64,000 nt of DNA, taken from an uncultured Clostridia bacterium (lineage in GTDB: Bacteria; Acidobacteriota; Aminicenantia; UBA2199). The number at the start of each line of letters is the position of its first letter. The stretch's first letter is position 1. The notes beneath the pieces are model-generated. The model made no database searches. It worked only from the letters and a program-made list of their open reading frames with translations, and was not told where the DNA came from. Positions 1 to 64,000 of this stretch are shown here, piece by piece. The position numbers and the translations under genes are program-made. The stretch lies in the NCBI GenBank assembly GCA_964633415.1, contig CAZWFY010000006.1, positions 6,099 through 70,098 of the forward strand, read 5' to 3'.

Positions 1-1279
1 AATTCAGATATTCGAGCTGTTTTCTCTCTTTATTAATCTTTACCGTAAAAGATGTTAAATATAGATTTGTTTCGGTAGTTTCAGCAATCAGGTCATTTAA
101 ATATTGCATTGTCTTTGCGATATCCTGATCGCGTTTTATTCTATATGTAAAGTTTGTTCTGAATACGGACATAAGGAGAGATGCCGGAATGCCGTGTCCC
201 GCAATATCGTTTATAGTAAATATTACATCTTCATTTTCCAAGCTGACAATATCATAATAGTCACCGCCGACTTTTGAAGAAGGGATATTGACAAAGCAGT
301 AATCCATCTTTCTCAACTCTTTTTTTTCACTCAATAAAAATGACTGCTGGATCTGTCTCGCGATCTGAAGCTCTTTCTCAATTCTCTCTTTTTCGATAAG
401 CTCACAATACATCTCATATTTATTTATTGAAATTGCCGTATAAATAGACAATCCTCTAAGAAGTGAAATAAAGGATTCCGGAATAGGTGATTCGGATTTT
501 ATTTCAAGAAATCCTGTGATCTTATCTTCTGTACGTAAAGGAAACATTGCCGAATTTTTTTCAATTCTTGTAAGACCGGTATTCTCTGATTTTTCTTCAT
601 CAGAATTTTCACATAATTTATATAATTTCCCCGTTGAATTAACCATCACATTAATCTCTTTTGCACTGATGTTTTCAGTGATAATCTTTTTCAAAACGTT
701 AAAAACCTCTTCATAATCAAATGAAGATGATACGATTTTTCCCAGTTTTATAAGTAATCCTTTCTCTTTGGATTCCCGAACGGTTTTTCTGAAAAGGATT
801 GCATTCTGAAGCGGAATAGAAATATAGGATGAAAAAATATCAAGGATTTTTTCGTCTCTATCCGAGAAGATATCACTCCTTTTATTTATAGCTTCAACGA
901 CTCCGATAAGTTCACTGTTTGAAATGATCGGTGCACCCAAAATCGACTTGGTCTTGAATTTTGTCTTTTCATCAATGAGATTTTCAAATCTGTTGTCTTT
1001 CCCCGGATCATTTATAATAAGATTTTTACAGTTTTCGGCTATCCATCCGGCAGCTCCTTCTCCTTTTTTTATAATAATTTTTTTTAATTCGGATTGACTG
1101 GAACCGGTTGCAGTCTCAAAATATAACTCCTCCCGCTCCTTATTGTAAAGAAATATCGAAGCTTCTTCACAATCGAGATATTTTTTTATCTTTTCGGCAA
1201 TATTTTCAAGAAGTGCATCAAGCTCAAGGTCGGCATATATACCGACAAGTTCCGATCTTATTTTATCTTCTATACTCAT
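1..1279 (-). CDS. PP2C-type phosphoserine phosphatase (RsbU/SpoIIE family) with N-terminal GAF domains. The gene is 3'-truncated by the window start.
   Basis: The ATG is at 1277-1279 on the minus strand. The reverse-strand translation has GAF-like regions, then SpoIIE/PP2C hallmarks (...VGGDYYD... and ...DIAGHGIPASLLM...). The frame stays open to position 1. It is missing from the ORF track because there is no in-window stop. Confidence 0.65.
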   Translation of the reverse strand, partial: MSIEDKIRSELVGIYADLELDALLENIAEKIKKYLDCEEASIFLYNKEREELYFETATGSSQSELKKIIIKKGEGAAGWIAENCKNLIINDPGKDNRFENLIDEKTKFKTKSILGAPIISNSELIGVVEAINKRSDIFSDRDEKILDIFSSYISIPLQNAILFRKTVRESKEKGLLIKLGKIVSSSFDYEEVFNVLKKIITENISAKEINVMVNSTGKLYKLCENSDEEKSENTGLTRIEKNSAMFPLRTEDKITGFLEIKSESPIPESFISLLRGLSIYTAISINKYEMYCELIEKERIEKELQIARQIQQSFLLSEKKELRKMDYCFVNIPSSKVGGDYYDIVSLENEDVIFTINDIAGHGIPASLLMSVFRTNFTYRIKRDQDIAKTMQYLNDLIAETTETNLYLTSFTVKINKERKQLEYLN

Positions 1280-1347
1280 GAAGATAATGATATTTGTTAA
1301 TGAAAAATATGTCAATATAAGAGTATTTAAAGACTCATTAGATTTAC

Positions 1348-1782
1348 TTGAATGAAGAATTACTGTATATATATATCATGAAACAGGTAACTGATGACAA
1401 CAACTGTTTTGCCTGCGGAATGAAAAATCCGGTAGGTTTAAAACTTAAATTTTCATTTGAAAGTGATAGAGCATTTTCGATGGTAAATATCGATAGTGAT
1501 TATCAGGGATGGCAGGGGATAATACACGGCGGAATAATCTCAACAATGCTTGATGAAGCGATGGTTAAAGCTGCTTCCGGAAATAATATCGCATGCGTAA
1601 CCGCCGAGATAAATGTTAAATTCAAAAAGCCTTGTTATACAGGCAAAGATTATAAACTTTACGGAGAGATTGTTGAAAAAAAAAGAAATATTCTTTTTGC
1701 GGAGGGAAGATTGGAAGATAATAACGGAAAAATTGCGGCTGAAGCAAAAGGAAAATTATTTATAGTAGATGGACTTAACTGA
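1348..1782 (+). CDS. Hotdog-fold acyl-CoA thioesterase (PaaI/4HBT-like).
   Basis: The translation contains IHGGIISTMLDEAMVKAA, typical of PaaI-type thioesterases. The true start may be the internal ATG at 1378 (MKQVT...). Confidence 0.65.
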   Translation: MNEELLYIYIMKQVTDDNNCFACGMKNPVGLKLKFSFESDRAFSMVNIDSDYQGWQGIIHGGIISTMLDEAMVKAASGNNIACVTAEINVKFKKPCYTGKDYKLYGEIVEKKRNILFAEGRLEDNNGKIAAEAKGKLFIVDGLN

Positions 1783-2269
1783 GAAAAAAAAGATCATTAC
1801 TTTTAAAGTAAAATCTCTTGCAAAATTAACCGTTGATCTTGTCGGTTTTGATAAGATCAACTCTAAAACCGGATGGATACAGAAAGGAATAAACATAGTC
1901 GAGAAGAGATTTCCAAGTGTCATTAAATATATATCAAAACAGTCGGCTATTTCAAAAATAGATAAATTTAAAATAGTGCTTGAGTGTCATAAAAGTACAA
2001 GTGAAGATCGTCTTAGAAAGATATTTATTTTCTGGGTTGAGAAGGAGTTGGGGAAACGGATCGTATTTATGATATTCGAAGGGATGATATTGCCTTTAAC
2101 TCCGATTATGGCACTTCTGCCGGGACCTAATATTTTCTTCTATATTCCTGCACTCTTCTTCTATTATCACTGGGTATCTTTTTGGGGCCTAAAAAGGCTT
2201 GATTTCAAGAAACTTGATCTTGAAGTAAGATATATTGATAAGGGAAAAAAAGGCGGCGACCGGATTTGA
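1769..2269 (+). CDS. Hypothetical membrane protein (PGPGW-like C-terminus).
   Basis: 166-aa ORF with a hydrophobic C-terminal half (LLPGPNIFFYIPALFFYYHW). Its 3' end overlaps the antisense tRNA-Cys by about 18 nt, so the exact end is uncertain. Confidence 0.4.
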   Translation: MDLTEKKKIITFKVKSLAKLTVDLVGFDKINSKTGWIQKGINIVEKRFPSVIKYISKQSAISKIDKFKIVLECHKSTSEDRLRKIFIFWVEKELGKRIVFMIFEGMILPLTPIMALLPGPNIFFYIPALFFYYHWVSFWGLKRLDFKKLDLEVRYIDKGKKGGDRI

Positions 2270-2321
2270 ACCGATGATAGCGATTTTGCAGACCGCTGCC
2301 TTACCACTTGGCTACGCCGCC
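2252..2321 (-). tRNA. tRNA-Cys (GCA).
   Basis: The reverse complement folds as a cloverleaf: GGCGGCGTAGCCAAGTGGTAAGGCAGCGGTCTGCAAAATCGC...GGTTCAAATCC...CGCCGCC. The anticodon loop CTGCAAA gives GCA. Confidence 0.85.
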
Positions 2322-2328
2322 GGAAAAA

Positions 2329-2403
2329 TGGAGCGGGAAACGGGATTCGAACCCGCGACATCGACCTTGGCAAGGTCGTGCTCTACCACTGAGCCATTCC
2401 CGC
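2329..2403 (-). tRNA. tRNA-Gly (GCC).
   Basis: The reverse complement reads GCGGGAATGGCTCAGTGGTAGAGCACGACCTTGCCAAGGTCG...GGTTCGAATCCCGTTTCCCGCTCCA. The anticodon is GCC and the CCA end is encoded. Confidence 0.85.
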
Positions 2404-2509
2404 ATTTGAAATAGTAGAATAATCTAAAAGTTATTTTTTGTCAAGAGAGAAAATCGTTTAAAAGATTGACATTAAGGTAAAATTTTGATATTAATATTTT
2501 ACAAAATGT

Positions 2510-2584
2510 TCCTCGGTGGCTCAATGGTAGAGCGGGTGACTGTTAATCACTAGGTTGCAGGTTCAAATCCTGCCCGAGGAGCCA
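2510..2584 (+). tRNA. tRNA-Asn (GTT).
   Basis: TCCTCGGTGGCTCAATGGTAGAGCGGGTGACTGTTAATCACTAGG...GGTTCAAATCCTGCCCGAGGAGCCA. The anticodon loop CTGTTAA gives GTT and the CCA end is encoded. Confidence 0.85.
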
Positions 2585-2701
2585 TTTTTCCAAAAATTTA
2601 AAATATCAAACCATTTTATAATCATTTATATAAATAAGAAGTAAATAGATCTTGTTAAATGATGGATTAGTATTTGATATTTGAAAGTTAAGTAGTAAAA
2701 T

Positions 2702-3424
2702 ATGGTGATGAATAAAAGATCGCTAATTCTGTTTTCCGGTGGAATTGATTCAACTACCGCACTTTACTGGGCAAAAAAAGAATTCGATTATGTTCTTGCA
2801 GTGATAATTGATTATTCACAGAAACACAACATTGAGGCTGAGTTTGCAAAACGGATTTGCGAAATGAACTCTATTCCTTATAAACATGTTAAATTTTCGT
2901 TAAAGAATCTGTTTAACTCCGCTCTTCTGAATGATGAAAGGGCGATCCCTGATTCACTTGCGAGTTCAAAAGATAGTAACGGGATACCTTTTACATACGT
3001 TCCTTTCAGAAACGGTCTGTTCCTCTCACTTGCAGCAGGGATAGCAGAATCTGAAAATATAAGAAATATAATAACCGGTTTTAATCTTATTGATACACCG
3101 GATTATCCTGATACAACTGAAATTTTTTCAAAAAAAATGGAAGATGCAATAAACGAGGGCACATCGGCATCGATTACCGGTGATAAGTTCAGCATCAAAA
3201 CTCCTCTAATTAAACTTAAGAAATATGAGATAATTCAAATGGGACTTGAGTTGGGTGCTGATTATTCCTATTCGATTTCATGTTACAGAGGGGAGGAGAT
3301 TCCATGTATGAAATGTCCGTCCTGTGATATAAGAAACAGAGCTTTTGAAAAGATAGGAATGACGGATCCGCTTATTGTAAGGCTTAAAAAGGAAGGCAAA
3401 TATGAAAAGGACTCTGATAGTTAA
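2702..3424 (+). CDS. queC: 7-cyano-7-deazaguanine synthase QueC.
   Basis: N-terminal LILFSGGIDSTTALYWA (SGGxDS PP-loop) and a C-terminal Cys cluster (CYRGEEIPCMKCPSCDIR). Confidence 0.9.
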   Translation: MVMNKRSLILFSGGIDSTTALYWAKKEFDYVLAVIIDYSQKHNIEAEFAKRICEMNSIPYKHVKFSLKNLFNSALLNDERAIPDSLASSKDSNGIPFTYVPFRNGLFLSLAAGIAESENIRNIITGFNLIDTPDYPDTTEIFSKKMEDAINEGTSASITGDKFSIKTPLIKLKKYEIIQMGLELGADYSYSISCYRGEEIPCMKCPSCDIRNRAFEKIGMTDPLIVRLKKEGKYEKDSDS

Positions 3425-3743
3425 GCAAAAATTTTCTTCGGCACATTTTCTGGAATATTATGAAGGAAAATGTGAAAAGATGCATGGGCATACATTTGAG
3501 ATTGAAGTGCATTTTAAGGGTGAAAAACTCGATAGATCGGGAATTGCAATCGATTTTACAAAATTAAAGATCTTTTTAAAAGAAATTTTACCGGATCATA
3601 AGGTTCTTAATGAAATATATGATTTTTCTCCGTCTGCTGAAAATCTTTCCGAATATTTTTTTAAAAAAATCAAGGAAAAATATCCGGTAATAAAAGTAAT
3701 TGTATGGGAATCTGAAAATGCAGCGGCTTCATATGAGGAGTGA
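3402..3743 (+). CDS. queD: 6-carboxy-5,6,7,8-tetrahydropterin synthase QueD.
   Basis: 113 aa of the PTPS family (FSSAHFL...CEKMHGHTFEIEV), overlapping the queC stop. Confidence 0.85.
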   Translation: MKRTLIVKQKFSSAHFLEYYEGKCEKMHGHTFEIEVHFKGEKLDRSGIAIDFTKLKIFLKEILPDHKVLNEIYDFSPSAENLSEYFFKKIKEKYPVIKVIVWESENAAASYEE

Positions 3744-3755
3744 TAAAAATTATTA

Positions 3756-4379
3756 ATGGATAATTTTTATATCAGCGAAATATTCTGGTCTGCACAGGGT
3801 GAGGGCGAAAGGGTCGGTATTCCGTCTGTCTTTTTAAGAATGGCCGGATGTTCCTTGAAATGTGATTATTGCGACACAAAATATTCATGGAAAAACGGAT
3901 CAATATTCACTATAGATGAAATAATAGATAAGATTGAAGAATTGATGGTAAAGAATCCCGGAATATCACAAGTAGTAATTACGGGCGGAGAACCTCTCGA
4001 GCAGGATATTTTTCCGATTATAAATTTTTTAAGAAAGAAAAAAATATTTGTAGCTATTGAGACCAACGGAATACATAATATAAAAACAGATGTAGATTGG
4101 ATGACTGTTTCACCGAAAGATGTAAACGGATACAAAATCAATCCATTGATATACAAAAAAATTAATGAAATAAAGTTGATTGTAAATAAAAATTTAACAG
4201 TTGAAATTGTAAAAGATTTTTATAGTTCCGTTAATAATATCCCTATATTTTTACAGCCTCAGCATTTTGAAGAGCTTAGATTTAGAAACACTTACAAATT
4301 TTATACCGATTGTATTTTAGAGGGAATTAAAAGTGCAAGACTCGGGTTTCAAATGCAAAATTTTTATGGAATTAAGTAA
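3756..4379 (+). CDS. queE: 7-carboxy-7-deazaguanine synthase QueE (radical SAM).
   Basis: FWSAQGEGERVGIPSVFLRMAGCSLKCDYCDTKYSW is the QueE-type Cys motif. It completes a queCDE operon. Confidence 0.85.
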   Translation: MDNFYISEIFWSAQGEGERVGIPSVFLRMAGCSLKCDYCDTKYSWKNGSIFTIDEIIDKIEELMVKNPGISQVVITGGEPLEQDIFPIINFLRKKKIFVAIETNGIHNIKTDVDWMTVSPKDVNGYKINPLIYKKINEIKLIVNKNLTVEIVKDFYSSVNNIPIFLQPQHFEELRFRNTYKFYTDCILEGIKSARLGFQMQNFYGIK

Positions 4380-4386
4380 AATTCCA

Positions 4387-4414
4387 TTGATTTAAATAGA
4401 TAAAGCTGTATAAT
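4387..4414 (+). promoter_or_regulatory. Candidate sigma70-type promoter for ackA (TTGATT-16-TATAAT).
   Basis: -35-like element at 4387-4392 and TATAAT at 4409-4414, about 27 nt upstream of the RBS AGAGGTG and the ATG. Confidence 0.35.
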
Positions 4415-4440
4415 TAACTGTTTAACTTTAAGAGGTGTTT

Positions 4441-5646
4441 ATGAAGATATTTGTGATAAATTCCGGAAGTTCTTCGATAAAATTTCAATTGATAGATTTT
4501 AAGAAGAAATTTGTTATGGCAAAGGGACTATGCGAAAGAATAGGCTTGAAAGGTTCAAAACTGACCTATTATTTAGGTGAAGAAAAATTTGTGATCGAGG
4601 AAGATATCGAAAATCATGAGAGAGGAATTGACCTGATAATAAGAAAAATAACTGATAAGGAACACGGCGTAATAAAAGATAAAAAAGAGATATACGGAGT
4701 AGGACATAGAGTTGTTCATGCAGGTGAAAAATTCAGCAGTACAGTTATTATAAATGATGATGTGATGAAAGCGCTTAAAGAGTGTATTCCTCTGGCTCCC
4801 TTACATAATCCACCTAATATTACCGGAATAGAAGCAACAAAAAAGTTTTTACCCGGAATACCTATGGCTGGTGTATTTGATACGGCATTTCATCAGACAA
4901 TGCCGGAGAAAGCTTATATATATCCTCTTCCTTATGAATATTATGAAAAATACAGAATAAGGCGATACGGATTTCATGGAACTTCCCACATGTTTGTTGC
5001 TAAAGAGGGAGCAAAATATCTGGGAAAAAAGCTTTCTGATTTAAAGATTATCACCTGCCATCTCGGAAACGGTTCTTCAATAGCTGCTATTAATAAAGGA
5101 TCTTCTGTCGATACAACTATGGGATTTACACCGCTTGAAGGTCTTATGATGGGAACAAGATGTGGAGATATCGATCCTGCTATCCCCTTATTTATTCAAA
5201 GAAGCGAAGGGGTAAGTGCAGAAGAAGTAAATATTATTATGAATAGAATGAGTGGTATTAAAGGTGTTTCGGGTGTATCTTCCGATATGAGAGATGTTGA
5301 AGAGATGATTGAGAAAGGAGATAAGAGATCGATATTGGCTGTTGATATATTCTCATATAGAATAAAAAAATATATCGGTGCTTATATTGCAGCCATGAAC
5401 GGCCTGGATCTTCTTATATTTACTGCAGGAATCGGAGAAAGAGATCTTCTGGTAAGAGAAAAGGTTTTAACCGATATGGATTATCTCGGTATAAAATTCA
5501 GTAAAGAAAGAAATAATGATACTTTCGGGAAAATGGGCGTAATCACAGAGGAAAATTCAAAGGTTAAAACTATGGTTATACCGACAAACGAGGAACTTGA
5601 GATTGCTGAACAGACTGTAAATGCGATAGAGTCTCAAATTAATTGA
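4441..5646 (+). CDS. ackA: Acetate kinase.
   Basis: MKIFVINSGSSSIKFQL N-terminus, a conserved ...GFHGTSH... motif and 401 aa. The start is chosen at the ATG preceded by the RBS. Confidence 0.9.
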   Translation: MKIFVINSGSSSIKFQLIDFKKKFVMAKGLCERIGLKGSKLTYYLGEEKFVIEEDIENHERGIDLIIRKITDKEHGVIKDKKEIYGVGHRVVHAGEKFSSTVIINDDVMKALKECIPLAPLHNPPNITGIEATKKFLPGIPMAGVFDTAFHQTMPEKAYIYPLPYEYYEKYRIRRYGFHGTSHMFVAKEGAKYLGKKLSDLKIITCHLGNGSSIAAINKGSSVDTTMGFTPLEGLMMGTRCGDIDPAIPLFIQRSEGVSAEEVNIIMNRMSGIKGVSGVSSDMRDVEEMIEKGDKRSILAVDIFSYRIKKYIGAYIAAMNGLDLLIFTAGIGERDLLVREKVLTDMDYLGIKFSKERNNDTFGKMGVITEENSKVKTMVIPTNEELEIAEQTVNAIESQIN

Positions 5647-5771
5647 AAAATTTATTTTTTTGATTTCTTTTTAATAAGAATTAATGCAATATAAATCAAT
5701 AGAAGAGGAATAAAGATAGAGACGATCAATTTATAAAAATTCAGATCAGTTATAATTTCCATTGCAACAGA

Positions 5772-6731
5772 TTACCTTGTTTTTATTTTTATTCCTCCGA
5801 AAAAGTATGCTATGGAGTTATAGATAAATCCCAAAATCAACGAGGAGATGGAAAAGAAAAGGGATCCGGTTATTCCTCCGAGTGCGGAAAATATTAAACC
5901 ACCCTGGATTTTACCTCTTGTTTCAATCAGCATCTGTGGAAAATGGCTGAGAAAATCATTGAATATATTAAAGATGCCGAAAGACGCTCCGAAGATCACT
6001 CCTAAAATAAGTCCTAATCCTCCCATGAAAAAGATCAGTGAGATTAAATGGACTGAAGTTATTGTCATCATATTGATACTTTTTTTCTTTTTTGATCCGA
6101 GTTCTTTCTGATTTGCACCGCAAAAACTACAAAAAACAGAATAAGACGGTATTTTAGATTGGCAGACAATACAACTCGACATTTTATCTTCATTCTCATC
6201 GTCATTTTCTTCACCGGTTTCGGACGAGATAACTTGTTTTTCACTTTCGTCAGATGAATCTGAAATCTTTGATCTCAGTTCATTTATACCCTTTTCATCC
6301 TGTTTAATAATTGTTGCGGAACTGTCAAGTTCAAGATTTATTTCATTTATGTTATCTTTTTCATCAATTTTTTCATCGGTCTTGGTAAAAGATTCATCTT
6401 TATCGCTGTAGTCTTCGGTTAATTCTATATTTTCTTCATCTTTATTTCCCATATTATCTAAGGTCGGTTTGCTTTCTTCATGGGAGAATTGCTGCGTCAT
6501 CGAAAGATCATTATCCTCGGAATAGGGTAACTTTTCCTTCCACTCTTTACCATCATAGATGTACCATTTCCCGGTGTTACTTCCGATCATCCAGTAATTG
6601 CCGTTTTCATCTCTCAACATAAGTTTTTTCAGTTTTGTTTTCATCTCTTCTTGATCAACTAATCCCTGTTCGAGTTGTAATTTAAGATCATTATATTTAC
6701 CTTCAATTTCAATAAATTTACTTTTATCCAT
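5772..6731 (-). CDS. Hypothetical protein with a SHOCT-like N-terminal domain, an acidic linker, a zinc ribbon (CxxC...CxxC) and a C-terminal hydrophobic domain with about three helices.
   Basis: The N-terminus LKLQLEQGLVDQEEMKTKLKKLML resembles a SHOCT domain. It is followed by WMIGSNTGKWYIYDGKEW, a D/E/S-rich linker, CIVCQSKIPSYSVFCSFCG and Gly-rich TM segments. Confidence 0.55.
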   Translation of the reverse strand: MDKSKFIEIEGKYNDLKLQLEQGLVDQEEMKTKLKKLMLRDENGNYWMIGSNTGKWYIYDGKEWKEKLPYSEDNDLSMTQQFSHEESKPTLDNMGNKDEENIELTEDYSDKDESFTKTDEKIDEKDNINEINLELDSSATIIKQDEKGINELRSKISDSSDESEKQVISSETGEENDDENEDKMSSCIVCQSKIPSYSVFCSFCGANQKELGSKKKKSINMMTITSVHLISLIFFMGGLGLILGVIFGASFGIFNIFNDFLSHFPQMLIETRGKIQGGLIFSALGGITGSLFFSISSLILGFIYNSIAYFFGGIKIKTR

Positions 6732-8017
6732 TAGATTATTCCTCCGGATAACAGGTTTTTCATTTTACCTGAAAGATAAAAAGATCCTGTTATCAAAATA
6801 TCATTTTTAAAAAGTTTTGCCTTTTTTAAAACATCTTCATAATTCTTTATAATAACCGTATTTTTCCCATTAAAATGTGAGATAAGTTTTTCCGCGGGTA
6901 GAGCACGTTTGGAATCTGGTTCGGTAAGAATTATATTTTCCACATATGGTTTAAGATAATCAGCCATTTTTTTATAATTTTTATCGCGTAATACACCAAA
7001 GACAAGAGTCATTCCTTTTTTACCTTTCTCCTTTAAAAATTCACTCAAGGCTTTAATACTCTCTTCGTTATGGCTTGAATCAATAATAATGTAAGGGTTT
7101 TTTGAAAATATTTCAACTCTTCCCGGAACAAAATTAGATTCTATTCCGGAAAAAATCTTTTTTTTCTTAAGATCTATTCCCTGTTCTTTTAAGAGTATGG
7201 AAACCATAAGTGAAGTGTTTGCATTGTCGATCTGATGTCTTCCGTTTAATAATACCTTAAAGGTAAATGTTTCCGTTCTGTAGGAATATTTTACAAGGTA
7301 GTGATTGTCCTCGGTAATATAATCCAGATTTGAATTTTTACCGTAAACAAAATAGACAGGTGCATTAAGATTTTTCGCTATTTTTTTAATTACTTTTGCT
7401 GCAGTCGAATTGGGAGGAGAACCTACAACAACCGGAACATTATGTTTAATTATCCCTGCTTTTTCTGCGGCAATGTCTTTTATATTAGGACCAAGTGTTT
7501 TTGTATGGTCCTTGGATATATTTGTAATGACTGAAACAACAGGAGTGATCGTTGATGTAGCATCAAGTCTTCCTCCAAGCCCAACTTCAAGAACAATGAA
7601 ATCGGCATTCCTCATACAAAAATAATAGAGGGACGTTAAAAAAAGATGTTCAAAATAGGTAGGGGGATTTTGAATGGAACCTTTATCCAATAATTTTTCA
7701 GACAGATTTTTTACATTTCCAAGAGCTTGTGCGAAATCATCTTTAGTAATCCAAGTTTTGTTTATTGTTATTCTTTCTCTGATATTAAGAAGATGGGGTG
7801 AAGTAAAAAGACCGGTAGTATATCCGTTCTTTATAAGAATTGATGTAATGAAATGTGAAGTTGAACCTTTTCCGTTAGTTCCTGCAACTTGAATGAATTT
7901 TTTTTTTTTTAAGTCAAACGGGAAATTATCTATGATCTTTTGGATATTATTAAGCTCTAATTTTGCTCCGTATTCTCTAATCTTGTCAAGATATTGCAGG
8001 GCTTCTTCATAGTTCAT
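6731..8017 (-). CDS. folC: Bifunctional folylpolyglutamate synthase / dihydrofolate synthase.
   Basis: Mur-ligase P-loop VAGTNGKGSTSHF followed by ...TSPHLLNIRERI..., 428 aa. Confidence 0.85.
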   Translation of the reverse strand: MNYEEALQYLDKIREYGAKLELNNIQKIIDNFPFDLKKKKFIQVAGTNGKGSTSHFITSILIKNGYTTGLFTSPHLLNIRERITINKTWITKDDFAQALGNVKNLSEKLLDKGSIQNPPTYFEHLFLTSLYYFCMRNADFIVLEVGLGGRLDATSTITPVVSVITNISKDHTKTLGPNIKDIAAEKAGIIKHNVPVVVGSPPNSTAAKVIKKIAKNLNAPVYFVYGKNSNLDYITEDNHYLVKYSYRTETFTFKVLLNGRHQIDNANTSLMVSILLKEQGIDLKKKKIFSGIESNFVPGRVEIFSKNPYIIIDSSHNEESIKALSEFLKEKGKKGMTLVFGVLRDKNYKKMADYLKPYVENIILTEPDSKRALPAEKLISHFNGKNTVIIKNYEDVLKKAKLFKNDILITGSFYLSGKMKNLLSGGII

Positions 8018-8030
8018 AAAATTTCATCAA

Positions 8031-8261
8031 CTAACTGTTATCTTTACCTTCTTCTTCAAATTCATTATTAACACCAAGAACCAATGCAGCACCGTCATAT
8101 ATCTGTCTTATTGCCTTCTTCTGCTCCTGAAGTCCGTTTATCGTCTCTTTAACTCTGGCAAGTTCCTCATCGATCTTTGCATCAATTATTTCGATCTGCT
8201 TTTTTGATTCCTTTAATGCATTTTCATAAAAAACATTAGCCTCTTCTTTCATTTTTTCCAT
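8031..8261 (-). CDS. Small coiled-coil hypothetical protein (76 aa).
   Basis: The ORF lies 16 nt downstream of the kinase gene. It is predicted to be helical with a charged heptad pattern. Confidence 0.45.
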   Translation of the reverse strand: MEKMKEEANVFYENALKESKKQIEIIDAKIDEELARVKETINGLQEQKKAIRQIYDGAALVLGVNNEFEEEGKDNS

Positions 8262-8277
8262 AGTTAATCTCCTTATG

Positions 8278-11200
8278 TTATTTTATATTTAGTGGAATAG
8301 TTCTCCAAACCTTAACTTTAACTCCATCCTTAATCGCAGGTGAATATTTCCATTTAAGAATTGTTCTTTTAATTATACTATTTACACTGTTTTTTTCAGA
8401 TTTTCTTATTAATTTCACTTTTTCAATTGATCCCATCTCATTTATAAGGAAACTGACAAGTATATTACTACGGGAACCGGCTCTGATACTTCTCGGTAGA
8501 ACAGGAGCAGGAGTTGAGATGGCAACCGGTTTTTTGTCAACTTCACCCAAAGAAACTATTTGACCGGGTTTTGCTCTGTTTTGTTCCGCTATGAGTTTTT
8601 TTCTTGCTTCCTCATCTCTCTTTCTTTTATCAGCTTCTTCCTGAAGTCTCTTCTTCTCATCTTCAATCTTTTGCAATCTGTCGTCTTCCTCTTTTTTCTT
8701 TCTTGCTTCCTCTTGAAGTCTTATTCTTTCAGCTTCTGCTTCTCTCTTCTTCTTATCTAAGGCTAAACGTCTCTTTTTTTCCAACTCTTTCTTTTTCTTT
8801 ATTGCATCCTGTTTTTTCTTTTCCTCTTTAAGTTTTTCTTCAGGAGTCATCTCATTCTGATTTTTATCTTTAATTACCGATTTGTTATCTGATTCTCCGG
8901 TTAAATTATCAGTCGTCTGAGGAGGAATTATTCCCATGTTTTTATCGGTATTAAGAGTACTGTCCAAGGTTTGTCCGCTGCTGTTAATATCAGGGTTGGA
9001 AGAATTGGGAAGACCATTGGAATCAGTAAGTTTATCATCTTTTTTATCTACTACAAACTTTTTTACTTCAGGAGGATTTAGATCAACCGAATCGGAATTA
9101 TCGTTATTAAAACTATTGGAAAGAAAATATATTCCTGCAGCAACTGCAATTATTATAAATAGGAGAACTAAAATTGGTCTGACAACTCTCTTTTTTTTAA
9201 ATTTTTCAATATTAAGTGATTCGGGGATCTGTGAAATCGAATTCTTTGAACTATTATATTCATTAACTTTTTTGTTATCGTAAGATAAATCAATTGTAGA
9301 TTCAGTAACATCTTTTTCATCCGGAGTATCCGACGGATACTTTTCAGGTTCATTCTGTTCTGATTTAACATCAATTGATTCAGGCAAAACCTCTTCATCT
9401 CCGTCATCTTCGGTAGGTAAATTTATAATATTGGGAGGCTCAGGTGGATTATCACTCGAAACAAGATTAATTTCCCGACTCTTTTTTAGATCTTTTACCG
9501 GATGTTCGATCTCTTCTTTTGTTGTTATTCTTGTTATTTCAAAAGGAATCTGACTGAGATTGACTCTTATACCGTCTTTTAATATTTCATCCTTGAAAAG
9601 ATCATAAAGGCAAACATTAATATGAATGGGTGTGGGTATGTGGTTGAAATTTTTATATAAATATGCTTCAAGATCTTTGCTCATTTCCGCAGCGTTTGAG
9701 TATCTTTTTGATTTATTAATTTCAAGAGATTTAAGAATTATTCTTTCGAGATCAGGATCAATGTCCGGAATAAACTCCGAAGGAAGTGTTATCTTTCCAT
9801 CTTGAACTTTTTTTAACACTTCTATTTCGGAAGATCCTTTAAATAGTTTTTGTCCGGTCAACAGTTCGAATAAAATTGCACCTACGGAATATATATCAGA
9901 TCTTTTATCAATATTTTTATCGGCTTTTGCTTGTTCGGGAGACATATATAAAAGTTTTCCTTTTAAAGCACCTGAAAGTGTCTGATGAAGCTTGTTGGAA
10001 GCTTTAGAAACTCCAAAATCGGTTATTTTCACTTCTCCGGTATAAGAAAGAAGAATGTTCGGAGGAGAAATATCTCTATGGACGATCTCAAGGTTATTTC
10101 CGTATTTGTCTTTTGCAGAGTGAGCATAACTTAATGCATCAAGAATCTTTAGAGAAATATAAATTGAAATATATTCTTCTAATTTGGTTTTCTTTTCGGA
10201 TAATTTACGAAGAATAAGTCGAAGGTCTTTCCCTTCGACATATTCCATTGCTATGAAATAGTAATTATCTTTTTGACCGAAATCATATATCTGGACAATA
10301 TTAGGGTGAGATAATTCGGATGCTATCTTTGCCTCGTCAACAAACATTTCAATATATTTGTCATCATCTCCGTAACCTGAAAGAATTTTTTTTATTGCAA
10401 GTATTTTTTCAAATCCCTGTACTCCTCTCTTTTTTGCTTTATAAATTTCCGCCATGCCGCCTCTGGCAATAAGTCCCAATATTTCATATCCTTCTATCTC
10501 ATTTTTTTTCTGATCTTTATTCTCTTTTTCAGGTTTATAATTTTTCTGCGGTTTTTTATCTTTTTTAATAACCTCAGGCTCAACGGTTTTTTCTACACTC
10601 TCTTTTTTTATAACATTATGATCTTTTATCCCGAGACCTGAAAGAGTCTCTTCAAATTTTTTCATAATATCTTCTTCGATCTTTTTCTCTGCTTTTTTAT
10701 CTTTTTTCCCGGTATCAGTTTTAATTATATCTTTAAGATCAATATTGATCTTTTCGTCATTGATTTTTCTTATGCTATTTTTACCGGAGGTTTTTTCGAA
10801 GGCTTCACGTGATAAAATCTGAGTTATCTGAGCTTTTTTATCAGCTTCTTTTTTGACAGAGTTGCTCATTCCTTTGTCCGAAGTTAAATCTTCTTTATCA
10901 AGCTCTATTTTATGCTCCGGAATATTTTCAACATTGTCAATCAAGTCTCCGAAAATATCTTCTGAAGATAATTTATTTTGATTTTTTATAAAATCGCCGG
11001 ACGGAGTTTTGATTTTTTTTGTATCAAAAACAGGAATCTGTGTAGTGCCAGGATCAGTTTTACCTTCCACATCGTCTTTGGTAATCTCAAGAAGATTTAA
11101 TACTGAATTAAAAAACGTTGTGTCGTTGAAAGGTTTTTCTATAAATTCATCCGCTTGATATTCACTTATTGCTTTATTCCTGTATTCGGTACCTTTATAT

Positions 11201-11454
11201 ACACCGCTGATTACAATAACTTTTGAATCGGGATTAGTCTCTTTTGAGAATTTGGATAACTCGAAGCCGTGAAATTTAGGCAGCATTGCAGCACAAATAA
11301 GAAGATCGAATTTTTTCTTCTTTATTAATTTTTTAGCAACATCACCTTCACTAGCAATGGAAATTTCAAAAACAGATGAAGATAAAATATCTTTAATATT
11401 CTCAATCGTAGGAGAATCATATTCAACCAATAATACATTTTTTTTCATATTCAT
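8278..11454 (-). CDS. Multidomain signalling protein: pseudo-receiver (REC-like) domain, Hanks-type Ser/Thr protein kinase, TM helix, periplasmic K/E-rich coiled coil and TonB C-terminal domain.
   Basis: The REC-like N-terminus has KFDLLICAAMLP where the phospho-acceptor Asp is replaced by Ala. The kinase carries IARGGMAEIY...LAIKK, HRDISPPNIL, DFG and SPE motifs. The TM helix is RPILVLLFIIIAVAAGIYFL. The KKKKELEKKRRLALDKKKREAEAERIRLQEE coiled coil follows. The C-terminus PVLPRSIRAGSRSNILVSFLINEMGSIEKVKLIRKSE...ILKWKYSPAIKDGVKVKVW is TonB_C-like. Confidence 0.85.
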   Translation of the reverse strand: MNMKKNVLLVEYDSPTIENIKDILSSSVFEISIASEGDVAKKLIKKKKFDLLICAAMLPKFHGFELSKFSKETNPDSKVIVISGVYKGTEYRNKAISEYQADEFIEKPFNDTTFFNSVLNLLEITKDDVEGKTDPGTTQIPVFDTKKIKTPSGDFIKNQNKLSSEDIFGDLIDNVENIPEHKIELDKEDLTSDKGMSNSVKKEADKKAQITQILSREAFEKTSGKNSIRKINDEKINIDLKDIIKTDTGKKDKKAEKKIEEDIMKKFEETLSGLGIKDHNVIKKESVEKTVEPEVIKKDKKPQKNYKPEKENKDQKKNEIEGYEILGLIARGGMAEIYKAKKRGVQGFEKILAIKKILSGYGDDDKYIEMFVDEAKIASELSHPNIVQIYDFGQKDNYYFIAMEYVEGKDLRLILRKLSEKKTKLEEYISIYISLKILDALSYAHSAKDKYGNNLEIVHRDISPPNILLSYTGEVKITDFGVSKASNKLHQTLSGALKGKLLYMSPEQAKADKNIDKRSDIYSVGAILFELLTGQKLFKGSSEIEVLKKVQDGKITLPSEFIPDIDPDLERIILKSLEINKSKRYSNAAEMSKDLEAYLYKNFNHIPTPIHINVCLYDLFKDEILKDGIRVNLSQIPFEITRITTKEEIEHPVKDLKKSREINLVSSDNPPEPPNIINLPTEDDGDEEVLPESIDVKSEQNEPEKYPSDTPDEKDVTESTIDLSYDNKKVNEYNSSKNSISQIPESLNIEKFKKKRVVRPILVLLFIIIAVAAGIYFLSNSFNNDNSDSVDLNPPEVKKFVVDKKDDKLTDSNGLPNSSNPDINSSGQTLDSTLNTDKNMGIIPPQTTDNLTGESDNKSVIKDKNQNEMTPEEKLKEEKKKQDAIKKKKELEKKRRLALDKKKREAEAERIRLQEEARKKKEEDDRLQKIEDEKKRLQEEADKRKRDEEARKKLIAEQNRAKPGQIVSLGEVDKKPVAISTPAPVLPRSIRAGSRSNILVSFLINEMGSIEKVKLIRKSEKNSVNSIIKRTILKWKYSPAIKDGVKVKVWRTIPLNIK

Positions 11455-11562
11455 ACTCCTAAAAAATTATATAATACTAATTGGAACTTTTCAAACAGGA
11501 ATTTAACTATAATATATCTTTTAATAAATTTCACAGCAGAATCATCGAAGATTTGTAAAAAA

Positions 11563-12084
11563 TCAAAAGTCAAAATAGAGATCACGCTGTTTTTCAAGTA
11601 TTTTCAATTTATCTCTCACTTTCCAATTTACCGGCATTACAATAAGAATAATTAAGACGGAAGTTACAAAAAAATGAAATGTTCTGTTGAAAGGGACACC
11701 CATGAAAGATATAATGATGCCTAAAATTGAAACAGACTCCCCAAGTCCCAGAAGAATAATATCAAGTTTTTTCCATGTTTTTAGGATATCTTTTAAAGAC
11801 ATTGAATCTTTAACAAACTTCGGAGAGTAATAAATTGTCTTTCGAACCGTTAAAATTGAGATGACTATCATTATTGCAAGAATGTTGAAAGCATTATAAA
11901 TATTGGTGATAGTGGCATATTTAATTCCGAATAATTTAACAGTGCTGTTTTTTAATAATAGAATCGGGATTAATGCATATATGACAACAGATATTACCAT
12001 TGCAAAGCTGATCAAAATCGTTTTTTTTGTCTCTTCCCTGATTATACGATTGTTCTCCTTAAATTTACTCTCTCCGTTTTCCAT
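11563..12084 (-). CDS. Hypothetical integral membrane protein.
   Basis: 173 aa with about four hydrophobic helices. No recognisable motif. Confidence 0.45.
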   Translation of the reverse strand: MENGESKFKENNRIIREETKKTILISFAMVISVVIYALIPILLLKNSTVKLFGIKYATITNIYNAFNILAIMIVISILTVRKTIYYSPKFVKDSMSLKDILKTWKKLDIILLGLGESVSILGIIISFMGVPFNRTFHFFVTSVLIILIVMPVNWKVRDKLKILEKQRDLYFDF

Positions 12085-12167
12085 AAAAAAAATTTATCAT
12101 CTGCAATCGGAGTTGTCAAGAGAAATATATGATTTAAACCATATTTGATTAATGATATAATAAAAAT

Positions 12168-12902
12168 ATGACATATATTAATAAAACATTAAAAATTTTA
12201 CCTGTTTTATTTCTCTTTTCATTATACGGATGCTATTTTTCTGAAAAAAAAGTAAAAACCACTCCAAAAAAAAGTGTATCCTCGGAATCTGTTTCTCAAA
12301 ATAGTACTTTCGTAAAAAAGAATGATATTTATCAGATCGGTATTGCTTCATGGTATGGAGATAAATTCCATGGGAAAAGAACATCCAACGGAGAGATCTA
12401 TGATATGCATAAATTGACTGCGGCTCATAAAAAACTACCTTTCAATACGATTGTTGAAGTGGAAAATCTGAATAATAGAAAAAAAGTTCTTGTGAGAATA
12501 AATGATCGGGGACCTTTTGTGAAAGAGAGAATCATAGACCTTTCAAATGAAGCTGCAAGAATACTTGGGATTGATGAGCTTGGGACTGCACCCGTTGCAT
12601 TAAGAATTGTAAAACCCGAAGAGTATTCTCTCTCGGGAAAAATTGAATTTAAAGGTAAGAAGGAAGTAGGGAAGATGATCTACTATTTGCAGGCTGGTGC
12701 GTTCAGAGATATAAAAAATGCAGAATCGTTGTTATTTAAAATAAATGAAATATCAGGAGATAATATTTTTAAGATCATATTTGAAGGTGATTATTATAAA
12801 GTTATTTCCGATAATTATATATCAAGGAATTTAACGGAAAATCAAAAAAATATTCTATCGGAAAAAGGGTTTGATGTTATAGTGAAAGAAAAACAGGATT
12901 AA
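12168..12902 (+). CDS. rlpA: Septal ring lytic transglycosylase RlpA family lipoprotein (DPBB domain plus C-terminal SPOR domain).
   Basis: Lipobox LFSLYGC. The DPBB region reads GIASWYGDKFHGKRTSNGEIYDMHKLTAAHKKLPFNTIVEVENL...RINDRGPF. The SPOR-like tail is YYLQAGAFRDIKNAESL. Confidence 0.85.
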   Translation: MTYINKTLKILPVLFLFSLYGCYFSEKKVKTTPKKSVSSESVSQNSTFVKKNDIYQIGIASWYGDKFHGKRTSNGEIYDMHKLTAAHKKLPFNTIVEVENLNNRKKVLVRINDRGPFVKERIIDLSNEAARILGIDELGTAPVALRIVKPEEYSLSGKIEFKGKKEVGKMIYYLQAGAFRDIKNAESLLFKINEISGDNIFKIIFEGDYYKVISDNYISRNLTENQKNILSEKGFDVIVKEKQD

Positions 12903-12911
12903 ACCGGTAAT

Positions 12912-13664
12912 TTGAGTCTATTGCTTTTTATTAAAACTTTTATTGCAATTCTATTAGGTGCATTATTACAAAGTTATGCCGGTTTCGGTTTCGGTCTTCT
13001 TGTTCTTCCTCTTCTTCTTTTTTTTAATTTTGATTTTCCTTCTGCTGTTATAACGGTTGTGACAGGATCGGCAATTCAAAAAATTATAGCGGTAAAATAT
13101 TTTAAAGATTATTTTAAATGGTCGGAGATAAAGTTTCTTTTTTTATTCGGAATAACCGGATTGCCTATAGGTATTTTTTTTCTTTACAAAGCATCTTTTC
13201 TTTCCGGAGATACAGTAAAGCAGATAATCGGTATTGCAATATTTATAACACTCTTATTAAGATGGTCGGGGCTATCAGGTAAGAAAAGGGATATATCTCC
13301 CAAATGGGGTTATTTTGCCGGATTTTTATCGGGAATTTTAAACGGTTTTGCAAATATCGGAGGTCCTCCCGTTGTTCTATGGGTTCTCTCTCATAAATGG
13401 AAAAATGAAAAAATGAGAGCAATGATCTTAGCATTATCTTTGACTTTTGTTCCCTTCCAGATCATCACTATGGGATTTGTATTCGGGAAAAAACTTATAA
13501 TTCCTTTTATTCATTCATTAGAGATGATTCCTGCAGTATTAATCGGAAGCTGGATCGGATTAATACTCGGAGATAGATTAAGTGAGAAAAAGCTTGTGTA
13601 TTTTATGGAGATTATACTTATGATAATTGCATTTTCAGCACTTGTCAGACCGATGTTTAAATAA
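12912..13664 (+). CDS. TSUP-family (TauE/SafE) sulfite/anion exporter.
   Basis: 250 aa, about 7-8 TM helices and two Gly-rich repeat halves (AGFGFGLLVLPLL..., GFANIGGPPVVLWVL). Confidence 0.75.
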   Translation: MSLLLFIKTFIAILLGALLQSYAGFGFGLLVLPLLLFFNFDFPSAVITVVTGSAIQKIIAVKYFKDYFKWSEIKFLFLFGITGLPIGIFFLYKASFLSGDTVKQIIGIAIFITLLLRWSGLSGKKRDISPKWGYFAGFLSGILNGFANIGGPPVVLWVLSHKWKNEKMRAMILALSLTFVPFQIITMGFVFGKKLIIPFIHSLEMIPAVLIGSWIGLILGDRLSEKKLVYFMEIILMIIAFSALVRPMFK

Positions 13665-13672
13665 TAATCAGT

Positions 13673-13951
13673 TTAAAGATATAGGCAAAGATAGCATACG
13701 GGAGCTGAAACTGTAAGTTTAAACTCTTCACCTTTCTCAATTCTGAAAGTATCCCCTTTTTTAAATAATTTGCTTTCTTTCCCCGGAAGTGTTACTTCCA
13801 TTTCACCGTGAATAACTTCCATTATCTCAATTGTTGAAGTTTTAAAAGTATAATTACCGGGTTCCATAACTCCAACCGTGAAAGGTTTTTCGTTAAGTTT
13901 ATTACCGAGACTTTTAACTTTACCATCGTAATAACTGTTTGCTTCTGTCAT
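13673..13951 (-). CDS. ppnP: Pyrimidine/purine nucleoside phosphorylase PpnP (UPF0345 cupin).
   Basis: 92 aa, YYDGKVKS...GVMEPGNYTF...EIMEVIHGEMEV pattern of the YaiE/PpnP family. Confidence 0.7.
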   Translation of the reverse strand: MTEANSYYDGKVKSLGNKLNEKPFTVGVMEPGNYTFKTSTIEIMEVIHGEMEVTLPGKESKLFKKGDTFRIEKGEEFKLTVSAPVCYLCLYL

Positions 13952-13959
13952 AAGACCTC

Positions 13960-15909
13960 CTATTTTAAAATTGCTCCGACAGGGGTTTCATCGGGAATGA
14001 TCGGGATATAAGGTCTTCCGTTTTTATCCGATGCTGCAAGGATCATCCCTTGTGATAACACTCCTCTGAGTTTTGCCGGTTTAAGATTTTTTACAATAAT
14101 AATTTTTCTACCGACTAAATCTTCCGGTTTATAATATTGGGCAATGCCTGCAACGAGTGTGCGTTGATCTTCTTTTGTATCGACTTCGAGTTTCAACAAT
14201 CTATCGGCATTTTCTATCTTTTCCGCACTTTTTATAAGTGCAACGACCATTTGGACTTTTTTAAATTCTTCAAAACCGATCAATCCTTCTTCCATTTTTG
14301 ATTTTTCCTCCTTCTTTTTTACTGGTTTTTTATCATCTGAATTTTCGTTTGTTTCATTGAGAAAAACTTTCAAGTCAACTCTCGGAAAAAGCTGTAAAGA
14401 TTTACCGATATTTATAGTGCCTTTCAGCTCTCTCCAACCGAAGCCTTCAATATTATCCGGAAATATCTTTTTTATTTTTCCGGAAGTTTCGGGGATAACG
14501 GGGGCGAGAAGTGCATTTATACTTAATATCGCGTCTGCAAGAGTGATCATAACAGCGGCGAGTTTATTTTTCTCAGAACTTTTTTTTGCCATTTCCCAGG
14601 GTTTTGATTTTACAATGTATTTGTTTAATTCCGAAATAAATTCAAAAATCCTCTCAATTCCCCTGTTATATTTATAATTATCAAAAAAATCAAAAACATC
14701 CTTTTGTGTATCGGAATACAAATCTTTAATTCTATTGTCATTATTATCAAATGCAGGATTGATATCAATCTTTCCATCAAAGTATTTTTCAATCATTCCG
14801 GTTGTTCTTGAGACAAGATTTCCCCAGTCATTTGAGAGGTCGGTATTGATACGATTAACAAAACCCTGGTGAGAAAAATTACCGTCCGAACCAATCGGGG
14901 CTTCCCTCATGAGAAAATATCTTATTGCATCAGAATTGAAAAATTCAAAAAGGATATTAGGGTCGAGAACATTCCCTGTGGATTTTGACATTTTTTTGTC
15001 ATCCTTTAACCACCATCCGTGAACAAGTTCTCTGTCGGGGAGAGGCAGATCGGCAGCCATTAAGAAAGCCGGCCAATAAACCGCATGAAATTTAAGTATG
15101 TCTTTTGCCATTATATGAAGATTCGCCGGCCACATTTTTTTAAAATTTTCATTTTCATCAACGTAATTTACGGCAGTTATATAATTTGTAAGTGCATCGA
15201 ACCAGACATAGACCGTCTGTTCTTCATCATCCGGAACCGGAATACCCCATTCAACAGTTGATCTTGTGATACTGAGATCTCTTAAACCCATTTCAACAAA
15301 AGATTTCACTTCGTTCATTCTGGAAGCAGGAAATAAAAAATCGGGATTGTTTTTATAGAAATCAAGAAGTTTATCCTGATAAGCGGATAGTTTGAAAAAA
15401 TAACATTTCTCGGTAACTTTTTTAGTCTCTTTGCCACAATCGGGGCATACTTTATTTCCGTTTTGAGTATTCTCCGCCATATCAGTAACAAAACTTTCAC
15501 ATGATATGCAATAGTGTCCTTCATAATCACCCGGATATATATCACCCTTATCCATGACCTTTTTAAAAAGTTTTTTTACTCCGTCGATATGGTAATCATC
15601 GGTTGTTCTTATGAATTTATCATAATCAATGTTAAGTTTTTTCCATAACTCTTTAAATCTGACAACAACGCTGTCGGCGAGGGCTTTGGGAGAGATCCCC
15701 TTTTTTTTTGCATTTTCTTCGATTTTCTGACCGTGTTCGTCTGTTCCGGTTAAAAAGAATACATTAAATCCTCTGAGTTTCTTATATCTTTTTATGACAT
15801 CAGCCATTATTGTTGTGTAGGCATGACCGATATGTGGAATATCATTAACATAGTATATAGGTGTTGTTATATAAAATTTTTCTTTTTCATCGTTAAAATT
15901 AGTTGCCAT
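13960..15909 (-). CDS. metG: Methionine--tRNA ligase with a C-terminal tRNA-binding (EMAP/Trbp111) domain.
   Basis: Class I HIGH motif (PHIGHAYTT), KMSKS motif, a Zn knuckle CxxC...CxxC and the C-terminal ...GMILAASDKNGR... OB-fold. Confidence 0.95.
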   Translation of the reverse strand: MATNFNDEKEKFYITTPIYYVNDIPHIGHAYTTIMADVIKRYKKLRGFNVFFLTGTDEHGQKIEENAKKKGISPKALADSVVVRFKELWKKLNIDYDKFIRTTDDYHIDGVKKLFKKVMDKGDIYPGDYEGHYCISCESFVTDMAENTQNGNKVCPDCGKETKKVTEKCYFFKLSAYQDKLLDFYKNNPDFLFPASRMNEVKSFVEMGLRDLSITRSTVEWGIPVPDDEEQTVYVWFDALTNYITAVNYVDENENFKKMWPANLHIMAKDILKFHAVYWPAFLMAADLPLPDRELVHGWWLKDDKKMSKSTGNVLDPNILFEFFNSDAIRYFLMREAPIGSDGNFSHQGFVNRINTDLSNDWGNLVSRTTGMIEKYFDGKIDINPAFDNNDNRIKDLYSDTQKDVFDFFDNYKYNRGIERIFEFISELNKYIVKSKPWEMAKKSSEKNKLAAVMITLADAILSINALLAPVIPETSGKIKKIFPDNIEGFGWRELKGTINIGKSLQLFPRVDLKVFLNETNENSDDKKPVKKKEEKSKMEEGLIGFEEFKKVQMVVALIKSAEKIENADRLLKLEVDTKEDQRTLVAGIAQYYKPEDLVGRKIIIVKNLKPAKLRGVLSQGMILAASDKNGRPYIPIIPDETPVGAILK

Positions 15910-16033
15910 ATTTGCTCCTGAATTTATAGGAAAAATTATATCATAAATTTCGTTTCTCTTGACCTAAAATCAGAATTTCATAACGATATTTATGTTTTAA
16001 GCTGAAAATATTTTATTTATACTTTACAAAAAT

Positions 16034-16062
16034 TTGAAATTATAGAAAATATTTGATATATT
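16034..16062 (+). promoter_or_regulatory. Candidate promoter (TTGAAA-17-TATATT) for the small zinc-ribbon ORF.
   Basis: -35 at 16034-16039 and -10 at 16057-16062, about 25 nt upstream of the AAGGAG RBS. Confidence 0.35.
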
Positions 16063-16087
16063 CTTAAAAAAAACAAAGGAGTGAAAA

Positions 16088-16237
16088 ATGGCAGAAATTG
16101 CATATTGTGTAAAATGTAAAGCAAAGACAGAGATGAAAGATGCTCAAAGAGTTACTATGAAGAACGGAAGACCCGCTATGAAAGGTGTTTGTTCAAAATG
16201 CGGAACGGGAATGTATAAGATACTTCCATCCAAGTAA
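16088..16237 (+). CDS. Small zinc-ribbon protein (49 aa, DUF5679-like), absent from the ORF track.
   Basis: ATG at 16088 is preceded by AAAGGAG. The translation is MAEIAYCVKCKAKTEMKDAQRVTMKNGRPAMKGVCSKCGTGMYKILPSK, with two CxxC pairs. A rho-independent terminator follows. Confidence 0.55.
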   Translation: MAEIAYCVKCKAKTEMKDAQRVTMKNGRPAMKGVCSKCGTGMYKILPSK

Positions 16238-16275
16238 ATTTAAGCTAATCGAAATTTAATATTAATTGTGAAACT

Positions 16276-16310
16276 GGGGGAGGATGAGAATCCTTCCCCT
16301 TTAATTTTTT
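16276..16310 (+). terminator. Rho-independent terminator.
   Basis: GGGGGAGGAT-GAGA-ATCCTTCCCC stem followed by TTTAATTTTTT. Confidence 0.5.
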
Positions 16311-16365
16311 GATTTAAGTGTTAAAAGATTTAAAACTTTTAATTAGAAAAGGCGGGGACACTATT

Positions 16366-16671
16366 TTAAATCTTTGATTTTACCGATTCTATCTTTTTTT
16401 GCATTGTAGCGTTTTTATCTCTTCTATCGTCTATGGAGATTCTTGTAGACACTCTTTTCGCTCCGGAAAGAAAAGGATTTTCATGCATTTCCAAAACAAC
16501 CTTTAATATAAGGTTAAGATCTCCTTCAAGTATTGTTGACATTGGTGTGAGTTGTTTTCTGATTTGCGGATATTTTTCAAGAATTCTCTCAACATCAGCG
16601 ACATAATCACTTAAAGATGTGGAACATGTTCCCAACGGAACGACCGTTACTTCAGCTATTACTTTTCCCAT
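16366..16671 (-). CDS. MTH1187/YkoF-family (UPF0045) protein.
   Basis: 101 aa beginning GKVIAEVTVVPLGT...SLSDYVADVERIL, characteristic of the DUF77/MTH1187 family. Confidence 0.65.
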   Translation of the reverse strand: MGKVIAEVTVVPLGTCSTSLSDYVADVERILEKYPQIRKQLTPMSTILEGDLNLILKVVLEMHENPFLSGAKRVSTRISIDDRRDKNATMQKKIESVKSKI

Positions 16672-16719
16672 TTTGTCTCCGTTATGTTTGATATTTTAAT
16701 AAATAAAAATAAAAACAGA

Positions 16720-18963
16720 TCATTGTTTTTTGCGGCTGTCTAGAATGGAGGAAAAAACTTCAATAAGTTTTATAGTATGATTCTTTATCCTTAACAGATC
16801 TCTCGTGAAACCGTAAAAAAGTATGCTAAGACGTGTTTTGGAAGATTCATCCTTTATTCTCTCAACCTGATTTTTATCAAATAAATCAATTAATTTATCA
16901 ATCTTATATTTGTTTGATTTTATTTTATTTAAAACTTTTTTATCTTTATTCATCAATGCATTATATGAATCATCGAGTAATTTAAAGAGAGCTTCTCTAA
17001 TTTCATTTAATTCATTAAGTTGAACTTCCATCAAACCCATATGATTATTTTCCACATGCAGATATCCTCTTATTATAAGATCGTTCTGACATTCGGCAAT
17101 TCCCTGAAGTGAATTTATTGCAAGGGCAAAATCTTTTGAATATCCTTCCTTCTCTTTTTGAAGCAACCTTAATGTTTTAAAGATATTTGCAGCTATTATA
17201 TTTGCAGTATAGTTGTTTTTTTTCGCCTCTTTTTTTGCTTTTCTAAGTATGAAACGATCTTTTTTTGCAACACCGTCAAATCCTTTCTTTAAAACTTCAG
17301 AAACCTTTTTTAAGAATAGACCCGCATGTTTTAGAGTTGTATCCGTTGCATATGAAATATCTTTGATTTTTTTTAGATTGAATATTTCCATCTCTTTAGA
17401 TTCCGCTTCTCTTCTTTTGTGTATGGAATGATTACGGTATATCATACCGAGACTTATGAATAGTAATATGATAAAACCGAATACTCTGAATTTGAAAAGT
17501 ATAAAGGCGTAAAATCCCGAAACAAGAAAAGCAACGAATGCGGTCATAAACCATCCTCCGATAACGGCAAAAACTCCGGCGACTCTGTAAACGGCACTGT
17601 CAAGTCCCCATGCCCTGTCGGAAAAGGAGGTACCCATTGCGACCATGAATGTAACATATGTGGTGGAAAGAGGAAGTTTGTAAGATGTAGCGATTGATAT
17701 GAGAATGCTTGCAACCATAAGATTAACGGAAGCTCTTATTAGATCAAATGCCGGCTTTTCATCGTCATTTACGGTCAATGTCGAACCGACCTGAAGAAAT
17801 CTTTTGTTCATTATATCATTGATCTTTGAAGGAATTAATTTCCTGAAAACTTCGGAAAAATTTGAGAATATTCTGACTACCGATCTTGAAAGAGGAGATG
17901 ACCCGAACCTCTCAAATCCTTCATCCTGTCTGCCGAGGTTGATTTCGGTTTTTGTAACATTCCTTGACTTTTTTGAAAACCATAAAGTTAAAGCCATTAT
18001 AATTCCGGCGATTATCAGTAAAAGAGTGTGGGACGGAGTTTTACCTTGAAGTTGGGTCATTAGAACGGAATCGGGAGATGAACTTTTTATAGCAACATTA
18101 TAAGAACTTAATCCGGCAAGAGGAACTCCTATGAAATTTACAAGATCATTTGCCGCAAAAGCCATTGCAAGTGCAAAAGTACCTATTAAAACAATAATTT
18201 TCAAAATATCAATATTTGAAACGAATAAAATTATTTGGAGAAGAACGGAATAGGAGATAAAAGAGATAAGGCTGACTTTAAATGTGTGTGTTTTTATCCA
18301 GAAAAGAGTTTCAGGTGTGATGAATGTGGCACCTTTCGCACCTTTTATCAGTATAAAATATGTAATGGAAGTTAATGCAATTCCGCCCCATAATGCTCCA
18401 TACCTTTTTATTCTCTTCTTATAATCGAAGGTAAATATTAACCTCGTAATATACTGAAATACAGCACCTATGAAAAAAGCAACAATTACGGAGAGAAGAA
18501 TACCGAGTATAATTGTAAGTGCTTTGCTTGAATTTATATATTTAACAAGATTGTTGTAAGATTCTCCGAGACGAATGATCTTTAACATAGAGATTGATAC
18601 TGCAGCTCCGAGTAGTTCAAAAACTATTGAGACCGTCGTTGATGTAGGAAGACCGAATGTGTTGAATGTGTCAAGAAGAAGTATGTCTGTGAGCATAACC
18701 GCAAGAAAGATAATTATCAATTCCGGCATTGTAAAGAATTTAGGATGAAATATTCCTTTTCTTGCAACTTCCATCATTCCGCTTGAAAAAATCACACCGG
18801 AAAGAAGACCCATACTTGCAATTATCAGTATCTTTTTTCTTGATGCAACAAGAGATCCGAACGAGGAATTTAAAAAATTAACCGCATCATTACTTACTCC
18901 GACAATAATATCGGCAAGGGCTAAAGCACCGAGTATTAAAAGTGCAATAAAATAAAGTTCCAT
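16720..18963 (-). CDS. PiT-family inorganic phosphate transporter fused to a C-terminal PhoU-like cytoplasmic domain.
   Basis: N-terminal GVSNDAVNF...GANDLVNFIGVPLAG (PHO4 signature repeats) within about 10 TM helices. The soluble C-terminal roughly 230 aa is helical and PhoU-like. Confidence 0.8.
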   Translation of the reverse strand: MELYFIALLILGALALADIIVGVSNDAVNFLNSSFGSLVASRKKILIIASMGLLSGVIFSSGMMEVARKGIFHPKFFTMPELIIIFLAVMLTDILLLDTFNTFGLPTSTTVSIVFELLGAAVSISMLKIIRLGESYNNLVKYINSSKALTIILGILLSVIVAFFIGAVFQYITRLIFTFDYKKRIKRYGALWGGIALTSITYFILIKGAKGATFITPETLFWIKTHTFKVSLISFISYSVLLQIILFVSNIDILKIIVLIGTFALAMAFAANDLVNFIGVPLAGLSSYNVAIKSSSPDSVLMTQLQGKTPSHTLLLIIAGIIMALTLWFSKKSRNVTKTEINLGRQDEGFERFGSSPLSRSVVRIFSNFSEVFRKLIPSKINDIMNKRFLQVGSTLTVNDDEKPAFDLIRASVNLMVASILISIATSYKLPLSTTYVTFMVAMGTSFSDRAWGLDSAVYRVAGVFAVIGGWFMTAFVAFLVSGFYAFILFKFRVFGFIILLFISLGMIYRNHSIHKRREAESKEMEIFNLKKIKDISYATDTTLKHAGLFLKKVSEVLKKGFDGVAKKDRFILRKAKKEAKKNNYTANIIAANIFKTLRLLQKEKEGYSKDFALAINSLQGIAECQNDLIIRGYLHVENNHMGLMEVQLNELNEIREALFKLLDDSYNALMNKDKKVLNKIKSNKYKIDKLIDLFDKNQVERIKDESSKTRLSILFYGFTRDLLRIKNHTIKLIEVFSSILDSRKKQ

Positions 18964-19195
18964 TTTATCTCCATAGTTGTTTATTAATTATACCTTGTTT
19001 GGAATATAACATAATCCATTTTAATTATTTCTTTTAAAGAGTTCAAGCGTTTATTAAAATATATGATAATAAAAAACAATTTAGACTCTGATTGGTTATA
19101 TATATTTTGCAAATCAAATGATATAGCCGTCTTTTTTTATTCAATAAGATTATCCTAATTATAACTTTATCCTCAATATACAATATGAATGCTTC

Positions 19196-19224
19196 TTGAC
19201 AAAGGGTGAATTTTTTCATATAAA
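19196..19224 (+). promoter_or_regulatory. Candidate promoter TTGACA-17-TATAAA for the EF-G-paralogue operon.
   Basis: Consensus -35 at 19196-19201 and -10 at 19219-19224. The RBS GGAGG lies 6 nt before the ATG at 19246. Confidence 0.4.
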
Positions 19225-19245
19225 TAATTTTACTTCGGAGGAAAA

Positions 19246-21327
19246 ATGAAGAGTACAAAAAGTGAAAATTTGAGAAATGTTTCAGTAGTAGGGCATGGAC
19301 AGTCAGGCAAAACAAGTCTTGTTTCCGCATTTTTATTCAATACGAAAATGGTTAACAGACTCGGAAAAGTCGATCAAGGTAATACGGTTACAGATTATGA
19401 GGAAGAAGAGTTAGAGAAAAAGATATCGATCCAAGCTTCTCTTGCATATGCTGTAAACGGAAAGTACAAGATCAATATAATTGACACTCCCGGATATGCA
19501 AATTTTATTTGGGAAGCAAGAATTGCCTTGAGAGCTACGGAAACCGCTCTGATCGTTATAAACGGGGTTGAGGGAGTTGAAGTTCAGACAGAGAAGGTTT
19601 TTGATGCTTCTTCGGAGTTGAATCGTTCTGTTGTATTTGTAGTAAATAAAATGTCTAAGGAACTTTCCGATTTTAATAAAACATTAGGATCTCTATCCGA
19701 GTCTTTTGGGAAAAATGTAATCTCGGTCCAATATCCGATCGGATCAGGGGAAAATTTCAAAGGTGTGGTTGATCTTATTGAGATGAAAGCATTCCTTTAT
19801 GCTAAAGATGAATCCGGAACTCCGGAAATCACTGATATACCTTCCGATATTAAAGAGGAAGTTGATAAAAAAAGAGAAGAACTTATAGAAAAGATTGCAG
19901 AGAACGATGAAGAGTTAATGGAAAAATATTTTGAATCTGGTGATCTTAGTCATGAAGATATTTTAAAAGGATTAAAAACAGCTGTTTTAAACAGGGAAAT
20001 TTTTCCGGTTTTGATAACTGATGCTTATTTAAATATCGGAGCTGACAGGGTTATTGATTTTATTGAAAAATATAATCCGTCTCCCTTGGATTCAGGCGAG
20101 GTAAAAGCTATTGAAGGAGTTGTAAAACCTGATCCATCCGAACCGTTTTCAGGGCTTGTTTTTAAAACAATATCCGATCCTTTTACAGGAAAAATATCGA
20201 TTATAAGAGTTTTTTCAGGAATGTTTAAACCTGATTCATCTTACTATAATTCCAATAAAGAGACTGATGAGAGAGTAGGTTCAATGTTTTATCTTCAGGG
20301 GAAAAACCAGGAACCTGCCGAAGAAGTTTTTCCGGGAGATATTGTTGCGGTTGCAAAGTTAAAAGAGACTCAGACCGGAGATACTCTTACTATTAAAGGT
20401 CAGAAAATAAAATTCGGAGAGTTCAAATATCCTGTTCCGTCAATCTCTTTTGCAATAGAGCCTAAATCAAGAGCGGATGAAGGAAAAATCTCAAATGCTT
20501 TCCACCGTATTTTTGAGGAAGATCCCACTGTGAAAACTCACAGGGACACTCAGACAAAGGAGTTGGTCATTTCAGGTAACGGTCAACTGCATGTAGAACT
20601 TATTGTTAACAAACTTCACAAGAAATATGGTGTTGAAGTTGAAATGAAGCCTCCGAAAATTCCGTATCTTGAAACAATCAAAGGTAAAGCCGATATAAAT
20701 CATAAATATAAAAAACAGAGTGGAGGAAGAGGTCAATACGGTCATGTTGTAATAAAGATCGAGCCTCTCCCGAGAGGAAAAGATTTTGAGTTTGTTGATT
20801 CTATTTTCGGAGGAGCAATACCAAAAAATTATATTCCGGCTGTTGAAAAAGGTATAAGAGAATCAAAAGATAAAGGTGTTCTTGCCGGTTATCCCGTAGT
20901 GGATTTTAAGATAGATCTTTACGACGGCAGTTATCATGATGTTGATTCATCGGATATGGCATTTAAAATTGCAGCTTCTATGGCTTTTAAGAAAGGTATA
21001 AAAGCAGCTAAACCGACTATTCTTGAACCTATCATGGATGTTGAGGTTGTTACTCCGGAAGAATTTATGGGAGATATCAATGGAAATCTGAGCGGTCGAA
21101 GAGGGCGTATTCAGGGAATGGAAGCTAAGGGGAAAAATCATGTTATTAAAGCAATGGTTCCTATGGTTGAAATGCTTGATTTCGAACCCAATCTCACTTC
21201 GATTACCGGAGGTAGAGGAAGCTATTTTATGGAATTATCACACTATGAAGAGGTTCCCGCTCAATTGCAGAAAAAGATTATTGCAGAAGCTGTAAAAGAG
21301 GGCAGGGTAAAGGAAGAAGAGGAGTAA
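19246..21327 (+). CDS. Elongation factor G paralogue with degenerate GTPase motifs.
   Basis: Full five-domain EF-G architecture (693 aa). G1 is GHGQSGKTS. Switch II is DTPGY, where canonical EF-G has DTPGH. G4 is NKMS where NKxD is expected. Confidence 0.85.
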   Translation: MKSTKSENLRNVSVVGHGQSGKTSLVSAFLFNTKMVNRLGKVDQGNTVTDYEEEELEKKISIQASLAYAVNGKYKINIIDTPGYANFIWEARIALRATETALIVINGVEGVEVQTEKVFDASSELNRSVVFVVNKMSKELSDFNKTLGSLSESFGKNVISVQYPIGSGENFKGVVDLIEMKAFLYAKDESGTPEITDIPSDIKEEVDKKREELIEKIAENDEELMEKYFESGDLSHEDILKGLKTAVLNREIFPVLITDAYLNIGADRVIDFIEKYNPSPLDSGEVKAIEGVVKPDPSEPFSGLVFKTISDPFTGKISIIRVFSGMFKPDSSYYNSNKETDERVGSMFYLQGKNQEPAEEVFPGDIVAVAKLKETQTGDTLTIKGQKIKFGEFKYPVPSISFAIEPKSRADEGKISNAFHRIFEEDPTVKTHRDTQTKELVISGNGQLHVELIVNKLHKKYGVEVEMKPPKIPYLETIKGKADINHKYKKQSGGRGQYGHVVIKIEPLPRGKDFEFVDSIFGGAIPKNYIPAVEKGIRESKDKGVLAGYPVVDFKIDLYDGSYHDVDSSDMAFKIAASMAFKKGIKAAKPTILEPIMDVEVVTPEEFMGDINGNLSGRRGRIQGMEAKGKNHVIKAMVPMVEMLDFEPNLTSITGGRGSYFMELSHYEEVPAQLQKKIIAEAVKEGRVKEEEE

Positions 21328-21343
21328 TCAACCCTTTATATTT

Positions 21344-22303
21344 ATGAGTTCATATATAACGGATAGTTATGGTGTCACTACTATCGACACAAAATATCTA
21401 AACCGAAAAGAGTATGCCGCAAGCTATATAATTCAGTCGGAAGGCGAGGCTGCAATAATTGAAACAAATACGAATTTTGCAATTCCGAATATTTTAAGAG
21501 CGGTTGAGGGAATAGGTCTTGATCTTAGAGGTGTAAAATATGTGATACTTACACATGTTCATCTTGATCATGCAGGCGGAGCAGGAAAACTTATGAAGTT
21601 ATTGCCCAATGCTAAATTGATAGTTCATCCGAGAGGTTCAAGGCATATGATTTCACCGGAAAGACTAATTGAAAGTGTTAAGAGTGTATATGGTGAAAAA
21701 AAATATAGAGAAATGTATGGAGATATAGTCCCGGTCCAAGAAGATAAAATTATTAATTCTTATGAGAATATGGTTTTAAATCTTGGAAGAAAAGATCTTG
21801 AGATATTGGAATCTCCGGGACATGCAAAACATCATATAATCGTTTTTGATAAAACCGAAGGAACGGTTTTCACCGGTGACAGCTTTGGAATAGGATATCC
21901 GAGATTCGGTTTTGAAAAGGGGTTTCTTATCTTCCCGTCAACTTCTCCCGTCCAGTTCGACCCTGAATCCGCAGTGAATACCTATAAGAAAATTGTAAGA
22001 TTGAATCCGGTAAATATATATTTGACTCATTTCGGCTCCGTCGAAGATATTCAAAGAATAGAAAATGAATTGTTAGAAGCAATTGATTTGTTTTTATCGG
22101 AAGGAAATAAACTTTTAAAAAAGGGACTGAAACATTCCGAATTAAGCAGTTCTATTCTTGAAAAAATCTGGGTATATTTTGATAAAAAGATTTTCAACTT
22201 TTCCGGCAAGCATCTTACAAAAGAAGACAGGGATTATCTATTTCTTGATGCAGATTTAAATTCTAAAGGTATTGCATTTTTTCTTGAGAAGCAGGGAAAT
22301 TGA
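21344..22303 (+). CDS. MBL-fold metallo-hydrolase.
   Basis: LTHVHLDHAGGAG (HxHxDH motif). It lies 16 nt downstream of the EF-G paralogue, and its stop overlaps the next ATG. Confidence 0.8.
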   Translation: MSSYITDSYGVTTIDTKYLNRKEYAASYIIQSEGEAAIIETNTNFAIPNILRAVEGIGLDLRGVKYVILTHVHLDHAGGAGKLMKLLPNAKLIVHPRGSRHMISPERLIESVKSVYGEKKYREMYGDIVPVQEDKIINSYENMVLNLGRKDLEILESPGHAKHHIIVFDKTEGTVFTGDSFGIGYPRFGFEKGFLIFPSTSPVQFDPESAVNTYKKIVRLNPVNIYLTHFGSVEDIQRIENELLEAIDLFLSEGNKLLKKGLKHSELSSSILEKIWVYFDKKIFNFSGKHLTKEDRDYLFLDADLNSKGIAFFLEKQGN

Positions 22304-22968
22304 AAAAAAACGAACCGATAATAAAAATTAAGGATGTAGGGAAAAGTTTTATACAACCTGACGGAACAAAGTTACAGGTACTGTCAGGCATAAATTTTTC
22401 AATTGAGAGAGGAAAAATATTTTCAATTACAGGAGTTTCGGGTTCCGGGAAGAGTACGCTGTTACATCTCATGGGAAGTTTTGAAAAACCCGATTCCGGA
22501 AATATCTTTTTTTCAGGAGAAGACATAAATAAGTTTAATAAAAAGAGACTTACGGAATATAGAAATTCCGAAATAGGTTTTATCTATCAATTTCATTATC
22601 TAATGCCTGAACTTACTATTCTTGAAAATGTTTCATTCCCTATGTTAATTAAAGACTTTAACAGGAAAAAGGCTGAAGAGCGTGCAAAAATATTACTTGA
22701 GAAGGTCGGGTTGAGAGAAAGAGTTTTAAATATGCCTTCGGATCTTTCGGGAGGAGAAAGGCAGAGAGCGGCAATTGCAAGAAGTTTGATAAACAGACCT
22801 GAACTTCTTCTTGCAGACGAGCCTACCGGAAATCTCGATAGAAGAACCGGAAATAGAGTTTTTGAACTATTTCTTGAATTGATAAGAGAGTATAATCTTA
22901 CTGCTGTTATTGCCACACACAATGAGTCTCTTGCGGAAAGATCGGATTTTAATCTTCATCTGATCTAA
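22300..22968 (+). CDS. ABC transporter ATP-binding protein of the LolD/FtsE/MacB subfamily, with no cognate permease in the operon.
   Basis: Walker A GVSGSGKST, signature LSGGERQRAAIARSL, Walker B LLLADEPTGNLD, 222 aa. The next gene is convergent mltA, so no permease follows. Confidence 0.85.
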   Translation: MKKNEPIIKIKDVGKSFIQPDGTKLQVLSGINFSIERGKIFSITGVSGSGKSTLLHLMGSFEKPDSGNIFFSGEDINKFNKKRLTEYRNSEIGFIYQFHYLMPELTILENVSFPMLIKDFNRKKAEERAKILLEKVGLRERVLNMPSDLSGGERQRAAIARSLINRPELLLADEPTGNLDRRTGNRVFELFLELIREYNLTAVIATHNESLAERSDFNLHLI

Positions 22969-24172
22969 AACCGTTTAAATCTTTTTTTATTAGAAAATAT
23001 AGTTTCCCATACTCTTTCAAGTGACCTGCAATGAGTTCACTATCTTTGCCATGACCGCAAAAAATATCTGCTCTTCCCGGTGTTTTAATTGCACCGCCGG
23101 TATCCTGATTCAGCATAAAACCTTTGAATGCGGAATAACCGGAAATAGAGCCGTTCTTATTAAAAACAGGAAGTTTTGTCTCAATATAACAAAGTGCTCC
23201 TTTTGGAAAGATTTTACGGTCGGTTGCAATAGTTCTGAACGGGGTTACTATAACTCCGAGAGATCCTACAGGTCCTTCATCAACTTCTCTGAAAAAAACG
23301 TAGGATTGATTGTAGTTTAATATTTCATCGGTTTCACTCGGATGATCCGAGATATATTTTTTTATAAATTGCATTGAAAGATCATCATAGGAGCAGATAT
23401 TATTCTCAACTAAATATTTCCCTATCGATCTGTATGGATGACCGTTGCTATCGGAATAATTGACACGGATAGAACTACCGTCATTAAGAGTCACAATTCC
23501 CGAACCTTGAATTTGTAGAAAAAAAAGATCAACTCTGTTATCTATCCATATAAGTTCAAGACCTTTTCCCGAGAGTACATTCTCGTTGTCTATCTCTTTT
23601 CTCCCGTAATAAGGTATAATTCTTTTGTCTTCCGTTATTCTTCCTCTTAAAACAGAAGGAAGAGAGTTGAACTTTTTATAAAATTTAAATTTTGAAAGAT
23701 CTATTTTAACAAGGTCTTCGGGAGTTTTATAAAGAGGAAATCTGAATTGATCATCCTGTTCTCTGGAACCTTTTAATTCAGCTTCAAAATATCCGGTAAA
23801 TAGAACTTTTCCGGATTGACTTTCAAAAAAAAGATAATTTTCTTTGATATATGAAAAAAAATTTTGAGTGAGTCCGGATTTGTTTAATTCGGATTTAAAA
23901 TCTTTAAGGGAGTTTAAAACACTATAACCGGAAAATTTTTTCCCACTGTAAAAAAAATCGGAATTAATTTTTTTCTTAAAATATTCAATGGAATTTTCAA
24001 CAGCATCGGTAAGAGTGTTTAAATTGCCGGAATCATAAATCGGTGGTGAAAGAGTGATAGTTAAGGAGTTTTCTTTTGTCCATTTTTTTTCTTTTGATAA
24101 AATGAAAATCATTAAAATCGTAATTAAGATAAGAGTAAAAACGGATCCGAAAATCAGGAGTTTTTTTTTCAT
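22949..24172 (-). CDS. mltA: Membrane-bound lytic murein transglycosylase A (MltA-like, 3D domain).
   Basis: Signal/TM N-terminus, a central MltA domain (...LTGYFEAELKGS...) and a C-terminal 3D-like region. Confidence 0.7.
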   Translation of the reverse strand: MKKKLLIFGSVFTLILITILMIFILSKEKKWTKENSLTITLSPPIYDSGNLNTLTDAVENSIEYFKKKINSDFFYSGKKFSGYSVLNSLKDFKSELNKSGLTQNFFSYIKENYLFFESQSGKVLFTGYFEAELKGSREQDDQFRFPLYKTPEDLVKIDLSKFKFYKKFNSLPSVLRGRITEDKRIIPYYGRKEIDNENVLSGKGLELIWIDNRVDLFFLQIQGSGIVTLNDGSSIRVNYSDSNGHPYRSIGKYLVENNICSYDDLSMQFIKKYISDHPSETDEILNYNQSYVFFREVDEGPVGSLGVIVTPFRTIATDRKIFPKGALCYIETKLPVFNKNGSISGYSAFKGFMLNQDTGGAIKTPGRADIFCGHGKDSELIAGHLKEYGKLYFLIKKDLNGFRSDED

Positions 24173-24273
24173 AAAATTATTATAACATTATTAAAACTTT
24201 TATAATTTATTCACGTAATCAATAATATATTTGAATCAAAAAATATGGTAATATTCAAAAGGAGGAGGAATTA

Positions 24274-25776
24274 ATGAAAAGATTTTTGATCGTTATATTT
24301 ATTGTGGTTTTTTCCATATCTTTTTTATCCGGAAACAGTTTTAATTTTGATTCTGTTAAGAAAAGAATAACAAAATTTAAACTTGAAAACGGCTTAACGT
24401 TTATATTGCTTGAGGATCATTCGGTTCCGATCGTATCATTTGTTACATATGCGAATGTCGGCAGCAGTGATGAAAGAATAGGTATTTACGGAATATCCCA
24501 TTTCCTTGAACATCTTGCATTTAAAGGTACTACTGAAGTGGGAACAAGGAATCCTGCAAAAGAGAGAGCTGTTCTTGATAAAATGGACCGGATATTTAAT
24601 GAGATTTTAATTGAAAGAAGCAGAATCAATCCTGATAATGAGAAAATAAAAAAACTTAAAAAGGATTTGGATGGAGTTAGAAATGAAGCTTCAAAATTTG
24701 TTGTATCAAATGAGTTTGATACCATTTTAAAAAGAAACGGAGGGGTTGGACTGAATGCCGGTACAAGCAGTGATTCAACGGTATATTTTTACAGTCTTCC
24801 GTCTAATAAAATCGAGCTCTGGGCATATCTTGAATCGGGAAGATTTTCATATCCTGTTTTCCGTGAATTTTACAAGGAGCGTGAGGTTATTAAAGAGGAG
24901 AGAAGATTAAGAACTGAAAACTCTCCTATCGGAAAACTTATTGAAGAGCTTCAAGCTATTGCATTTAAAGATCATCCTTATAAAGTCAGTGTTATAGGTC
25001 CTATGAGTAATATTAATCATATTTCAAGATCGGATGTAAAAGCTTATTTCAGAAAACATTATACTGCAAAAAATCTCGTGATTGGTGTTGCCGGTGATGT
25101 AACTCCCGGTAATTTAAAAAAACTTGTAAAGAGATATTTCACGAAAATACGCAGTGGAGAAAAAAATGAAAGAGTTTTCACCATAGAACCGAAACAACCG
25201 GGTGAAAAAAGGATGACATTGCATGAGGATTCTCAGCCATGGGTTTTAATGGCTTATCACTGTCCTTCCGAATTAAGTCCGGATTTTAGTAAATTTGAAG
25301 TTTTGAATTATATTCTTACTAACGGAAGAAGTTCAAGACTCAATAAAAAAATGGTTTCAAAGGATAAATCCGCTATGGCGGTAGGATCGTTTGCCGGTTT
25401 CCCCGGGTCAAAATATCCTTCATTATATCTTATCTTTGCTCTACCGAATATGAAACATTCAACTGCCGAAATGGAGAAAGTCATATCTTCCGAAATAGAA
25501 AAATTGAAAACCGAAAAGATTAGTGATGAAGAGTTGATCTCTGCAAAAAACAGGATCAAGGTTGATTCAATTAAACGTATGAAATCTAATCAGGGATTAC
25601 TTAACGGACTTTTAAGAGCTGAAGTTGTTCAGGGAGGATGGGAAAAACTGTTTGATTCTATTGTTGAAACCGACAAAGTGACTGCCGATGATATTATGAA
25701 TCTTGCAAAAACCTACTTTACCGACAACAACAAGGTGCTTATAAAGATCGAAAAAAAGAAGGAGGTTAAAAAATGA
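24274..25776 (+). CDS. M16-family zinc peptidase, active subunit (HxxEH).
   Basis: Signal peptide and inverted zincin motif HFLEHLAFKGT, 500 aa. Confidence 0.85.
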   Translation: MKRFLIVIFIVVFSISFLSGNSFNFDSVKKRITKFKLENGLTFILLEDHSVPIVSFVTYANVGSSDERIGIYGISHFLEHLAFKGTTEVGTRNPAKERAVLDKMDRIFNEILIERSRINPDNEKIKKLKKDLDGVRNEASKFVVSNEFDTILKRNGGVGLNAGTSSDSTVYFYSLPSNKIELWAYLESGRFSYPVFREFYKEREVIKEERRLRTENSPIGKLIEELQAIAFKDHPYKVSVIGPMSNINHISRSDVKAYFRKHYTAKNLVIGVAGDVTPGNLKKLVKRYFTKIRSGEKNERVFTIEPKQPGEKRMTLHEDSQPWVLMAYHCPSELSPDFSKFEVLNYILTNGRSSRLNKKMVSKDKSAMAVGSFAGFPGSKYPSLYLIFALPNMKHSTAEMEKVISSEIEKLKTEKISDEELISAKNRIKVDSIKRMKSNQGLLNGLLRAEVVQGGWEKLFDSIVETDKVTADDIMNLAKTYFTDNNKVLIKIEKKKEVKK

Positions 25777-27878
25777 AAAAGATAACAATATGGATCTCAC
25801 TGATATTTTTTGTTTTTGGAATGTCGGCTTTGAATGCAAAAAGGAGTAAAATTGATAAAATCAAATATCCTCCTTTAAATAAGATCGTAAAACCCGTAAT
25901 TGATAAGGATATAACAAACAACGGAATAAAATTACGTTTAATAAAAACAACAAGATTCCCGATTATTACACTAAGAGCCTATTTTAAGGGTGGAGATGTG
26001 TATGATCCTTCGGATAAAACGGGGTTAGCTTCAATGACAGCAAGTCTTATGAGGATAGGGGGTGCCGGTGAATATAGTTCTGAAAAATTAGATACTGTTC
26101 TTGACTCAAAAGGAATTTCAATATCGATATACTCTAATGATGATTATTATGTTGTTTCGCTTTCTTCTTTAAAAGAAAATTTTAAAGAATCTCTGAAAAT
26201 ATTATCACTTATACTTCAAAAACCTTTATTCAACAAAGATAAATTTGATGAGCTTAAAACGAGATTGGCAAGTTCAATCTCAAGAAGAAATGATGACCCG
26301 GCGTCTATTGCAGCAAGAGAATTCGAAAAGATTATTTACGGGTCCAAATCAGCTTTTGCTTCTCAGCTTGAGTATGAAAAAATCGATAACATAAAAATCA
26401 AAGATATTAAAGAGACTTTTGAAAGATTTTTTAAACCTTCCAATGCCGTGTTCGGTATTACAGGTCCTATATCGATTAAAGAATTTAAAAGTGATATAGA
26501 AGAATATTTCGGCAAATGGTCGGGAAATGCAGTAATTCCCGATTATCCTAAAGTCTTAAATATTGATAATAAATTTCAAATCGGATTTGCTCAAAAGGAC
26601 AATCTTAATCAGAGTTATATTAATTTAGGTCATATCGGATATATTGAGAATATTGATGAAAAAGCTGCGATCATGGTATTTAATTCTATATTTTCCCAGG
26701 GATTTAATTCAAGATTAATGCAGAGATTAAGAGTGAAAATGGGACTTACATATGGAATCGGCGGTGGAATTATGAACTCCTATCTTCATCCGGGAAAAGT
26801 TTTTTTCTCAACATTTACCAAATCGGAATCTACTATTGATGTTCTTAAAGCTATAAATGATGAGATTGAAAAAATTCGCAGGGAAAAGGTTTCAAAGACG
26901 GAGTTGGAAGATGCAAAGAATTATTTTCTGAATTCATATGTTTTTAAATTTAGTTCTCCCGAAAAGATCCTTTATGATTATATGAAAAAGGAATTTTACG
27001 GTCTTGATGTAAAAAAATATGACAGGTTGATGGAGAATATCAAAAAAGTTTCGGTAGATGATGTTCTTAAAGTTGCAAAGAAGTATCTGAAACCTAATAA
27101 AATCGTTGCAATGGTAGTTGGTAACAAAAAAAAGATCAAAGGTGATTTATCCCAACTTGGAAAAGTTAAAAATATTGATATATCGATAAAACAACCTGTT
27201 TTAAAAGAGAAGATACCTGCAGCTACCGAACAGACACTTGAAATGGGAAAGAAAATTGTTTTTAATGCTTTGAATAAATGCTACAGAGGATATAAAAATA
27301 TCCGTTCATTAAGGATTCTTTCGAATGTAGAATTGAAAATGATGGGTAGAAATTTCTCTGTAGAGACCGACTCTTATACACAGTATCCGGATAGATCTTA
27401 TACTCTAACAAAAGTTATGGGTATGAAGATAGAAAGGATTATTGACGGTAATAAAGGAGTTATGAAACAGATGGGGCAGAGTAAACCGATTTCGTCTAAA
27501 GAGATAAAAAAGGGGGATTTTGCCTCAATATATGATATTTACAAAAATTATAAAAAATATAAGTTTCAATTTTTAAAGACAGAAAAGATCGGCAATTCTG
27601 TTTATGATATTATCTATATATTTACTTCCGGAGATAACTGGGTGAAATTTTTTATTAATAGAAAAAGTCATCTGATTGAATTTAAAGAAAAAATAGATAA
27701 TATTGCCGGAGAAAAAGGTGTTGCAAGAATAGTAAATTCTCAATTTAAGAAGATCGGAAATATATATTTTGCTTTCAAAACGGATATTTTATTAAAAGGA
27801 AAGAAAAAAGTCGGAATTACGGTTAAAAAAATTGAGATAAACCCGAAAATAAATTCAGATATGTTTAAAATGGATTGA
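25773..27878 (+). CDS. M16-family peptidase-like protein lacking the HxxEH motif, with a roughly 250-aa C-terminal extension.
   Basis: Signal peptide and an M16 fold, with no HxxEH in the N-terminal region. The extension spans about residues 450-701. The start overlaps the upstream M16 stop. Confidence 0.7.
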   Translation: MKKITIWISLIFFVFGMSALNAKRSKIDKIKYPPLNKIVKPVIDKDITNNGIKLRLIKTTRFPIITLRAYFKGGDVYDPSDKTGLASMTASLMRIGGAGEYSSEKLDTVLDSKGISISIYSNDDYYVVSLSSLKENFKESLKILSLILQKPLFNKDKFDELKTRLASSISRRNDDPASIAAREFEKIIYGSKSAFASQLEYEKIDNIKIKDIKETFERFFKPSNAVFGITGPISIKEFKSDIEEYFGKWSGNAVIPDYPKVLNIDNKFQIGFAQKDNLNQSYINLGHIGYIENIDEKAAIMVFNSIFSQGFNSRLMQRLRVKMGLTYGIGGGIMNSYLHPGKVFFSTFTKSESTIDVLKAINDEIEKIRREKVSKTELEDAKNYFLNSYVFKFSSPEKILYDYMKKEFYGLDVKKYDRLMENIKKVSVDDVLKVAKKYLKPNKIVAMVVGNKKKIKGDLSQLGKVKNIDISIKQPVLKEKIPAATEQTLEMGKKIVFNALNKCYRGYKNIRSLRILSNVELKMMGRNFSVETDSYTQYPDRSYTLTKVMGMKIERIIDGNKGVMKQMGQSKPISSKEIKKGDFASIYDIYKNYKKYKFQFLKTEKIGNSVYDIIYIFTSGDNWVKFFINRKSHLIEFKEKIDNIAGEKGVARIVNSQFKKIGNIYFAFKTDILLKGKKKVGITVKKIEINPKINSDMFKMD

Positions 27879-27934
27879 TACGTTTAAACTTTATTTTTTA
27901 ATCTGTTTTAATTTGGAATTATAAAGGATTTATA

Positions 27935-27963
27935 TTGACAAATTGAACACCTTAATGTAATTT
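27935..27963 (+). promoter_or_regulatory. Candidate promoter TTGACA-17-TAATTT for tRNA-Leu.
   Basis: -35 at 27935-27940 and -10-like at 27958-27963. The tRNA begins about 13 nt downstream. Confidence 0.3.
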
Positions 27964-27976
27964 TCTTTTTATTAAT

Positions 27977-28058
27977 GCGAAAGTGGCGGAATTGGCAGAC
28001 GCGTCAGACTTAGGATCTGGTGCCGAAAGGTGTGGGGGTTCGAGTCCCCCCTTTCGCA
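27977..28058 (+). tRNA. tRNA-Leu (TAG), type II with a long variable arm.
   Basis: GCGAAAGTGGCGGAATTGGCAGACGCGTCAGACTTAGGATCTGGTGCCGAAAGGTGTGGGGGTTCGAGTCCCCCCTTTCGCA. The anticodon loop ACTTAGG gives UAG. Confidence 0.85.
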
Positions 28059-28072
28059 TTGAGTATTAATAA

Positions 28073-28540
28073 TTGGTTTTGAAAAATGCAAATAGATTTG
28101 TTGTAATTCTTATTATAGCTTTTGGTGTTCATTTCTGTAATTATAAAAGCGAACCCGAAAAAGTTTGGGGGTTAAGGTCGAAAATCATAGAATTGGCGGA
28201 ATCGCTGAAAGGAATAAAATATCAATATGGCGGTTCTGAAATATATGGGTTCGATTGTTCAGGGTTTGTAAAATATGTTTACGGATCATTCGGGATTGAT
28301 ATACCGCGTACTGCTAAGAAGCAGGGAAAAATAAAACATAGAGTTAGATTTGACAAAGCTAAGCCCGGTGATATTCTGATTTTTAAAATATCACGTAAAA
28401 AATGGCATTCCGGAATCTATATTAACGAAAAATATTTTATCCATTCTCCGAACGGAAGAGGTTATATAAGAAGAGAAAAGTATAGTGGATATTGGATTAA
28501 AAAAATGAAATATGTAATTTCAATAATAGAAAGATATTAA
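28073..28540 (+). CDS. NlpC/P60 (C40) cell-wall peptidase.
   Basis: GFDCSGFVKYVY catalytic Cys motif with a downstream His (WHSGIYI). The true start may be internal. Confidence 0.75.
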   Translation: MVLKNANRFVVILIIAFGVHFCNYKSEPEKVWGLRSKIIELAESLKGIKYQYGGSEIYGFDCSGFVKYVYGSFGIDIPRTAKKQGKIKHRVRFDKAKPGDILIFKISRKKWHSGIYINEKYFIHSPNGRGYIRREKYSGYWIKKMKYVISIIERY

Positions 28541-29373
28541 TGTTTTTCCTTTTTATTAATAATATCAAAAAGTTTTTCCGAAATTAAAGTTACCCTCGGT
28601 CCGGGTCTCAGCCAGAATTGATCTTTAACAACAAAAATCTTTTTATTTAGAACTGCTGAAATATTGTTGAATTTATTCCATTGCTTAATAATGTCCCTTG
28701 AACTGCTCTTTTTTAAGAAATAGATAAATTCAATGATTATATCCGGATTCATATTGATAACCGATTCTATAGAAACCGTTGGATAGTTTAATTTTCCTTT
28801 ATAACAGTTTATTCCTCCGGAATATTTTAGAATTTCATTGAGATAGTCTCCCTTACCGATGATTATCATATTTCTAAGATGAAAAGGATCTCTTGAAATA
28901 ATTATAAGTACTTTCTTTTTTATACCCTTTGTTTTAAGAGAAATCTTATATAATTTATTTTTAATGGTCTTAACGGTTTGATTTCCTTTTTCCTTTTTGT
29001 TTAAAGCAACAGCTATTGTCTCAATTGATCTATATAAATCTTTTAAACTTTTATGCTCAAGAGAAATAAGTTTGACTTTCTTATTAAAAATTTTTATTTT
29101 TTCATAGTGTTCCGGATAATGAAATATTATATCCGGTTTTAATGAAATTATTTCTTCAATATTAAGATCGATAAATCCTCCGATTTTATTAATATGTCTC
29201 GCTTCTTTCGGATAATCGCAAAATTTTGTAACTCCTACAAGTCTGTTTCCCGAGCCCAGTTTGAAAATTATTTCCGTAATTCCTGGTGCAAGAGAAATCA
29301 GTCTCTGTGGAAATATCTGAAAACATAAGAATAACAGTCCTAATAAAAAGGGAGGAGTTATCGATCTTTTCAT
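28537..29373 (-). CDS. Periplasmic binding protein of the cobalamin/siderophore type (BtuF/FecB-like).
   Basis: Signal peptide then LISLAPGITEIIFKLGSGNRLVGVTKFCDYP, typical of class III SBPs. It lies 3 nt downstream of the TonB-dependent receptor. Confidence 0.7.
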   Translation of the reverse strand: MKRSITPPFLLGLLFLCFQIFPQRLISLAPGITEIIFKLGSGNRLVGVTKFCDYPKEARHINKIGGFIDLNIEEIISLKPDIIFHYPEHYEKIKIFNKKVKLISLEHKSLKDLYRSIETIAVALNKKEKGNQTVKTIKNKLYKISLKTKGIKKKVLIIISRDPFHLRNMIIIGKGDYLNEILKYSGGINCYKGKLNYPTVSIESVINMNPDIIIEFIYFLKKSSSRDIIKQWNKFNNISAVLNKKIFVVKDQFWLRPGPRVTLISEKLFDIINKKEKH

Positions 29374-29376
29374 CTT

Positions 29377-31215
29377 CTAATTATATAAAATTCCTATTTC
29401 AAATCTTCTTCCCGGCGTTAAATATCCGAATATTTCGGAATATTTTGAATTGAAAAGATTTGTAAGTTTTCCATACACATTAAATTTCTTTTTAACCGGG
29501 ATGGTGATGTTCAGATTGTAAACGTTATAGGAAGGCATATTTATGTCGGGCGGGTATATCATGAAATTATAATCTCCTCTTTTACCTACATAGATTGTAT
29601 TGAAACCTACGGTGAAGTGAGGGCTTGAATATCTGACTGAAGCTGTAAGAGAATCTTTCGGTCTTCTTTTAAGAGGTAGTCCTGTTGATTCATCAATGCT
29701 TTTCAAATGTGTATATGAGAGTTCAAAAACAGTATTTTTAATAATGGAAGAAGAGAAGGAAAATTCAATACCGTCGATTTTTGCCTCTTTAATATTCTGA
29801 TATTGTCCTCGCCATGTAACGGGATCAATTGTAACCCAATCAATCATATCTTTGTATGTAGATTTGAAAATCGTAAGACCTAAAATATGTTTTTTTAAAA
29901 AAATATCAGCTCCGATTTCACCTGAAACTCCCTTTTCCGGTAGTAAATTGAAATTCGGAGCTCCCCATGGATTTATCTGCTGAAGAAGAAGAGGTGCCTT
30001 GAAACTTTGGGAATATGATGTTCTGATCTTTATATTGCTATTGATTTTAAATGCAACTCCCAACTGTGGCGAAAAGTTAGCTTTTACACTCTTATATTTA
30101 TCAAATCTGATTGAAGATGTTAAAAATATAAATCCCAGGTCGGCATCTGCTTTAATAAAAGATGAAAAATAGTTTCTTGATTTGTTATCTATAACAGTCT
30201 TGGTACTGTTTGCGGAAAAAATTTTTGTAGATGAATAATCGAATCCTACACTAATATCAATATTTTTGCTTAAATATGAGTTGAAAACAGTATCAATCTC
30301 AATGTTTTTTGATCTGTTGGTATAATAGGGACTCCATTTATCATCGCTATCCTCAAATTTGTAGGAATTTCCGTTAAAAGATAAAGTTGTTCTTATTTTT
30401 GAATTTTCGCCGAGATTAAATATTAGAGGAACTGCAGCTATAAAATTATTACTTTTAAATTTTCTATTAGGTGAAGATTTGCCGGAATTGTTAAATGGGA
30501 TTCCCGAGTCGACACTGTTAAGAAAAAAGAGTAATCCGCCATTTAAGAAACCATCACTTTTAAAATCAATCTTTCCGTGAAATCCTATGTTTTTAAATAG
30601 ATCATTTATTGAATTATCTTTATAATTTTGGATAGAAGAAGAGACGGAGTATAAAATCCCGTTTTTTTGATTGCTTGTTGAAAAATTTGCCTGATATGAC
30701 CCGTGACTTCCGGTGTTTAACAGCACTTTTGTACCGTTGCTCCCTCCGAGAGAGATATTAACAACTCCTCCCATTGCATCCGAACCGTAGATACTGCTTA
30801 ACGGTCCTTTAACAACTTCAACTTTTTTGATAAGAAAAGCAGGTAGAAGAGAGAGATTTATTCCTCCTATGCTGGAATCGTCCCTTATTTTGATACCGTC
30901 AATCAGATAGAGAATCTGAGTGTTCCTCGATCCTCTGATGAAAGTTGATGATGACTGACCGAATTTACCATTGGAAAGTGTAAGAACTCCCGGAGACATA
31001 GAGAGTACTTCTTTTAAGTTAACCATTTTCAATGCTTGAATCTCATCATTTTCAACAACCGAAATACTTTGAATCGATTTACCGATGGGGATGTGACCTA
31101 TAACTTCAATGTATTCAACTTTTTCTTTTGAAATTTCTTCGGGATTTTTTTCATTTGAAAAAGTAGAAAACGATAATAGAAAAATAGATAAAACAACTGT
31201 AAATAATTTGATCAT
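29377..31215 (-). CDS. TonB-dependent outer-membrane receptor, probably for cobalamin (BtuB-like).
   Basis: Signal peptide, plug domain (IRGSRNTQILYLIDGIKIRD), a 22-strand barrel length and a C-terminal aromatic residue. A cobalamin riboswitch lies upstream. Confidence 0.85.
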   Translation of the reverse strand: MIKLFTVVLSIFLLSFSTFSNEKNPEEISKEKVEYIEVIGHIPIGKSIQSISVVENDEIQALKMVNLKEVLSMSPGVLTLSNGKFGQSSSTFIRGSRNTQILYLIDGIKIRDDSSIGGINLSLLPAFLIKKVEVVKGPLSSIYGSDAMGGVVNISLGGSNGTKVLLNTGSHGSYQANFSTSNQKNGILYSVSSSIQNYKDNSINDLFKNIGFHGKIDFKSDGFLNGGLLFFLNSVDSGIPFNNSGKSSPNRKFKSNNFIAAVPLIFNLGENSKIRTTLSFNGNSYKFEDSDDKWSPYYTNRSKNIEIDTVFNSYLSKNIDISVGFDYSSTKIFSANSTKTVIDNKSRNYFSSFIKADADLGFIFLTSSIRFDKYKSVKANFSPQLGVAFKINSNIKIRTSYSQSFKAPLLLQQINPWGAPNFNLLPEKGVSGEIGADIFLKKHILGLTIFKSTYKDMIDWVTIDPVTWRGQYQNIKEAKIDGIEFSFSSSIIKNTVFELSYTHLKSIDESTGLPLKRRPKDSLTASVRYSSPHFTVGFNTIYVGKRGDYNFMIYPPDINMPSYNVYNLNITIPVKKKFNVYGKLTNLFNSKYSEIFGYLTPGRRFEIGILYN

Positions 31216-31244
31216 AAAGATCCTCCTGTTTTTTTTTATGGAGG

Positions 31245-31445
31245 GTAAAATTTTATCTTAAACACGCCCTCCGCACGTTAAGATATTATTAAGGATTAAT
31301 AGGTCTTCCGACTCCCGGGAATCTTAGATGCCTTCCCCTTCAAAAATATGAAGAGTGGCTTAATCTCAAAGACCATATCTTTAAAAAAGACCCGGTCACG
31401 GCAGCGGGGGCTGTGGGGTTTTAAACCCTCTTCCCTTGAATTAAA
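31245..31445 (-). ncRNA. Cobalamin (AdoCbl) riboswitch.
   Basis: The minus-strand RNA reads ...AAGGGAAGAGGGTTTAAAACCCCACAGCCCCCGCTGCCGTGACCGGG..., matching the conserved GGGAA...GGTnnAAnnCC...GCCGTGA core. A GCCACTC element follows. A B12-box-like GAGTCGGAAGACC follows, then a GGAGGG/CCCTCC helix next to the RBS. Confidence 0.7.
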
Positions 31446-31457
31446 CCTTAAAAATAA

Positions 31458-31486
31458 ATTTTAATTCAATTATATTTCCATGTCAA
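31458..31486 (-). promoter_or_regulatory. Promoter TTGACA-17-TAAAAT for the riboswitch/btuB transcript.
   Basis: On the minus strand, TTGACA lies at 31486-31481 and TAAAAT at 31463-31458. The transcription start falls just 5' of the riboswitch. Confidence 0.4.
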
Positions 31487-31720
31487 TTGGGAAATAAAAA
31501 AAAATTATATGAATTTATAAATCCTTTCATTTTGTATCGTTAATATTGTGTTTACTATTTAAAAAATTTAATATCTTCTGTTGTAGGATTACTGTTTATT
31601 ATTTCAGGAATAATTATAAATAAGAAAATAGAGGATAGAAAAAGAGCAGGTTGTTGATTTTCTATGAAAAACATTGTTTGAAATTAGTTAATAATATTAT
31701 ATAATTCATATGAGGTACTA

Positions 31721-33358
31721 ATGAATATTGATCAGGGATCGTTAAAAGAAACTCCTGCAGGAGCTCTTTTATTAAAAATTTTTGAAGAAGGTAAAAGCGG
31801 AGTTCTGTACCTTAAACGTGATGAAATATTAAAAGAGCTTTATATTGACAGAGGAAAAATAGTTTGGGTAGCATCAAACTCCGAAGTTGATACGCTTGAG
31901 AATATGTTGATACTTCATAAAAGAGTTGAAAAACAAAATATTGATCAGATAAAAATGAATTCTAAAAACGAGATAGAGCTGGGGAAAAATCTTGTTGAAA
32001 AAGGAATGCTGACCTTGGAGGAACTGATAGAATTCTCAAAAGTTCAAATGAGAAAAATAGTTAAAAGTATTTTGAAATGGGGTGACGGGGTTTACTATTT
32101 TTCAAAAGATGTTCCTGCGAATACTTTTATAAATTTAGAAATAGATTTGAAAAAATTTGTATTTGATTTTGTTAAAGTTGATTTGGATATGGGATTTATT
32201 TGGAAAGGCATCGGCTCTTTTCAAGAACTATTTTTAAAATCGGAAGATAATAAAAAGATAGAAAAATATGATCTCTCACAGGCTGAACTTGAATTGCTTG
32301 ATAAATTTACAGGCGAAGTAAATGTTGAGGTTATTTCTCTTAATTTTGTCGGTTTACCAAAAGAGGAAATTTTAAAGACCATATACTTTTATCTACTTGC
32401 AGGACTTCTATATAAAAAAGATGATTATATTGAAGAGGATGAAAGATTAAAAGTACCGGATAATCTTATTTCAGAGTCAAAGAAAGACCCAATAAATTTA
32501 GATAATGAAATTTCCGAAATAGAACAGATTGATCTAGATGATATTAATGAAGAAGAGTCATATTCTTATGAAAAGGAATTTAAAAAAGATATAGATGAAA
32601 AAGAGAAAACTGTTTTAGATAATAAGGATGTTATTGAAGAGGATATTTCAATAACTGATAAAATGTTACAGGATCTTAATAAAGAAGAGACAAAAAAGAA
32701 GAGTAAAATATTTAATATTTTCTTTATATTAGTTGTTATTGCGATAATTATTGCAGGTGTAGTGCTTTTTGTACTTGATAAAGGAGACAATATTGCAAAA
32801 AACACTATAATTAACAAACCGGTTAAAAAGAGTGCTGATTCAAAAGGAATGGATAGGAACCCTGATAAGAAAAACGAATTGTCTACTTCAAAATCTTTAA
32901 TAAAAAGTGTTAATGAAGAAAACAATGTAAAAGGAGTTAAGGCAGATACAGGTCTGTCTCTTAAAAAAAGTGATAAACCTTCTGCTATTGTAAAAAATCT
33001 TAAAAAAGATAATTCTAAAATAGATAGTAGAACTCCGTTTGACTATTTTAATAGTGGAAGATTTGTTAAAGCCGGAAATCTCTGGAGAAAAGATTTACTT
33101 AATTCCGATTATAAATATTCCGTTTTACTTGAGCTTGATTGTCAAAAGGAATCGGTAAAATATGCGTATAGAAAAATTAAAAATAAGATCAATTTTTTTA
33201 TAATTAATCACACGAGAAATGGAAAAAACTGTTATCTTGTTTTATACGGGAGATATAAGACGGATCTTGATGCTTTGCGTTCAATTGACTTCTTACCAAA
33301 ATATTTCCTTAATCAAAAAAATCCACCTAGAGTCCTTGAATTGGCAAAATATCTCTGA
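31721..33358 (+). CDS. DUF4388-domain protein with an acidic linker, a TM helix and a C-terminal SPOR-like domain.
   Basis: The N-terminus LKETPAGALLLKIFEEGKSGVLYL...GKIVWVAS is DUF4388-like. A TM helix IFFILVVIAIIIAGVVLFVL follows. The C-terminus YSVLLELDCQ...CYLVLYGRYKTDLDALRSID is SPOR-like. Confidence 0.55.
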   Translation: MNIDQGSLKETPAGALLLKIFEEGKSGVLYLKRDEILKELYIDRGKIVWVASNSEVDTLENMLILHKRVEKQNIDQIKMNSKNEIELGKNLVEKGMLTLEELIEFSKVQMRKIVKSILKWGDGVYYFSKDVPANTFINLEIDLKKFVFDFVKVDLDMGFIWKGIGSFQELFLKSEDNKKIEKYDLSQAELELLDKFTGEVNVEVISLNFVGLPKEEILKTIYFYLLAGLLYKKDDYIEEDERLKVPDNLISESKKDPINLDNEISEIEQIDLDDINEEESYSYEKEFKKDIDEKEKTVLDNKDVIEEDISITDKMLQDLNKEETKKKSKIFNIFFILVVIAIIIAGVVLFVLDKGDNIAKNTIINKPVKKSADSKGMDRNPDKKNELSTSKSLIKSVNEENNVKGVKADTGLSLKKSDKPSAIVKNLKKDNSKIDSRTPFDYFNSGRFVKAGNLWRKDLLNSDYKYSVLLELDCQKESVKYAYRKIKNKINFFIINHTRNGKNCYLVLYGRYKTDLDALRSIDFLPKYFLNQKNPPRVLELAKYL

Positions 33359-33563
33359 AATTTTTCAGAAGACGGAGTGAAAATGTTAAAAATGAAGTTG
33401 AGGAAAGGGGATTTAAGATTATTGAATCAGATGTTTCGGAGTTTAGAAAAGTTGACGGAGGATTAAGTTGTCTCTCTTTGAGATTTTAATAATTTAATAA
33501 TAAAATTTATACAATTCTACCGTTAAATATAGAAGTGGATTGTAAATTTAATTGAATCTTTTA

Positions 33564-33764
33564 TTAAACTTTAGTAACGTTTACAGCTTGATCACCCTTA
33601 TCACCGGATTTGATCTCAAACTCTACATCTTCTCCTTCTTCGAGTGTTTTAAATCCTTCGGATTTAATCTCTTTGTAATGAACAAAAACATCGTTGCCTT
33701 CCTCTGTTGAAATGAAACCGTAACCTTTTTTGGCATTAAACCATTTAACCTTACCTCTAGCCAT
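33564..33764 (-). CDS. Cold-shock protein (CspA family).
   Basis: [30 protein letters not shown] has the RNP1/RNP2 motifs. The start is set at the internal ATG at 33764, which has an AAGGAG RBS. The longer ORF-track start is unlikely. Confidence 0.9.
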
Positions 33765-33918
33765 AAAAATCTCCTTAAAACCGCAAACTATATTCTGAAA
33801 TTTTTTAATACTATACAAATATTTTTTCAAAATATTGTTTACAACTAAAAGCGGATAATAATGTCTAATAAAAAAAAAGTCAAGAAAGAAAAGGGAAATT
33901 TTTAAATTAAAAAGAAGT

Positions 33919-33952
33919 ATAAAACCCCGCTCTATAGAAGCAGCGGGGTTTT
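33919..33952. terminator. Bidirectional rho-independent terminator between cydB and the csp gene.
   Basis: AAAACCCCGCTCTATAGAAGCAGCGGGGTTTT is a perfect 7-bp GC-rich stem flanked by A and T runs. Confidence 0.6.
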
Positions 33953-33961
33953 GATGTAGAG

Positions 33962-34978
33962 TTAATAGCTGTATTCGTTAAGTTCGACTTTACCTTTGAA
34001 TTTCCTATAAATAAATATTGTATAAATTAATACAATCGGAACACCTATTAGAGCAATTATAAGCATTGTAAAAAGTGTTCTGTGAGTAGATGAAGAGTTA
34101 TAGATCGTAAGTGAATATGAAAGGTCGGTCAAAGAGGGAACGAGTCGGGGGAATAGACTTATTGCCGCAATAGATATCATACCGCTTATAGAGACAGCCG
34201 AAGATAAAAAAGCCCAACCTAGTCTTTTTGATTTCACCATTATCGGAATGGACATGATTGCAATAAACAGAATGATGAAAGCTATCCAGAAAAGTGGATT
34301 TCCGAGTATCCCTTCAAACAGAAAACCTGCTTCAAAAAATGAATATATTGTTGCAAGAAAAAATATTGAAACAAAAGCTATCCAGAGTTTGGGAATAATG
34401 TTTAATATCTTTTTTTGATGGTCATTTTCCGTTTTCATTGCAAGATAGATTGATCCGTGAAGTGTGAACATAACCAAGCTGAGTATTCCTATAAGTATGG
34501 AGTAGGGGTTAAGAAGAGTGAAAAAGTTACCGGTAAAGATCCCTTTTGCGTTCAGGGGAATACCTCTAAGGATATTTCCGACGGCAACACCGAAAAGAAT
34601 TGCCGGGAAAAGACTTCCCAATCCGAAAGAGATGTCCCATATTTTTTTCCAGCGTGAAGATTCTATTTTTCCACGGAACTCCATTGAAACCGCTCTCATT
34701 ATAAGAAAAAGAAGAAGTAGCATTAAAGCCATATAAAAAGCACTGAATACAGTAGCATAAACTATCGGAAATGCGGCAAACAAAGCACCGCCGGCAGTTA
34801 AAAGCCACACTTCATTCCCATCCCAAACAGGAGCTATTGAGTTAATATTTATTCTCTTTTCAGTTTCATTTTTTGTGAAGAGATGAATTACACCGACTCC
34901 GAGATCAAATCCGTCAAGAATAGCGTATCCGGTTATTAAAACGCCGTAAAGTATAAACCAAGTTATGTTTAGGTCCAT
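33962..34978 (-). CDS. cydB: Cytochrome bd ubiquinol oxidase subunit II.
   Basis: 338 aa, about 8 TM helices, immediately downstream of cydA (start overlaps its stop). Confidence 0.85.
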
Positions 34979-36315
34979 TATACCGTCACCTCCTTTTCAT
35001 CTAATGGTTCAGGTCCGTGTTTAATCTCTTTAATCATAAGATAAAACCATATTGCTCCAAGTAATATATAAATTATGGTGAAAATTATAATCGAAGTTAA
35101 TATTTCACCTGCAGAGACCGTGACTGAAGCTGCATCTCTTGTTTTTAACAGTTTATAAACTATCCACGGCTGTCTTCCGACCTCTGCAACTATCCAGCCC
35201 AATTGAATAGCTATGATAGGAAGAGGAATTGACCATGTCAGTATTCTGAGAATAAAAGTACTGTCGAAAAGTTTTTTTCTATAGAGCATAAGAACGGACA
35301 ATGCCATTATAAAAATAAAATAGAGTCCCAGCATTACCATGTTGTGATATGAAACAAATGTGATGAAAAGAGGGGGAAGTTCCTCTTTCGGGAAAGCATC
35401 AATTCCTTTTAACTCCATATCGGGATCACCGGAAGTAAGCCAACTTAACATCTTCGGGATCTCAATTTTAAGCATGAAATTAGGCGGGTTGCTTAAAGTC
35501 GGGATAGAGAAGACAATCAGAGGAGCACCTTTTTGTGTAGTGTAAAGACCTTCCATAGCTGCAAACTTTTCAGGTTGTGTATTTGCAACCTGTTTTGTAT
35601 GTTCGTGACCGAGAGGGAAAAGTTCAAGAATTGAGAAAATAAGCCCTGCAATAACCGCAGCTTTAAGAGAAGTTTTTGCAATAGTTTTCTGTTTGTTTTT
35701 TCTAATGAGATAGGCTGAGATACCGGCAACAAAAAATGCTCCGGTAATCAGTGCCGCATCAACAGTATGAAAAAATCTGTGAAGGGTAGAAGGATTAAAG
35801 ACAGCATCATAAAAATTTGTGAGTTCGGCTCTTCCGTTTTGAACAATATAACCCGTTGGTGTCTGCTGCCACGAATTTGCAACAATTATCCAGAATGCCG
35901 ATATTGTTGCACCGACAGCAACCATTAATGATGAAAACCAGTGAACTCCCTTTGAAACTCGATTTCTCCCGAAAAGGTATAATCCCATAAATCCCGATTC
36001 AAGGAAAAAAGCAAATACACCTTCAGCTGCTAACGGAGCACCGAAAATATCACCGACAAACTTTGAATATTCAGACCAGTTTGTTCCGAATTGGAATTCC
36101 ATAACAATTCCGGTTGCTACACCTACAACAAATGTAACTGCCAGAATTTTTGCAAAAAATTTAGCGATCTTTTGATAGATTTCACTTTTTTTCTTCCAAC
36201 CTACCGTTTCAAAATAGACAAGCATCCAAGCAAGTCCGATTGTGATAGGTGGAAAAATAAAATGGAATCCGATTGTTAGAGCAAATTGAATTCTTGCCAA
36301 CAAAACTGCATCCAT
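34978..36315 (-). CDS. cydA: Cytochrome bd ubiquinol oxidase subunit I.
   Basis: MDAVLLARIQFALTIGFHFIFPPITIGLAW is the CydA N-terminus, and a Q-loop region follows. Confidence 0.9.
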   Translation of the reverse strand: MDAVLLARIQFALTIGFHFIFPPITIGLAWMLVYFETVGWKKKSEIYQKIAKFFAKILAVTFVVGVATGIVMEFQFGTNWSEYSKFVGDIFGAPLAAEGVFAFFLESGFMGLYLFGRNRVSKGVHWFSSLMVAVGATISAFWIIVANSWQQTPTGYIVQNGRAELTNFYDAVFNPSTLHRFFHTVDAALITGAFFVAGISAYLIRKNKQKTIAKTSLKAAVIAGLIFSILELFPLGHEHTKQVANTQPEKFAAMEGLYTTQKGAPLIVFSIPTLSNPPNFMLKIEIPKMLSWLTSGDPDMELKGIDAFPKEELPPLFITFVSYHNMVMLGLYFIFIMALSVLMLYRKKLFDSTFILRILTWSIPLPIIAIQLGWIVAEVGRQPWIVYKLLKTRDAASVTVSAGEILTSIIIFTIIYILLGAIWFYLMIKEIKHGPEPLDEKEVTV

Positions 36316-36499
36316 GATTTAACCTCCTGAAAATAAAATTTTATATTTTTATTAAAATAATTACAATATGAAACGGTTTCAAGTTAAATATAATTATAAA
36401 ATTTAATTAAAAAGAAAGTCAATCTTTTTTTGTAAAATTCTTTTTGGATTTAATTTTTAATAAATTATATAATTTTTTTAAGATCATTGTGAGGTAATA

Positions 36500-37027
36500 A
36501 TGAAAAATTTTGATTTTTACAAACTAATTGAAAATAGAAGGAGCATAAGAAATTATGATCCGAAAAAAAAAATTGATAAAACAGTTATTAAGAGGATAGT
36601 TGAAGCAGGGAGAATGGCTCCTACATCCAACAATAATCAGCCTGCAAAAATAATAGTAGTAACGGGAGATGAATTTTTGCAAAAGATACGTCCTTCTTAT
36701 AAAAGAGAATGGTTTCAGAAAGCTCCTACGATATTAATTATTACAGGTAGAAAGAAATATGCATGGACACGACCGTATGACGGCTTTAACTCTTTAGAGA
36801 TTGATCTTTCTATTATGATGGATCATATGATACTTGCAGCAGAATATGAGGGCGTATCAACATGCTGGATAATAGCATTTGATAAAAATATTATTAAAAA
36901 AGCACTAAACCTTGATCAGGAAGAAACGGTTTTATGCATGACTCCTCTCGGATATCCGGAAGAAGGCTGGATTAAACCTAAAATGCCCTTTAGAAAGAGT
37001 TTGGATGAATTGGTTGAATATTACTGA
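36500..37027 (+). CDS. Nitroreductase-family protein.
   Basis: RRSIRNYDP...GRMAPTSNNNQP signature, 175 aa. Confidence 0.8.
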   Translation: MKNFDFYKLIENRRSIRNYDPKKKIDKTVIKRIVEAGRMAPTSNNNQPAKIIVVTGDEFLQKIRPSYKREWFQKAPTILIITGRKKYAWTRPYDGFNSLEIDLSIMMDHMILAAEYEGVSTCWIIAFDKNIIKKALNLDQEETVLCMTPLGYPEEGWIKPKMPFRKSLDELVEYY

Positions 37028-37042
37028 TTCTATAACTGATTA

Positions 37043-38527
37043 TTAACCGCAATGCAGAAATTCCTGAACAAGTGCCTGAAGATTATCAGCTTTTCCGAAA
37101 AGTCTTTCACTTAGATTACTATCTTTATAATTTTTAAGTTCATTGATAATATAATCGATTATTGCCGGTGGAAAAACCCCGTCTCTTTCATAAAAATCCC
37201 TCTGTTTTTTAAGTAAATCTGCAGACTCACTACAGGAAGAGGGGAGTTGCATTAGATTTTTTAATTTGGAAGCATCCTTTTCAACATAGAGTTTTTCGGA
37301 TTTATCCAAAGCATCCCGATCCTCAAGGCCGTGTAAAGCAGCCATAGTCATTCCTGCAAGAAGAAGATGAACATTAGCACTCCCGTCAGGGCTTCTTAAC
37401 TCAACTGTCTGATTATTTATATATTTTTCAGGATTTTCTTTTTCGAGTGGATTCTGGTCTCTTACCATATCACCGGCATTTACCCAACCAAGAGGGACTC
37501 TCACAAGAACAGATCTGTTTGTGTCACCCCAGCATATACTTGTTGGTGCTTCCTGATGTGGAACTAATCTTAAAAATGATGTGGGTACAGTGTTACCGAA
37601 AGCTGTTAATGAAGGAGATAATTCAAGCAATCCGGAAATAAGTTTTTTTGCCTCATCACTTAAAGCTTTATTCTTAATTAAAAGATTAGTGTCTCCATCC
37701 ATAAGTCTTGAATGAATATGAAGTCCGCTTCCAGCCTGACCGACCATTATTTTCGGCGCAAAACTGACCTCCATCTCATATTTATACGCTATCTCTCTGA
37801 CTGCCCATTTTGCAAGGACAAGCTGATCCGCCGCATCTTCAACAGGTGTTGGAAGAAACTCAATTTCATGTTGAACCATTTCAAGATCATTTGCAATTAT
37901 ATTTCCCACTTCGGCATGTCCGTATTTGATCCTGCCTCCGATTTGACTGATAACTTCCATCGCTTCTCTTCTTATGGAGCCCCATTTTGAAAAGGGATGT
38001 GATTCATGATAACCCTTTTGTTCAATAATAGGATAAATGGAATCAATTTCGGAAAGAAGGTAATATTCAAGTTCTCCGAGAGCTTCATATGTAAAACCGG
38101 TCTTTTCTTTTAGAAGATTATGAGCTTTCAGAATTATATTTTCGGGAGAACTTTCAAGAGGAGTTCCGTCTCCCTTGTAATATGAACATAATATATCTAT
38201 TGTAGGAATATTGGTGAAAGGATTTAAAAATGCGGTTTTAAATTTCGGTATTACATAAAGATCGCTTCTTGATGCTCCTATATAGGAGAAAAGACTTGAT
38301 CCGTCCACTCTCTCTCCGTTTGAAAGAAAAGAATCAAGATGGTTTTTATCATTTATTACAAAGTTTAAAGTTTTAAGTCTGCCGTCTCCTCCGATATATC
38401 GAAAATTGACCATCTTGATCTCATTTTTTTCTATATAGTAAATTATATCTTTTTTTGTAAAATCAGAAGAAGGTTTGTTCAAAAAATTGACTAAATTATT
38501 AGGACTTAACTCAATTTTTCCATTCAT
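37043..38527 (-). CDS. Glutamine synthetase-family protein (GlnA-like catalytic domain).
   Basis: 494 aa. The C-terminal region ...GNTVPTSFLRLVPHQEAPTSICWGDTNRSVLVRVP parallels the GS ...NSYKRLVPGYEAP...RNRSA.IRIP motif. Confidence 0.65.
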   Translation of the reverse strand: MNGKIELSPNNLVNFLNKPSSDFTKKDIIYYIEKNEIKMVNFRYIGGDGRLKTLNFVINDKNHLDSFLSNGERVDGSSLFSYIGASRSDLYVIPKFKTAFLNPFTNIPTIDILCSYYKGDGTPLESSPENIILKAHNLLKEKTGFTYEALGELEYYLLSEIDSIYPIIEQKGYHESHPFSKWGSIRREAMEVISQIGGRIKYGHAEVGNIIANDLEMVQHEIEFLPTPVEDAADQLVLAKWAVREIAYKYEMEVSFAPKIMVGQAGSGLHIHSRLMDGDTNLLIKNKALSDEAKKLISGLLELSPSLTAFGNTVPTSFLRLVPHQEAPTSICWGDTNRSVLVRVPLGWVNAGDMVRDQNPLEKENPEKYINNQTVELRSPDGSANVHLLLAGMTMAALHGLEDRDALDKSEKLYVEKDASKLKNLMQLPSSCSESADLLKKQRDFYERDGVFPPAIIDYIINELKNYKDSNLSERLFGKADNLQALVQEFLHCG

Positions 38528-38667
38528 TTTGCACCTCTTTTATGAAATATTACATTCGGTTTAAGATAATAGTTTAGATTTTGGAAAAATTCAAGTTTGA
38601 GATGAATTTTTCTTTACTATTTTTTATTTTTTTCTTAAAATTAAAATTCAGTAATAAAGGAGTATTT

Positions 38668-40323
38668 ATGTTTAAAAATCACCCTAAAGGTTTAATAGTG
38701 CTTTTTTTTGCAAATATGGGCGAAAGATTCGGATATTATACAATGATCCCTATATTTGTTCTTTTTTTTCAGGCTAAATTCGGACTCTCGCCTGAAAGTG
38801 TAGGAAATATCTGGTCCTGGTTTCTATTCGGAATCTATTTTCTTCCTCTATTCGGGGGTATTCTTGCCGATAGAATAGGCTATGGAAAGACAATAACAAT
38901 AGGGATAATTCTTATGATATCCGGATATGGCTTGATGGGTATACCCGGTCAGACAAGATTGTTTATTTATATGTCTCTTTTTGTTATTGCAATGGGCACA
39001 GGTTTTTTTAAAGGGAATTTAGCGGTTATATTGGGAAACCTTTATCAGGAAAAGGGGTTGAAGAAGCTCAACGATGCTGCTTTTAATATTTTTTATATGG
39101 GAATAAATATAGGTGCGTTTTTTGCTCCTTATGCAGCAACAACTTTAAGGGATTGGCTCTTATCAAAAGGAGATTTCACCTATGTGGCAAGTCTGCCGGC
39201 AATGATTCATCAATATTATAAAGGAACATTAAAAAATATCAGTGAATTTGAAAGACTTGCCCGTGCACAGATGGGTGACGGATTTACCAATTTAACCGAT
39301 TTCGGTCATAAATATATTGATGCCTTAAGCAAAGGATATCATGCGGCTTTTGCACTTGCAGGTGTCAGTATAATTATTTCTCTTATAATATTTATAGCTT
39401 TCAGAAAATATTATAAACATGCCGATTATATACATTCTAAAATGCCAGAAAGCGGGGAGAAGAGCATCGAACTGACTGCAAAACAGGTCAAAGACAGACT
39501 GGTTGCATTGGTTATGGTATTTGCAGTAGTTATATTTTTCTGGATGGCTTTTCATCAGAACGGACTTACATTAACTTGGTTTGCAAGAGACTATACTGCA
39601 AATTCCGTTTCACCGTTCACAAAGATCTTTTTCGATCTGCCTGCATTTCTTTCCATTATTGCCGTAATAATAGGGCTTGTTTTTCTTATCAAAAGATCTT
39701 CAACAAAAAAAGGAAAGCTATCCGGTTTAATGATAACTCTTACAGGTGCCGTCATATTAGGAGTCAGATATAATACATTCTCAAATTCAAACCCCATTTC
39801 TCCAGAATTGTTTCAATCTTTTAATCCGATATTTGTTGTTTTTCTGACACCTCTTGTAGTTGCATTTTTTGCATGGTTAAATAAAAGAAAAAAAGAGCCG
39901 TCATCACCAAAAAAAATTGCGATCGGAATGCTGCTTCTTGCAGCAGGGTGGCTTGTAATGGTCGTTGCAGCACACGGACTAGCCAGTCCGAAATCTCTTG
40001 CAGCAACAGGTGGTGTATCTTCAACTCTCGTAACACCTTACTGGCTTATTACCATGTATTTTACAATGACAATATCGGAACTTTTCATTAGCCCGATGGG
40101 GCTTGCTTTTGTTGCAAAGGTTTCGCCGCCTAAATTCAGAGGAATGATGCAGGGTGGTTGGCTTGCCGCAACAGCTATAGGAAATATGCTTTCCGGACAG
40201 ATTGCAAGACCTTATGCTTCTCTTCAATTGTGGCAAACTTTTTCTCTTCTTGTTATTACTTCTTTGATCTCTGCAGGTTTTATGTTCCTCATATTGAAAA
40301 AATTGGAGAAAGCAACTTCGTAA
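38668..40323 (+). CDS. POT/PTR2-family proton-dependent oligopeptide transporter.
   Basis: Start at MFKNHPKGL (AAGGAG RBS). The ExxERFxYY-type motif is GERFGYYTM, with about 14 TM helices. The longer ORF-track N-terminus is not used. Confidence 0.85.
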   Translation: MFKNHPKGLIVLFFANMGERFGYYTMIPIFVLFFQAKFGLSPESVGNIWSWFLFGIYFLPLFGGILADRIGYGKTITIGIILMISGYGLMGIPGQTRLFIYMSLFVIAMGTGFFKGNLAVILGNLYQEKGLKKLNDAAFNIFYMGINIGAFFAPYAATTLRDWLLSKGDFTYVASLPAMIHQYYKGTLKNISEFERLARAQMGDGFTNLTDFGHKYIDALSKGYHAAFALAGVSIIISLIIFIAFRKYYKHADYIHSKMPESGEKSIELTAKQVKDRLVALVMVFAVVIFFWMAFHQNGLTLTWFARDYTANSVSPFTKIFFDLPAFLSIIAVIIGLVFLIKRSSTKKGKLSGLMITLTGAVILGVRYNTFSNSNPISPELFQSFNPIFVVFLTPLVVAFFAWLNKRKKEPSSPKKIAIGMLLLAAGWLVMVVAAHGLASPKSLAATGGVSSTLVTPYWLITMYFTMTISELFISPMGLAFVAKVSPPKFRGMMQGGWLAATAIGNMLSGQIARPYASLQLWQTFSLLVITSLISAGFMFLILKKLEKATS

Positions 40324-40336
40324 AAAATAGAAGAAA

Positions 40337-40699
40337 ATGAAACTGATTGTCGGTGTTCAAGCAAAAAAAAAGATTGATCTTCTGCAAAAATCAGATAAAA
40401 AAATAAACGGTTTTCTGATCGGTACGAAAATTGCAAAATATACGGTAATAAGTGATCTTTTATTATACGGATTTAATAAAGATGATTTATCCGATGCATA
40501 CGGATCTGTTTATAAACACTGGGGATTTAAACTAAAAGGGTTTTTTTACCGTAATACCAATGTGTTGTTTGATGATTATTTTTATGAAAAAATTATAATG
40601 GAAATTAATGAAAATGGTACGGATTGCTATTTTTGCAGAATTGATTGTAATGAGAAATCTAAAAGAAAAATTGAAAAAATGAAATATATATTCATTTGA
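40337..40699 (+). CDS. Hypothetical protein (120 aa).
   Basis: ORF only. It is tightly linked to the AMMECR1 and YjbQ genes downstream (2-nt gap). Confidence 0.4.
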   Translation: MKLIVGVQAKKKIDLLQKSDKKINGFLIGTKIAKYTVISDLLLYGFNKDDLSDAYGSVYKHWGFKLKGFFYRNTNVLFDDYFYEKIIMEINENGTDCYFCRIDCNEKSKRKIEKMKYIFI

Positions 40700-40700
40700 A

Positions 40701-41258
40701 ATGACCGGATATTACAGTAATGAAGAGAGAAAGATCCTTCTGGATCTTGCAAGAAATACAATTGTTAAATATATTGAAGATGGAATAATATCGGATTTTA
40801 ATACGGATAATAATAAATTTCTTGAAAAACGCGGAGTGTTTGTTACACTTCACAAATCTTCTTCTCTTAGAGGTTGTATAGGTTACCCTCTTCCTATAAA
40901 AATCTTAAAAACGGCTGTAATAGATAATTCGATATCAGCTGCATTTGAAGATCCGAGATTTCCTCCGGTTTTATTGAATGAGATAAATGATATTGAAATA
41001 GAAATATCTGTTCTGACTGTTCCGCAGAGAGTAAATGATCCTAATGAAGTTAATGTCGGAAAAGACGGAATCATTATTTCAAATGGTCATAATAGAGGGC
41101 TTCTTCTTCCTCAAGTTCCGGTTGAACAGGGTTGGGACCTTGATGAATATCTTTCTTACGGATGTATGAAGGCAGGGCTTCCTAAAGATTTATGGAAAAA
41201 CGGTGCAATGATTGAAACGTTTCAAGCGGAAGTTTTTAGCGAAAAAGATTTCAAATGA
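40701..41258 (+). CDS. AMMECR1-domain protein.
   Basis: RGVFVTLHKSSSLRGCIGYPLP...AFEDPRFPP is the AMMECR1 signature. Confidence 0.8.
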   Translation: MTGYYSNEERKILLDLARNTIVKYIEDGIISDFNTDNNKFLEKRGVFVTLHKSSSLRGCIGYPLPIKILKTAVIDNSISAAFEDPRFPPVLLNEINDIEIEISVLTVPQRVNDPNEVNVGKDGIIISNGHNRGLLLPQVPVEQGWDLDEYLSYGCMKAGLPKDLWKNGAMIETFQAEVFSEKDFK

Positions 41259-41659
41259 CAGATATTATTAAAATAGACATCAGGACGGAAAACTATTTTG
41301 AATTTATTGATATTACAGCTGAAATAAAAAAAATTGTACGTTCATCAACAGAAGAATCGGGAATTGCGATCGTATTTACTCCGCACACGACCGCAGGAAT
41401 TACAATAAATGAAAATGCAGATCCTTCCGTCAAATCGGACATTACGAATTTTTTAATGAAAAATTATACAAGAGAGTCATATTTTCGACATCTTGAAGGT
41501 AATTCCCCGTCACATATTCTTTCTTCAATTTTTTCACCGTCTTTAACGCTGATAATCGATAAAGGTGAAATAGTTCTCGGAACATGGCAGGGTATATTCT
41601 TTTGCGAATTTGACGGACCGAGGGAAAGAAAAATATTTGTTAAGATAATCGAAGGATAA
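41255..41659 (+). CDS. YjbQ-family (UPF0047) protein.
   Basis: IAIVFTPHTTAGITINENADPSV...LEGNSPSHILSS...IVLGTWQGIFFCEFDGPR, 134 aa. Confidence 0.8.
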   Translation: MTDIIKIDIRTENYFEFIDITAEIKKIVRSSTEESGIAIVFTPHTTAGITINENADPSVKSDITNFLMKNYTRESYFRHLEGNSPSHILSSIFSPSLTLIIDKGEIVLGTWQGIFFCEFDGPRERKIFVKIIEG

Positions 41660-41690
41660 AATAGAAAGTTTTTTAATATAAGGAGATATT

Positions 41691-44465
41691 ATGAAAGTCA
41701 AAGTTTTTATTATTTTATTATCAGTATTCGTGTTCTTCTCTTTTAATATGAGTGGGAATGATTTAATAAAACCATCATTCATTCACCATAAAAAAATGGC
41801 AAAGGAATCGATATTTAAAAATTTGAGTTGGAAAAATGTGGGACCGTTTTTTCAGGGAGGCAGAATTGTTGATATTGAAGGATATGATAACTCTCCTTAT
41901 AAATTTCTGATTGCAACGGCATCGGGAGGATTGTGGATTACAGAAAACAATGCAACAACATGGAGATCGATTTTTGACAATGAATCATCAATAACAATAG
42001 GGGATATTGCGATTTCTCAGACAGATGAAAAATTGATTTGGGTAGGGACCGGTGAGGCGAATTCTTCAAGAAGTTCATATGCCGGAACCGGAATTTACAA
42101 ATCGATTGACGCAGGAAAAACATGGAAAAATATGGGATTAAAAGATTCTCATCACATAAGCAGAATTATCATTGATCCTTTGAATAATGAGACGGTATAT
42201 GTTGCGGTTTTAGGTCATCTTTACACTCCGAATAAGGAACGCGGGATTTTTAAAACAACGGATGGAGGGAAAACCTGGAAAAATATACTTTTTGTGAATG
42301 ATGAAACCGGATTTATTGATATGGTAATGGATCCGAAGGATCATAAAGTGATATATGCTTCTTCATGGGAAAAATCAAGGAGAGCATGGAATATGGTTGA
42401 GAGTGGAAAAGAGAGTTCAATATATAAAACTATTAACAGTGGCAAAACCTGGGGAAAAAAGGTGAATGGATTTCCTACCGGCAAATATACGGGAAGGATA
42501 GGCCTTTCCATATCACAAAAGAATCATAATACTCTTTATGCAATACTTGACAATCAATCATTAAGACCTGTTGAAAATGAAGGTAAAATGAAGAGTAAAA
42601 GCGGAATTACCGTCGAAGCTCTGATGAAAATGAACAAAGAGGAGTTTCTGAAAATTGGAGATTCTAAACTTGAGCAGTTCTTGAAAGAGAATAAAGCTCC
42701 CGATTCGATTACCGTCGAGATGGTAAAGGGGATGGTAAAAGCGGGAAATCTTAATCCGCAGATGATAGCCAAAATGCTGACCGATGCAAATTCGAGACTT
42801 CTTAACTCGAATGTACTTGGAGCGGAAGTGTACAAGAGTGTTGATGGGGCGGATAGTTGGAAAAAAACGCATAAAAAACCTTTGAAAAAATGGATATATT
42901 CAACTTACGGATACTATTTCGGCCAAATTAGAATTTCTCCTGAAAATGATAATATTATTTACATAATGGGAGTTCCCCTGATGAAATCTACGGATGGAGG
43001 AAAAACATTTAAGGATATTTCAACTCAGGGTGGTACCTATGGCGAAAACGGTGTACATGCCGATATGCATGCAATGTGGATAGATAAAAATGATCCGAGG
43101 AGAATATTTCTCGGCAATGACGGAGGCTTAAATATCAGTTATGATGCAGGTGAAACATGGGTTAAAATAAAAAATCTTCCTTTGGCTCAAAGCTATACTG
43201 TGAATTATGATATGTTACAACCTTTTAATATTTATACGGGTTTGCAGGATAACGGAGTTTTAAAAGGACCGAGTGATTTCAGGTTTGGTGACAGGGTTAA
43301 TATCTGGAGGAGGATCCTCGGAGGAGACGGAGCATTTGTATCACCTCAGCCTGATAATCCCGATACGGTTTATGCTGAATTCCAATTTGGAAATATTTAC
43401 AGGATTGATGTGAAAAAAGGGAAAATGAAGGAGATACAACCGGTTTCAAAGAATAAAAAATCTCCATACAGATTCAACTGGCTCTCTCCATTCACAATTT
43501 CACATTTCAATCCTTATATAATCTATATGGGAACAAATAAAATCGTAAAAAGTGTTGATAGAGGAAAAAACTGGATTGAAATATCTCCTGATCTTACGAA
43601 TAAGAAGCATATTGACGGAGATGTTCCCTATGCAACAATTGTTTCCCTTGATGAATCTCCGATAACTCCGGGAATCATATATGCCGGAACAGATGACGGA
43701 AATATATGGGTAACAAAAAACAGCGGGTCTGATTGGGAAAAGATAAATAAAGGAGTACCCGAAAAATGGGTCACACGAATTGTTGCTTCGAAGTATAAAA
43801 AAGAGAGAGTTTTTGTTACAATGACCGGATATAGAGATGATGATTTCAAAACATATATATATATATCGGATGATTTTGGTAAAAACTGGACTTCGATAAA
43901 GTCAAATCTTCCGGATGAGTCGGTAAATGTTATCAGGGAAGATCCTGTAAATAAAAACATTCTCTATTTAGGAACCGATATTTCCGTATATATTTCTTTA
44001 AACAGAGGGGAAAGCTGGGAGTCTTTAAGGGCAAATCTGCCTTCCGTACCGGTTTATGATTTGAAAGTTCATCCGAGAGATAAGAAACTGATAATTGCAA
44101 CTCACGGAAGGGGAATATATATACTTCCTTTAATAACAATTCAAAAACTGAATAAAGAAATAATGAATAGCAATCTTTATATTTTTAACCGTAAAAAGAC
44201 ATTTGTTATGAAATCCGAGGGTTTCTATTCAAAGAAAAAGTTTCTTGAATTAGAACTGTATTCAAACTCTCCGGGAGAAATGTCTTTCAAATTATTTAAT
44301 AAAGCAGGACGAATAATGAAAAATAAGATCCTTAAAAATATAACAAAGGGATTGAATACCATTAAGATCGGTTTTAACAAGAAAAAGGATAAGCTTAAAA
44401 GCGGTTTATACAGATTCATTGTTAAAAAGGGAAAAACCAAGATCTCCTGTTCCATGAAAATTTAA
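41691..44465 (+). CDS. Secreted BNR/Asp-box repeat (sortilin/VPS10-like beta-propeller) protein with a possible C-terminal T9SS sorting domain.
   Basis: Signal peptide and at least nine S/T-x-D-x-G-x-T-W repeats (DAGKTWKN, TDGGKTWKN, NSGKTWGK, STDGGKTFKD, DAGETWVK, VDRGKNWIE, NSGSDWEK, DFGKNWTS, NRGESWES). The basic beta-rich C-terminal roughly 80 aa resembles a Por_Secre_tail. Confidence 0.7.
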   Translation: MKVKVFIILLSVFVFFSFNMSGNDLIKPSFIHHKKMAKESIFKNLSWKNVGPFFQGGRIVDIEGYDNSPYKFLIATASGGLWITENNATTWRSIFDNESSITIGDIAISQTDEKLIWVGTGEANSSRSSYAGTGIYKSIDAGKTWKNMGLKDSHHISRIIIDPLNNETVYVAVLGHLYTPNKERGIFKTTDGGKTWKNILFVNDETGFIDMVMDPKDHKVIYASSWEKSRRAWNMVESGKESSIYKTINSGKTWGKKVNGFPTGKYTGRIGLSISQKNHNTLYAILDNQSLRPVENEGKMKSKSGITVEALMKMNKEEFLKIGDSKLEQFLKENKAPDSITVEMVKGMVKAGNLNPQMIAKMLTDANSRLLNSNVLGAEVYKSVDGADSWKKTHKKPLKKWIYSTYGYYFGQIRISPENDNIIYIMGVPLMKSTDGGKTFKDISTQGGTYGENGVHADMHAMWIDKNDPRRIFLGNDGGLNISYDAGETWVKIKNLPLAQSYTVNYDMLQPFNIYTGLQDNGVLKGPSDFRFGDRVNIWRRILGGDGAFVSPQPDNPDTVYAEFQFGNIYRIDVKKGKMKEIQPVSKNKKSPYRFNWLSPFTISHFNPYIIYMGTNKIVKSVDRGKNWIEISPDLTNKKHIDGDVPYATIVSLDESPITPGIIYAGTDDGNIWVTKNSGSDWEKINKGVPEKWVTRIVASKYKKERVFVTMTGYRDDDFKTYIYISDDFGKNWTSIKSNLPDESVNVIREDPVNKNILYLGTDISVYISLNRGESWESLRANLPSVPVYDLKVHPRDKKLIIATHGRGIYILPLITIQKLNKEIMNSNLYIFNRKKTFVMKSEGFYSKKKFLELELYSNSPGEMSFKLFNKAGRIMKNKILKNITKGLNTIKIGFNKKKDKLKSGLYRFIVKKGKTKISCSMKI

Positions 44466-44537
44466 TCTTTTTTAATTAATAAAACAGTTTGTTAATTTCG
44501 GATTATTTTATTAATATTTGATTTAGATTTCCTTTAA

Positions 44538-44566
44538 TTGACAATATGGTTAAAATTTAATAAAAT
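44538..44566 (+). promoter_or_regulatory. Candidate promoter TTGACA-17-TAAAAT for hppA.
   Basis: Consensus -35 at 44538-44543 and -10 at 44561-44566. Confidence 0.4.
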
Positions 44567-44638
44567 TCCAGATTAAATTTTCCCGGGCTTTAGAAGTATA
44601 TTTCGTTCAAAAACGGGAAATTCATAAGGAGATTTAAT

Positions 44639-46864
44639 ATGGATAATATTGTTCTATTTTTAATTGCTCCGGTTTCGGCAGTTGTCGCTCTTCTCTTCGC
44701 ATATATATTTTATAAAAAAATAATGAAACTTGAAGAAGGAACCGACAAAATGATTGAGATAGCCGAAGCCGTAAGAAAGGGAGCTAAAGCTTATCTGAGA
44801 CAGCAGTATAAGATTGTTGCAATATTTTTTATTATTGCTTTTGTATTTCTCGGATTTCTTGCTTTCGGTCTTGGCGTTCAATCAAAATGGACACCTTTTG
44901 CTTTTCTGACAGGTGGATTTTTCTCAGGACTTGCCGGTTTTATCGGAATGATAACGGCAACTCTTGCTTCTGCAAGAACAACAAATCAAGCAAGAGAATC
45001 ACTTGATAAAGCTCTAAAAGTAGCATTCCGAAGCGGTGCGGTTATGGGTTTGATTGTTGTCGGACTCGGACTTCTTGATGTTGCCATATGGTTTACGGTT
45101 CTTCATATATGGTTGAAGAACAGCCTTGTAGTTACGACGGTTACAATGCTCTCTTTTGGAATGGGAGCTTCACTTCAAGCTCTTTTCGCAAGAGTAGGTG
45201 GCGGAATATTTACTAAAGCAGCAGATGTCGGAGCTGATCTTGTGGGAAAAGTTGAAGCGGGAATTCCTGAAGATGATCCGAGAAACCCTGCAACAATTGC
45301 TGATAATGTAGGTGATAATGTTGGTGATGTTGCCGGAATGGGAGCTGATCTGTATGAATCCTATGCAGGATCAATTCTGGCATCGGCAGCACTCGGTGCA
45401 TCGGCTTTTCTTGCGATAAGCAAAAATTTGCAGTTTAATGCAGTAATACTTCCCATGCTGATTGCAGGTATAGGAATTATTGCTTCGATTATAGGTATTT
45501 TCCTTGTCAGAACAAAAGAGGGTGCTTCGCAAAAGCAGCTTTTAAAGTCTCTTGGATTCGGAATCAATGTAAGCTCTTTTCTGATAATCATAGGATCTTT
45601 CTTTTCCGTAAAAATGCTTCTTCCTCAATATATGGGAATATTCGGATCGATTGTTGTAGGTTTGATTGTGGGACTTATTGTAGGTAAAAGTGTTGAATAT
45701 TACACTTCTGCCGGGTATAAACCTACTCAGAAAGTTTCCGAGAGTGCTCAGACAGGTGAGGCAACCGTTATAATTACGGGACTTGCTTCCGGTATGATCT
45801 CTACAGCAATCCCTGTTTTAGCCATCGCTTTCGGAATAATCGGTGCATTCGCTTTTGCCGGAGGTTTCACAAAGGTAATGATGGGTCTATACGGAATAGG
45901 AATTGCTGCCGTAGGTATGCTTTCTACTCTCGGAATTACTCTTGCGACCGATGCATACGGACCGATCGCTGATAATGCAGGCGGTAATGCTGAAATGGCA
46001 GGACTTGATGAAGTTGTAAGAGAGAGAACCGATGCTCTTGATTCACTCGGCAATACTACTGCTGCAACTGGGAAAGGATTTGCAATCGGTTCTGCTGCTC
46101 TTACTGCTCTTGCTCTTCTTGCAGCATATATTGAAGAGATTAAAATGGGAATGCTTCATATAATTAAAAACGGTGGTGTCGAAGCGTTACCTGATAAAAT
46201 AGTTGCGGGAATAAATAAATTTGTTGTTTCCGGTGCGACGGATATAACCGATAAAATAAAACATATTACAATTGATCAGTTTATGGGTATCTTTAAAGTT
46301 GATCTGATGAATCCGAAAGTAATTGTCGGAATCTTTATCGGATCAATGATGGCTTTTCTATTCTCAGGTTTAACAATGCTTGCAGTTGGAAGAGCTGCCG
46401 GTGCAATGGTTGATGAAGTCAGAAGGCAGTTCAGGGAAATAAAGGGAATCCTTGAAGGTACAGCTACTCCCGATTATCAGAGATGTGTTCTTATTTCTAC
46501 AATGGGTGCACAGAGAGAGATGATTCTGCCCTCGACTTTGGCAATAACAATTCCTATAATCACAGGTCTTATACTTGGCGTTTCAGGTGTGATGGGACTT
46601 CTTGTCGGTGCTCTCGGTTCCGGATTCGTTCTCGCGATCTTTATGGCAAACGCCGGCGGATCATGGGATAATGCAAAAAAATATATTGAACAGGGTCATT
46701 ATGGAGGAAAAGGTTCCAGTGCTCATAAAGCCGGTGTTGTTGGCGATACAGTAGGTGATCCTTTGAAAGATACTTCAGGACCGTCATTAAATATACTTAT
46801 AAAATTAATGAGTATGATTTCAATTGTTGTAGCAGGATTGATTGTTGGATATTCACTTATGTAA
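44639..46864 (+). CDS. hppA: Membrane-bound proton/sodium-translocating pyrophosphatase.
   Basis: 741 aa with about 16 TM helices and the H+-PPase motifs GGG(I/L)[16 protein letters not shown] and [17 protein letters not shown]. Confidence 0.95.
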
Positions 46865-46876
46865 ATGATAGAATAA

Positions 46877-46907
46877 CTCCGGAGGGTAAAAAACCCTCCG
46901 GAGTTTT
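46877..46907 (+). terminator. Rho-independent terminator after hppA.
   Basis: CTCCGGAGGG-TAAAAAA-CCCTCCGGAG followed by TTTT. Confidence 0.6.
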
Positions 46908-46927
46908 AAATATTTAGGAGATTAATA

Positions 46928-47809
46928 ATGGAGGGAGTAAAAGATGTTGTATTGCCTTTTACTTTATTTAAAAAGGGTAAGGTAAGAGATGTATTTGAGT
47001 TTGAAGATAAGCTTTTAATAGTTTCAACTGACAGGATTTCAGCCTTTGACTTTATATTACCATCCATAATTCCGGATAAAGGAAAAATTTTAAACAAAAT
47101 TTCTTCTTTTTGGTTTAAATTAACATCTGAAAAGTTTACCAATCATATAGTTGATCATAACCCTTCCGGAATGGCTGAATTCAGTGAATTTAAAGATATA
47201 TTGTCCGGAAGATCCGTGCTTGTAAAAAAGCTTAAAACTTTTCCGGTTGAAGCAATTGTCAGGAATTATATTGTGGGTTCGGGATGGAAATCTTATACAA
47301 AATCGGGAGAAATATCAGGCGTTAAACTACCGGAAGGTCTTGTGTTCGGACAAAAATTTGGAGAACCGATATTTACTCCGACAACAAAAGCCGAAGAAGG
47401 ACATGATATGAATATCACTTTTAAAGAGATGAAAGATCAGATCGGATCCGAATATGCGGAAAAGATCAGAGAACTGTCGATCTCTCTCTTTAAAGAGGTA
47501 AGCTCAATTGCTATTAAAAAGGGAATTATTATTGCCGATACAAAATTTGAATTCGGAATGGATGAATCCGGAGATATTGTCGTTTGCGATGAGATTTTTA
47601 CTCCCGATTCATCAAGGTTCTGGAAACTGGAAGATTATAAAGAAGGAGAAGAACCACCATCTTTTGATAAGCAGTTTGTAAGAAATTTCCTTCTCAATTC
47701 TAAATGGGACAGAAAATCCATACCTCCTCCTCTTCCGAAAAATGTAATCAATATGACAAGGGAAAAATATCTGGAGATTTACAAAATTCTCACGGGAGAA
47801 AACTTGTAG
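46928..47809 (+). CDS. purC: Phosphoribosylaminoimidazole-succinocarboxamide (SAICAR) synthase.
   Basis: GKVRDVFEFEDKLLIVSTDRISAFD is the PurC signature, 293 aa. Confidence 0.9.
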   Translation: MEGVKDVVLPFTLFKKGKVRDVFEFEDKLLIVSTDRISAFDFILPSIIPDKGKILNKISSFWFKLTSEKFTNHIVDHNPSGMAEFSEFKDILSGRSVLVKKLKTFPVEAIVRNYIVGSGWKSYTKSGEISGVKLPEGLVFGQKFGEPIFTPTTKAEEGHDMNITFKEMKDQIGSEYAEKIRELSISLFKEVSSIAIKKGIIIADTKFEFGMDESGDIVVCDEIFTPDSSRFWKLEDYKEGEEPPSFDKQFVRNFLLNSKWDRKSIPPPLPKNVINMTREKYLEIYKILTGENL

Positions 47810-48306
47810 TGTCGGGATTAAATGTTCTTGATATTATTTTTATAGCTGTATTGCTGTTTTCTGCTTTATTTGGGGTTTTCAGAGGGTTTATCAAAGAGGT
47901 TCTTTCACTGATCTTTCTAATTCTTTCACTTTTACTTGGTATTGTTTTTTATTCGGATGCCGGGAGATTGTTTCAGAGTTTTTTTAAAAGCAAGCAACTT
48001 TCAAATATTGCAGGATTTATTGCCGTTTCATCATTAGTCTTGATAACCGGATATATATTGACATATTTTACTAGAAAAGTTTTAAGGATAGGACCGATTA
48101 AATCAATAGACAGACTACTCGGTGGAGTTTTCGGTGTGATACGCGGGATTTTAATCTCCGCTGTAATTCTTTTTGCAATTGTCTATCTACCTTTAAAAAA
48201 AGATATTATTATCGGTTCGAAATTATCTCCTTATTTGTATGATATAGTTAAGATTATTAAAGGTTATCTTCCTGAAAATCTTGAAGATCTGTTAAAGGGA
48301 ATATGA
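47809..48306 (+). CDS. cvpA: CvpA-family membrane protein (colicin V production protein homologue).
   Basis: The GTG start overlaps the purC stop (TAGTG). The translation reads VSGLNVLDIIFIAVLLFSALFGVFRGFIKEV with 4 TM helices. The longer ORF-track extension lies inside purC and is rejected. Confidence 0.65.
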   Translation: MSGLNVLDIIFIAVLLFSALFGVFRGFIKEVLSLIFLILSLLLGIVFYSDAGRLFQSFFKSKQLSNIAGFIAVSSLVLITGYILTYFTRKVLRIGPIKSIDRLLGGVFGVIRGILISAVILFAIVYLPLKKDIIIGSKLSPYLYDIVKIIKGYLPENLEDLLKGI

Positions 48307-48575
48307 AAGATAAAAAAATAATAGAATTAGCTGAAAGATTTGATGATCTTACATTAAAAAAGCAGATGAAATTATTGTGTTACAAAGCTGCGAATTCAAA
48401 ATCTATTTTTTATAAAGAAATTTTAAAAGAATTTGAGAAAACACTTTTACAGTCATATCTTGATAAATATGAAAATAATATATCTCGAATGTCTCTCGGG
48501 ATAAAAATACATAGAAATACGATTAGAAATAAAATGAAAATTTTGAAAATCAAAGAAAAGAAGAGAAAACAGTAG
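48303..48575 (+). CDS. Small Fis-type helix-turn-helix DNA-binding protein.
   Basis: The C-terminus NNISRMSLGIKIHRNTIRNKMKILKI matches the Fis/NtrC HTH_8 pattern. 90 aa, start overlapping the cvpA stop. Confidence 0.5.
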   Translation: MKDKKIIELAERFDDLTLKKQMKLLCYKAANSKSIFYKEILKEFEKTLLQSYLDKYENNISRMSLGIKIHRNTIRNKMKILKIKEKKRKQ

Positions 48576-48646
48576 TATATTAAAGAATATAAAAGAAACA
48601 AACATATAATACGCATTTAACATCCCATATATGGTGAAATTCTGAT

Positions 48647-50345
<1,699 letters not shown>

Positions 50346-50366
50346 ATTATCACTTTAAATAGAAAA

Positions 50367-50397
50367 GCCTCTCCGATTTCGGGGAGGCTTTTTTTTT
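50367..50397 (+). terminator. Rho-independent terminator after groEL.
   Basis: GCCTCTCCG-ATTT-CGGGGAGGC followed by a T9 run. Confidence 0.55.
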
Positions 50398-50413
50398 GTA
50401 TTCTAAAAAAGTA

Positions 50414-50441
50414 TTGACATATTTTCAAAATTTTGTATAAT
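50414..50441 (+). promoter_or_regulatory. Near-consensus promoter TTGACA-16-TATAAT for the tRNA-Gln/tRNA-Glu pair.
   Basis: TTGACA at 50414-50419 and TATAAT at 50436-50441. tRNA-Gln starts 11 nt downstream. Confidence 0.5.
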
Positions 50442-50451
50442 TTTTTTGGAC

Positions 50452-50526
50452 TGGGAAGTCGTCTAATTGGCAGGACATATGACTCTGGATCATAGAGTTG
50501 GGGTTCGAGTCCCTGCTTCCCAGCCA
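50452..50526 (+). tRNA. tRNA-Gln (CTG).
   Basis: TGGGAAGTCGTCTAATTGGCAGGACATATGACTCTGGATCATAGAGTTGGGGTTCGAGTCCCTGCTTCCCAGCCA. The U1 start and ...CCAGCCA end are typical of bacterial tRNA-Gln. The anticodon loop is CTCTGGA. Confidence 0.8.
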
Positions 50527-50537
50527 TTTTTTTTTAT

Positions 50538-50609
50538 GGCCCTATCGTCTAGTGGTTAGGACGGGTGATTCTCAGTCATCAAACCGGGGTTCGACTCCCC
50601 GTAGGGCTG
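50538..50609 (+). tRNA. tRNA-Glu (CTC).
   Basis: GGCCCTATCGTCTAGTGGTTAGGACGGGTGATTCTCAGTCATCAAACCGGGGTTCGACTCCCCGTAGGGCTG. The anticodon loop TTCTCAG gives CTC. No CCA is encoded. Confidence 0.75.
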
Positions 50610-50735
50610 GAAAAATCCGATTACCGGTTTGTGTGGATTATTTAATCTGACTCATCAAGTGTGATACTCTAATTCTATTATCTTTTTTGCTTTGAAGAAA
50701 TATATGTGATAACATTTTTTCAGGAGTTTTAAATA

Positions 50736-51080
50736 ATGCTCGGATCCATAGGCTTCCCTGAAATTGTTATGATTATGCTTGTTATTCTTATGCTTTTTGG
50801 TCCGAAAAAATTACCTGAGATTGCAAAACTGCTCGGATCAACAATCAGAGAATTCAAAAAGACCGTTAACGATGCCAAAGCGTCAATACAAGAGGAGTTG
50901 GAAAAAACTGATATATCCGAAGATCTGGTAAACCTAAAAGATGATCTCAAAGAGATCTCCAATATAAAAAATACAATAACAAAAAATATAATTGATGGAA
51001 TAGATATCCCTGATCCGACAAAGGATGAAGTTGAACCTCAAGATATAAAGGAGAAAAAGGGTGAAAAGAAAAAAGAGTGA
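50736..51080 (+). CDS. tatA: Twin-arginine translocase subunit TatA/TatB family.
   Basis: MLGSIGFPEIVMIMLVILMLFGPKKLPEIAKLLG (TM helix plus amphipathic helix) and an acidic tail. Confidence 0.8.
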   Translation: MLGSIGFPEIVMIMLVILMLFGPKKLPEIAKLLGSTIREFKKTVNDAKASIQEELEKTDISEDLVNLKDDLKEISNIKNTITKNIIDGIDIPDPTKDEVEPQDIKEKKGEKKKE

Positions 51081-51081
51081 T

Positions 51082-51789
51082 ATGACTTTTTTCGAACATC
51101 TTGGGGAACTTAGAAAAAGGATTCTATTTTCATTTCTTTTTATCTTTATCTTTTTTCTCGTTTCATGGAGTTTTGTCGATAAATTATATCAATGGTTATC
51201 CGTTCCGGTTCTACAATTTTTACCTAAAGGAGAAAAATTGGCTTTCACTTCGCTTACCGAGCCTTTCATGATGTATATAAAAATATCCTTTATTTCAGGA
51301 TTATTTCTCGCATCTCCTTTTATATTTTATCAACTGTGGGCTTTTATTTCTCCGGGTCTTTATAAGAAAGAAAAAAAAATGGTTTTCCCATTTGTTTTAT
51401 CAACGACATTTTTTTTTACATTAGGCGGAGCTTTCGGATATTATTATGTTTTCCCATGGGCATGCAAATTTTTTCTTCATATAGGTTCTGATTTCAAAGC
51501 AATTATTACAATAAATGAATATTTTTCTCTTGCATTTAGGGTTTTAATTGGAATTGCAGTCATTTTCGAATTGCCTGTTCTTTCATATTTACTTGCTAAG
51601 CTTGGTTTGATTTCTGCAAAATTTATGATTAAATATTTTAAATATGCAATAGTAATTATATTTATTATAGCTGCTGTAATTACTCCGACACCGGATATTG
51701 CCACACAATCAATGTTTGCGGTTCCAATGATTCTTTTATATCTTCTTAGTATATTGATAGTAAAAATATCAGGTTCAAAAAAAAGTTAA
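51082..51789 (+). CDS. tatC: Twin-arginine translocase subunit TatC.
   Basis: MTFFEHLGELRKRI is the canonical TatC N-terminus, followed by 6 TM helices. The ORF-track start at 51061 lies upstream in frame. Confidence 0.85.
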   Translation: MTFFEHLGELRKRILFSFLFIFIFFLVSWSFVDKLYQWLSVPVLQFLPKGEKLAFTSLTEPFMMYIKISFISGLFLASPFIFYQLWAFISPGLYKKEKKMVFPFVLSTTFFFTLGGAFGYYYVFPWACKFFLHIGSDFKAIITINEYFSLAFRVLIGIAVIFELPVLSYLLAKLGLISAKFMIKYFKYAIVIIFIIAAVITPTPDIATQSMFAVPMILLYLLSILIVKISGSKKS

Positions 51790-51793
51790 GTTT

Positions 51794-51831
51794 AAAAAAA
51801 ACCGCCCGTTTTCAGACGGACGGTTTTTTTT
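51794..51831. terminator. Bidirectional rho-independent terminator between tatC and the convergent sulfur-relay operon.
   Basis: AAAAAAACCGCCCGT-TTTCAG-ACGGACGGTTTTTTTT. Confidence 0.6.
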
Positions 51832-51843
51832 ATCCTAAGAAAA

Positions 51844-52329
51844 TTATGTGAAAATTATCTGACCACCACCGGCTTTCTCATAAAATTCACCGATCGTAAG
51901 AATACCGTCAAGATCATCGTACAGATCTTCTCTTTTTAATTTAAACATATCAACTGCAAGTTTGCATCCGTACATTTTAGCACCTGATGCATGGATCATA
52001 TCGAGGAATTCTTCAACGGGAGGAATATCAAGCTTTTCCATCTCTTTTCTCATCATTGCAGATACACCGGCTTCAACTCCGGGTAAAATTCCGAGTAGAG
52101 TAGGGAAAGGAAGTCCTCCGGGCATTGCCATAGAAGGATTACCAACTGTCGCTGTATGAAGCTTATTCATCTTTTTCTTTGTGATCGCATCCAGTCCGAA
52201 AAACGTGAAGAAAATATTGGCCTCAATCCCCTCCATTCTTGCACCGTTTGTCATTACAAGAGAAGCATAAACATCTTCAAGTGTTCCTTTTGCACAAATA
52301 ACAGAAACCTTTTTTATTTTTTCAGACAT
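51844..52329 (-). CDS. DsrE2-like (DsrE/DsrF family) putative sulfurtransferase.
   Basis: Start at MSEKIKK (AAGGAG RBS). About 161 aa with Cys in VSVICAKGT and YGCKLAV. The size and profile match the DsrE2 proteins of hdr-like/sulfur-oxidation loci. Confidence 0.65.
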   Translation of the reverse strand: MSEKIKKVSVICAKGTLEDVYASLVMTNGARMEGIEANIFFTFFGLDAITKKKMNKLHTATVGNPSMAMPGGLPFPTLLGILPGVEAGVSAMMRKEMEKLDIPPVEEFLDMIHASGAKMYGCKLAVDMFKLKREDLYDDLDGILTIGEFYEKAGGGQIIFT

Positions 52330-52339
52330 TTCATCTCCT

Positions 52340-52654
52340 TTAAACACATCCGGAAGGTTTCTGCACTCCGGATATTAATGTGGCTTTTTTTAACGGTCCA
52401 TCGGGAAAAAGCTCATAAAATGTTTTAATATCAACCACTCCGGATTTACCCACTTTTCTAATTGAGAGTGATATTCCTTCTTTTACACTTTTCTGGATAT
52501 ATTCAATCACTTCCCAATGCTTTTGGGTCAATTCACCGATCCCATTCTCCTTTGCAAGAGCAATTGCCAGATCTTTGCTCCATTGGTCAAAATCAGTCAT
52601 ATAGCCGCTTTCATCCACATCAATAGTGAATCCGCCTATCTCTTTTGTTGCCAT
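52340..52654 (-). CDS. DsrC/TusE-family sulfur-relay protein.
   Basis: 104 aa reading IDVDESGYMTDFDQWSKDLAIALAKENGIGELTQKHWEVIEYIQ...FYELFPDGPLKKATLISGVQKPSGCV. It has the family-defining C-terminal KPxGCV arm with a single penultimate Cys (TusE-like). Confidence 0.75.
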   Translation of the reverse strand: MATKEIGGFTIDVDESGYMTDFDQWSKDLAIALAKENGIGELTQKHWEVIEYIQKSVKEGISLSIRKVGKSGVVDIKTFYELFPDGPLKKATLISGVQKPSGCV

Positions 52655-52677
52655 TACATTACCTCCTTATTAATATT

Positions 52678-53358
52678 TTATTTTTCAGTATAATGTTTTG
52701 ATACAATTTTTGCCATATCCAATGCATAATCAAGACTTTTTAAAACCATTGGATCTTTGGCTTTTTTAAAAATTTTAAATAATGACACTTTTTTATTCTT
52801 ATCTTTTTTATATGATTCAATTTCATCATATATACTAGTAAGTCTTTCAATATTTTCCCTGTTTGATAATTTTTTTGCTATTCTGATTATTAAAGCTATA
52901 GCTTTGCCGAAATTATCCACATCTTCAGGGTTAATACTCTCACTTAACTCTCCGGCTGTTATAACTGTCTGTTTTAATGATGCAAGGATACCTTTCTGCT
53001 CCAGAGCATAAATTTTATCCGTGATATCACCGAATATCTCTTTTGAAAGCGGTCTTAAATCGTCAAGAAATTCATTGACGCTCTGTAACTGATCAACCAT
53101 TTTTGACATATTATTAATGTTCCGGAGCAGCTTCTTTATCATTGAAAGAAGATCATTACTCCGGAAATGAAAATCCACTTCAGACATAAATTCAACTAAT
53201 TCATTAAATGCATCTTTGGTAAACAGAGAGACATCCTCCTTCATGTCATCTATAGATTTAAGCTTGGAAGTCAGGAGAAGAATCTCTTTCGTCAAAAAAT
53301 CAACTTTTTCCGTTAACACCCTTATTTCGTCTTTCATTTTAATTCCTAAACCTTCCAT
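52678..53358 (-). CDS. Hypothetical helical protein, DUF1641-like.
   Basis: 226 aa, all-helical and charged, sandwiched between SQR and TusE in the same operon. Its start is either ATG 53358 (13-nt overlap with SQR) or ATG 53337. Confidence 0.45.
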   Translation of the reverse strand: MEGLGIKMKDEIRVLTEKVDFLTKEILLLTSKLKSIDDMKEDVSLFTKDAFNELVEFMSEVDFHFRSNDLLSMIKKLLRNINNMSKMVDQLQSVNEFLDDLRPLSKEIFGDITDKIYALEQKGILASLKQTVITAGELSESINPEDVDNFGKAIALIIRIAKKLSNRENIERLTSIYDEIESYKKDKNKKVSLFKIFKKAKDPMVLKSLDYALDMAKIVSKHYTEK

Positions 53359-54578
53359 TTCCCTTTAAGAGACATCTGAGCTTCCAACGGAAGTTCTCCT
53401 CCTCTCATTAAAATATTCCAGTATATCCATCTGAACATCATTTTTCCCCAGTGATTCATTTTTGTCTCTTCAAGAAGTGAAAACGGTCCGAAACCCGGAA
53501 CAGGGAATTTTCCGGGAAGAGGTTCCGTATCATAGTTAAAATCGATCAATATTCCCTTGCCGAATCCGGATTCGATATAACAGTTTGCATGTCCGTCAAA
53601 TTCATTTAATAGTTCTTTGTCATCCATTCTTCTTATAAGATTGTTCACAAGAATTTCGGATTCAAAGTGGGCAACTGACCCTGCTTTTGAACTCGGTAAA
53701 TTTGTAGCATCACCGACAACAAATATATTATCTTTTATCTTTGATAGAAGTGTGTGCTTCTCAGTCGGAACAAAATTAAGATCATCGCCGATTCCCGATC
53801 TTGCTATTACCGAAGAACCCATATTTGTCGGAATGGAAATAAGCAGATCATAATCGATCTCTTTTTTTTCATAGGACTTAATAATGTTTTTTTCAGAATC
53901 TACAGAACTAATATTAAAATCCGAAGTCACATTGATATTCTTCTTTTCAACTATTTCTCCAAGATATTTTGAAGCAATCGGCTTTGTAAAGACGCCTGAT
54001 AATGGAGTAACAAATTCAATTTCGACTTTATCCCTTAATCCGTTAACAGTAAACCACCAGTCTGCAAGGAATACAAATTCCAGAGGAGCAACAGGGCATT
54101 TTATCGGCATCTCGGCAATGTTTAATACCATCTTCCCGCCTTTCCAATATCTCAGGAATCCGGCAAGGTTAGAAGCACCTTCGGGAGTATAAAAATCAAA
54201 AATATTTTTTTCCCATCCTGAACCGTTTAAACCTTCTATCTCTTCAGGAGCAATTTTGCTGCCTGTAGCTATTATTAGAAAATCATAATTAATCTTCCTG
54301 TTATCTTCAAGCACTACACGGTTTTTGTCATATTCGATTAAATTAACTTTTTCAAGAAGAAAAGTAGCACCGTTCGGAATATAATCACGTTTCGGTTTAT
54401 ATACCATATTTTGTGAATAGATACCGAATGGAATAAATAAAAATCCCGGCTGATAATAGTGAATATCAGAATGATCAATAATTGTTAGAGATATTTCATT
54501 CTCAGGCAACTCTTTAATAATTTTATTGGCTATCATTGTTCCTGCCGATCCAGCTCCGAGAATAACAATTTTTTTCAT
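53346..54578 (-). CDS. sqr: Sulfide:quinone oxidoreductase (FAD-dependent pyridine nucleotide-disulfide oxidoreductase, SQR family).
   Basis: N-terminal FAD fold KIVILGAGSAGTMIA. Conserved Cys in ...PIKCPVAPLE... and ...GHANCYIE... match the SQR redox cysteines. A second Rossmann VVGDATNLP follows. Confidence 0.8.
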   Translation of the reverse strand: MKKIVILGAGSAGTMIANKIIKELPENEISLTIIDHSDIHYYQPGFLFIPFGIYSQNMVYKPKRDYIPNGATFLLEKVNLIEYDKNRVVLEDNRKINYDFLIIATGSKIAPEEIEGLNGSGWEKNIFDFYTPEGASNLAGFLRYWKGGKMVLNIAEMPIKCPVAPLEFVFLADWWFTVNGLRDKVEIEFVTPLSGVFTKPIASKYLGEIVEKKNINVTSDFNISSVDSEKNIIKSYEKKEIDYDLLISIPTNMGSSVIARSGIGDDLNFVPTEKHTLLSKIKDNIFVVGDATNLPSSKAGSVAHFESEILVNNLIRRMDDKELLNEFDGHANCYIESGFGKGILIDFNYDTEPLPGKFPVPGFGPFSLLEETKMNHWGKMMFRWIYWNILMRGGELPLEAQMSLKGKWKV

Positions 54579-55027
54579 CTTATCTCCTTCAAATTTATAT
54601 CATATATTAATTTCTTTATATCTTCACAGGAAATCAGTTTCCGGTATACATCACAATCCCTGCAATCCGGTAAAGGGTTACTGCATTTTTCTTCCGTGCT
54701 CCAGCATGGCCTTAACCGGTTCTCATAAAATCTACACTTTTCCATGGTTTTTGTTCCGCATTTTCTCAATTTCCAGCATGGGATTATTGCCATGAGCTGC
54801 CTGATTCCTTCAAAATTCAAACCCTGTTCTTTAATCATTTTTTTTATACATTTCACCTTATCAAGTTCCATTTGAGAATATCTTCTTCTTCCGGTTTTAG
54901 TTTTATAAGAGAGAATAAGTCCTTCATTCTCATATTGACGGAATGAATGTGTGGAAATACCGAGTTTCTCGGAAGCAATACCAATTGTAAACACCGGATC
55001 ATAATAGTTAATTTCAGTAACGGTCAT
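54575..55027 (-). CDS. MerR-family transcriptional regulator with a nine-cysteine C-terminal domain.
   Basis: N-terminal MerR HTH (FTIGIASEKLGISTHSFRQYENEGLI...RRRYSQMELDKVKCIKKMIKEQGLNFEGIRQLM). The C-terminus is CWKLRKCGTKTMEKCRFYENRLRPCWSTEEKCSNPLPDCRDCDVYRKLISC. Its stop overlaps the sqr ATG (ATGA). Confidence 0.75.
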   Translation of the reverse strand: MTVTEINYYDPVFTIGIASEKLGISTHSFRQYENEGLILSYKTKTGRRRYSQMELDKVKCIKKMIKEQGLNFEGIRQLMAIIPCWKLRKCGTKTMEKCRFYENRLRPCWSTEEKCSNPLPDCRDCDVYRKLISCEDIKKLIYDINLKEIR

Positions 55028-55194
55028 TTTAACATTTTCCCTTCTAACGATATTATCTAATATATATTATATATATTATATAATCTAATATAATAAAAAA
55101 AAATATAGATGTCAAGGAATATGTTTGTTATTTAACAAATATTTTTCATTCTTTTAATAATCCTTTGTTTGTGCTAAGATTTACATAGCTCAAG

Positions 55195-56421
55195 ATGGAA
55201 AGCGGAAAATTTTTAAACAGAAAAAAGGATAAAAACAAAAACATAAAAAAGAATAAATCAAATATTACACTTATTGATAAAAAAGAGTTATTTTTATACA
55301 TTTCATTATTTATTCTTGTTATAATTTCAGCTTCATATTTTCTTTTTTTTCAGGATTCTTACGAATTGTATTCTTCTAAGAAACAGATGTTTGAAGTTGT
55401 AAAGAACATTAGAACACTTGAAAAACATATAAAATCCAATCAGGATGAAATAATAGATATTGTTAATAAATACAGAGAAAAAACCGGAAAATATATTAAC
55501 AGTTCGGAAATATTTGACCTTAACAGAGGTGAGGATCAACTTTTACAAGAGAGGATCAGAAGAGAACAGAATATTTCTATTAAGAACCTTCTCGGAGAAA
55601 TACTTGATAGAAAAAATGAAATAATAGATCTGAAAAATAAAGTAAAATATTTTGAGAATCTTCTTCCGAAACCCCATATAGTCGAAGAAGGTGAGAATCA
55701 TTTCGGAATTGCAATGGATTTTTTAATCAACAACAGAAAAATTGATAAAGAAACCGCATTGAAACTTGTGGAAAGAACACTTCTTTTCGATCCGCTTATT
55801 CCCGGATTTAAAGTTTGGAACTTTTACTCGAACGGAGAGTTCGGCAGTATTATCACTCAAGGTTTGGCATCTATCTCTCCAAATGAAATTAACAGGATTG
55901 AAAAGAAAAAGATAACTAATGAACGTGATATTGCAGTCAGTGAAAGAGATAAACTTGCAGAGGATTTAAAATTACTTTATCTTAAAAGAAAAGAGATAAT
56001 TAACCAGATTGGAAATCTTGAGAGTGAAAAATCATCTCTTATTGAAAGGGTAGGGGAACTATCCGATATCAACAAAAAAATCATCAAATCCGTTAACTCC
56101 GTATTTTATATCTGTCAAAAGAAGGCCGTATTAAAAAAAACAGGTTTTATTAAAGGAGGATTTTTTAAAAGATTAAAAATGCAGGAAATTCCTCCCGACC
56201 GGTTTTCAAAATCCATTGATCTCAGAGATGTGGATTATATTAAAATTGATAATTCCGAATTTTCACTTTTACAAATAAGAAAAATATCAATATTCCCAAG
56301 GTTTTATAAAAAAGGCTTGGATTTCACGGTAGAATTCAGAAAGAACAGAAGAGTCGGTTTTATACATTTTATTAAAAAGGAAAAATTTAAAAATGAAAGA
56401 ATATTAATTGCGGTTGAATAG
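55195..56421 (+). CDS. Hypothetical membrane-anchored coiled-coil protein.
   Basis: Basic N-terminus, a TM helix LFLYISLFILVIISASYFLFF, long coiled-coil segments and a possible LysM-like patch (HIVEEGENHFGIAMDFL). Confidence 0.5.
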   Translation: MESGKFLNRKKDKNKNIKKNKSNITLIDKKELFLYISLFILVIISASYFLFFQDSYELYSSKKQMFEVVKNIRTLEKHIKSNQDEIIDIVNKYREKTGKYINSSEIFDLNRGEDQLLQERIRREQNISIKNLLGEILDRKNEIIDLKNKVKYFENLLPKPHIVEEGENHFGIAMDFLINNRKIDKETALKLVERTLLFDPLIPGFKVWNFYSNGEFGSIITQGLASISPNEINRIEKKKITNERDIAVSERDKLAEDLKLLYLKRKEIINQIGNLESEKSSLIERVGELSDINKKIIKSVNSVFYICQKKAVLKKTGFIKGGFFKRLKMQEIPPDRFSKSIDLRDVDYIKIDNSEFSLLQIRKISIFPRFYKKGLDFTVEFRKNRRVGFIHFIKKEKFKNERILIAVE

Positions 56422-56494
56422 ACTCCATTCATAAGTCATATAGAAAAAAGCAACTTTATCTGTTATAATTATATTAATATTAAGGAGTCTTCAA

Positions 56495-57478
56495 ATGGTA
56501 ATATATATATATAAATTAATTTTCATTATAGGATTTGGTTTTATCGGGTATAATTATCCTCCGTTTCCCGGGACATCACATATTTTAGGTGCAGCTCTCG
56601 GAGCTGCTTTTGCAACAGGTCTGTCTTTAATTGCAATCAAGGTAAAAAGGACCGAGCTTAAATACCTTTGGGGTGTTACTGTAGGTGTTTTAGGAGGTGC
56701 TATTGTAGGATTTGTAATGCTTGAGCTGTTTAAAATAATAGCTCTGTCTTTTTCTGCATATATTTTCTTTAAATCTCTATTCCTTATCGGGTTTCCAATT
56801 ACCGGATTTTTTATCGGAACGCTTAAACCGAATCTTTTTTCACCTTTGAACATCAAAGAGTTTTTCAGGGGCAGCAGTGCTTTTACAGACTCTTTTTTAC
56901 TTGATACCAGTGCAATAATAGACGGAAGAATAATTCCGATAATACAATCAGGGTTTATTTCGGGAGAAATAATAATTTCACAGTTTGTTCTTGCAGAACT
57001 CCAAAATATCGCTGATTCAAATGATCCTAATAAGAAAATGAGAGGTAAAAGAGGGCTTGATGTTATTGAAAAACTTAAGAATACCGGAAATATCAGTTTA
57101 ACCATAATAAACAAGAATGTTCAGGGAGCTAAAGCGGTAGATCAGAAGTTAATTCTTCTTGCCAAAGATCAAAATTTCAAATTGATTACAAATGATATTA
57201 ATTTAAGTAAAATTGCAAAACTTCAGGATGTTCAAATATTGAATATAAATGAACTTGCATTTGCTCTCAAACCGATAGTTTTCCCGGGAGAACGAATGAA
57301 AGTTCAAATTGCCAAAGACGGTAAAGAGAAGAATCAGGGGATTGGATATCTTGAAGACGGAACAATGATCGTAGTTGATGATGCAAAATCCGATATCGGT
57401 CAGACTAAGGATATAGAAGTTACTTCCGTTCTTCAGACAACATCAGGCAAAATGATTTTCGGTAAAAAACTTTATTAA
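56495..57478 (+). CDS. yacL: PIN/TRAM-domain protein YacL.
   Basis: N-terminal TM helices, a PIN domain (FLLDTSAIIDGRI...FVLAELQNIADS) and a C-terminal TRAM barrel. It sits upstream of ispF, as in the Bacillus yacL-ispDF arrangement. Confidence 0.8.
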   Translation: MVIYIYKLIFIIGFGFIGYNYPPFPGTSHILGAALGAAFATGLSLIAIKVKRTELKYLWGVTVGVLGGAIVGFVMLELFKIIALSFSAYIFFKSLFLIGFPITGFFIGTLKPNLFSPLNIKEFFRGSSAFTDSFLLDTSAIIDGRIIPIIQSGFISGEIIISQFVLAELQNIADSNDPNKKMRGKRGLDVIEKLKNTGNISLTIINKNVQGAKAVDQKLILLAKDQNFKLITNDINLSKIAKLQDVQILNINELAFALKPIVFPGERMKVQIAKDGKEKNQGIGYLEDGTMIVVDDAKSDIGQTKDIEVTSVLQTTSGKMIFGKKLY

Positions 57479-57493
57479 ACAAGGAGAAAATCA

Positions 57494-57973
57494 GTGCTCA
57501 AAATCCGGTCGGGAATAGGATATGACATTCACTCTTTAAAACGTGGGAAAGGGCTATATATCGGTGGAATCAAGGTTTCAGACGAACTTACTTTTGTTGC
57601 GCATTCTGATGGTGATGTTTTGATTCACGCTCTTATCGATTCTCTTCTAGGAGCAATAGGTGAAGAAGATATAGGAGAAAAATTTCCCGATTCTGATGAA
57701 AAATATAAAGATATTTCATCAGTTAAATTGTTAAAAGAAGTCAACTCTTTGCTTAAAAAGAAAAATTTTGAGATCATCAATATAGATTCGGTAATTATTG
57801 CACAGAAACCTCCTCTATCTAAGTTTAAATCAAAAATAATAGAGAATATTTCTTCAATTTTAAATATATCTACCGATAGGTTTAATATGAAGGCAAAAAC
57901 CCGTGAAGGGCTCGGTGATATCGGAAGGGGAGAAGCTATCGAATGTTACTGCATCTGCATGGTTAGGAGTTAA
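57494..57973 (+). CDS. ispF: 2-C-methyl-D-erythritol 2,4-cyclodiphosphate synthase.
   Basis: IGYDIHSL...HSDGDVLIHALIDSLLGA signature. GTG start. Confidence 0.9.
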   Translation: MLKIRSGIGYDIHSLKRGKGLYIGGIKVSDELTFVAHSDGDVLIHALIDSLLGAIGEEDIGEKFPDSDEKYKDISSVKLLKEVNSLLKKKNFEIINIDSVIIAQKPPLSKFKSKIIENISSILNISTDRFNMKAKTREGLGDIGRGEAIECYCICMVRS

Positions 57974-57990
57974 ATGAGGGGTAACAAAAA

Positions 57991-59307
57991 ATGGCAAAGA
58001 TCCCATTGATAACAATCGCCGGTGTTCCTAATACAGGAAAATCGACTCTATTCAATCGAATTACAGGAAAAAGGAAAGCACTTGTCCACTCAATGCCCGG
58101 AATGACACGAGATATATATAAGGAAACGTTTAAAATAAATGAAAAATTCTTTTATATTCAGGATTCCGGAGGATTTTTCCCTGAAGATAATTATATTTCA
58201 AGTGAGATAAATAAAAGGGTAGTAGGGGAAACCGGCAGATCGGATCTTGTCATTTTTCTTTTTGACGGAAAAAGGGATCTGCTTGGATACGAAAAAGATC
58301 TTTTCCTCGATATAAAAAAATCAAATCCGAATATACTCGCCGTGGTTAACAAAATAGATAATCCTGAAAGATATATTTTACCTTCTTCTTACTACGCATT
58401 AAAAGTTGATTTTATATTTATTTCGGCAGAGCATAACCTAAATGTTGAAAAGATAGAAGATCATATTTCGGAATTTTTCAAAGAGTATTTAAACGGAGAT
58501 TCAACGGAAATAGTTGAAAAAGCTTTAATGAAATTAAGCTTTATGGGAAAACCTAACGTAGGAAAATCTTCAATAATAAATAAACTTATAAATGACGAAA
58601 AAGCCGTTGTATCACCGATCCCCGGAACAACAAGGGATTCGGTTGACTTTCTAATCAAATCTCATGGAAACAGCTTTATTTTAACTGATAATGCAGGGAT
58701 ACGAAAATTAAAAAAAGTTAAAGAAAGTACTGAAAGTGCTGCTGTGATCAGAGCCGAAAAAGATCTTATTAATGCCGATATAATTATATTTATCGTGGAT
58801 TCTTCTAAAAAAATGGATCAAAATGATTTTCTTCTTGCAAAAAAAATAGGTAAAGCTTTTAAACCCGTAATTATCGTATGTAACAAATGGGATCTGATCA
58901 AGGAAAAAACAGATGCAAAAAAGTTGATGCAAAAAATCCGAAGTAGATTTCACTATTTATATTTTTCTCCCGTTCTAATAACTTCCGCACTGGAGGGAAA
59001 AAATATTCGGGAAATTATTCATACTTCCGAGGAAATCTATAAACAGCTTAACCGAAAATTCAAGACTTCAGACCTGATTAAAACAGTTCGTTCTATTTTG
59101 TCGGAAAGAAAGTTTTTATCTCAGTCCGGAGAAATATTTAACCCGAAATTCATTTCCATAGAGTCATATAGACCTTTTTTCATTAAATTTTTTTCAGGGA
59201 AAGGTTCTCGTATTAAAATGTCCGATGAAAAATATTTAAAAAAAAGGATCTTAGAAGAGTTAGGTCTTTTGGGAATCCCAATATTCTTTAAAGTTCTCCC
59301 CAAATGA
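57991..59307 (+). CDS. der: Ribosome-biogenesis GTPase Der (EngA).
   Basis: Two tandem G domains (GVPNTGKSTLFN and GKPNVGKSSIIN, plus NKIDN and NKWD) and a KH-like C-terminus. Confidence 0.9.
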   Translation: MAKIPLITIAGVPNTGKSTLFNRITGKRKALVHSMPGMTRDIYKETFKINEKFFYIQDSGGFFPEDNYISSEINKRVVGETGRSDLVIFLFDGKRDLLGYEKDLFLDIKKSNPNILAVVNKIDNPERYILPSSYYALKVDFIFISAEHNLNVEKIEDHISEFFKEYLNGDSTEIVEKALMKLSFMGKPNVGKSSIINKLINDEKAVVSPIPGTTRDSVDFLIKSHGNSFILTDNAGIRKLKKVKESTESAAVIRAEKDLINADIIIFIVDSSKKMDQNDFLLAKKIGKAFKPVIIVCNKWDLIKEKTDAKKLMQKIRSRFHYLYFSPVLITSALEGKNIREIIHTSEEIYKQLNRKFKTSDLIKTVRSILSERKFLSQSGEIFNPKFISIESYRPFFIKFFSGKGSRIKMSDEKYLKKRILEELGLLGIPIFFKVLPK

Positions 59308-59894
59308 AACAATCTTTAAAAATGGTTATATTTGATATGGATGGAACCATTTTCAAGAGTAATATTGATTGGAGAGAAGTTAAGAAAAAATTGGATATTT
59401 CAATCGGCAAGACTATACTTGAAGATATTATGTCTGAAAGCACCTATAATAAAGAGAAAATAGGAATTCTCGAGAGAATTGAGAGGAAGAATACTTTGGA
59501 AACCTCTCCTTTTAATGGTTTTTCAAAGTTGTTTGCCGGATTAAAAAAAAAATATATTAAAACAGCCTTGATCACAAACAACAACTTATCAAACTCAAAC
59601 TATCTTTTAAATAAGTTTTCTCTTGATTTTGATATCGTGGTTACAAGAGAAATGAAAATGTGGAAACCGCGTCCGGACGCTATGAAATATGTTTTTGAAA
59701 AATTGAATATCAGTCCCAAAAATACTATCTCTATCGGAGACAGCGATTTTGACATAATATCATCAATAGAGTCCGGAATAGGGAAAATATATATAAAAAG
59801 GAAAGGAATACGGGGAATCATCGAAGAGAACGGAATATTCTATTTTAACAATTATAATGATCTTTATGAATCTCTATTAATTGCTCTTAATTAA
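59304..59894 (+). CDS. HAD-superfamily hydrolase.
   Basis: VIFDMDGTIF motif I and a later GDSDFD motif IV. Confidence 0.75.
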   Translation: MKQSLKMVIFDMDGTIFKSNIDWREVKKKLDISIGKTILEDIMSESTYNKEKIGILERIERKNTLETSPFNGFSKLFAGLKKKYIKTALITNNNLSNSNYLLNKFSLDFDIVVTREMKMWKPRPDAMKYVFEKLNISPKNTISIGDSDFDIISSIESGIGKIYIKRKGIRGIIEENGIFYFNNYNDLYESLLIALN

Positions 59895-59903
59895 TTGTCT
59901 AAA

Positions 59904-59923
59904 AATGTCGACATGTCGACATT
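59904..59923. repeat. Perfect 20-bp palindrome AATGTCGACATGTCGACATT (tandem overlapping GTCGAC dyads).
   Basis: The sequence is its own reverse complement. It sits 15 nt upstream of the predicted parAB -35 element. Confidence 0.8.
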
Positions 59924-59937
59924 GATCTGAATTTATC

Positions 59938-59966
59938 TTGACAATTATAAAAAAATCTCATACTAT
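59938..59966 (+). promoter_or_regulatory. Candidate promoter TTGACA-17-TACTAT for parAB.
   Basis: TTGACA at 59938-59943 and TACTAT at 59961-59966. RBS AGGAGA and a TTG start follow at 60006. Confidence 0.4.
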
Positions 59967-60005
59967 TAAATCAACACTATATAGTATTTTTGTCAGGAGA
60001 TTATA

Positions 60006-60758
60006 TTGATTATTACCATTGCTAATCAGAAAGGAGGGGTTGGAAAAACAACAACTTCCATTAATTTGGCTGCTGCTTTTGCATTTATGGGGCATAAAAC
60101 ACTTTTAATTGATATGGATCCCCAAGCCAACTCAACAGTGTCATTTATAAATTCTCATGATGTTTCACTATCTTCTTATGATTTTCTTGAGGATGATAAA
60201 TTAGATTATAAAGAAGTTGTCAGAGATTCCGGAATTATTAATCTCTCGATTATTCCCGCTTCAATATCGCTTGCAAAGCTTGAATCAAAGCTGATAGGGG
60301 AGATAGACAGCCATTTTCGTCTTAAAGATAAGATTGAGAGGATTCGCTATAACTTTGATTTTATAATAATCGATACTCCACCGACATTGGGTTTAATAAC
60401 GATAAACTCTCTTGTAGCTGCTTCACATCTGATAATTCCGATCCAATCATCATATTATGCACTTGAGGGAACTGATGATCTTCTTGAAACTTTTGAAAAA
60501 GTAAGAATGAGAAGTAATCCTAATCTTGAACTGCTCGGAGTTCTCGTCACTATGTTTGATAAGAGAATGGTGATAGCAAAGGACAGTCTCGCACACATCA
60601 AGAAACTTTTCGGAAATAAAGTTTTCAAGACTGTTATTTCTAAGAATGTAAGACTTGAGGAGAGTCCGGCGTATAAAGAATCAATTTTTACCTTTGCACC
60701 TAATTCAAAAGGTGCTTCGGATTATAAAAAATTAGCGGAGGAAGTATTAAAGATATGA
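60006..60758 (+). CDS. parA: Chromosome-partitioning ATPase ParA/Soj.
   Basis: Deviant Walker A ANQKGGVGKTTTSINLA, 250 aa, TTG start. Confidence 0.9.
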   Translation: MIITIANQKGGVGKTTTSINLAAAFAFMGHKTLLIDMDPQANSTVSFINSHDVSLSSYDFLEDDKLDYKEVVRDSGIINLSIIPASISLAKLESKLIGEIDSHFRLKDKIERIRYNFDFIIIDTPPTLGLITINSLVAASHLIIPIQSSYYALEGTDDLLETFEKVRMRSNPNLELLGVLVTMFDKRMVIAKDSLAHIKKLFGNKVFKTVISKNVRLEESPAYKESIFTFAPNSKGASDYKKLAEEVLKI

Positions 60759-61633
60759 CAAGAAAAGTAGGCCTTCCGGAATTTGTAAAGTCCCGATATG
60801 ACAACCATTTTGTTGATGAAATCTCAGCAAGAACAAAAACTTCAATAATAAGAAAAATACCTCTATCCCGAATAGTTCCTAATCTGTTACAACCGAGGAA
60901 AAATTTTAATGACCTAAATGAACTTTCCGACTCAATAAAAGAGAAAGGGATATTGGAACCACTATTAGTAAGACCTAAAGAGGGAAATTTTGAAATAATT
61001 GCCGGAGAAAGAAGATATAGAGCTGCTAAAATTGCAGGTTTAACAGAAGTTCCATGTATAGAGTATGATGTTCCTGATAATGAAGCTTTGGAAATATCAA
61101 TAATTGAGAATATACAGAGAAAAGATCTGGATGTATTTGAAAAAGCATACTCTTTAAAATCACTTTCAGAAATTTATGGATATACTCATGAAGATATAGC
61201 AAAAAACTTAGGAAAATCAAGGGTAACGATCTCTGAATTAATAAAAATTACAGAGTTACCGGAAGATATAGTGGATATGTGCAGAGAGGCAAAAATAGAA
61301 TCTAAATCTTTCCTTTTGCAAATGGTTAAATTAAAAGACCATGACGAAATGATAAAAATTGTTGCAGAGTATAAAAAAAATCCTTTTTCGAGAGAGGAAG
61401 TTAAAGCTCTTAGAAATAAAATAGCTTCCGGAGATAAAAAAGCTGTTGGTAATTCAGAAAAAACAGTTAAACCGATTAAATTCAAATTTGTATCTGAAGA
61501 TAAAAACATTAGAATTGATTTCAAAATAAAGAAAACAGATGATAAACACAGTAATATTGACTCTATATTAAAAATGTTGGAAAAACTTATAGAGGATATA
61601 AAAGTAGGAAATATTAAAGATCTCGATATTTAA
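60755..61633 (+). CDS. parB: Chromosome-partitioning protein ParB/Spo0J.
   Basis: ParB box LLQPRKNF...ILEPLLVRP...EIIAGERRYRAAKIAGL and an HTH region. The start overlaps the parA stop. Confidence 0.9.
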   Translation: MTRKVGLPEFVKSRYDNHFVDEISARTKTSIIRKIPLSRIVPNLLQPRKNFNDLNELSDSIKEKGILEPLLVRPKEGNFEIIAGERRYRAAKIAGLTEVPCIEYDVPDNEALEISIIENIQRKDLDVFEKAYSLKSLSEIYGYTHEDIAKNLGKSRVTISELIKITELPEDIVDMCREAKIESKSFLLQMVKLKDHDEMIKIVAEYKKNPFSREEVKALRNKIASGDKKAVGNSEKTVKPIKFKFVSEDKNIRIDFKIKKTDDKHSNIDSILKMLEKLIEDIKVGNIKDLDI

Positions 61634-61736
61634 AGTCATTGTATGTCAAAGTTTACATAATATATCTTATCCGAACCTGTAAATACATTTTCTTAACACT
61701 TTCCTTACCATTAATTCTTAATTTTTTCCTTTTCTC

Positions 61737-62696
61737 TTATTTAACTATAAAATCTTTGGGATCTTTCATGATTTGCTCTGCACTGTAAGCATTTAAAAAG
61801 AAATAATATTTACTTTCAGATGTTATTGCAGGATATTCTCCCTTATCTTTCTCTTTCCTTTTAAATATTTTTACGCTGAATGTTTTCCCCGGTGTAATCA
61901 ACTCAACGGAATATATAGGGTTTTCCAATTTAAGATCATTTTTATCCTTATCATAAATAAATGAAGAGCAGTCTAATGATACAAATCTGTTCAACAATGA
62001 TTCTAATTTAGCCTTATCAAGTTTTTTATTATCTAATTTCCAACTGACTTCAACACTCTCTTTTTTATCTTTTGATTTTGCATCTATTTTGCTGTTAATC
62101 TCTTTTTTTATAAGATATTCATCGTTCCCTTTAACTATTTTTATAGATGTTATGTCATTTTTATTTACGGATAAAATCGTTTTATCACGCATATCATCAA
62201 TAGATTTGCTGAAATCATCTTTTATAGAGCCCTCCGCCTGATAAACATTAGGATCTTTAGCGAGTTTTACAAATGTGTGATCATATGTTGAAGCAACCTT
62301 TCCTATCAAAAATTCACGCATTGAAGTGTTACCGGAAAAAGCTTTAACATCAATTTTATTTGATCCGTCAAGCTCATAAAGATTATAATTTTTTCTCTGC
62401 GAAACCAGAGTAACAATATTAAGTTCGGAGATATCCTTTATGATCTTATCTACACTATCTTTATCAGCTTTATAATTTTCATCCCCTACTCTCCATTCTT
62501 CACCCTCTTTTTTCAATATTATGGAATTTTCACTGTTTTTAATAACAATTTTATCAATTTTTGAAATTTTCAACGGTTTTAATTGAGGTAATTTATAATT
62601 TATACGGTTATTCTGTCTGAATATAAGATAGAACAATGAAAAAACAACAACAAGAATCAATATTATATATTCGGTTTTAAATTTTTTATTACTCAT
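61737..62696 (-). CDS. DUF4340-like membrane-anchored protein (companion of the GldG-type ABC auxiliary protein).
   Basis: Start at MSNKKF (62696, RBS GAGAGG), which is 1 nt after the upstream stop. N-terminal TM helix then a beta-rich domain. The longer ORF-track start would overlap the upstream gene. Confidence 0.55.
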   Translation of the reverse strand: MSNKKFKTEYIILILVVVFSLFYLIFRQNNRINYKLPQLKPLKISKIDKIVIKNSENSIILKKEGEEWRVGDENYKADKDSVDKIIKDISELNIVTLVSQRKNYNLYELDGSNKIDVKAFSGNTSMREFLIGKVASTYDHTFVKLAKDPNVYQAEGSIKDDFSKSIDDMRDKTILSVNKNDITSIKIVKGNDEYLIKKEINSKIDAKSKDKKESVEVSWKLDNKKLDKAKLESLLNRFVSLDCSSFIYDKDKNDLKLENPIYSVELITPGKTFSVKIFKRKEKDKGEYPAITSESKYYFFLNAYSAEQIMKDPKDFIVK

Positions 62697-62697
62697 T

Positions 62698-64000
62698 TTA
62701 TACCTCTCTATTTGCCTTCTTAAATATTGCCTGTATCGTTTTCCTTCTCTTTTTTCTTCTGAACAATACAAATACACCAAAAAGAATCCAAAGAGCCGGT
62801 AAACCGGCAATATTTAGCATTTTAACAAAAGATTTTACAAATGAAGAGTTCTCCTTAAGAGGATTGAACCTCTGCTTTTTACCTCTTAATTTTGCAATAT
62901 TTTCACGGTTATTGAGAGAGTCCATCAAATTCAGGAAAAACAGAGCATTAACCGACCTTCCCTCTTCATCTATAAGATTGTTCTTTAATAATTCCGAAGA
63001 AGCCGTTACGAATATCTTGCCGCCCCTACTTCTTGTAATAATATCTTTACCGCTGCTTATTTCGCTTCTCCGAGTGACCTTAGCACTATTTTCCATTGAT
63101 ATCTTATCTTTGGAATTTTCTTTTTTATCATCGTTTTTTTTCTTCTCAACCGGTTTTTCAGGAATATCTTTTCCTGCAAAATAGCTGTTGAAATTTCCGT
63201 TCAACAGATAAGCCAAAGGATAGCTTTTTTCATCTTTTCCGGCTGCAGGAGGTTTTATCATATATGGAAGCAGTGTAATTCTTCCTTTCATTTCCCATGC
63301 TTTGTCGGATGAAGAAAAGAGTTTTAAAGCCTTAATATTATCTTTCTTAATAACCGTATCAAGCAGTTGTAACGGTGATATCTTTATTACAACAAGTTGT
63401 TTAACCCCCCGCATAAAATCTTTAGAATGATCAATATATTCATCTTTGATAACAGGAGCAAAATAGATAGGCATTTCATTGTTATTTCTGTCTCTGTTTA
63501 TATAGCAGCTCTCATCCATAAGGTATGAACTGTTAATGGTAATACCGTAACTTTTCAATAGTTTTTCAATTCCTGTCTTAAGAGGAAGATAGACAGGCTG
63601 CTGATTATAACCGAACATCTGCTGTCTGTTATTTCTGCGTATTTCCCTGAATGAATCCATAAAAAATGCAACCGATTTCCCCTTCATTAAAAACTGATCG
63701 ATCTGAAACAACTCATAATCGGAAAAATTTTCTTTCGGACCCGCAATTATTAAAGTATCAATAGAATCCGGAATCGGATCTTTTTTCAGATCAATTTCTT
63801 TAACATTATAATTCTCCTGCAAAAGTCGGTATAAGTTCGATATGGGAGCTTCCTGTTGATTATTCATCATCTGCATCTGAGGAGGAAGATTGTTTTTTAT
63901 CTTCAATGTTCCGTGTGAAGAGAGATAACCTATATCCTCGTTTATATTTATCAAATTTTCAATATTGTCGCTGATGAAAGATTCAATGGCTTTATTATCA
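62698..64000 (-). CDS. GldG-like ABC-transporter auxiliary protein, 5'-truncated by the window end.
   Basis: The frame is open to position 64000 with no upstream stop. The C-terminal TM anchor is LPALWILFGVFVLFRRKKRRK. The annotated TTG at 63954 is probably internal. Confidence 0.6.
   Translation of the reverse strand, partial: DNKAIESFISDNIENLININEDIGYLSSHGTLKIKNNLPPQMQMMNNQQEAPISNLYRLLQENYNVKEIDLKKDPIPDSIDTLIIAGPKENFSDYELFQIDQFLMKGKSVAFFMDSFREIRRNNRQQMFGYNQQPVYLPLKTGIEKLLKSYGITINSSYLMDESCYINRDRNNNEMPIYFAPVIKDEYIDHSKDFMRGVKQLVVIKISPLQLLDTVIKKDNIKALKLFSSSDKAWEMKGRITLLPYMIKPPAAGKDEKSYPLAYLLNGNFNSYFAGKDIPEKPVEKKKNDDKKENSKDKISMENSAKVTRRSEISSGKDIITRSRGGKIFVTASSELLKNNLIDEEGRSVNALFFLNLMDSLNNRENIAKLRGKKQRFNPLKENSSFVKSFVKMLNIAGLPALWILFGVFVLFRRKKRRKTIQAIFKKANREV

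Follow-up and report, generated by a model that had tools for sequence, protein, structure and literature searches.

We characterize here a gene whose product combines a pseudo-receiver and a Hanks-type Ser/Thr kinase on the cytoplasmic side with a TonB C-terminal domain (TonB_C) on the periplasmic side of a single transmembrane (TM) helix. It is a real, strongly conserved and unstudied gene of Aminicenantes bacteria, the protein being the Aminicenantes ortholog within a family of >100 members; a relative was present in each Aminicenantes MAG returned by the homolog search. The protein is a membrane-anchored kinase that probably links a partner in the outer envelope to phosphorylation. More specifically, and with a confidence somewhat short of an even chance, we read it as a bitopic trans-envelope receptor Ser/Thr kinase whose TonB_C tip docks on one conserved partner.

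Gene and domain architecture

The gene and its surroundings were analysed in a 64-kb stretch of DNA, called the window below (Table 1). The true start of the ORF is probably the second ATG, at 11448 (M3), because AGGAG is located 7 nt 5′ of it, a database protein identical to the ORF product has 1056 aa, and the N-terminus of the family consensus is MKKN; the protein would then be 1056 aa long.

The domain order given in the preliminary description (REC-like, kinase, TM, spacer, K/E-rich coiled coil, TonB_C) was recovered by Pfam matches, the TM segment and the AF2 model, and the N-in/C-out topology was correct as well, with a single TM segment and a Lys-rich N-flank. That description knew of no characterised example, in agreement with the literature searched, in which we found no characterised protein with the kinase + TonB_C architecture. 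Public annotation already shows it: an IMG name reads in part ‘serine/threonine protein kinase/CheY-like chemotaxis protein/outer membrane biosynthesis protein’, and some family members are annotated as ‘TonB family protein’.

Table 1. Positions in the window of the kinase-TonB_C gene, its domains, the genes clustered with it and a TonB-dependent receptor gene
Feature	Residues	Position	Strand	Basis or remark
Whole ORF, 1058 aa		8278..11454	-	pseudo-REC, Hanks kinase, TM, spacer, charged helix, TonB_C
Pseudo-receiver domain	7-115	11110..11436	-	Pfam Response_reg, alignment to solved receivers, family columns
Cytoplasmic linker	116-322	10489..11109	-	mostly disordered; conservation, low pLDDT
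Hanks-type Ser/Thr kinase domain	323-588	9691..10488	-	Pfam Pkinase, structure matches, family conservation
Post-kinase helical extension	589-640	9535..9690	-	conserved; common to Myxococcota sister kinases
Single TM helix	about 759-779	9118..9180	-	hydrophobicity, positive-inside, AF2
S/N/D/P-rich disordered periplasmic spacer	780-877	8824..9117	-	pLDDT <50; no conservation
K/E/R-rich helix, 81 residues	878-958	8581..8823	-	AF2 helix, composition
TonB C-terminal domain	959-1058	8281..8580	-	Pfam, family profile, AF2 + Foldseek
173-aa four-TM protein of unknown family		11563..12084	-	always immediately upstream of kinase
cc76, 76-aa helical acidic-tailed protein		8031..8261	-	begins 16 nt past kinase stop; no Pfam family
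folC, folylpolyglutamate/dihydrofolate synthase		6731..8017	-	always downstream of cc76
319-aa Zn-ribbon protein, C-terminal TM bundle		5772..6731	-	last cluster gene; start overlaps folC stop
TonB-dependent receptor, BtuB-like, riboswitch-controlled		29377-31215		Plug + barrel; 18 kb from kinase gene

Pseudo-receiver and linker

The match to Response_reg (PF00072) had an E-value of 2e-14 (54 bits against a cut-off of 30.2), 58 solved receivers matched the domain, and the AF2 model shows a (beta-alpha)5 fold, each block of ten residues having a pLDDT of ~85-98. The position of the phospho-acceptor Asp, at the end of beta3, is occupied by Ala55. The phospho-Asp residues of CpxR, DrrD and NtrC1 fall on A55 in HMMER alignments, and Ala is found there in 120 of the 121 family sequences; the earlier statement that the receiver cannot be phosphorylated thus held on alignment to solved receivers. 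The Thr/Ser and Lys positions are kept, as had been said (beta4 Ser83 is invariant, beta5 Lys107 occurs in 120/121 members). The Mg-binding acidic pair, also described as kept, is only half there: E11 is retained, but alignments of the family and of solved receivers put an invariant Tyr12 at the second acidic position after beta1. The motif TAAMLP[KR]FHGF is almost unchanged in the family, with AMLP and HGF invariant.

The linker to the kinase has two short helices amid low pLDDT in the AF2 model and carries three conserved short motifs: TTQxPxxDTxKIP, SSxDIFGDII and KKIEDDIxKKFEDTLSGLG.

Kinase domain

The match to Pkinase (PF00069) covers profile positions 1-254 of 263 with an E-value of 3e-44 (152 bits; cut-off 31.7). 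The best match in PDB is 4eqm (E 1.6e-40), the closest solved kinases being the cell-wall kinases Stk1, StkP and PknB, and the best NCBIfam match, PknB_PASTA_kin, scores 269 bits, below its 450-bit cut-off. In 119 sequences K355, E374, D461, N466, D479 (of DFG) and S505-P506-E507 are invariant, as are H490, T492 and G495 of the activation loop; such constraint would be surprising in a dead enzyme. The claim that all catalytic motifs are present needs amendment: it holds for the six motifs just listed up to SPE, but the catalytic-loop Lys of HRDxKxxN is Ser (HRDISPPN here, HRD[IV]SPPN in 121/121 members) and the first Gly of the G-loop is Ala. The same Lys to Ser change occurs in Myxococcota sister kinases (HRD[VI]SP[QS]N), on whose activity no paper was found in the literature searched. 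In the full-length AF2 model the N-lobe (residues 323-402) has an oddly low pLDDT of 31-55; the sequence alignment with Stk1 covers it well. Judged by its sequence, this is a Hanks kinase of the RD type, akin to PknB, Stk1 and StkP, and is predicted to be active.

Membrane anchor and periplasmic stalk

There is one hydrophobic TM segment (761-779), Lys-rich on its N-flank. Its sequence is poorly conserved, Tyr/Trp near the periplasmic end being all that is kept; none of the 119 homologs has a His in the TM helix, and neither SHLS nor another conserved polar motif was seen. It serves simply as an anchor.

The length of the periplasmic part stays within 223-316 aa in the 119 homologs. The spacer is not Pro-rich (median Pro fraction 6%). 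The K/E/R-rich segment that follows had been taken for a coiled coil; as 70% of its residues are charged and 14% hydrophobic, with the best heptad a/d occupancy of 0.38, a single charged alpha-helix fits better, and it is probably a stalk of ~12 nm. The stalk design varies, a charged helix of at least 40 aa being present in 64 of the 119 members. The ~100 disordered residues and the 81-residue helix are together enough to cross peptidoglycan.

TonB C-terminal domain

The assignment of the last domain to TonB_C survived both comparisons chosen beforehand as tests of it, one with profiles and one with structures. Pfam TonB_C matched residues 989-1056 from profile position 9 on (31.1 bits; gathering cut-off 24.6), and a profile built from the last 104 residues of the family members retrieved only TonB chains from PDB (best E-value 3e-4). 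For the AF2 model of the domain (pLDDT 92.4), the top 16 consecutive Foldseek matches were C-terminal domains of TonB, HasB or FusB; the best one, 6i97_D (TM 0.85, rmsd 1.6 Å), is the TonB C-terminal domain of P. aeruginosa bound to the FoxA transporter.

In TonB-receptor complexes the last TonB_C beta-strand pairs with the TonB box. In the family, conservation within the domain peaks at this strand, with V1047 and W1050 invariant and K1048 and K1051 kept in ≥90% of members. The last strands carry the signature W+Y.PA.K..V.VKVW+T, and the partner-binding edge strand, VRVKVWKT, is near-invariant; this points to a single conserved partner and not to a multitude of receptors. In place of the canonical YP motif there is I/L-x at the position aligned to Y163-P164 of E. 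coli, and the residues of the TonB Q160 region are not kept.

Conserved gene cluster and genomic context

The gene lies in a five-gene cluster in the order membrane protein, kinase, 76-aa helical protein, folC and Zn-ribbon membrane protein, kept in 24 of 24 loci wherever the contig reaches. Across the same loci identity is 65-92% for cc76 versus 39-65% (best tblastn segment) for the kinase. Downstream of P0362, a divergent REC-kinase-TonB_C gene set among neighbours otherwise unlike those of the five-gene cluster, there is also a cc76 homolog (48% identity, E 4e-11). These sequence data make cc76 a likely partner of the kinase. An RlpA-SPOR gene is situated divergently upstream in the window and in the closest relatives; more distant members no longer show this linkage.

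The host bacterium is a diderm and encodes at least one TonB-dependent receptor, which has a plausible TonB box (VEYIEVIG); its Plug begins at residue 46 and no N-terminal signalling domain was reported for it. We found no exbB, exbD or TonB-dependent receptor gene adjoining the kinase gene in 24 family loci or in Pfam-annotated flanks. A search for exbBD nearby had been proposed in the preliminary description; Pfam gave no MotA_ExbB or ExbD match in the 64-kb window, nor around three homologous loci whose flanks were annotated. Sigma or anti-sigma domains (e.g. FecR) were likewise absent from the Pfam-scanned ORFs of the window (all but a few short ones) and from three annotated homolog loci.

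Modular relatives

Proteins with the pseudo-REC-TM-TonB_C arrangement and no kinase exist, with the same receiver signature (Glu at the acceptor position, Tyr or Phe as the second acidic residue, and [EA]AMLPK.HGF). Since this backbone occurs without the kinase, the latter appears to have been added to a tether module that already existed. There are also other proteins with Pkinase and 1-4 TonB_C domains, as well as a Zn-ribbon-TM-TonB_C protein. As far as the sequences tell, one TonB_C subtype is combined in Acidobacteriota with varied cytoplasmic heads: a pseudo-REC alone, other kinases or a Zn-ribbon.

Proposed mechanism and alternatives

In the reading we prefer, that of a receptor kinase with a single conserved partner, the TonB_C tip would recognise a conserved outer-membrane or periplasmic protein and dock on a TonB-box-like strand of it by beta-strand augmentation. 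Docking would alter the local concentration or pairing of kinase domains, which would lead to trans-autophosphorylation of T492 in the activation loop and of Thr/Ser motifs in the linker, and then to phosphorylation of substrates. The pseudo-receiver may serve as a regulatory or a dimerisation/docking module that works independently of phosphorylation, with cc76 as a putative cytoplasmic partner of the kinase; ExbBD probably does not supply energy to the system.

The preliminary description went further and proposed that the tip binds ligand-exposed TonB boxes of TonB-dependent receptors, so that receptor occupancy is read out as Ser/Thr phosphorylation, in a kinase-based alternative to FecR-type signalling. 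The genuine TonB fold, with a receptor-bound TonB domain as its best structural match, fits this proposal, as do the suitable topology and periplasmic reach of the kinase and the presence in the genome of a receptor with a plausible TonB box and no signalling extension. Still, the gene is not syntenic with any receptor in the loci surveyed, the protein lacks the TM His, the YP motif and the residues around Q160 that TonB has, and the edge strand suggests a single partner. Moreover, the kinase gene, with its constant place in the genome and a relative in every Aminicenantes MAG returned, behaves like a housekeeping gene, and the kinase-less relatives share the TonB_C subtype. We regard receptor occupancy as a possible but unsupported and, on the whole, unlikely signal.

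Alternatively, the protein could be an inside-out or structural tether that connects the cytoplasm with peptidoglycan or the outer membrane. Its kinase and pseudo-receiver would then control or report assembly (e.g. in envelope growth or division) rather than sense an external ligand. The kinase-less and Zn-ribbon variants speak for such a role, as do the relation of the kinase to cell-wall kinases, the neighbouring RlpA-SPOR gene, and the precedents of GltJ and GltG in the Myxococcus gliding machine and of the TonB-like septal protein SjdR. On the other hand, the conserved cluster contains no Agl/Tol/Exb-type motor or division genes, the rlpA linkage does not extend to distant members and binding to peptidoglycan is without support; a tether seems rather improbable to us.

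That the protein is a working TonB, or one of them, energised by ExbB/ExbD and with REC-kinase as a regulatory appendage, is hardly probable: the topology, periplasm-spanning spacer and fold are TonB-like, the receptor in the window needs some TonB and no other TonB_C protein was found among the scanned ORFs of the window, but the TM His or any conserved polar motif, a rigid Pro-rich spacer and the YP motif are all lacking, ExbB/ExbD matches were absent from the window and from the annotated flanks of three loci, and a canonical tonB-exbBD operon is likely to be located elsewhere, the 64 kb being the part of the genome seen.

One could also think of a more general scheme, which we consider doubtful. 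TonB_C would be a general periplasmic ‘plug-in’ sensor in Acidobacteriota for kinase, pseudo-receiver and Zn-ribbon heads. The Aminicenantes would then have a trans-envelope kinase pathway in which an outer-membrane protein, perhaps a TonB-dependent receptor, exposes a TonB-box-like strand and this leads to phosphorylation without ExbBD energy or sigma/anti-sigma factors, cc76 being a dedicated cytoplasmic transducer.

Few routes from the outer membrane to the cytoplasm are known in diderms, among them Rcs, Cpx and cell-surface signalling by anti-sigma factors, and of the extracytoplasmic sensors of bacterial Hanks kinases it is mainly the PASTA domains of monoderms that are well understood. 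If our reading is true, a TonB-type docking domain used as a sensor would be a new type of input for kinases; the protein is conserved in all Aminicenantes genomes sampled, and relatives swap the cytoplasmic head. The kinase, the pseudo-receiver and the 76-aa partner form a tractable set for asking whether beta-strand docking at the outer membrane drives phosphorylation. The protein also shows that an energy transducer is not identifiable from a TonB_C annotation alone.

Comparison with known systems

GltJ and GltG of Myxococcus xanthus each cross the membrane once; their cytoplasmic signalling domains are ZnR+GYF and FHA, respectively, and through a TonB-C-like domain they dock on a partner in the periplasm or outer membrane (PMC11135422, PMC11761067). 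Likened by description and not by sequence, their architecture is matched here: a cytoplasmic effector, a single TM, a long flexible periplasmic segment and a C-terminal TonB_C. Their heads differ from the kinase head, neither Glt protein having an enzyme domain, and they work with the AglRQS motor and Glt partners of the Agl-Glt gliding machinery, whereas neither a TolQR/ExbBD-like motor nor Glt partners were seen in the conserved cluster or the window.

The PASTA kinases PknB, Stk1 and StkP of Firmicutes and Actinobacteria are likewise bitopic and N-in, with one TM and an extracytoplasmic sensor, and are RD kinases with an activation-loop Thr. Unlike them, the protein described here belongs to a diderm, has TonB_C on a charged helical stalk in place of PASTA domains, carries an additional N-terminal pseudo-receiver and has the catalytic-loop Lys changed to Ser.

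With TonB, HasB and FusB it shares the N-in single-pass topology, the long periplasmic spacer and the C-terminal fold. It differs from them in having ~750 cytoplasmic residues versus ~10, in the absence of SHLS or His in the TM, of the Pro-rich spacer and of the YP motif, and in showing no exbBD linkage. The FecA-FecR-FecI system is a conceptual analogue, in which an outer-membrane event is passed through a single-pass inner-membrane protein to a cytoplasmic regulator; it relies on a signalling domain at the N-terminus of the receptor and on an anti-sigma/ECF sigma factor pair, none of which was found among the scanned ORFs of the window.

Finally, FrzS, the N-domain of KaiA and the plant PRRs are pseudo-receivers in which the fold is kept, the phospho-acceptor is replaced and the domain serves as an interaction module. 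Compared with these, the pseudo-receiver of this family has a near-invariant signature of its own (E-Y-D, then TAAMLP[KR]FHGF) and is coupled specifically to TM-TonB_C with or without a kinase.

Domain architecture and conservation of the family

The window kinase is encoded by one minus-strand ORF of 1058 codons. Pfam domains were found for the receiver (residues 7–115), the protein kinase (323–588) and TonB_C (989–1056), each above its curated threshold, and a hydropathy scan gave a single TM segment (761–779) with a KKKR cluster just before it. This places the receiver and the kinase in the cytoplasm and the last 279 residues in the periplasm, as the domain order and topology of the preliminary description had it. 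The probable start codon is the second ATG, at 11448, rather than the first, since AGGAG is located 7 nt 5′ of it, the identical database protein has 1056 aa and the family consensus N-terminus is MKKN.

We observed >100 full-length homologs with the same architecture and 39–59% identity, labeled ‘protein kinase’ or ‘TonB family protein’ and assigned to Candidatus Aminicenantes or Acidobacteriota; a precomputed Pfam TonB_C match was present in 81 of the 120 homologs listed. In species-representative genomes, full-length matches were seen in Aminicenantes MAGs and in a few MAGs with other labels.

Table. Features of the window and of related loci (window positions unless a locus is named)
Feature	Location	Strand	Remarks
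Zn-ribbon protein	5772-6731	-	last cluster gene; SHOCT-like N-terminal helix, Trp/Tyr-rich hairpin, acidic linker, CxxC...CxxC zinc ribbon, three TM segments
folC	6731-8017	-	
cc76	8031-8261	-	76 aa, helical, acidic tail; directly downstream of kinase
Window kinase	8278-11454	-	
173-aa protein	11563-12084	-	four TM segments
BtuF-like binding protein	28537-29373	-	Peripla_BP_2; downstream of receptor
TonB-dependent receptor	29377-31215	-	612 aa; riboswitch upstream; only such receptor found in window
Cobalamin riboswitch	31281-31460	-	RF00174, 64.9 bits
DUF4388 protein	31721-33358	+	545 aa
ParA/ParB pair	60006-61633	+	
cc76 homolog after P0362	L085 13411-13665		48% identity, E 4e-11
Kinase-less proteins	L084 10001-11965 (P0331)		P0331, P0356, P0364, P0373, P0374, P0379

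Periplasmic part

The proposal that the protein ends in a TonB C-terminal domain was confirmed. Besides the Pfam match, a PDB search with a profile built from 51 family C-termini retrieved nothing but TonB chains, which fill the first 14 ranks (E <0.01 for 8 matches, best E 3e-4). The AF2 model of the domain had a pLDDT of 92.4; its best 16 Foldseek matches were all C-terminal domains of TonB, HasB or FusB, led by Pseudomonas aeruginosa TonB bound to FoxA (TM 0.85, 1.6 Å), with TolA domains next at much weaker scores. In contrast to canonical TonB, the family has no YP motif and differs in residues of the Q160 region; its own signature, W+Y.PA.K..V.VKVW+T, falls on the last strands.

The periplasmic part is 223–316 residues long across the family. 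In the window kinase residues 780–877 are disordered and unconserved, while residues 878–958 form one helix of 81 residues in the AF2 model. This helix was initially described as a coiled coil; its composition (70% charged and 14% hydrophobic residues, 34 opposite-charge pairs at i/i+4) and an a/d occupancy of 0.38 in the best heptad register indicate instead a single alpha-helix.

Within the membrane the window kinase is not TonB-like: none of 119 members has a His in the TM helix, where conservation is limited to one aromatic residue close to the periplasmic end. The proposed check for exbBD gave no ExbB/ExbD-type protein, either in the window, of which nearly all ORFs were scanned, or in the annotated flanking genes of homologs. 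The window does carry a BtuB/BtuF-like B12 uptake unit, made of the riboswitch, the TonB-dependent receptor, which has a candidate TonB box (VEYIEVIG) after its signal peptide, and the binding protein. The presence of this receptor means that the organism is a diderm in need of some TonB. The gene of the DUF4388 protein, with this domain at the N-terminus, is divergent from the unit. Elsewhere in the window the ParA/ParB pair adjoins Der GTPase and IspF genes; given this pair, the window may be near the chromosomal origin region.

Pseudo-receiver and kinase domains

In HMMER alignments to solved receivers Ala55 is aligned with the phospho-acceptor Asp of CpxR, DrrD and NtrC1, and Ala occupies this column in 120 of 121 family sequences; the receiver was thus correctly described as non-phosphorylatable. 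It departs from a canonical receiver more thoroughly than was thought. The Thr/Ser and Lys positions are kept as stated (Ser83, equivalent to Thr87, is invariant; Lys107, equivalent to Lys109, is present in 120 of 121 sequences), but of the acidic pair after beta1, also listed as kept, only E11 is retained, with an invariant Tyr12 at the second position. The loop TAAMLP[KR]FHGF is nearly unchanged, with AMLP and HGF invariant and T54, A55 and F61 each found in 115 or more of the 121 sequences, which speaks for a conserved surface for interactions and against decay.

The motifs of the kinase suggest that it is active, with a single atypical position. Invariant in 119 sequences are the VAIK K355, alpha-C E374, HRD D461, Asn466, DFG, SPE and an activation-loop HxT (T492); the catalytic-loop Lys is replaced by Ser in all family members (HRD[IV]SPPN). 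A literature search on HRDxSPxN motifs found no paper on a variant of this type. The nearest solved kinases are Staphylococcus aureus Stk1, StkP and Mycobacterium tuberculosis PknB, and the top NCBIfam model is the PASTA-kinase family, with a score far under its cut-off. In the full-length AF2 model the domains are confident except the kinase N-lobe (residues 323–402, nt about 10249-10488), which is mis-modeled with helical content and pLDDT of 31–55. The N-lobe sequence itself can be aligned with that of Stk1 in the usual way. The poor model is probably an artefact of a shallow family-only alignment.

The nearest relatives outside the family are Myxococcota kinases, with 38–49% identity over the kinase domain (best tblastn segment) and a catalytic loop HRD[VI]SP[QS]N; in many of them the match extends into part of the conserved C-terminal helix. 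These sister kinases (L025-L083, leaving out L075, a fragment that belongs to the Aminicenantes family) were found without REC, TonB_C, cc76 or the cluster genes, and inheritance of the fusion from the Myxococcota clade is therefore ruled out.

Gene cluster and the cc76 protein

The order 173-aa four-TM protein, kinase, cc76, folC, Zn-ribbon membrane protein was constant in all 24 loci as far as the contig reached. In the window the spacing is 16 nt between kinase and cc76, 13 nt between cc76 and folC and a 1-nt overlap between folC and the Zn-ribbon gene. Records with the full Aminicenantes-type cluster include the titles ‘uncultured Clostridia bacterium’, ‘Chrysiogenales’ and ‘Deferrimicrobium’ (L005, L009, L015, L018, L020, L023); these are probably mislabeled or mis-binned MAGs.

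The cc76 protein, with 65–92% identity across family loci, shows stronger conservation than the kinase. Its 185 homologs are named ‘hypothetical’, and the 120 listed all have sizes of 74–96 aa. Scans of Pfam and NCBIfam gave nothing significant for cc76, the 173-aa membrane protein or the Zn-ribbon protein; a weak likeness of cc76 to DivIVA/Tektin (E 0.04–0.08) was disregarded. A cc76 homolog also follows P0362, a divergent REC-kinase-TonB_C protein in a different neighborhood, so the kinase-cc76 pair is the conserved unit. Zn-ribbon modules adjoining receptor-like membrane proteins have been discussed for relatives of GltJ (PMC11135422).

Census of related architectures

A search with the TonB_C profile against 1.84 billion representatives gave 8623 matches (E <=1e-3), of which the best 150 were classified. 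Among these 150 we saw five further Pkinase + TonB_C architectures outside the family, including HEX9639142.1 (Acidobacteriota), with Pkinase and three TonB_C domains; another of the five, a divergent kinase with four TonB_C domains, came from the same 9.1-Mb Aminicenantes genome as a family member. The kinase-TonB_C fusion is therefore recurrent in Acidobacteriota. About 70 proteins had 2–7 tandem TonB_C domains (P0245, P0260, P0265, P0273 and about 65 others), some of them with an N-terminal kinase (three copies in P0266, four in P0259), and one protein combined a Zn-ribbon, a TM helix and TonB_C.

Also among the 150 were six proteins of 600–710 aa that lack a kinase and combine a receiver with a single TM helix and TonB_C; they seem to form a family not described before. 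Here too the receiver is a pseudo-receiver: Glu occupies the acceptor position, Tyr or Phe stands in for the second acidic residue, and the loop, E[AP][MF]LPK.[HG]GF, closely resembles the one in the window protein. The pseudo-receiver-TM-TonB_C backbone is apparently the more ancient unit, and the kinase a later insertion.

We also considered short family-like TonB_C matches, the shortest of which have 56–190 aa, as possible canonical paralogs. Of these, 18 proteins of 230–447 aa were looked at, and many look like truncated gene calls: six have no Met start and several begin at or just before the family’s TM region.

Possible mode of action and known systems

The family is a real, conserved and uncharacterised group of receptor kinases with an unusual sensor domain. 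The earlier statement that no characterised example was known agrees with our searches of the literature on TonB/TonB_C and kinases, Aminicenantes TonB and the myxobacterial kinome, which found no description of a kinase-TonB_C architecture. Conservation implies a function for all three domains. We propose that the TonB_C tip docks on a conserved partner via beta-augmentation, and that docking governs the pairing of kinases and their autophosphorylation. In the cytoplasm, the pseudo-receiver and cc76 would act as regulatory partners, and ExbBD would have no role. The initial model, in which the tip reads outer-membrane receptor occupancy and converts it into Ser/Thr phosphorylation, is a possible special case of such docking, for which the data from the window and the family give no support.

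Use of TonB_C outside energy transduction has precedents. GltJ (Zn-ribbon and GYF) and GltG (FHA) each span the membrane once and dock on GltD through their periplasmic TonB-C-like domains (PMC11135422, PMC11761067), and the TonB-like SjdR shapes septal peptidoglycan (PMC8262864). The affinities of the family are with bacterial receptor Ser/Thr kinases on the one hand and, on the other, with TonB_C tethers that carry cytoplasmic heads.

Follow-up and report, generated by a model that had tools for sequence, protein, structure and literature searches.

An EF-G2 paralog of Aminicenantes bacteria with an apparently relocated guanine-recognizing aspartate, encoded in a clade-specific three-gene operon

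Organization of the locus

The window analyzed here, that is, the whole stretch of 64,000 nucleotides from a metagenome-assembled genome of the Aminicenantes (OP8, Acidobacteriota), encompasses a compact set of three genes on the forward strand. The first gene (19246..21327) encodes a 693-residue EF-G paralog assigned below to the EF-G2 (EFG II) subfamily, the second (21344..22303) a 319-residue MBL-fold metallo-hydrolase, and the third (22300..22968, with a TTG start) a 222-residue LolD-like ABC ATPase consisting of a single NBD. The ORF coordinates yield a 16-nt gap between the EF-G2 and MBL genes and a 4-nt overlap between the MBL and ABC genes, which is the packing described in an earlier note on this DNA, and other gene callers independently predict the same three genes on public contigs. 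The operon ends at a convergent gene, mltA (22949..24172, reverse strand), for a lytic transglycosylase containing Pfam MltA and 3D domains, again as previously noted. Two genes for M16-family peptidases (24274..27878, forward strand; Pfam), which are neighbors of the LolD-like gene across Aminicenantes, follow; here, mltA separates them from the ABC gene, whereas in relatives the M16 pair comes directly after the ABC gene.

Upstream of the EF-G2 gene, we identified a sigma-70-type promoter (19196..19224, forward strand) composed of TTGACA (19196-19201), a 17-nt spacer and TATAAA (19219-19224), and a Shine-Dalgarno sequence, GGAGG (19237..19241, forward strand), located 4 nt 5' of the ATG. The automated promoter scan omitted this site because it demands that the sixth base of the -10 element be T. 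Comparison of 10 loci (the window and nine relatives) revealed cTTGACAAAG, a TATAAA-like -10 element and GGAGGA upstream of the EF-G2 ortholog in eight of them, with the promoter at -50 to -64 (the window, L001-L005, L031 and L007); the promoter motif is absent at the corresponding position in L006 and L009, and GGAGGA is present in all compared relatives. The sequence around the promoter is divergent between loci, and because the motif is conserved in eight of the 10 loci despite the differing flanks, it is more than a chance match, so that the good promoter recognized earlier is borne out. We propose that the EF-G2 gene is driven by its own conserved sigma-70-type promoter and that the MBL and LolD-like genes probably are co-transcribed with it.

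Family placement of the EF-G paralog and its G1-G3 motifs

All five EF-G domains (Pfam GTP_EFTU, EF-G_D2, EFG_III, EFG_IV and EFG_C) are retained in the first protein, as the earlier note held, and the best NCBIfam HMM is NF009381 (PRK12740.1-5), with 921 bits against a cut-off of 583 bits. The domain IV tip loops, KKQSGGRGQYGHV and GSYHDVDSS (20710..20952, forward strand), presumably equate to the loops with which canonical EF-G reaches into the decoding center. These loops, the domain order and about 40% identity liken the paralog to canonical EF-G (EFG I, fusA), from which it differs in that AHIDAGKTT, RGITI, DTPGH, NKMD and GSA are all altered. The G1 motif (P-loop) is GHGQSGKTS (residues 16-24; 19291..19317, forward strand), with the EFG II-type GH where canonical proteins have AHIDAGKTT, and within the clade, conservation is 97% or higher at G16, H17, G18, G21, K22 and T23. 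The G2 motif (switch I), KKISIQ (19417..19434, forward strand), corresponds to the canonical RGITIT and has Ser for the Mg-binding Thr. In G3 (switch II), the sequence is DTPGY (residues 80-84; 19483..19497, forward strand), with Tyr in place of the catalytic His, as had been read before; a check of the motifs for misreading detected no frameshift, and the homologs are equal in length.

These G1, G2 and G3 states recur in dozens of EFG II-like proteins across many phyla and fit the EFG II motifs described by Margus et al. (2011), including the G2 consensus xxxSx; in the motif comparison, canonical EF-Gs form a separate group with AHIDAGKTT, RGITI, DTPGH and NKMD. The characterized EFG II members are Thermus thermophilus EF-G-2 (PDB 1WDT/2DY1), Mycobacterium smegmatis EF-G2 (PDB 9K0Z/9K10) and Bacteroides thetaiotaomicron EF-G2 (Han et al. 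2023). With this fast-evolving subfamily the paralog has in common the five-domain architecture, GH rather than AH in G1, RGITI relaxed to xxxSx, DxPG[Y/F] in switch II and a gene located outside the str operon: unlike fusA of that operon, which adjoins rpsL, rpsG and tuf, the gene is flanked by a PiT-PhoU transporter gene and the MBL gene, in line with its earlier description as an EF-G paralog. Judging from the shared derived motifs, the match to a PRK12740 sub-model and a neighbor-joining tree, as opposed to a rigorous phylogeny, the first gene is a member of EFG II and hence a known kind of paralog.

Several features might instead suggest a divergent fusA that is the only or main translocase of the organism. 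The protein scores marginally above the TIGR00484 EF-G cut-off (690 bits, with 659 required) and differs from the solved EF-G2 proteins in being closer overall to canonical EF-G (581 bits with Thermus EF-G, about 457-466 bits with the EF-G2 structures); moreover, the domain IV loops are canonical, the promoter and Shine-Dalgarno sequence are strong and conserved, and the roughly 74 kb of contig examined contain no canonical fusA. These 74 kb, however, are a small part of a multi-megabase genome, the str-operon context is missing, and so is the catalytic His, the replacement of which by Tyr (H88Y) nearly abolishes the GTPase activity of canonical EF-G. Furthermore, according to Margus et al., any EF-G present as a single copy is of the EFG I type, and EFG II never occurs without a further EF-G. 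We consider it highly improbable that this gene encodes the main translocase.

Within EFG II, the replacement of the switch II His with Tyr or Phe is the hallmark of the subfamily and not special to this paralog: in the clade, DTPGF is found in 91 of the 121 sequences and DTPGY in 26, and DxPG[Y/F] occurs throughout the EFG II-like family. The loss of the His alone is no proof of a non-hydrolyzing factor because Thermus EF-G2 (1WDT), which carries DAPGY and TKLD, is reported to keep GTPase and translocation activity. By comparison, M. smegmatis EF-G2, with Tyr98, lacks ribosome-dependent GTPase activity, the H88Y exchange nearly abolishes that of EF-G1, and Bacteroides EF-G2 translocates without GTP hydrolysis.

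The G4 and G5 motifs

The one unusual trait of this EF-G2 paralog is the loss of the G4 Asp. The motif reads NKMS (residues 134-137; 19645..19656, forward strand) and, as noticed before, lacks the guanine-specificity Asp of NKxD, which is conserved in EFG II according to Margus et al. and is kept, as TKLD, by the Thermus and M. smegmatis EF-G2. Asp is absent from this position in all 121 closest sequences, the residues found being K (the commonest replacement), T, S, R, C, G, Q and N; by contrast, G4 Asp or Glu is missing in only 10 of 143 EFG II-like representatives. The G5 motif is altered as well: TDAY (20017..20028, forward strand) stands where canonical proteins have GSAF/SAL and other EFG II proteins gSAx, with Asp259 in place of the G5 Ser. 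This xDA pattern is typical of the clade, as opposed to SSA in the sister clade, and D259 shows at least 97% conservation, as do the P-loop, DxPG and N134 positions, whereas position 137 varies. Among the 143 representatives, a G5 Asp is present in 7 of the 10 without G4 Asp/Glu, compared to 2 of the 133 with it (Fisher p = 2e-8), and the pairs of G4 loss and G5 Asp are scattered over at least five separate lineages, with D/D intermediates.

The NKxD Asp is the main determinant of guanine specificity, with Asp119 being the top base contact in N-Ras, and in Ras-like folds, the G5 Ser adjoins the G4 Asp. From the covariation in the alignments combined with the proximity of the two residues in such folds, the guanine-recognizing Asp appears to have been relocated from G4 to G5 rather than lost. 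Relocation is favored over loss of base recognition because the invariant new G5 Asp accompanies the G4 loss throughout the clade and because the pairing arose repeatedly elsewhere. Nucleotide binding by the paralog probably is kept.

An alternative is that the loss of the G4 Asp changed or relaxed the base specificity (to ATP, XTP or any NTP), or else produced a nucleotide-free pseudo-GTPase, with the G5 Asp otherwise employed, for example, in a salt bridge to the Lys that is often found at G4. The dominant role of the missing residue in guanine recognition, its absence from 121 of 121 sequences and the drift at its position are compatible with this possibility, and the prevalence of Lys would suit a Lys-Asp pair. 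Such a bridge cannot be general, however, given that the protein from the window has Ser at G4. A pseudo-enzyme devoid of nucleotide would hardly be expected to retain a nearly invariant P-loop, switch I Ser/Thr, DxPG and G4 Asn. That the loss is repeatedly and specifically paired with Asp in G5 is better explained by replacement of a function than by its disappearance, so we regard both altered specificity and a nucleotide-free state as unlikely. The previous prediction of a non-hydrolyzing or altered-nucleotide factor stands with respect to the motif losses, both of which are real, but has to be tempered: the missing His is the norm of the whole subfamily, including a reportedly active member, and the missing G4 Asp is paired with a new G5 Asp.

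The associated genes and the proposed role of EF-G2

The MBL protein contains a Lactamase_B domain (Pfam, 1.7e-21) with an intact HxHxDH motif (HVHLDH, residues 71-76); it scores above the cut-off of no specific NCBIfam family and is named simply 'MBL fold metallo-hydrolase' in databases. The nearest solved structure is the uncharacterized Sulfolobus tokodaii protein ST1585 (3ADR; Lactamase_B/ODP), which is of similar size and shares HxHxDH and the downstream metal ligands; unlike such uncharacterized hydrolases, the protein has a C-terminal extension of about 90 residues without a Pfam or NCBIfam match. Overall, it resembles generic glyoxalase-II/ODP-like hydrolases, and no beta-CASP or RNA-binding domain was detected with Pfam or NCBIfam.

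The third protein belongs to the LolD/FtsE/MacB clade, as originally assigned: the top model is LolD (TIGR02211; 269 bits, below the 308-bit equivalog cut-off), followed by FtsE, YbbA and MacB, and the closest PDB matches are LolD structures (9W2W, 7ARH; E about 1e-56 to 1e-59). Like LolD of LolCDE/LolDF, it is a single NBD of about 220 residues, and not of the ABC-F type, with intact Walker A, Q-loop, signature, Walker B and H-loop. Consistent with the earlier remark that no permease is encoded locally, a Pfam scan of 48 ORFs in the window (45 that are 150 aa or longer, out of 48 of that size, the exceptions being 1769-2269, 2702-3424 and 3756-4379, plus three smaller ones) detected no FtsX/MacB-type permease, and none was found in the 10 kb adjoining the window on its left. 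No lolF/lolC/lolE-type permease adjoins the ABC gene in about 16 Aminicenantes loci either, in contrast to generic LolD-like loci, of which at least 31 out of 51 have a neighboring permease in a crude topology test; the conserved neighbors of the gene are instead those for the MBL hydrolase and the two M16 peptidases. A permease-unlinked LolD is atypical because, according to a review, lolF-lolD operons are the rule. That the ATPase has lost its transporter partner, as previously entertained, nonetheless cannot be concluded from a single window; it may well be the NBD of a MacB/LolF-type transporter, the membrane subunit of which would be encoded elsewhere. Because related Aminicenantes genomes encode lspA and lgt, this lineage appears to make lipoproteins.

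The EF-G2-MBL-ABC order, the conservation of which in relatives had been in question, was found at six genome loci with differing flanks (L001-L005 and L031) and in two more public contigs with an identical EF-G2 (L083, L084); the three-gene operon, a context that is not typical of EFG II, is confined to one Aminicenantes clade. Other relatives have MBL-ABC(-M16-M16) without EF-G2 or EF-G2-ABC without MBL, and the succession ABC-M16-M16 is present in L006, L085, L086 and L087; in one arrangement, EF-G2-MBL-OTCase is located 65 kb from ABC-M16-M16 on the same contig, and in the sister clade, the order is ileS-lspA-lgt-rluD-EF-G2. We envisage that the linkage arose in one clade through insertion of EF-G2 5' of a pre-existing MBL-LolD(-M16-M16) cluster. 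Each pairwise adjacency (EF-G2-MBL, MBL-ABC, EF-G2-ABC) is kept in some lineage, which could reflect weak selection for linkage.

Could the three genes form a dedicated module, with EF-G2 acting on ribosomes together with the MBL protein, which might, for instance, be a nuclease or hydrolyze small molecules, and with an ABC ATPase that works without a transporter? Such a module, akin to the ribosome-associated rescue or regulation unit suggested in the earlier note, would account for the tight spacing behind a single conserved promoter, the integrity of the unit while the flanks change, the surviving adjacencies and the consistent separation of the ABC gene from permeases. The case for it is poor because, in related Aminicenantes, every one of the three genes is also found in the absence of the other two; in addition, one insertion, after which the unit broke up in different ways, can explain linkage in a single clade, the MBL protein is of a generic kind lacking RNA-binding or beta-CASP domains, and the ATPase is a LolD-like NBD. 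We deem a dedicated module quite unlikely; most likely, the MBL hydrolase and the LolD-like ATPase have functions independent of EF-G2.

Taken together, these observations make it likely that the first gene encodes an EFG II paralog with a relocated G5 Asp and weak or no GTPase activity, accompanied by functionally independent MBL and LolD-like proteins. With its five domains and domain IV tip loops intact, EF-G2 is predicted to occupy the ribosomal A site as EF-G does. It would still bind guanine nucleotide, given the strong constraint on the P-loop, the Mg-binding Ser, the DxPG Asp and the G4 Asn-Lys, with the invariant Asp of xDA supplying the base-recognizing carboxylate instead of the NKxD Asp. 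On the ribosome, GTP hydrolysis would be slow or absent, with Tyr or Phe at the position of the catalytic His; the change of HID to HGQ in the P-loop, which affects two of the three residues of the sarcin-ricin-loop contact/hydrophobic gate and keeps the His, may further weaken the GTPase. By analogy with the characterized EF-G2 proteins, the paralog may function in slow, GTP-sparing translocation or in stress-linked regulation of the ribosome, beside a canonical EF-G.

Operon organization and genomic surroundings

The gene for the EF-G paralogue, EF-G2 (19246-21327, + strand; 693 aa), is followed after a 16-nt gap by the gene for an MBL-fold hydrolase (MBL; 21344-22303, +; 319 aa) and then, with a 4-nt overlap, by that for a LolD-like ABC ATPase (ABC; 22300-22968, +; 222 aa, TTG start); the run meets the convergent mltA gene (22949-24172, - strand) at its downstream end. 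This packing and a good promoter ahead of it had been described in an earlier note made from the sequence without database searches. The ORFs and the public calls of the same three genes on identical contigs bear out the former, and the latter is a TTGACA-17-TATAAA promoter read from the sequence at 19196-19224 (+), with GGAGG located 4 nt 5' of the EF-G2 ATG. The elements cTTGACAAAG and a TATAAA-like -10 are conserved upstream of the EF-G2 orthologue, between divergent flanks, in 8 of 10 loci (the window and nine relatives); the automated promoter scan passes over this promoter because it accepts only T as the final base of the -10. An Rfam search of the 282-nt region 5' of EF-G2 revealed no riboswitch or leader, and a terminator scan of the + strand within the operon was negative. 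The G+C content of the window is 30-37%.

The closest genomic loci (59-84% identity) belong to Aminicenantes/Acidobacteriota MAGs. EF-G2 with 59-84% identity to the window is also carried by TPA 'binchicken' MAGs labelled Clostridia or Eubacteriales (loci L001, L006, L007, L009, L015 and L017), and the labels of this set look unreliable. Several of them, such as Clostridia, must evidently be wrong, because synteny is common to their loci and the window; L001 shares the flanking gene order as well. Divergent from EF-G2 in the window is the gene for a 747-aa PiT (PHO4) phosphate transporter fused to a C-terminal PhoU (16720-18963, -), and the same neighbor is present in L001.

Elsewhere in the window, a cobalamin riboswitch (31281-31460, -; Rfam RF00174, 64.9 bits) lies 5' of genes for a TonB-dependent receptor (29377-31215, -) and a periplasmic binding protein (28537-29373, -), which together are likely to form a B12-uptake operon. 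In a 1058-aa protein of unusual architecture (8278-11454, -), a response-regulator receiver at the N terminus is joined to a Ser/Thr kinase and a C-terminal TonB_C domain; relatives of this protein are encoded near EF-G2 in L002-L004. About four N-terminal hydrophobic segments precede PIN and TRAM domains in the product of 56495-57478 (+), possibly a membrane-anchored PIN nuclease; the adjoining 408-aa ORF (55195-56421) has no Pfam match. At the right edge (61737-63954, -), DUF4340 and ABC_transp_aux (GldG-like) genes, of an ABC family different from that of the LolD-like gene, suggest an ABC-2-type system with its ATPase and permease past the window end. The window further contains six tRNA genes (2251-2581, 27977-28058 and 50452-50609), parA-parB (60006-61633), cydAB for cytochrome bd oxidase (33962-36315) and a gene for an H+-pyrophosphatase (44639-46864). 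The left extension of the contig encodes FtsK and Kdo-pathway proteins, among others, and the Kdo-pathway genes fit a diderm envelope.

Downstream genes and probable history of the operon

The metal ligands of the MBL protein are intact (HVHLDH at 71-76, GHAKHH at 159, TGDSFG at 177 and LTHFG at 227) and the Pfam Lactamase_B domain is recognized with 77.5 bits; comparison with Pfam, NCBIfam, structures and annotations yielded no specific family assignment. On domain content and scores, readings of it as an RNase (beta-CASP) or as PhnP were set aside.

The ABC protein is a single, catalytically intact nucleotide-binding domain with Walker A (GVSGSGKST), the Q-loop, LSGGERQR, LLLADEPT and the H-loop (ATHN). 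LolD is both its best model and its best PDB match, with scores under the LolD equivalog cut-offs (TIGR02211, 269 vs 308 bits; NF008639, 221 vs 360); PhnK/L and ABC-F were rejected on domain content and scores. The earlier assignment to LolD/FtsE-type ATPases lacking a local permease is thus upheld: no FtsX/MacB-type permease was found among the 48 scanned ORFs of the window, no such gene, lolF included, in the left contig extension, and no permease beside the ABC orthologue in L001-L006, L009, L031, L081, L082 or L085-L087. According to a review, lolF-lolD operons are the rule, and a crude transmembrane-topology test, which gives a rough baseline, recognizes a neighboring permease in 31 or more of 51 generic LolD-like loci. 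These 51 loci come from a metagenome scan with the ABC protein that was saturated by the DEPTGNLD pattern and returned only generic LolD-like genes (38-48% identity). Against this rule and baseline, the permease-unlinked ABC gene is atypical and conserved in the lineage. Two genes for M16-family peptidases, both with N-terminal signal or anchor segments, directly follow the LolD-like gene across Aminicenantes (L006, L085, L086 and L087), and in the window (22300-27878) the convergent mltA stands between the ABC gene and this pair. The association of a permease-unlinked LolD-like gene with two M16 peptidases in Aminicenantes poses a small question for the evolution of the Lol pathway.

The gene order varies among the compared loci. 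The order EF-G2-MBL-ABC, with differing flanks, occurs in the window, L001-L005, L031 and L083/84. In L008 and L089 the order is EF-G2-MBL-OTCase, and in the genome of L089 an ABC-M16-M16 cluster (L086) lies ~65 kb away on the same contig. MBL is missing from EF-G2-ABC-M16-M16 in L006 and from EF-G2-ABC in L009. In L081, L082, L085 and L087, MBL-ABC, often followed by M16-M16, stands without EF-G2; in L081 and L082 the two genes still overlap by 4 nt. In eight loci of the sister clade (L012-L018 and L039, about 800-8100 each), EF-G2 is the last of the co-directional genes ileS-lspA-lgt-rluD-EF-G2. The sister-clade EF-G2 thus adjoins lipoprotein-maturation genes and that of the window is near a LolD-like gene, perhaps by coincidence. 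Under the simplest history, MBL-LolD-M16-M16 would be the older cluster, EF-G2 would have been inserted 5' of it in the clade's ancestor, and the whole would afterwards have split in varied ways.

Conservation of the three-gene synteny, which the earlier note listed as a check, therefore holds for L001-L005, L031 and L083/84 and fails in other Aminicenantes loci, where the three genes do not stand side by side. The note's proposal of a ribosome rescue or regulation module is poorly backed, the operon being a lineage-specific juxtaposition and one of five arrangements, and the reading of the three genes as a module is weak. Neither annotation pipelines nor readers should take this operon as a sign that the MBL and LolD-like genes have a role linked to the ribosome.

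Family placement and switch II region of EF-G2

The first gene of this clade-specific operon is probably of a known kind, an EF-G2. All five EF-G domains (G with G', II, III, IV and V) are kept, as previously claimed, with significant Pfam matches to GTP_EFTU, EF-G_D2, EFG_III, EFG_IV and EFG_C; motifs G1 to G5 read GHGQSGKTS, KKISIQ, DTPGY, NKMS and TDAY. Among NCBIfam models, NF009381, which is a sub-model of PRK12740, scores best (921 bits against a cut-off of 583). The protein also marginally exceeds the cut-off of TIGR00484 (690 vs 659 bits), and its score against canonical Thermus EF-G exceeds those against the solved EF-G2 proteins. We compiled motif tables for 80 genomic loci and for 150 representatives from a library of 1.84 billion proteins, 143 of which are EFG II-like. 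The tables split in two: canonical EF-G (AHIDAGKTT / RGITI / DTPGH / NK[ML]D / GSA) and a large, heterogeneous second group (GHxxxGKT / xxxSx / DxPG[Y/F...] / N[KQR]xD / SA), which agrees with what Margus et al. 2011 describe as the EFG II subfamily. When the canonical group serves as outgroup, a simple neighbor-joining tree tentatively places EF-G2 among the GH/xxxSx/DxPG[YF] proteins, as do the nearest relatives. In agreement with EFG II as defined by Margus et al. 2011, G1 starts with Gly rather than Ala (GhxxxGKT; here GHGQSGKTS), RGITI of G2 is relaxed to xxxSx (KKISI), and in the DxPG motif of G3 the switch II His is, as usual in the subfamily, replaced by Tyr or Phe (DTPGY). According to the same authors, EFG II never occurs without a further EF-G, and a lone EF-G is in every case EFG I. 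The EF-G2 gene lies outside a str-operon context, and no canonical fusA was found in the ~74 kb of contig examined, that is, the window and its left extension.

Of the 121 closest sequences, hereafter the clade, 91 have Phe and 26 have Tyr at the switch II position, so the hydroxyl is not conserved; Tyr or Phe is also the commonest residue there among the 143 EFG II-like representatives. The domain IV tip loops, which we take to be those of canonical EF-G, are compatible with A-site binding and translocation. Thermus EF-G2 (1WDT; GHAGSGKTT / DAPGY / TKLD) likewise has Tyr in switch II and has been reported to possess GTPase and translocation activity. [quoted passage not shown] Other papers credit Bacteroides EF-G2 with translocation in the absence of GTP hydrolysis, citing Han et al. 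2023. The loss of the switch II His noted earlier is real, DTPGY being present; the motif described there as degenerate is the family norm, because DxPG[Y/F] runs through the second motif group and Tyr stands at this position in the Thermus and M. smegmatis EF-G2 proteins. The P-loop HID is changed to HGQ, with the His kept and the Ile and Asp altered; in canonical EF-G, this Ile and Asp help to touch the sarcin-ricin loop and form a hydrophobic gate (M. smegmatis EF-G2 study). Together with the His-to-Tyr replacement, this change suggests that the ribosome activates GTP hydrolysis weakly or not at all.

Aspartate swap between the G4 and G5 motifs

The actual departure from EFG II is in G4 and G5: the subfamily conserves NKxD and gSAx (Margus et al. 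2011), whereas EF-G2 has NKMS and TDAY. The missing G4 Asp, already pointed out in the earlier note, is confirmed and extends to the entire clade: the fourth G4 position lacks Asp in all 121 sequences (identity of 67% or more) and is occupied by K, T, S, R, C, G, Q or N. In the clade, G5 is xDA instead of (S/G)SA, with Asp259 at least 97% invariant; NKLD and SSA stand in these places in the sister Aminicenantes clade (51-61% identity). G16, H17, G18, G21, K22, T23, D80, P82, G83 and N134 are also at least 97% invariant, position 137 drifts, and G-domain identity is similar in the clade (0.71) and its sister clade (0.75), which argues that the nucleotide site is under purifying selection. No causal link can be drawn between the swap and the new gene context because each is a single event in the same clade.

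The pattern extends beyond this clade. The G4 Asp/Glu is missing in 10 of the 143 EFG II-like representatives, and a G5 Asp is present in 7 of these 10 as opposed to 2 of the 133 that retain it (Fisher p = 2e-8). The seven swapped representatives, with differing source labels (WOR-3, Armatimonadota and others) and gap-free local alignments, fall in at least five separate places in the neighbor-joining tree, mostly next to ordinary D/S proteins. In library representatives P0279 and P0281 and in loci L024 and L027 (Coatesbacteria and others), N[KR]MD in G4 occurs together with GDA in G5, and such forms are plausible intermediates of a relocation. In Ras-like folds, the G5 Ser neighbors the G4 Asp. 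From this geometry and the covariation, we infer that the guanine-recognizing carboxylate probably moved from G4 to G5, recurrently, in at least five lineages, and in a manner apparently undescribed before. The literature searched treats NKxD and gSAx as conserved features of EFG II and describes no such relocation; it did not confirm a Ser145-Asp119 hydrogen bond in Ras, and only a simulation paper on N-Ras turned up, in which Asp119 is the main base contact.

Under a far broader reading, which we consider highly improbable, a relocated G5 Asp would mark a recurrently evolved functional subclass of EF-G2 whose use of nucleotides is altered, for instance through specificity that is relaxed or no longer for guanine, or through a nucleotide that stays permanently locked in place. 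In Aminicenantes this variant would form one working unit with the MBL protein and the LolD-like ATPase; the latter would function independently of a transporter, and its target would be the ribosome or the link between translation and envelope biogenesis.

Paralogues of the EF-G2 type are widespread, and what they do is just beginning to emerge: in Bacteroides, translocation that is slow and free of GTPase activity, and in mycobacteria, the regulation of stress. The present case appears to be a natural, recurrent rewiring of the guanine pocket that offers a ready test of how base recognition can be rebuilt in translational GTPases and of the need for guanine specificity in EF-G2 function.
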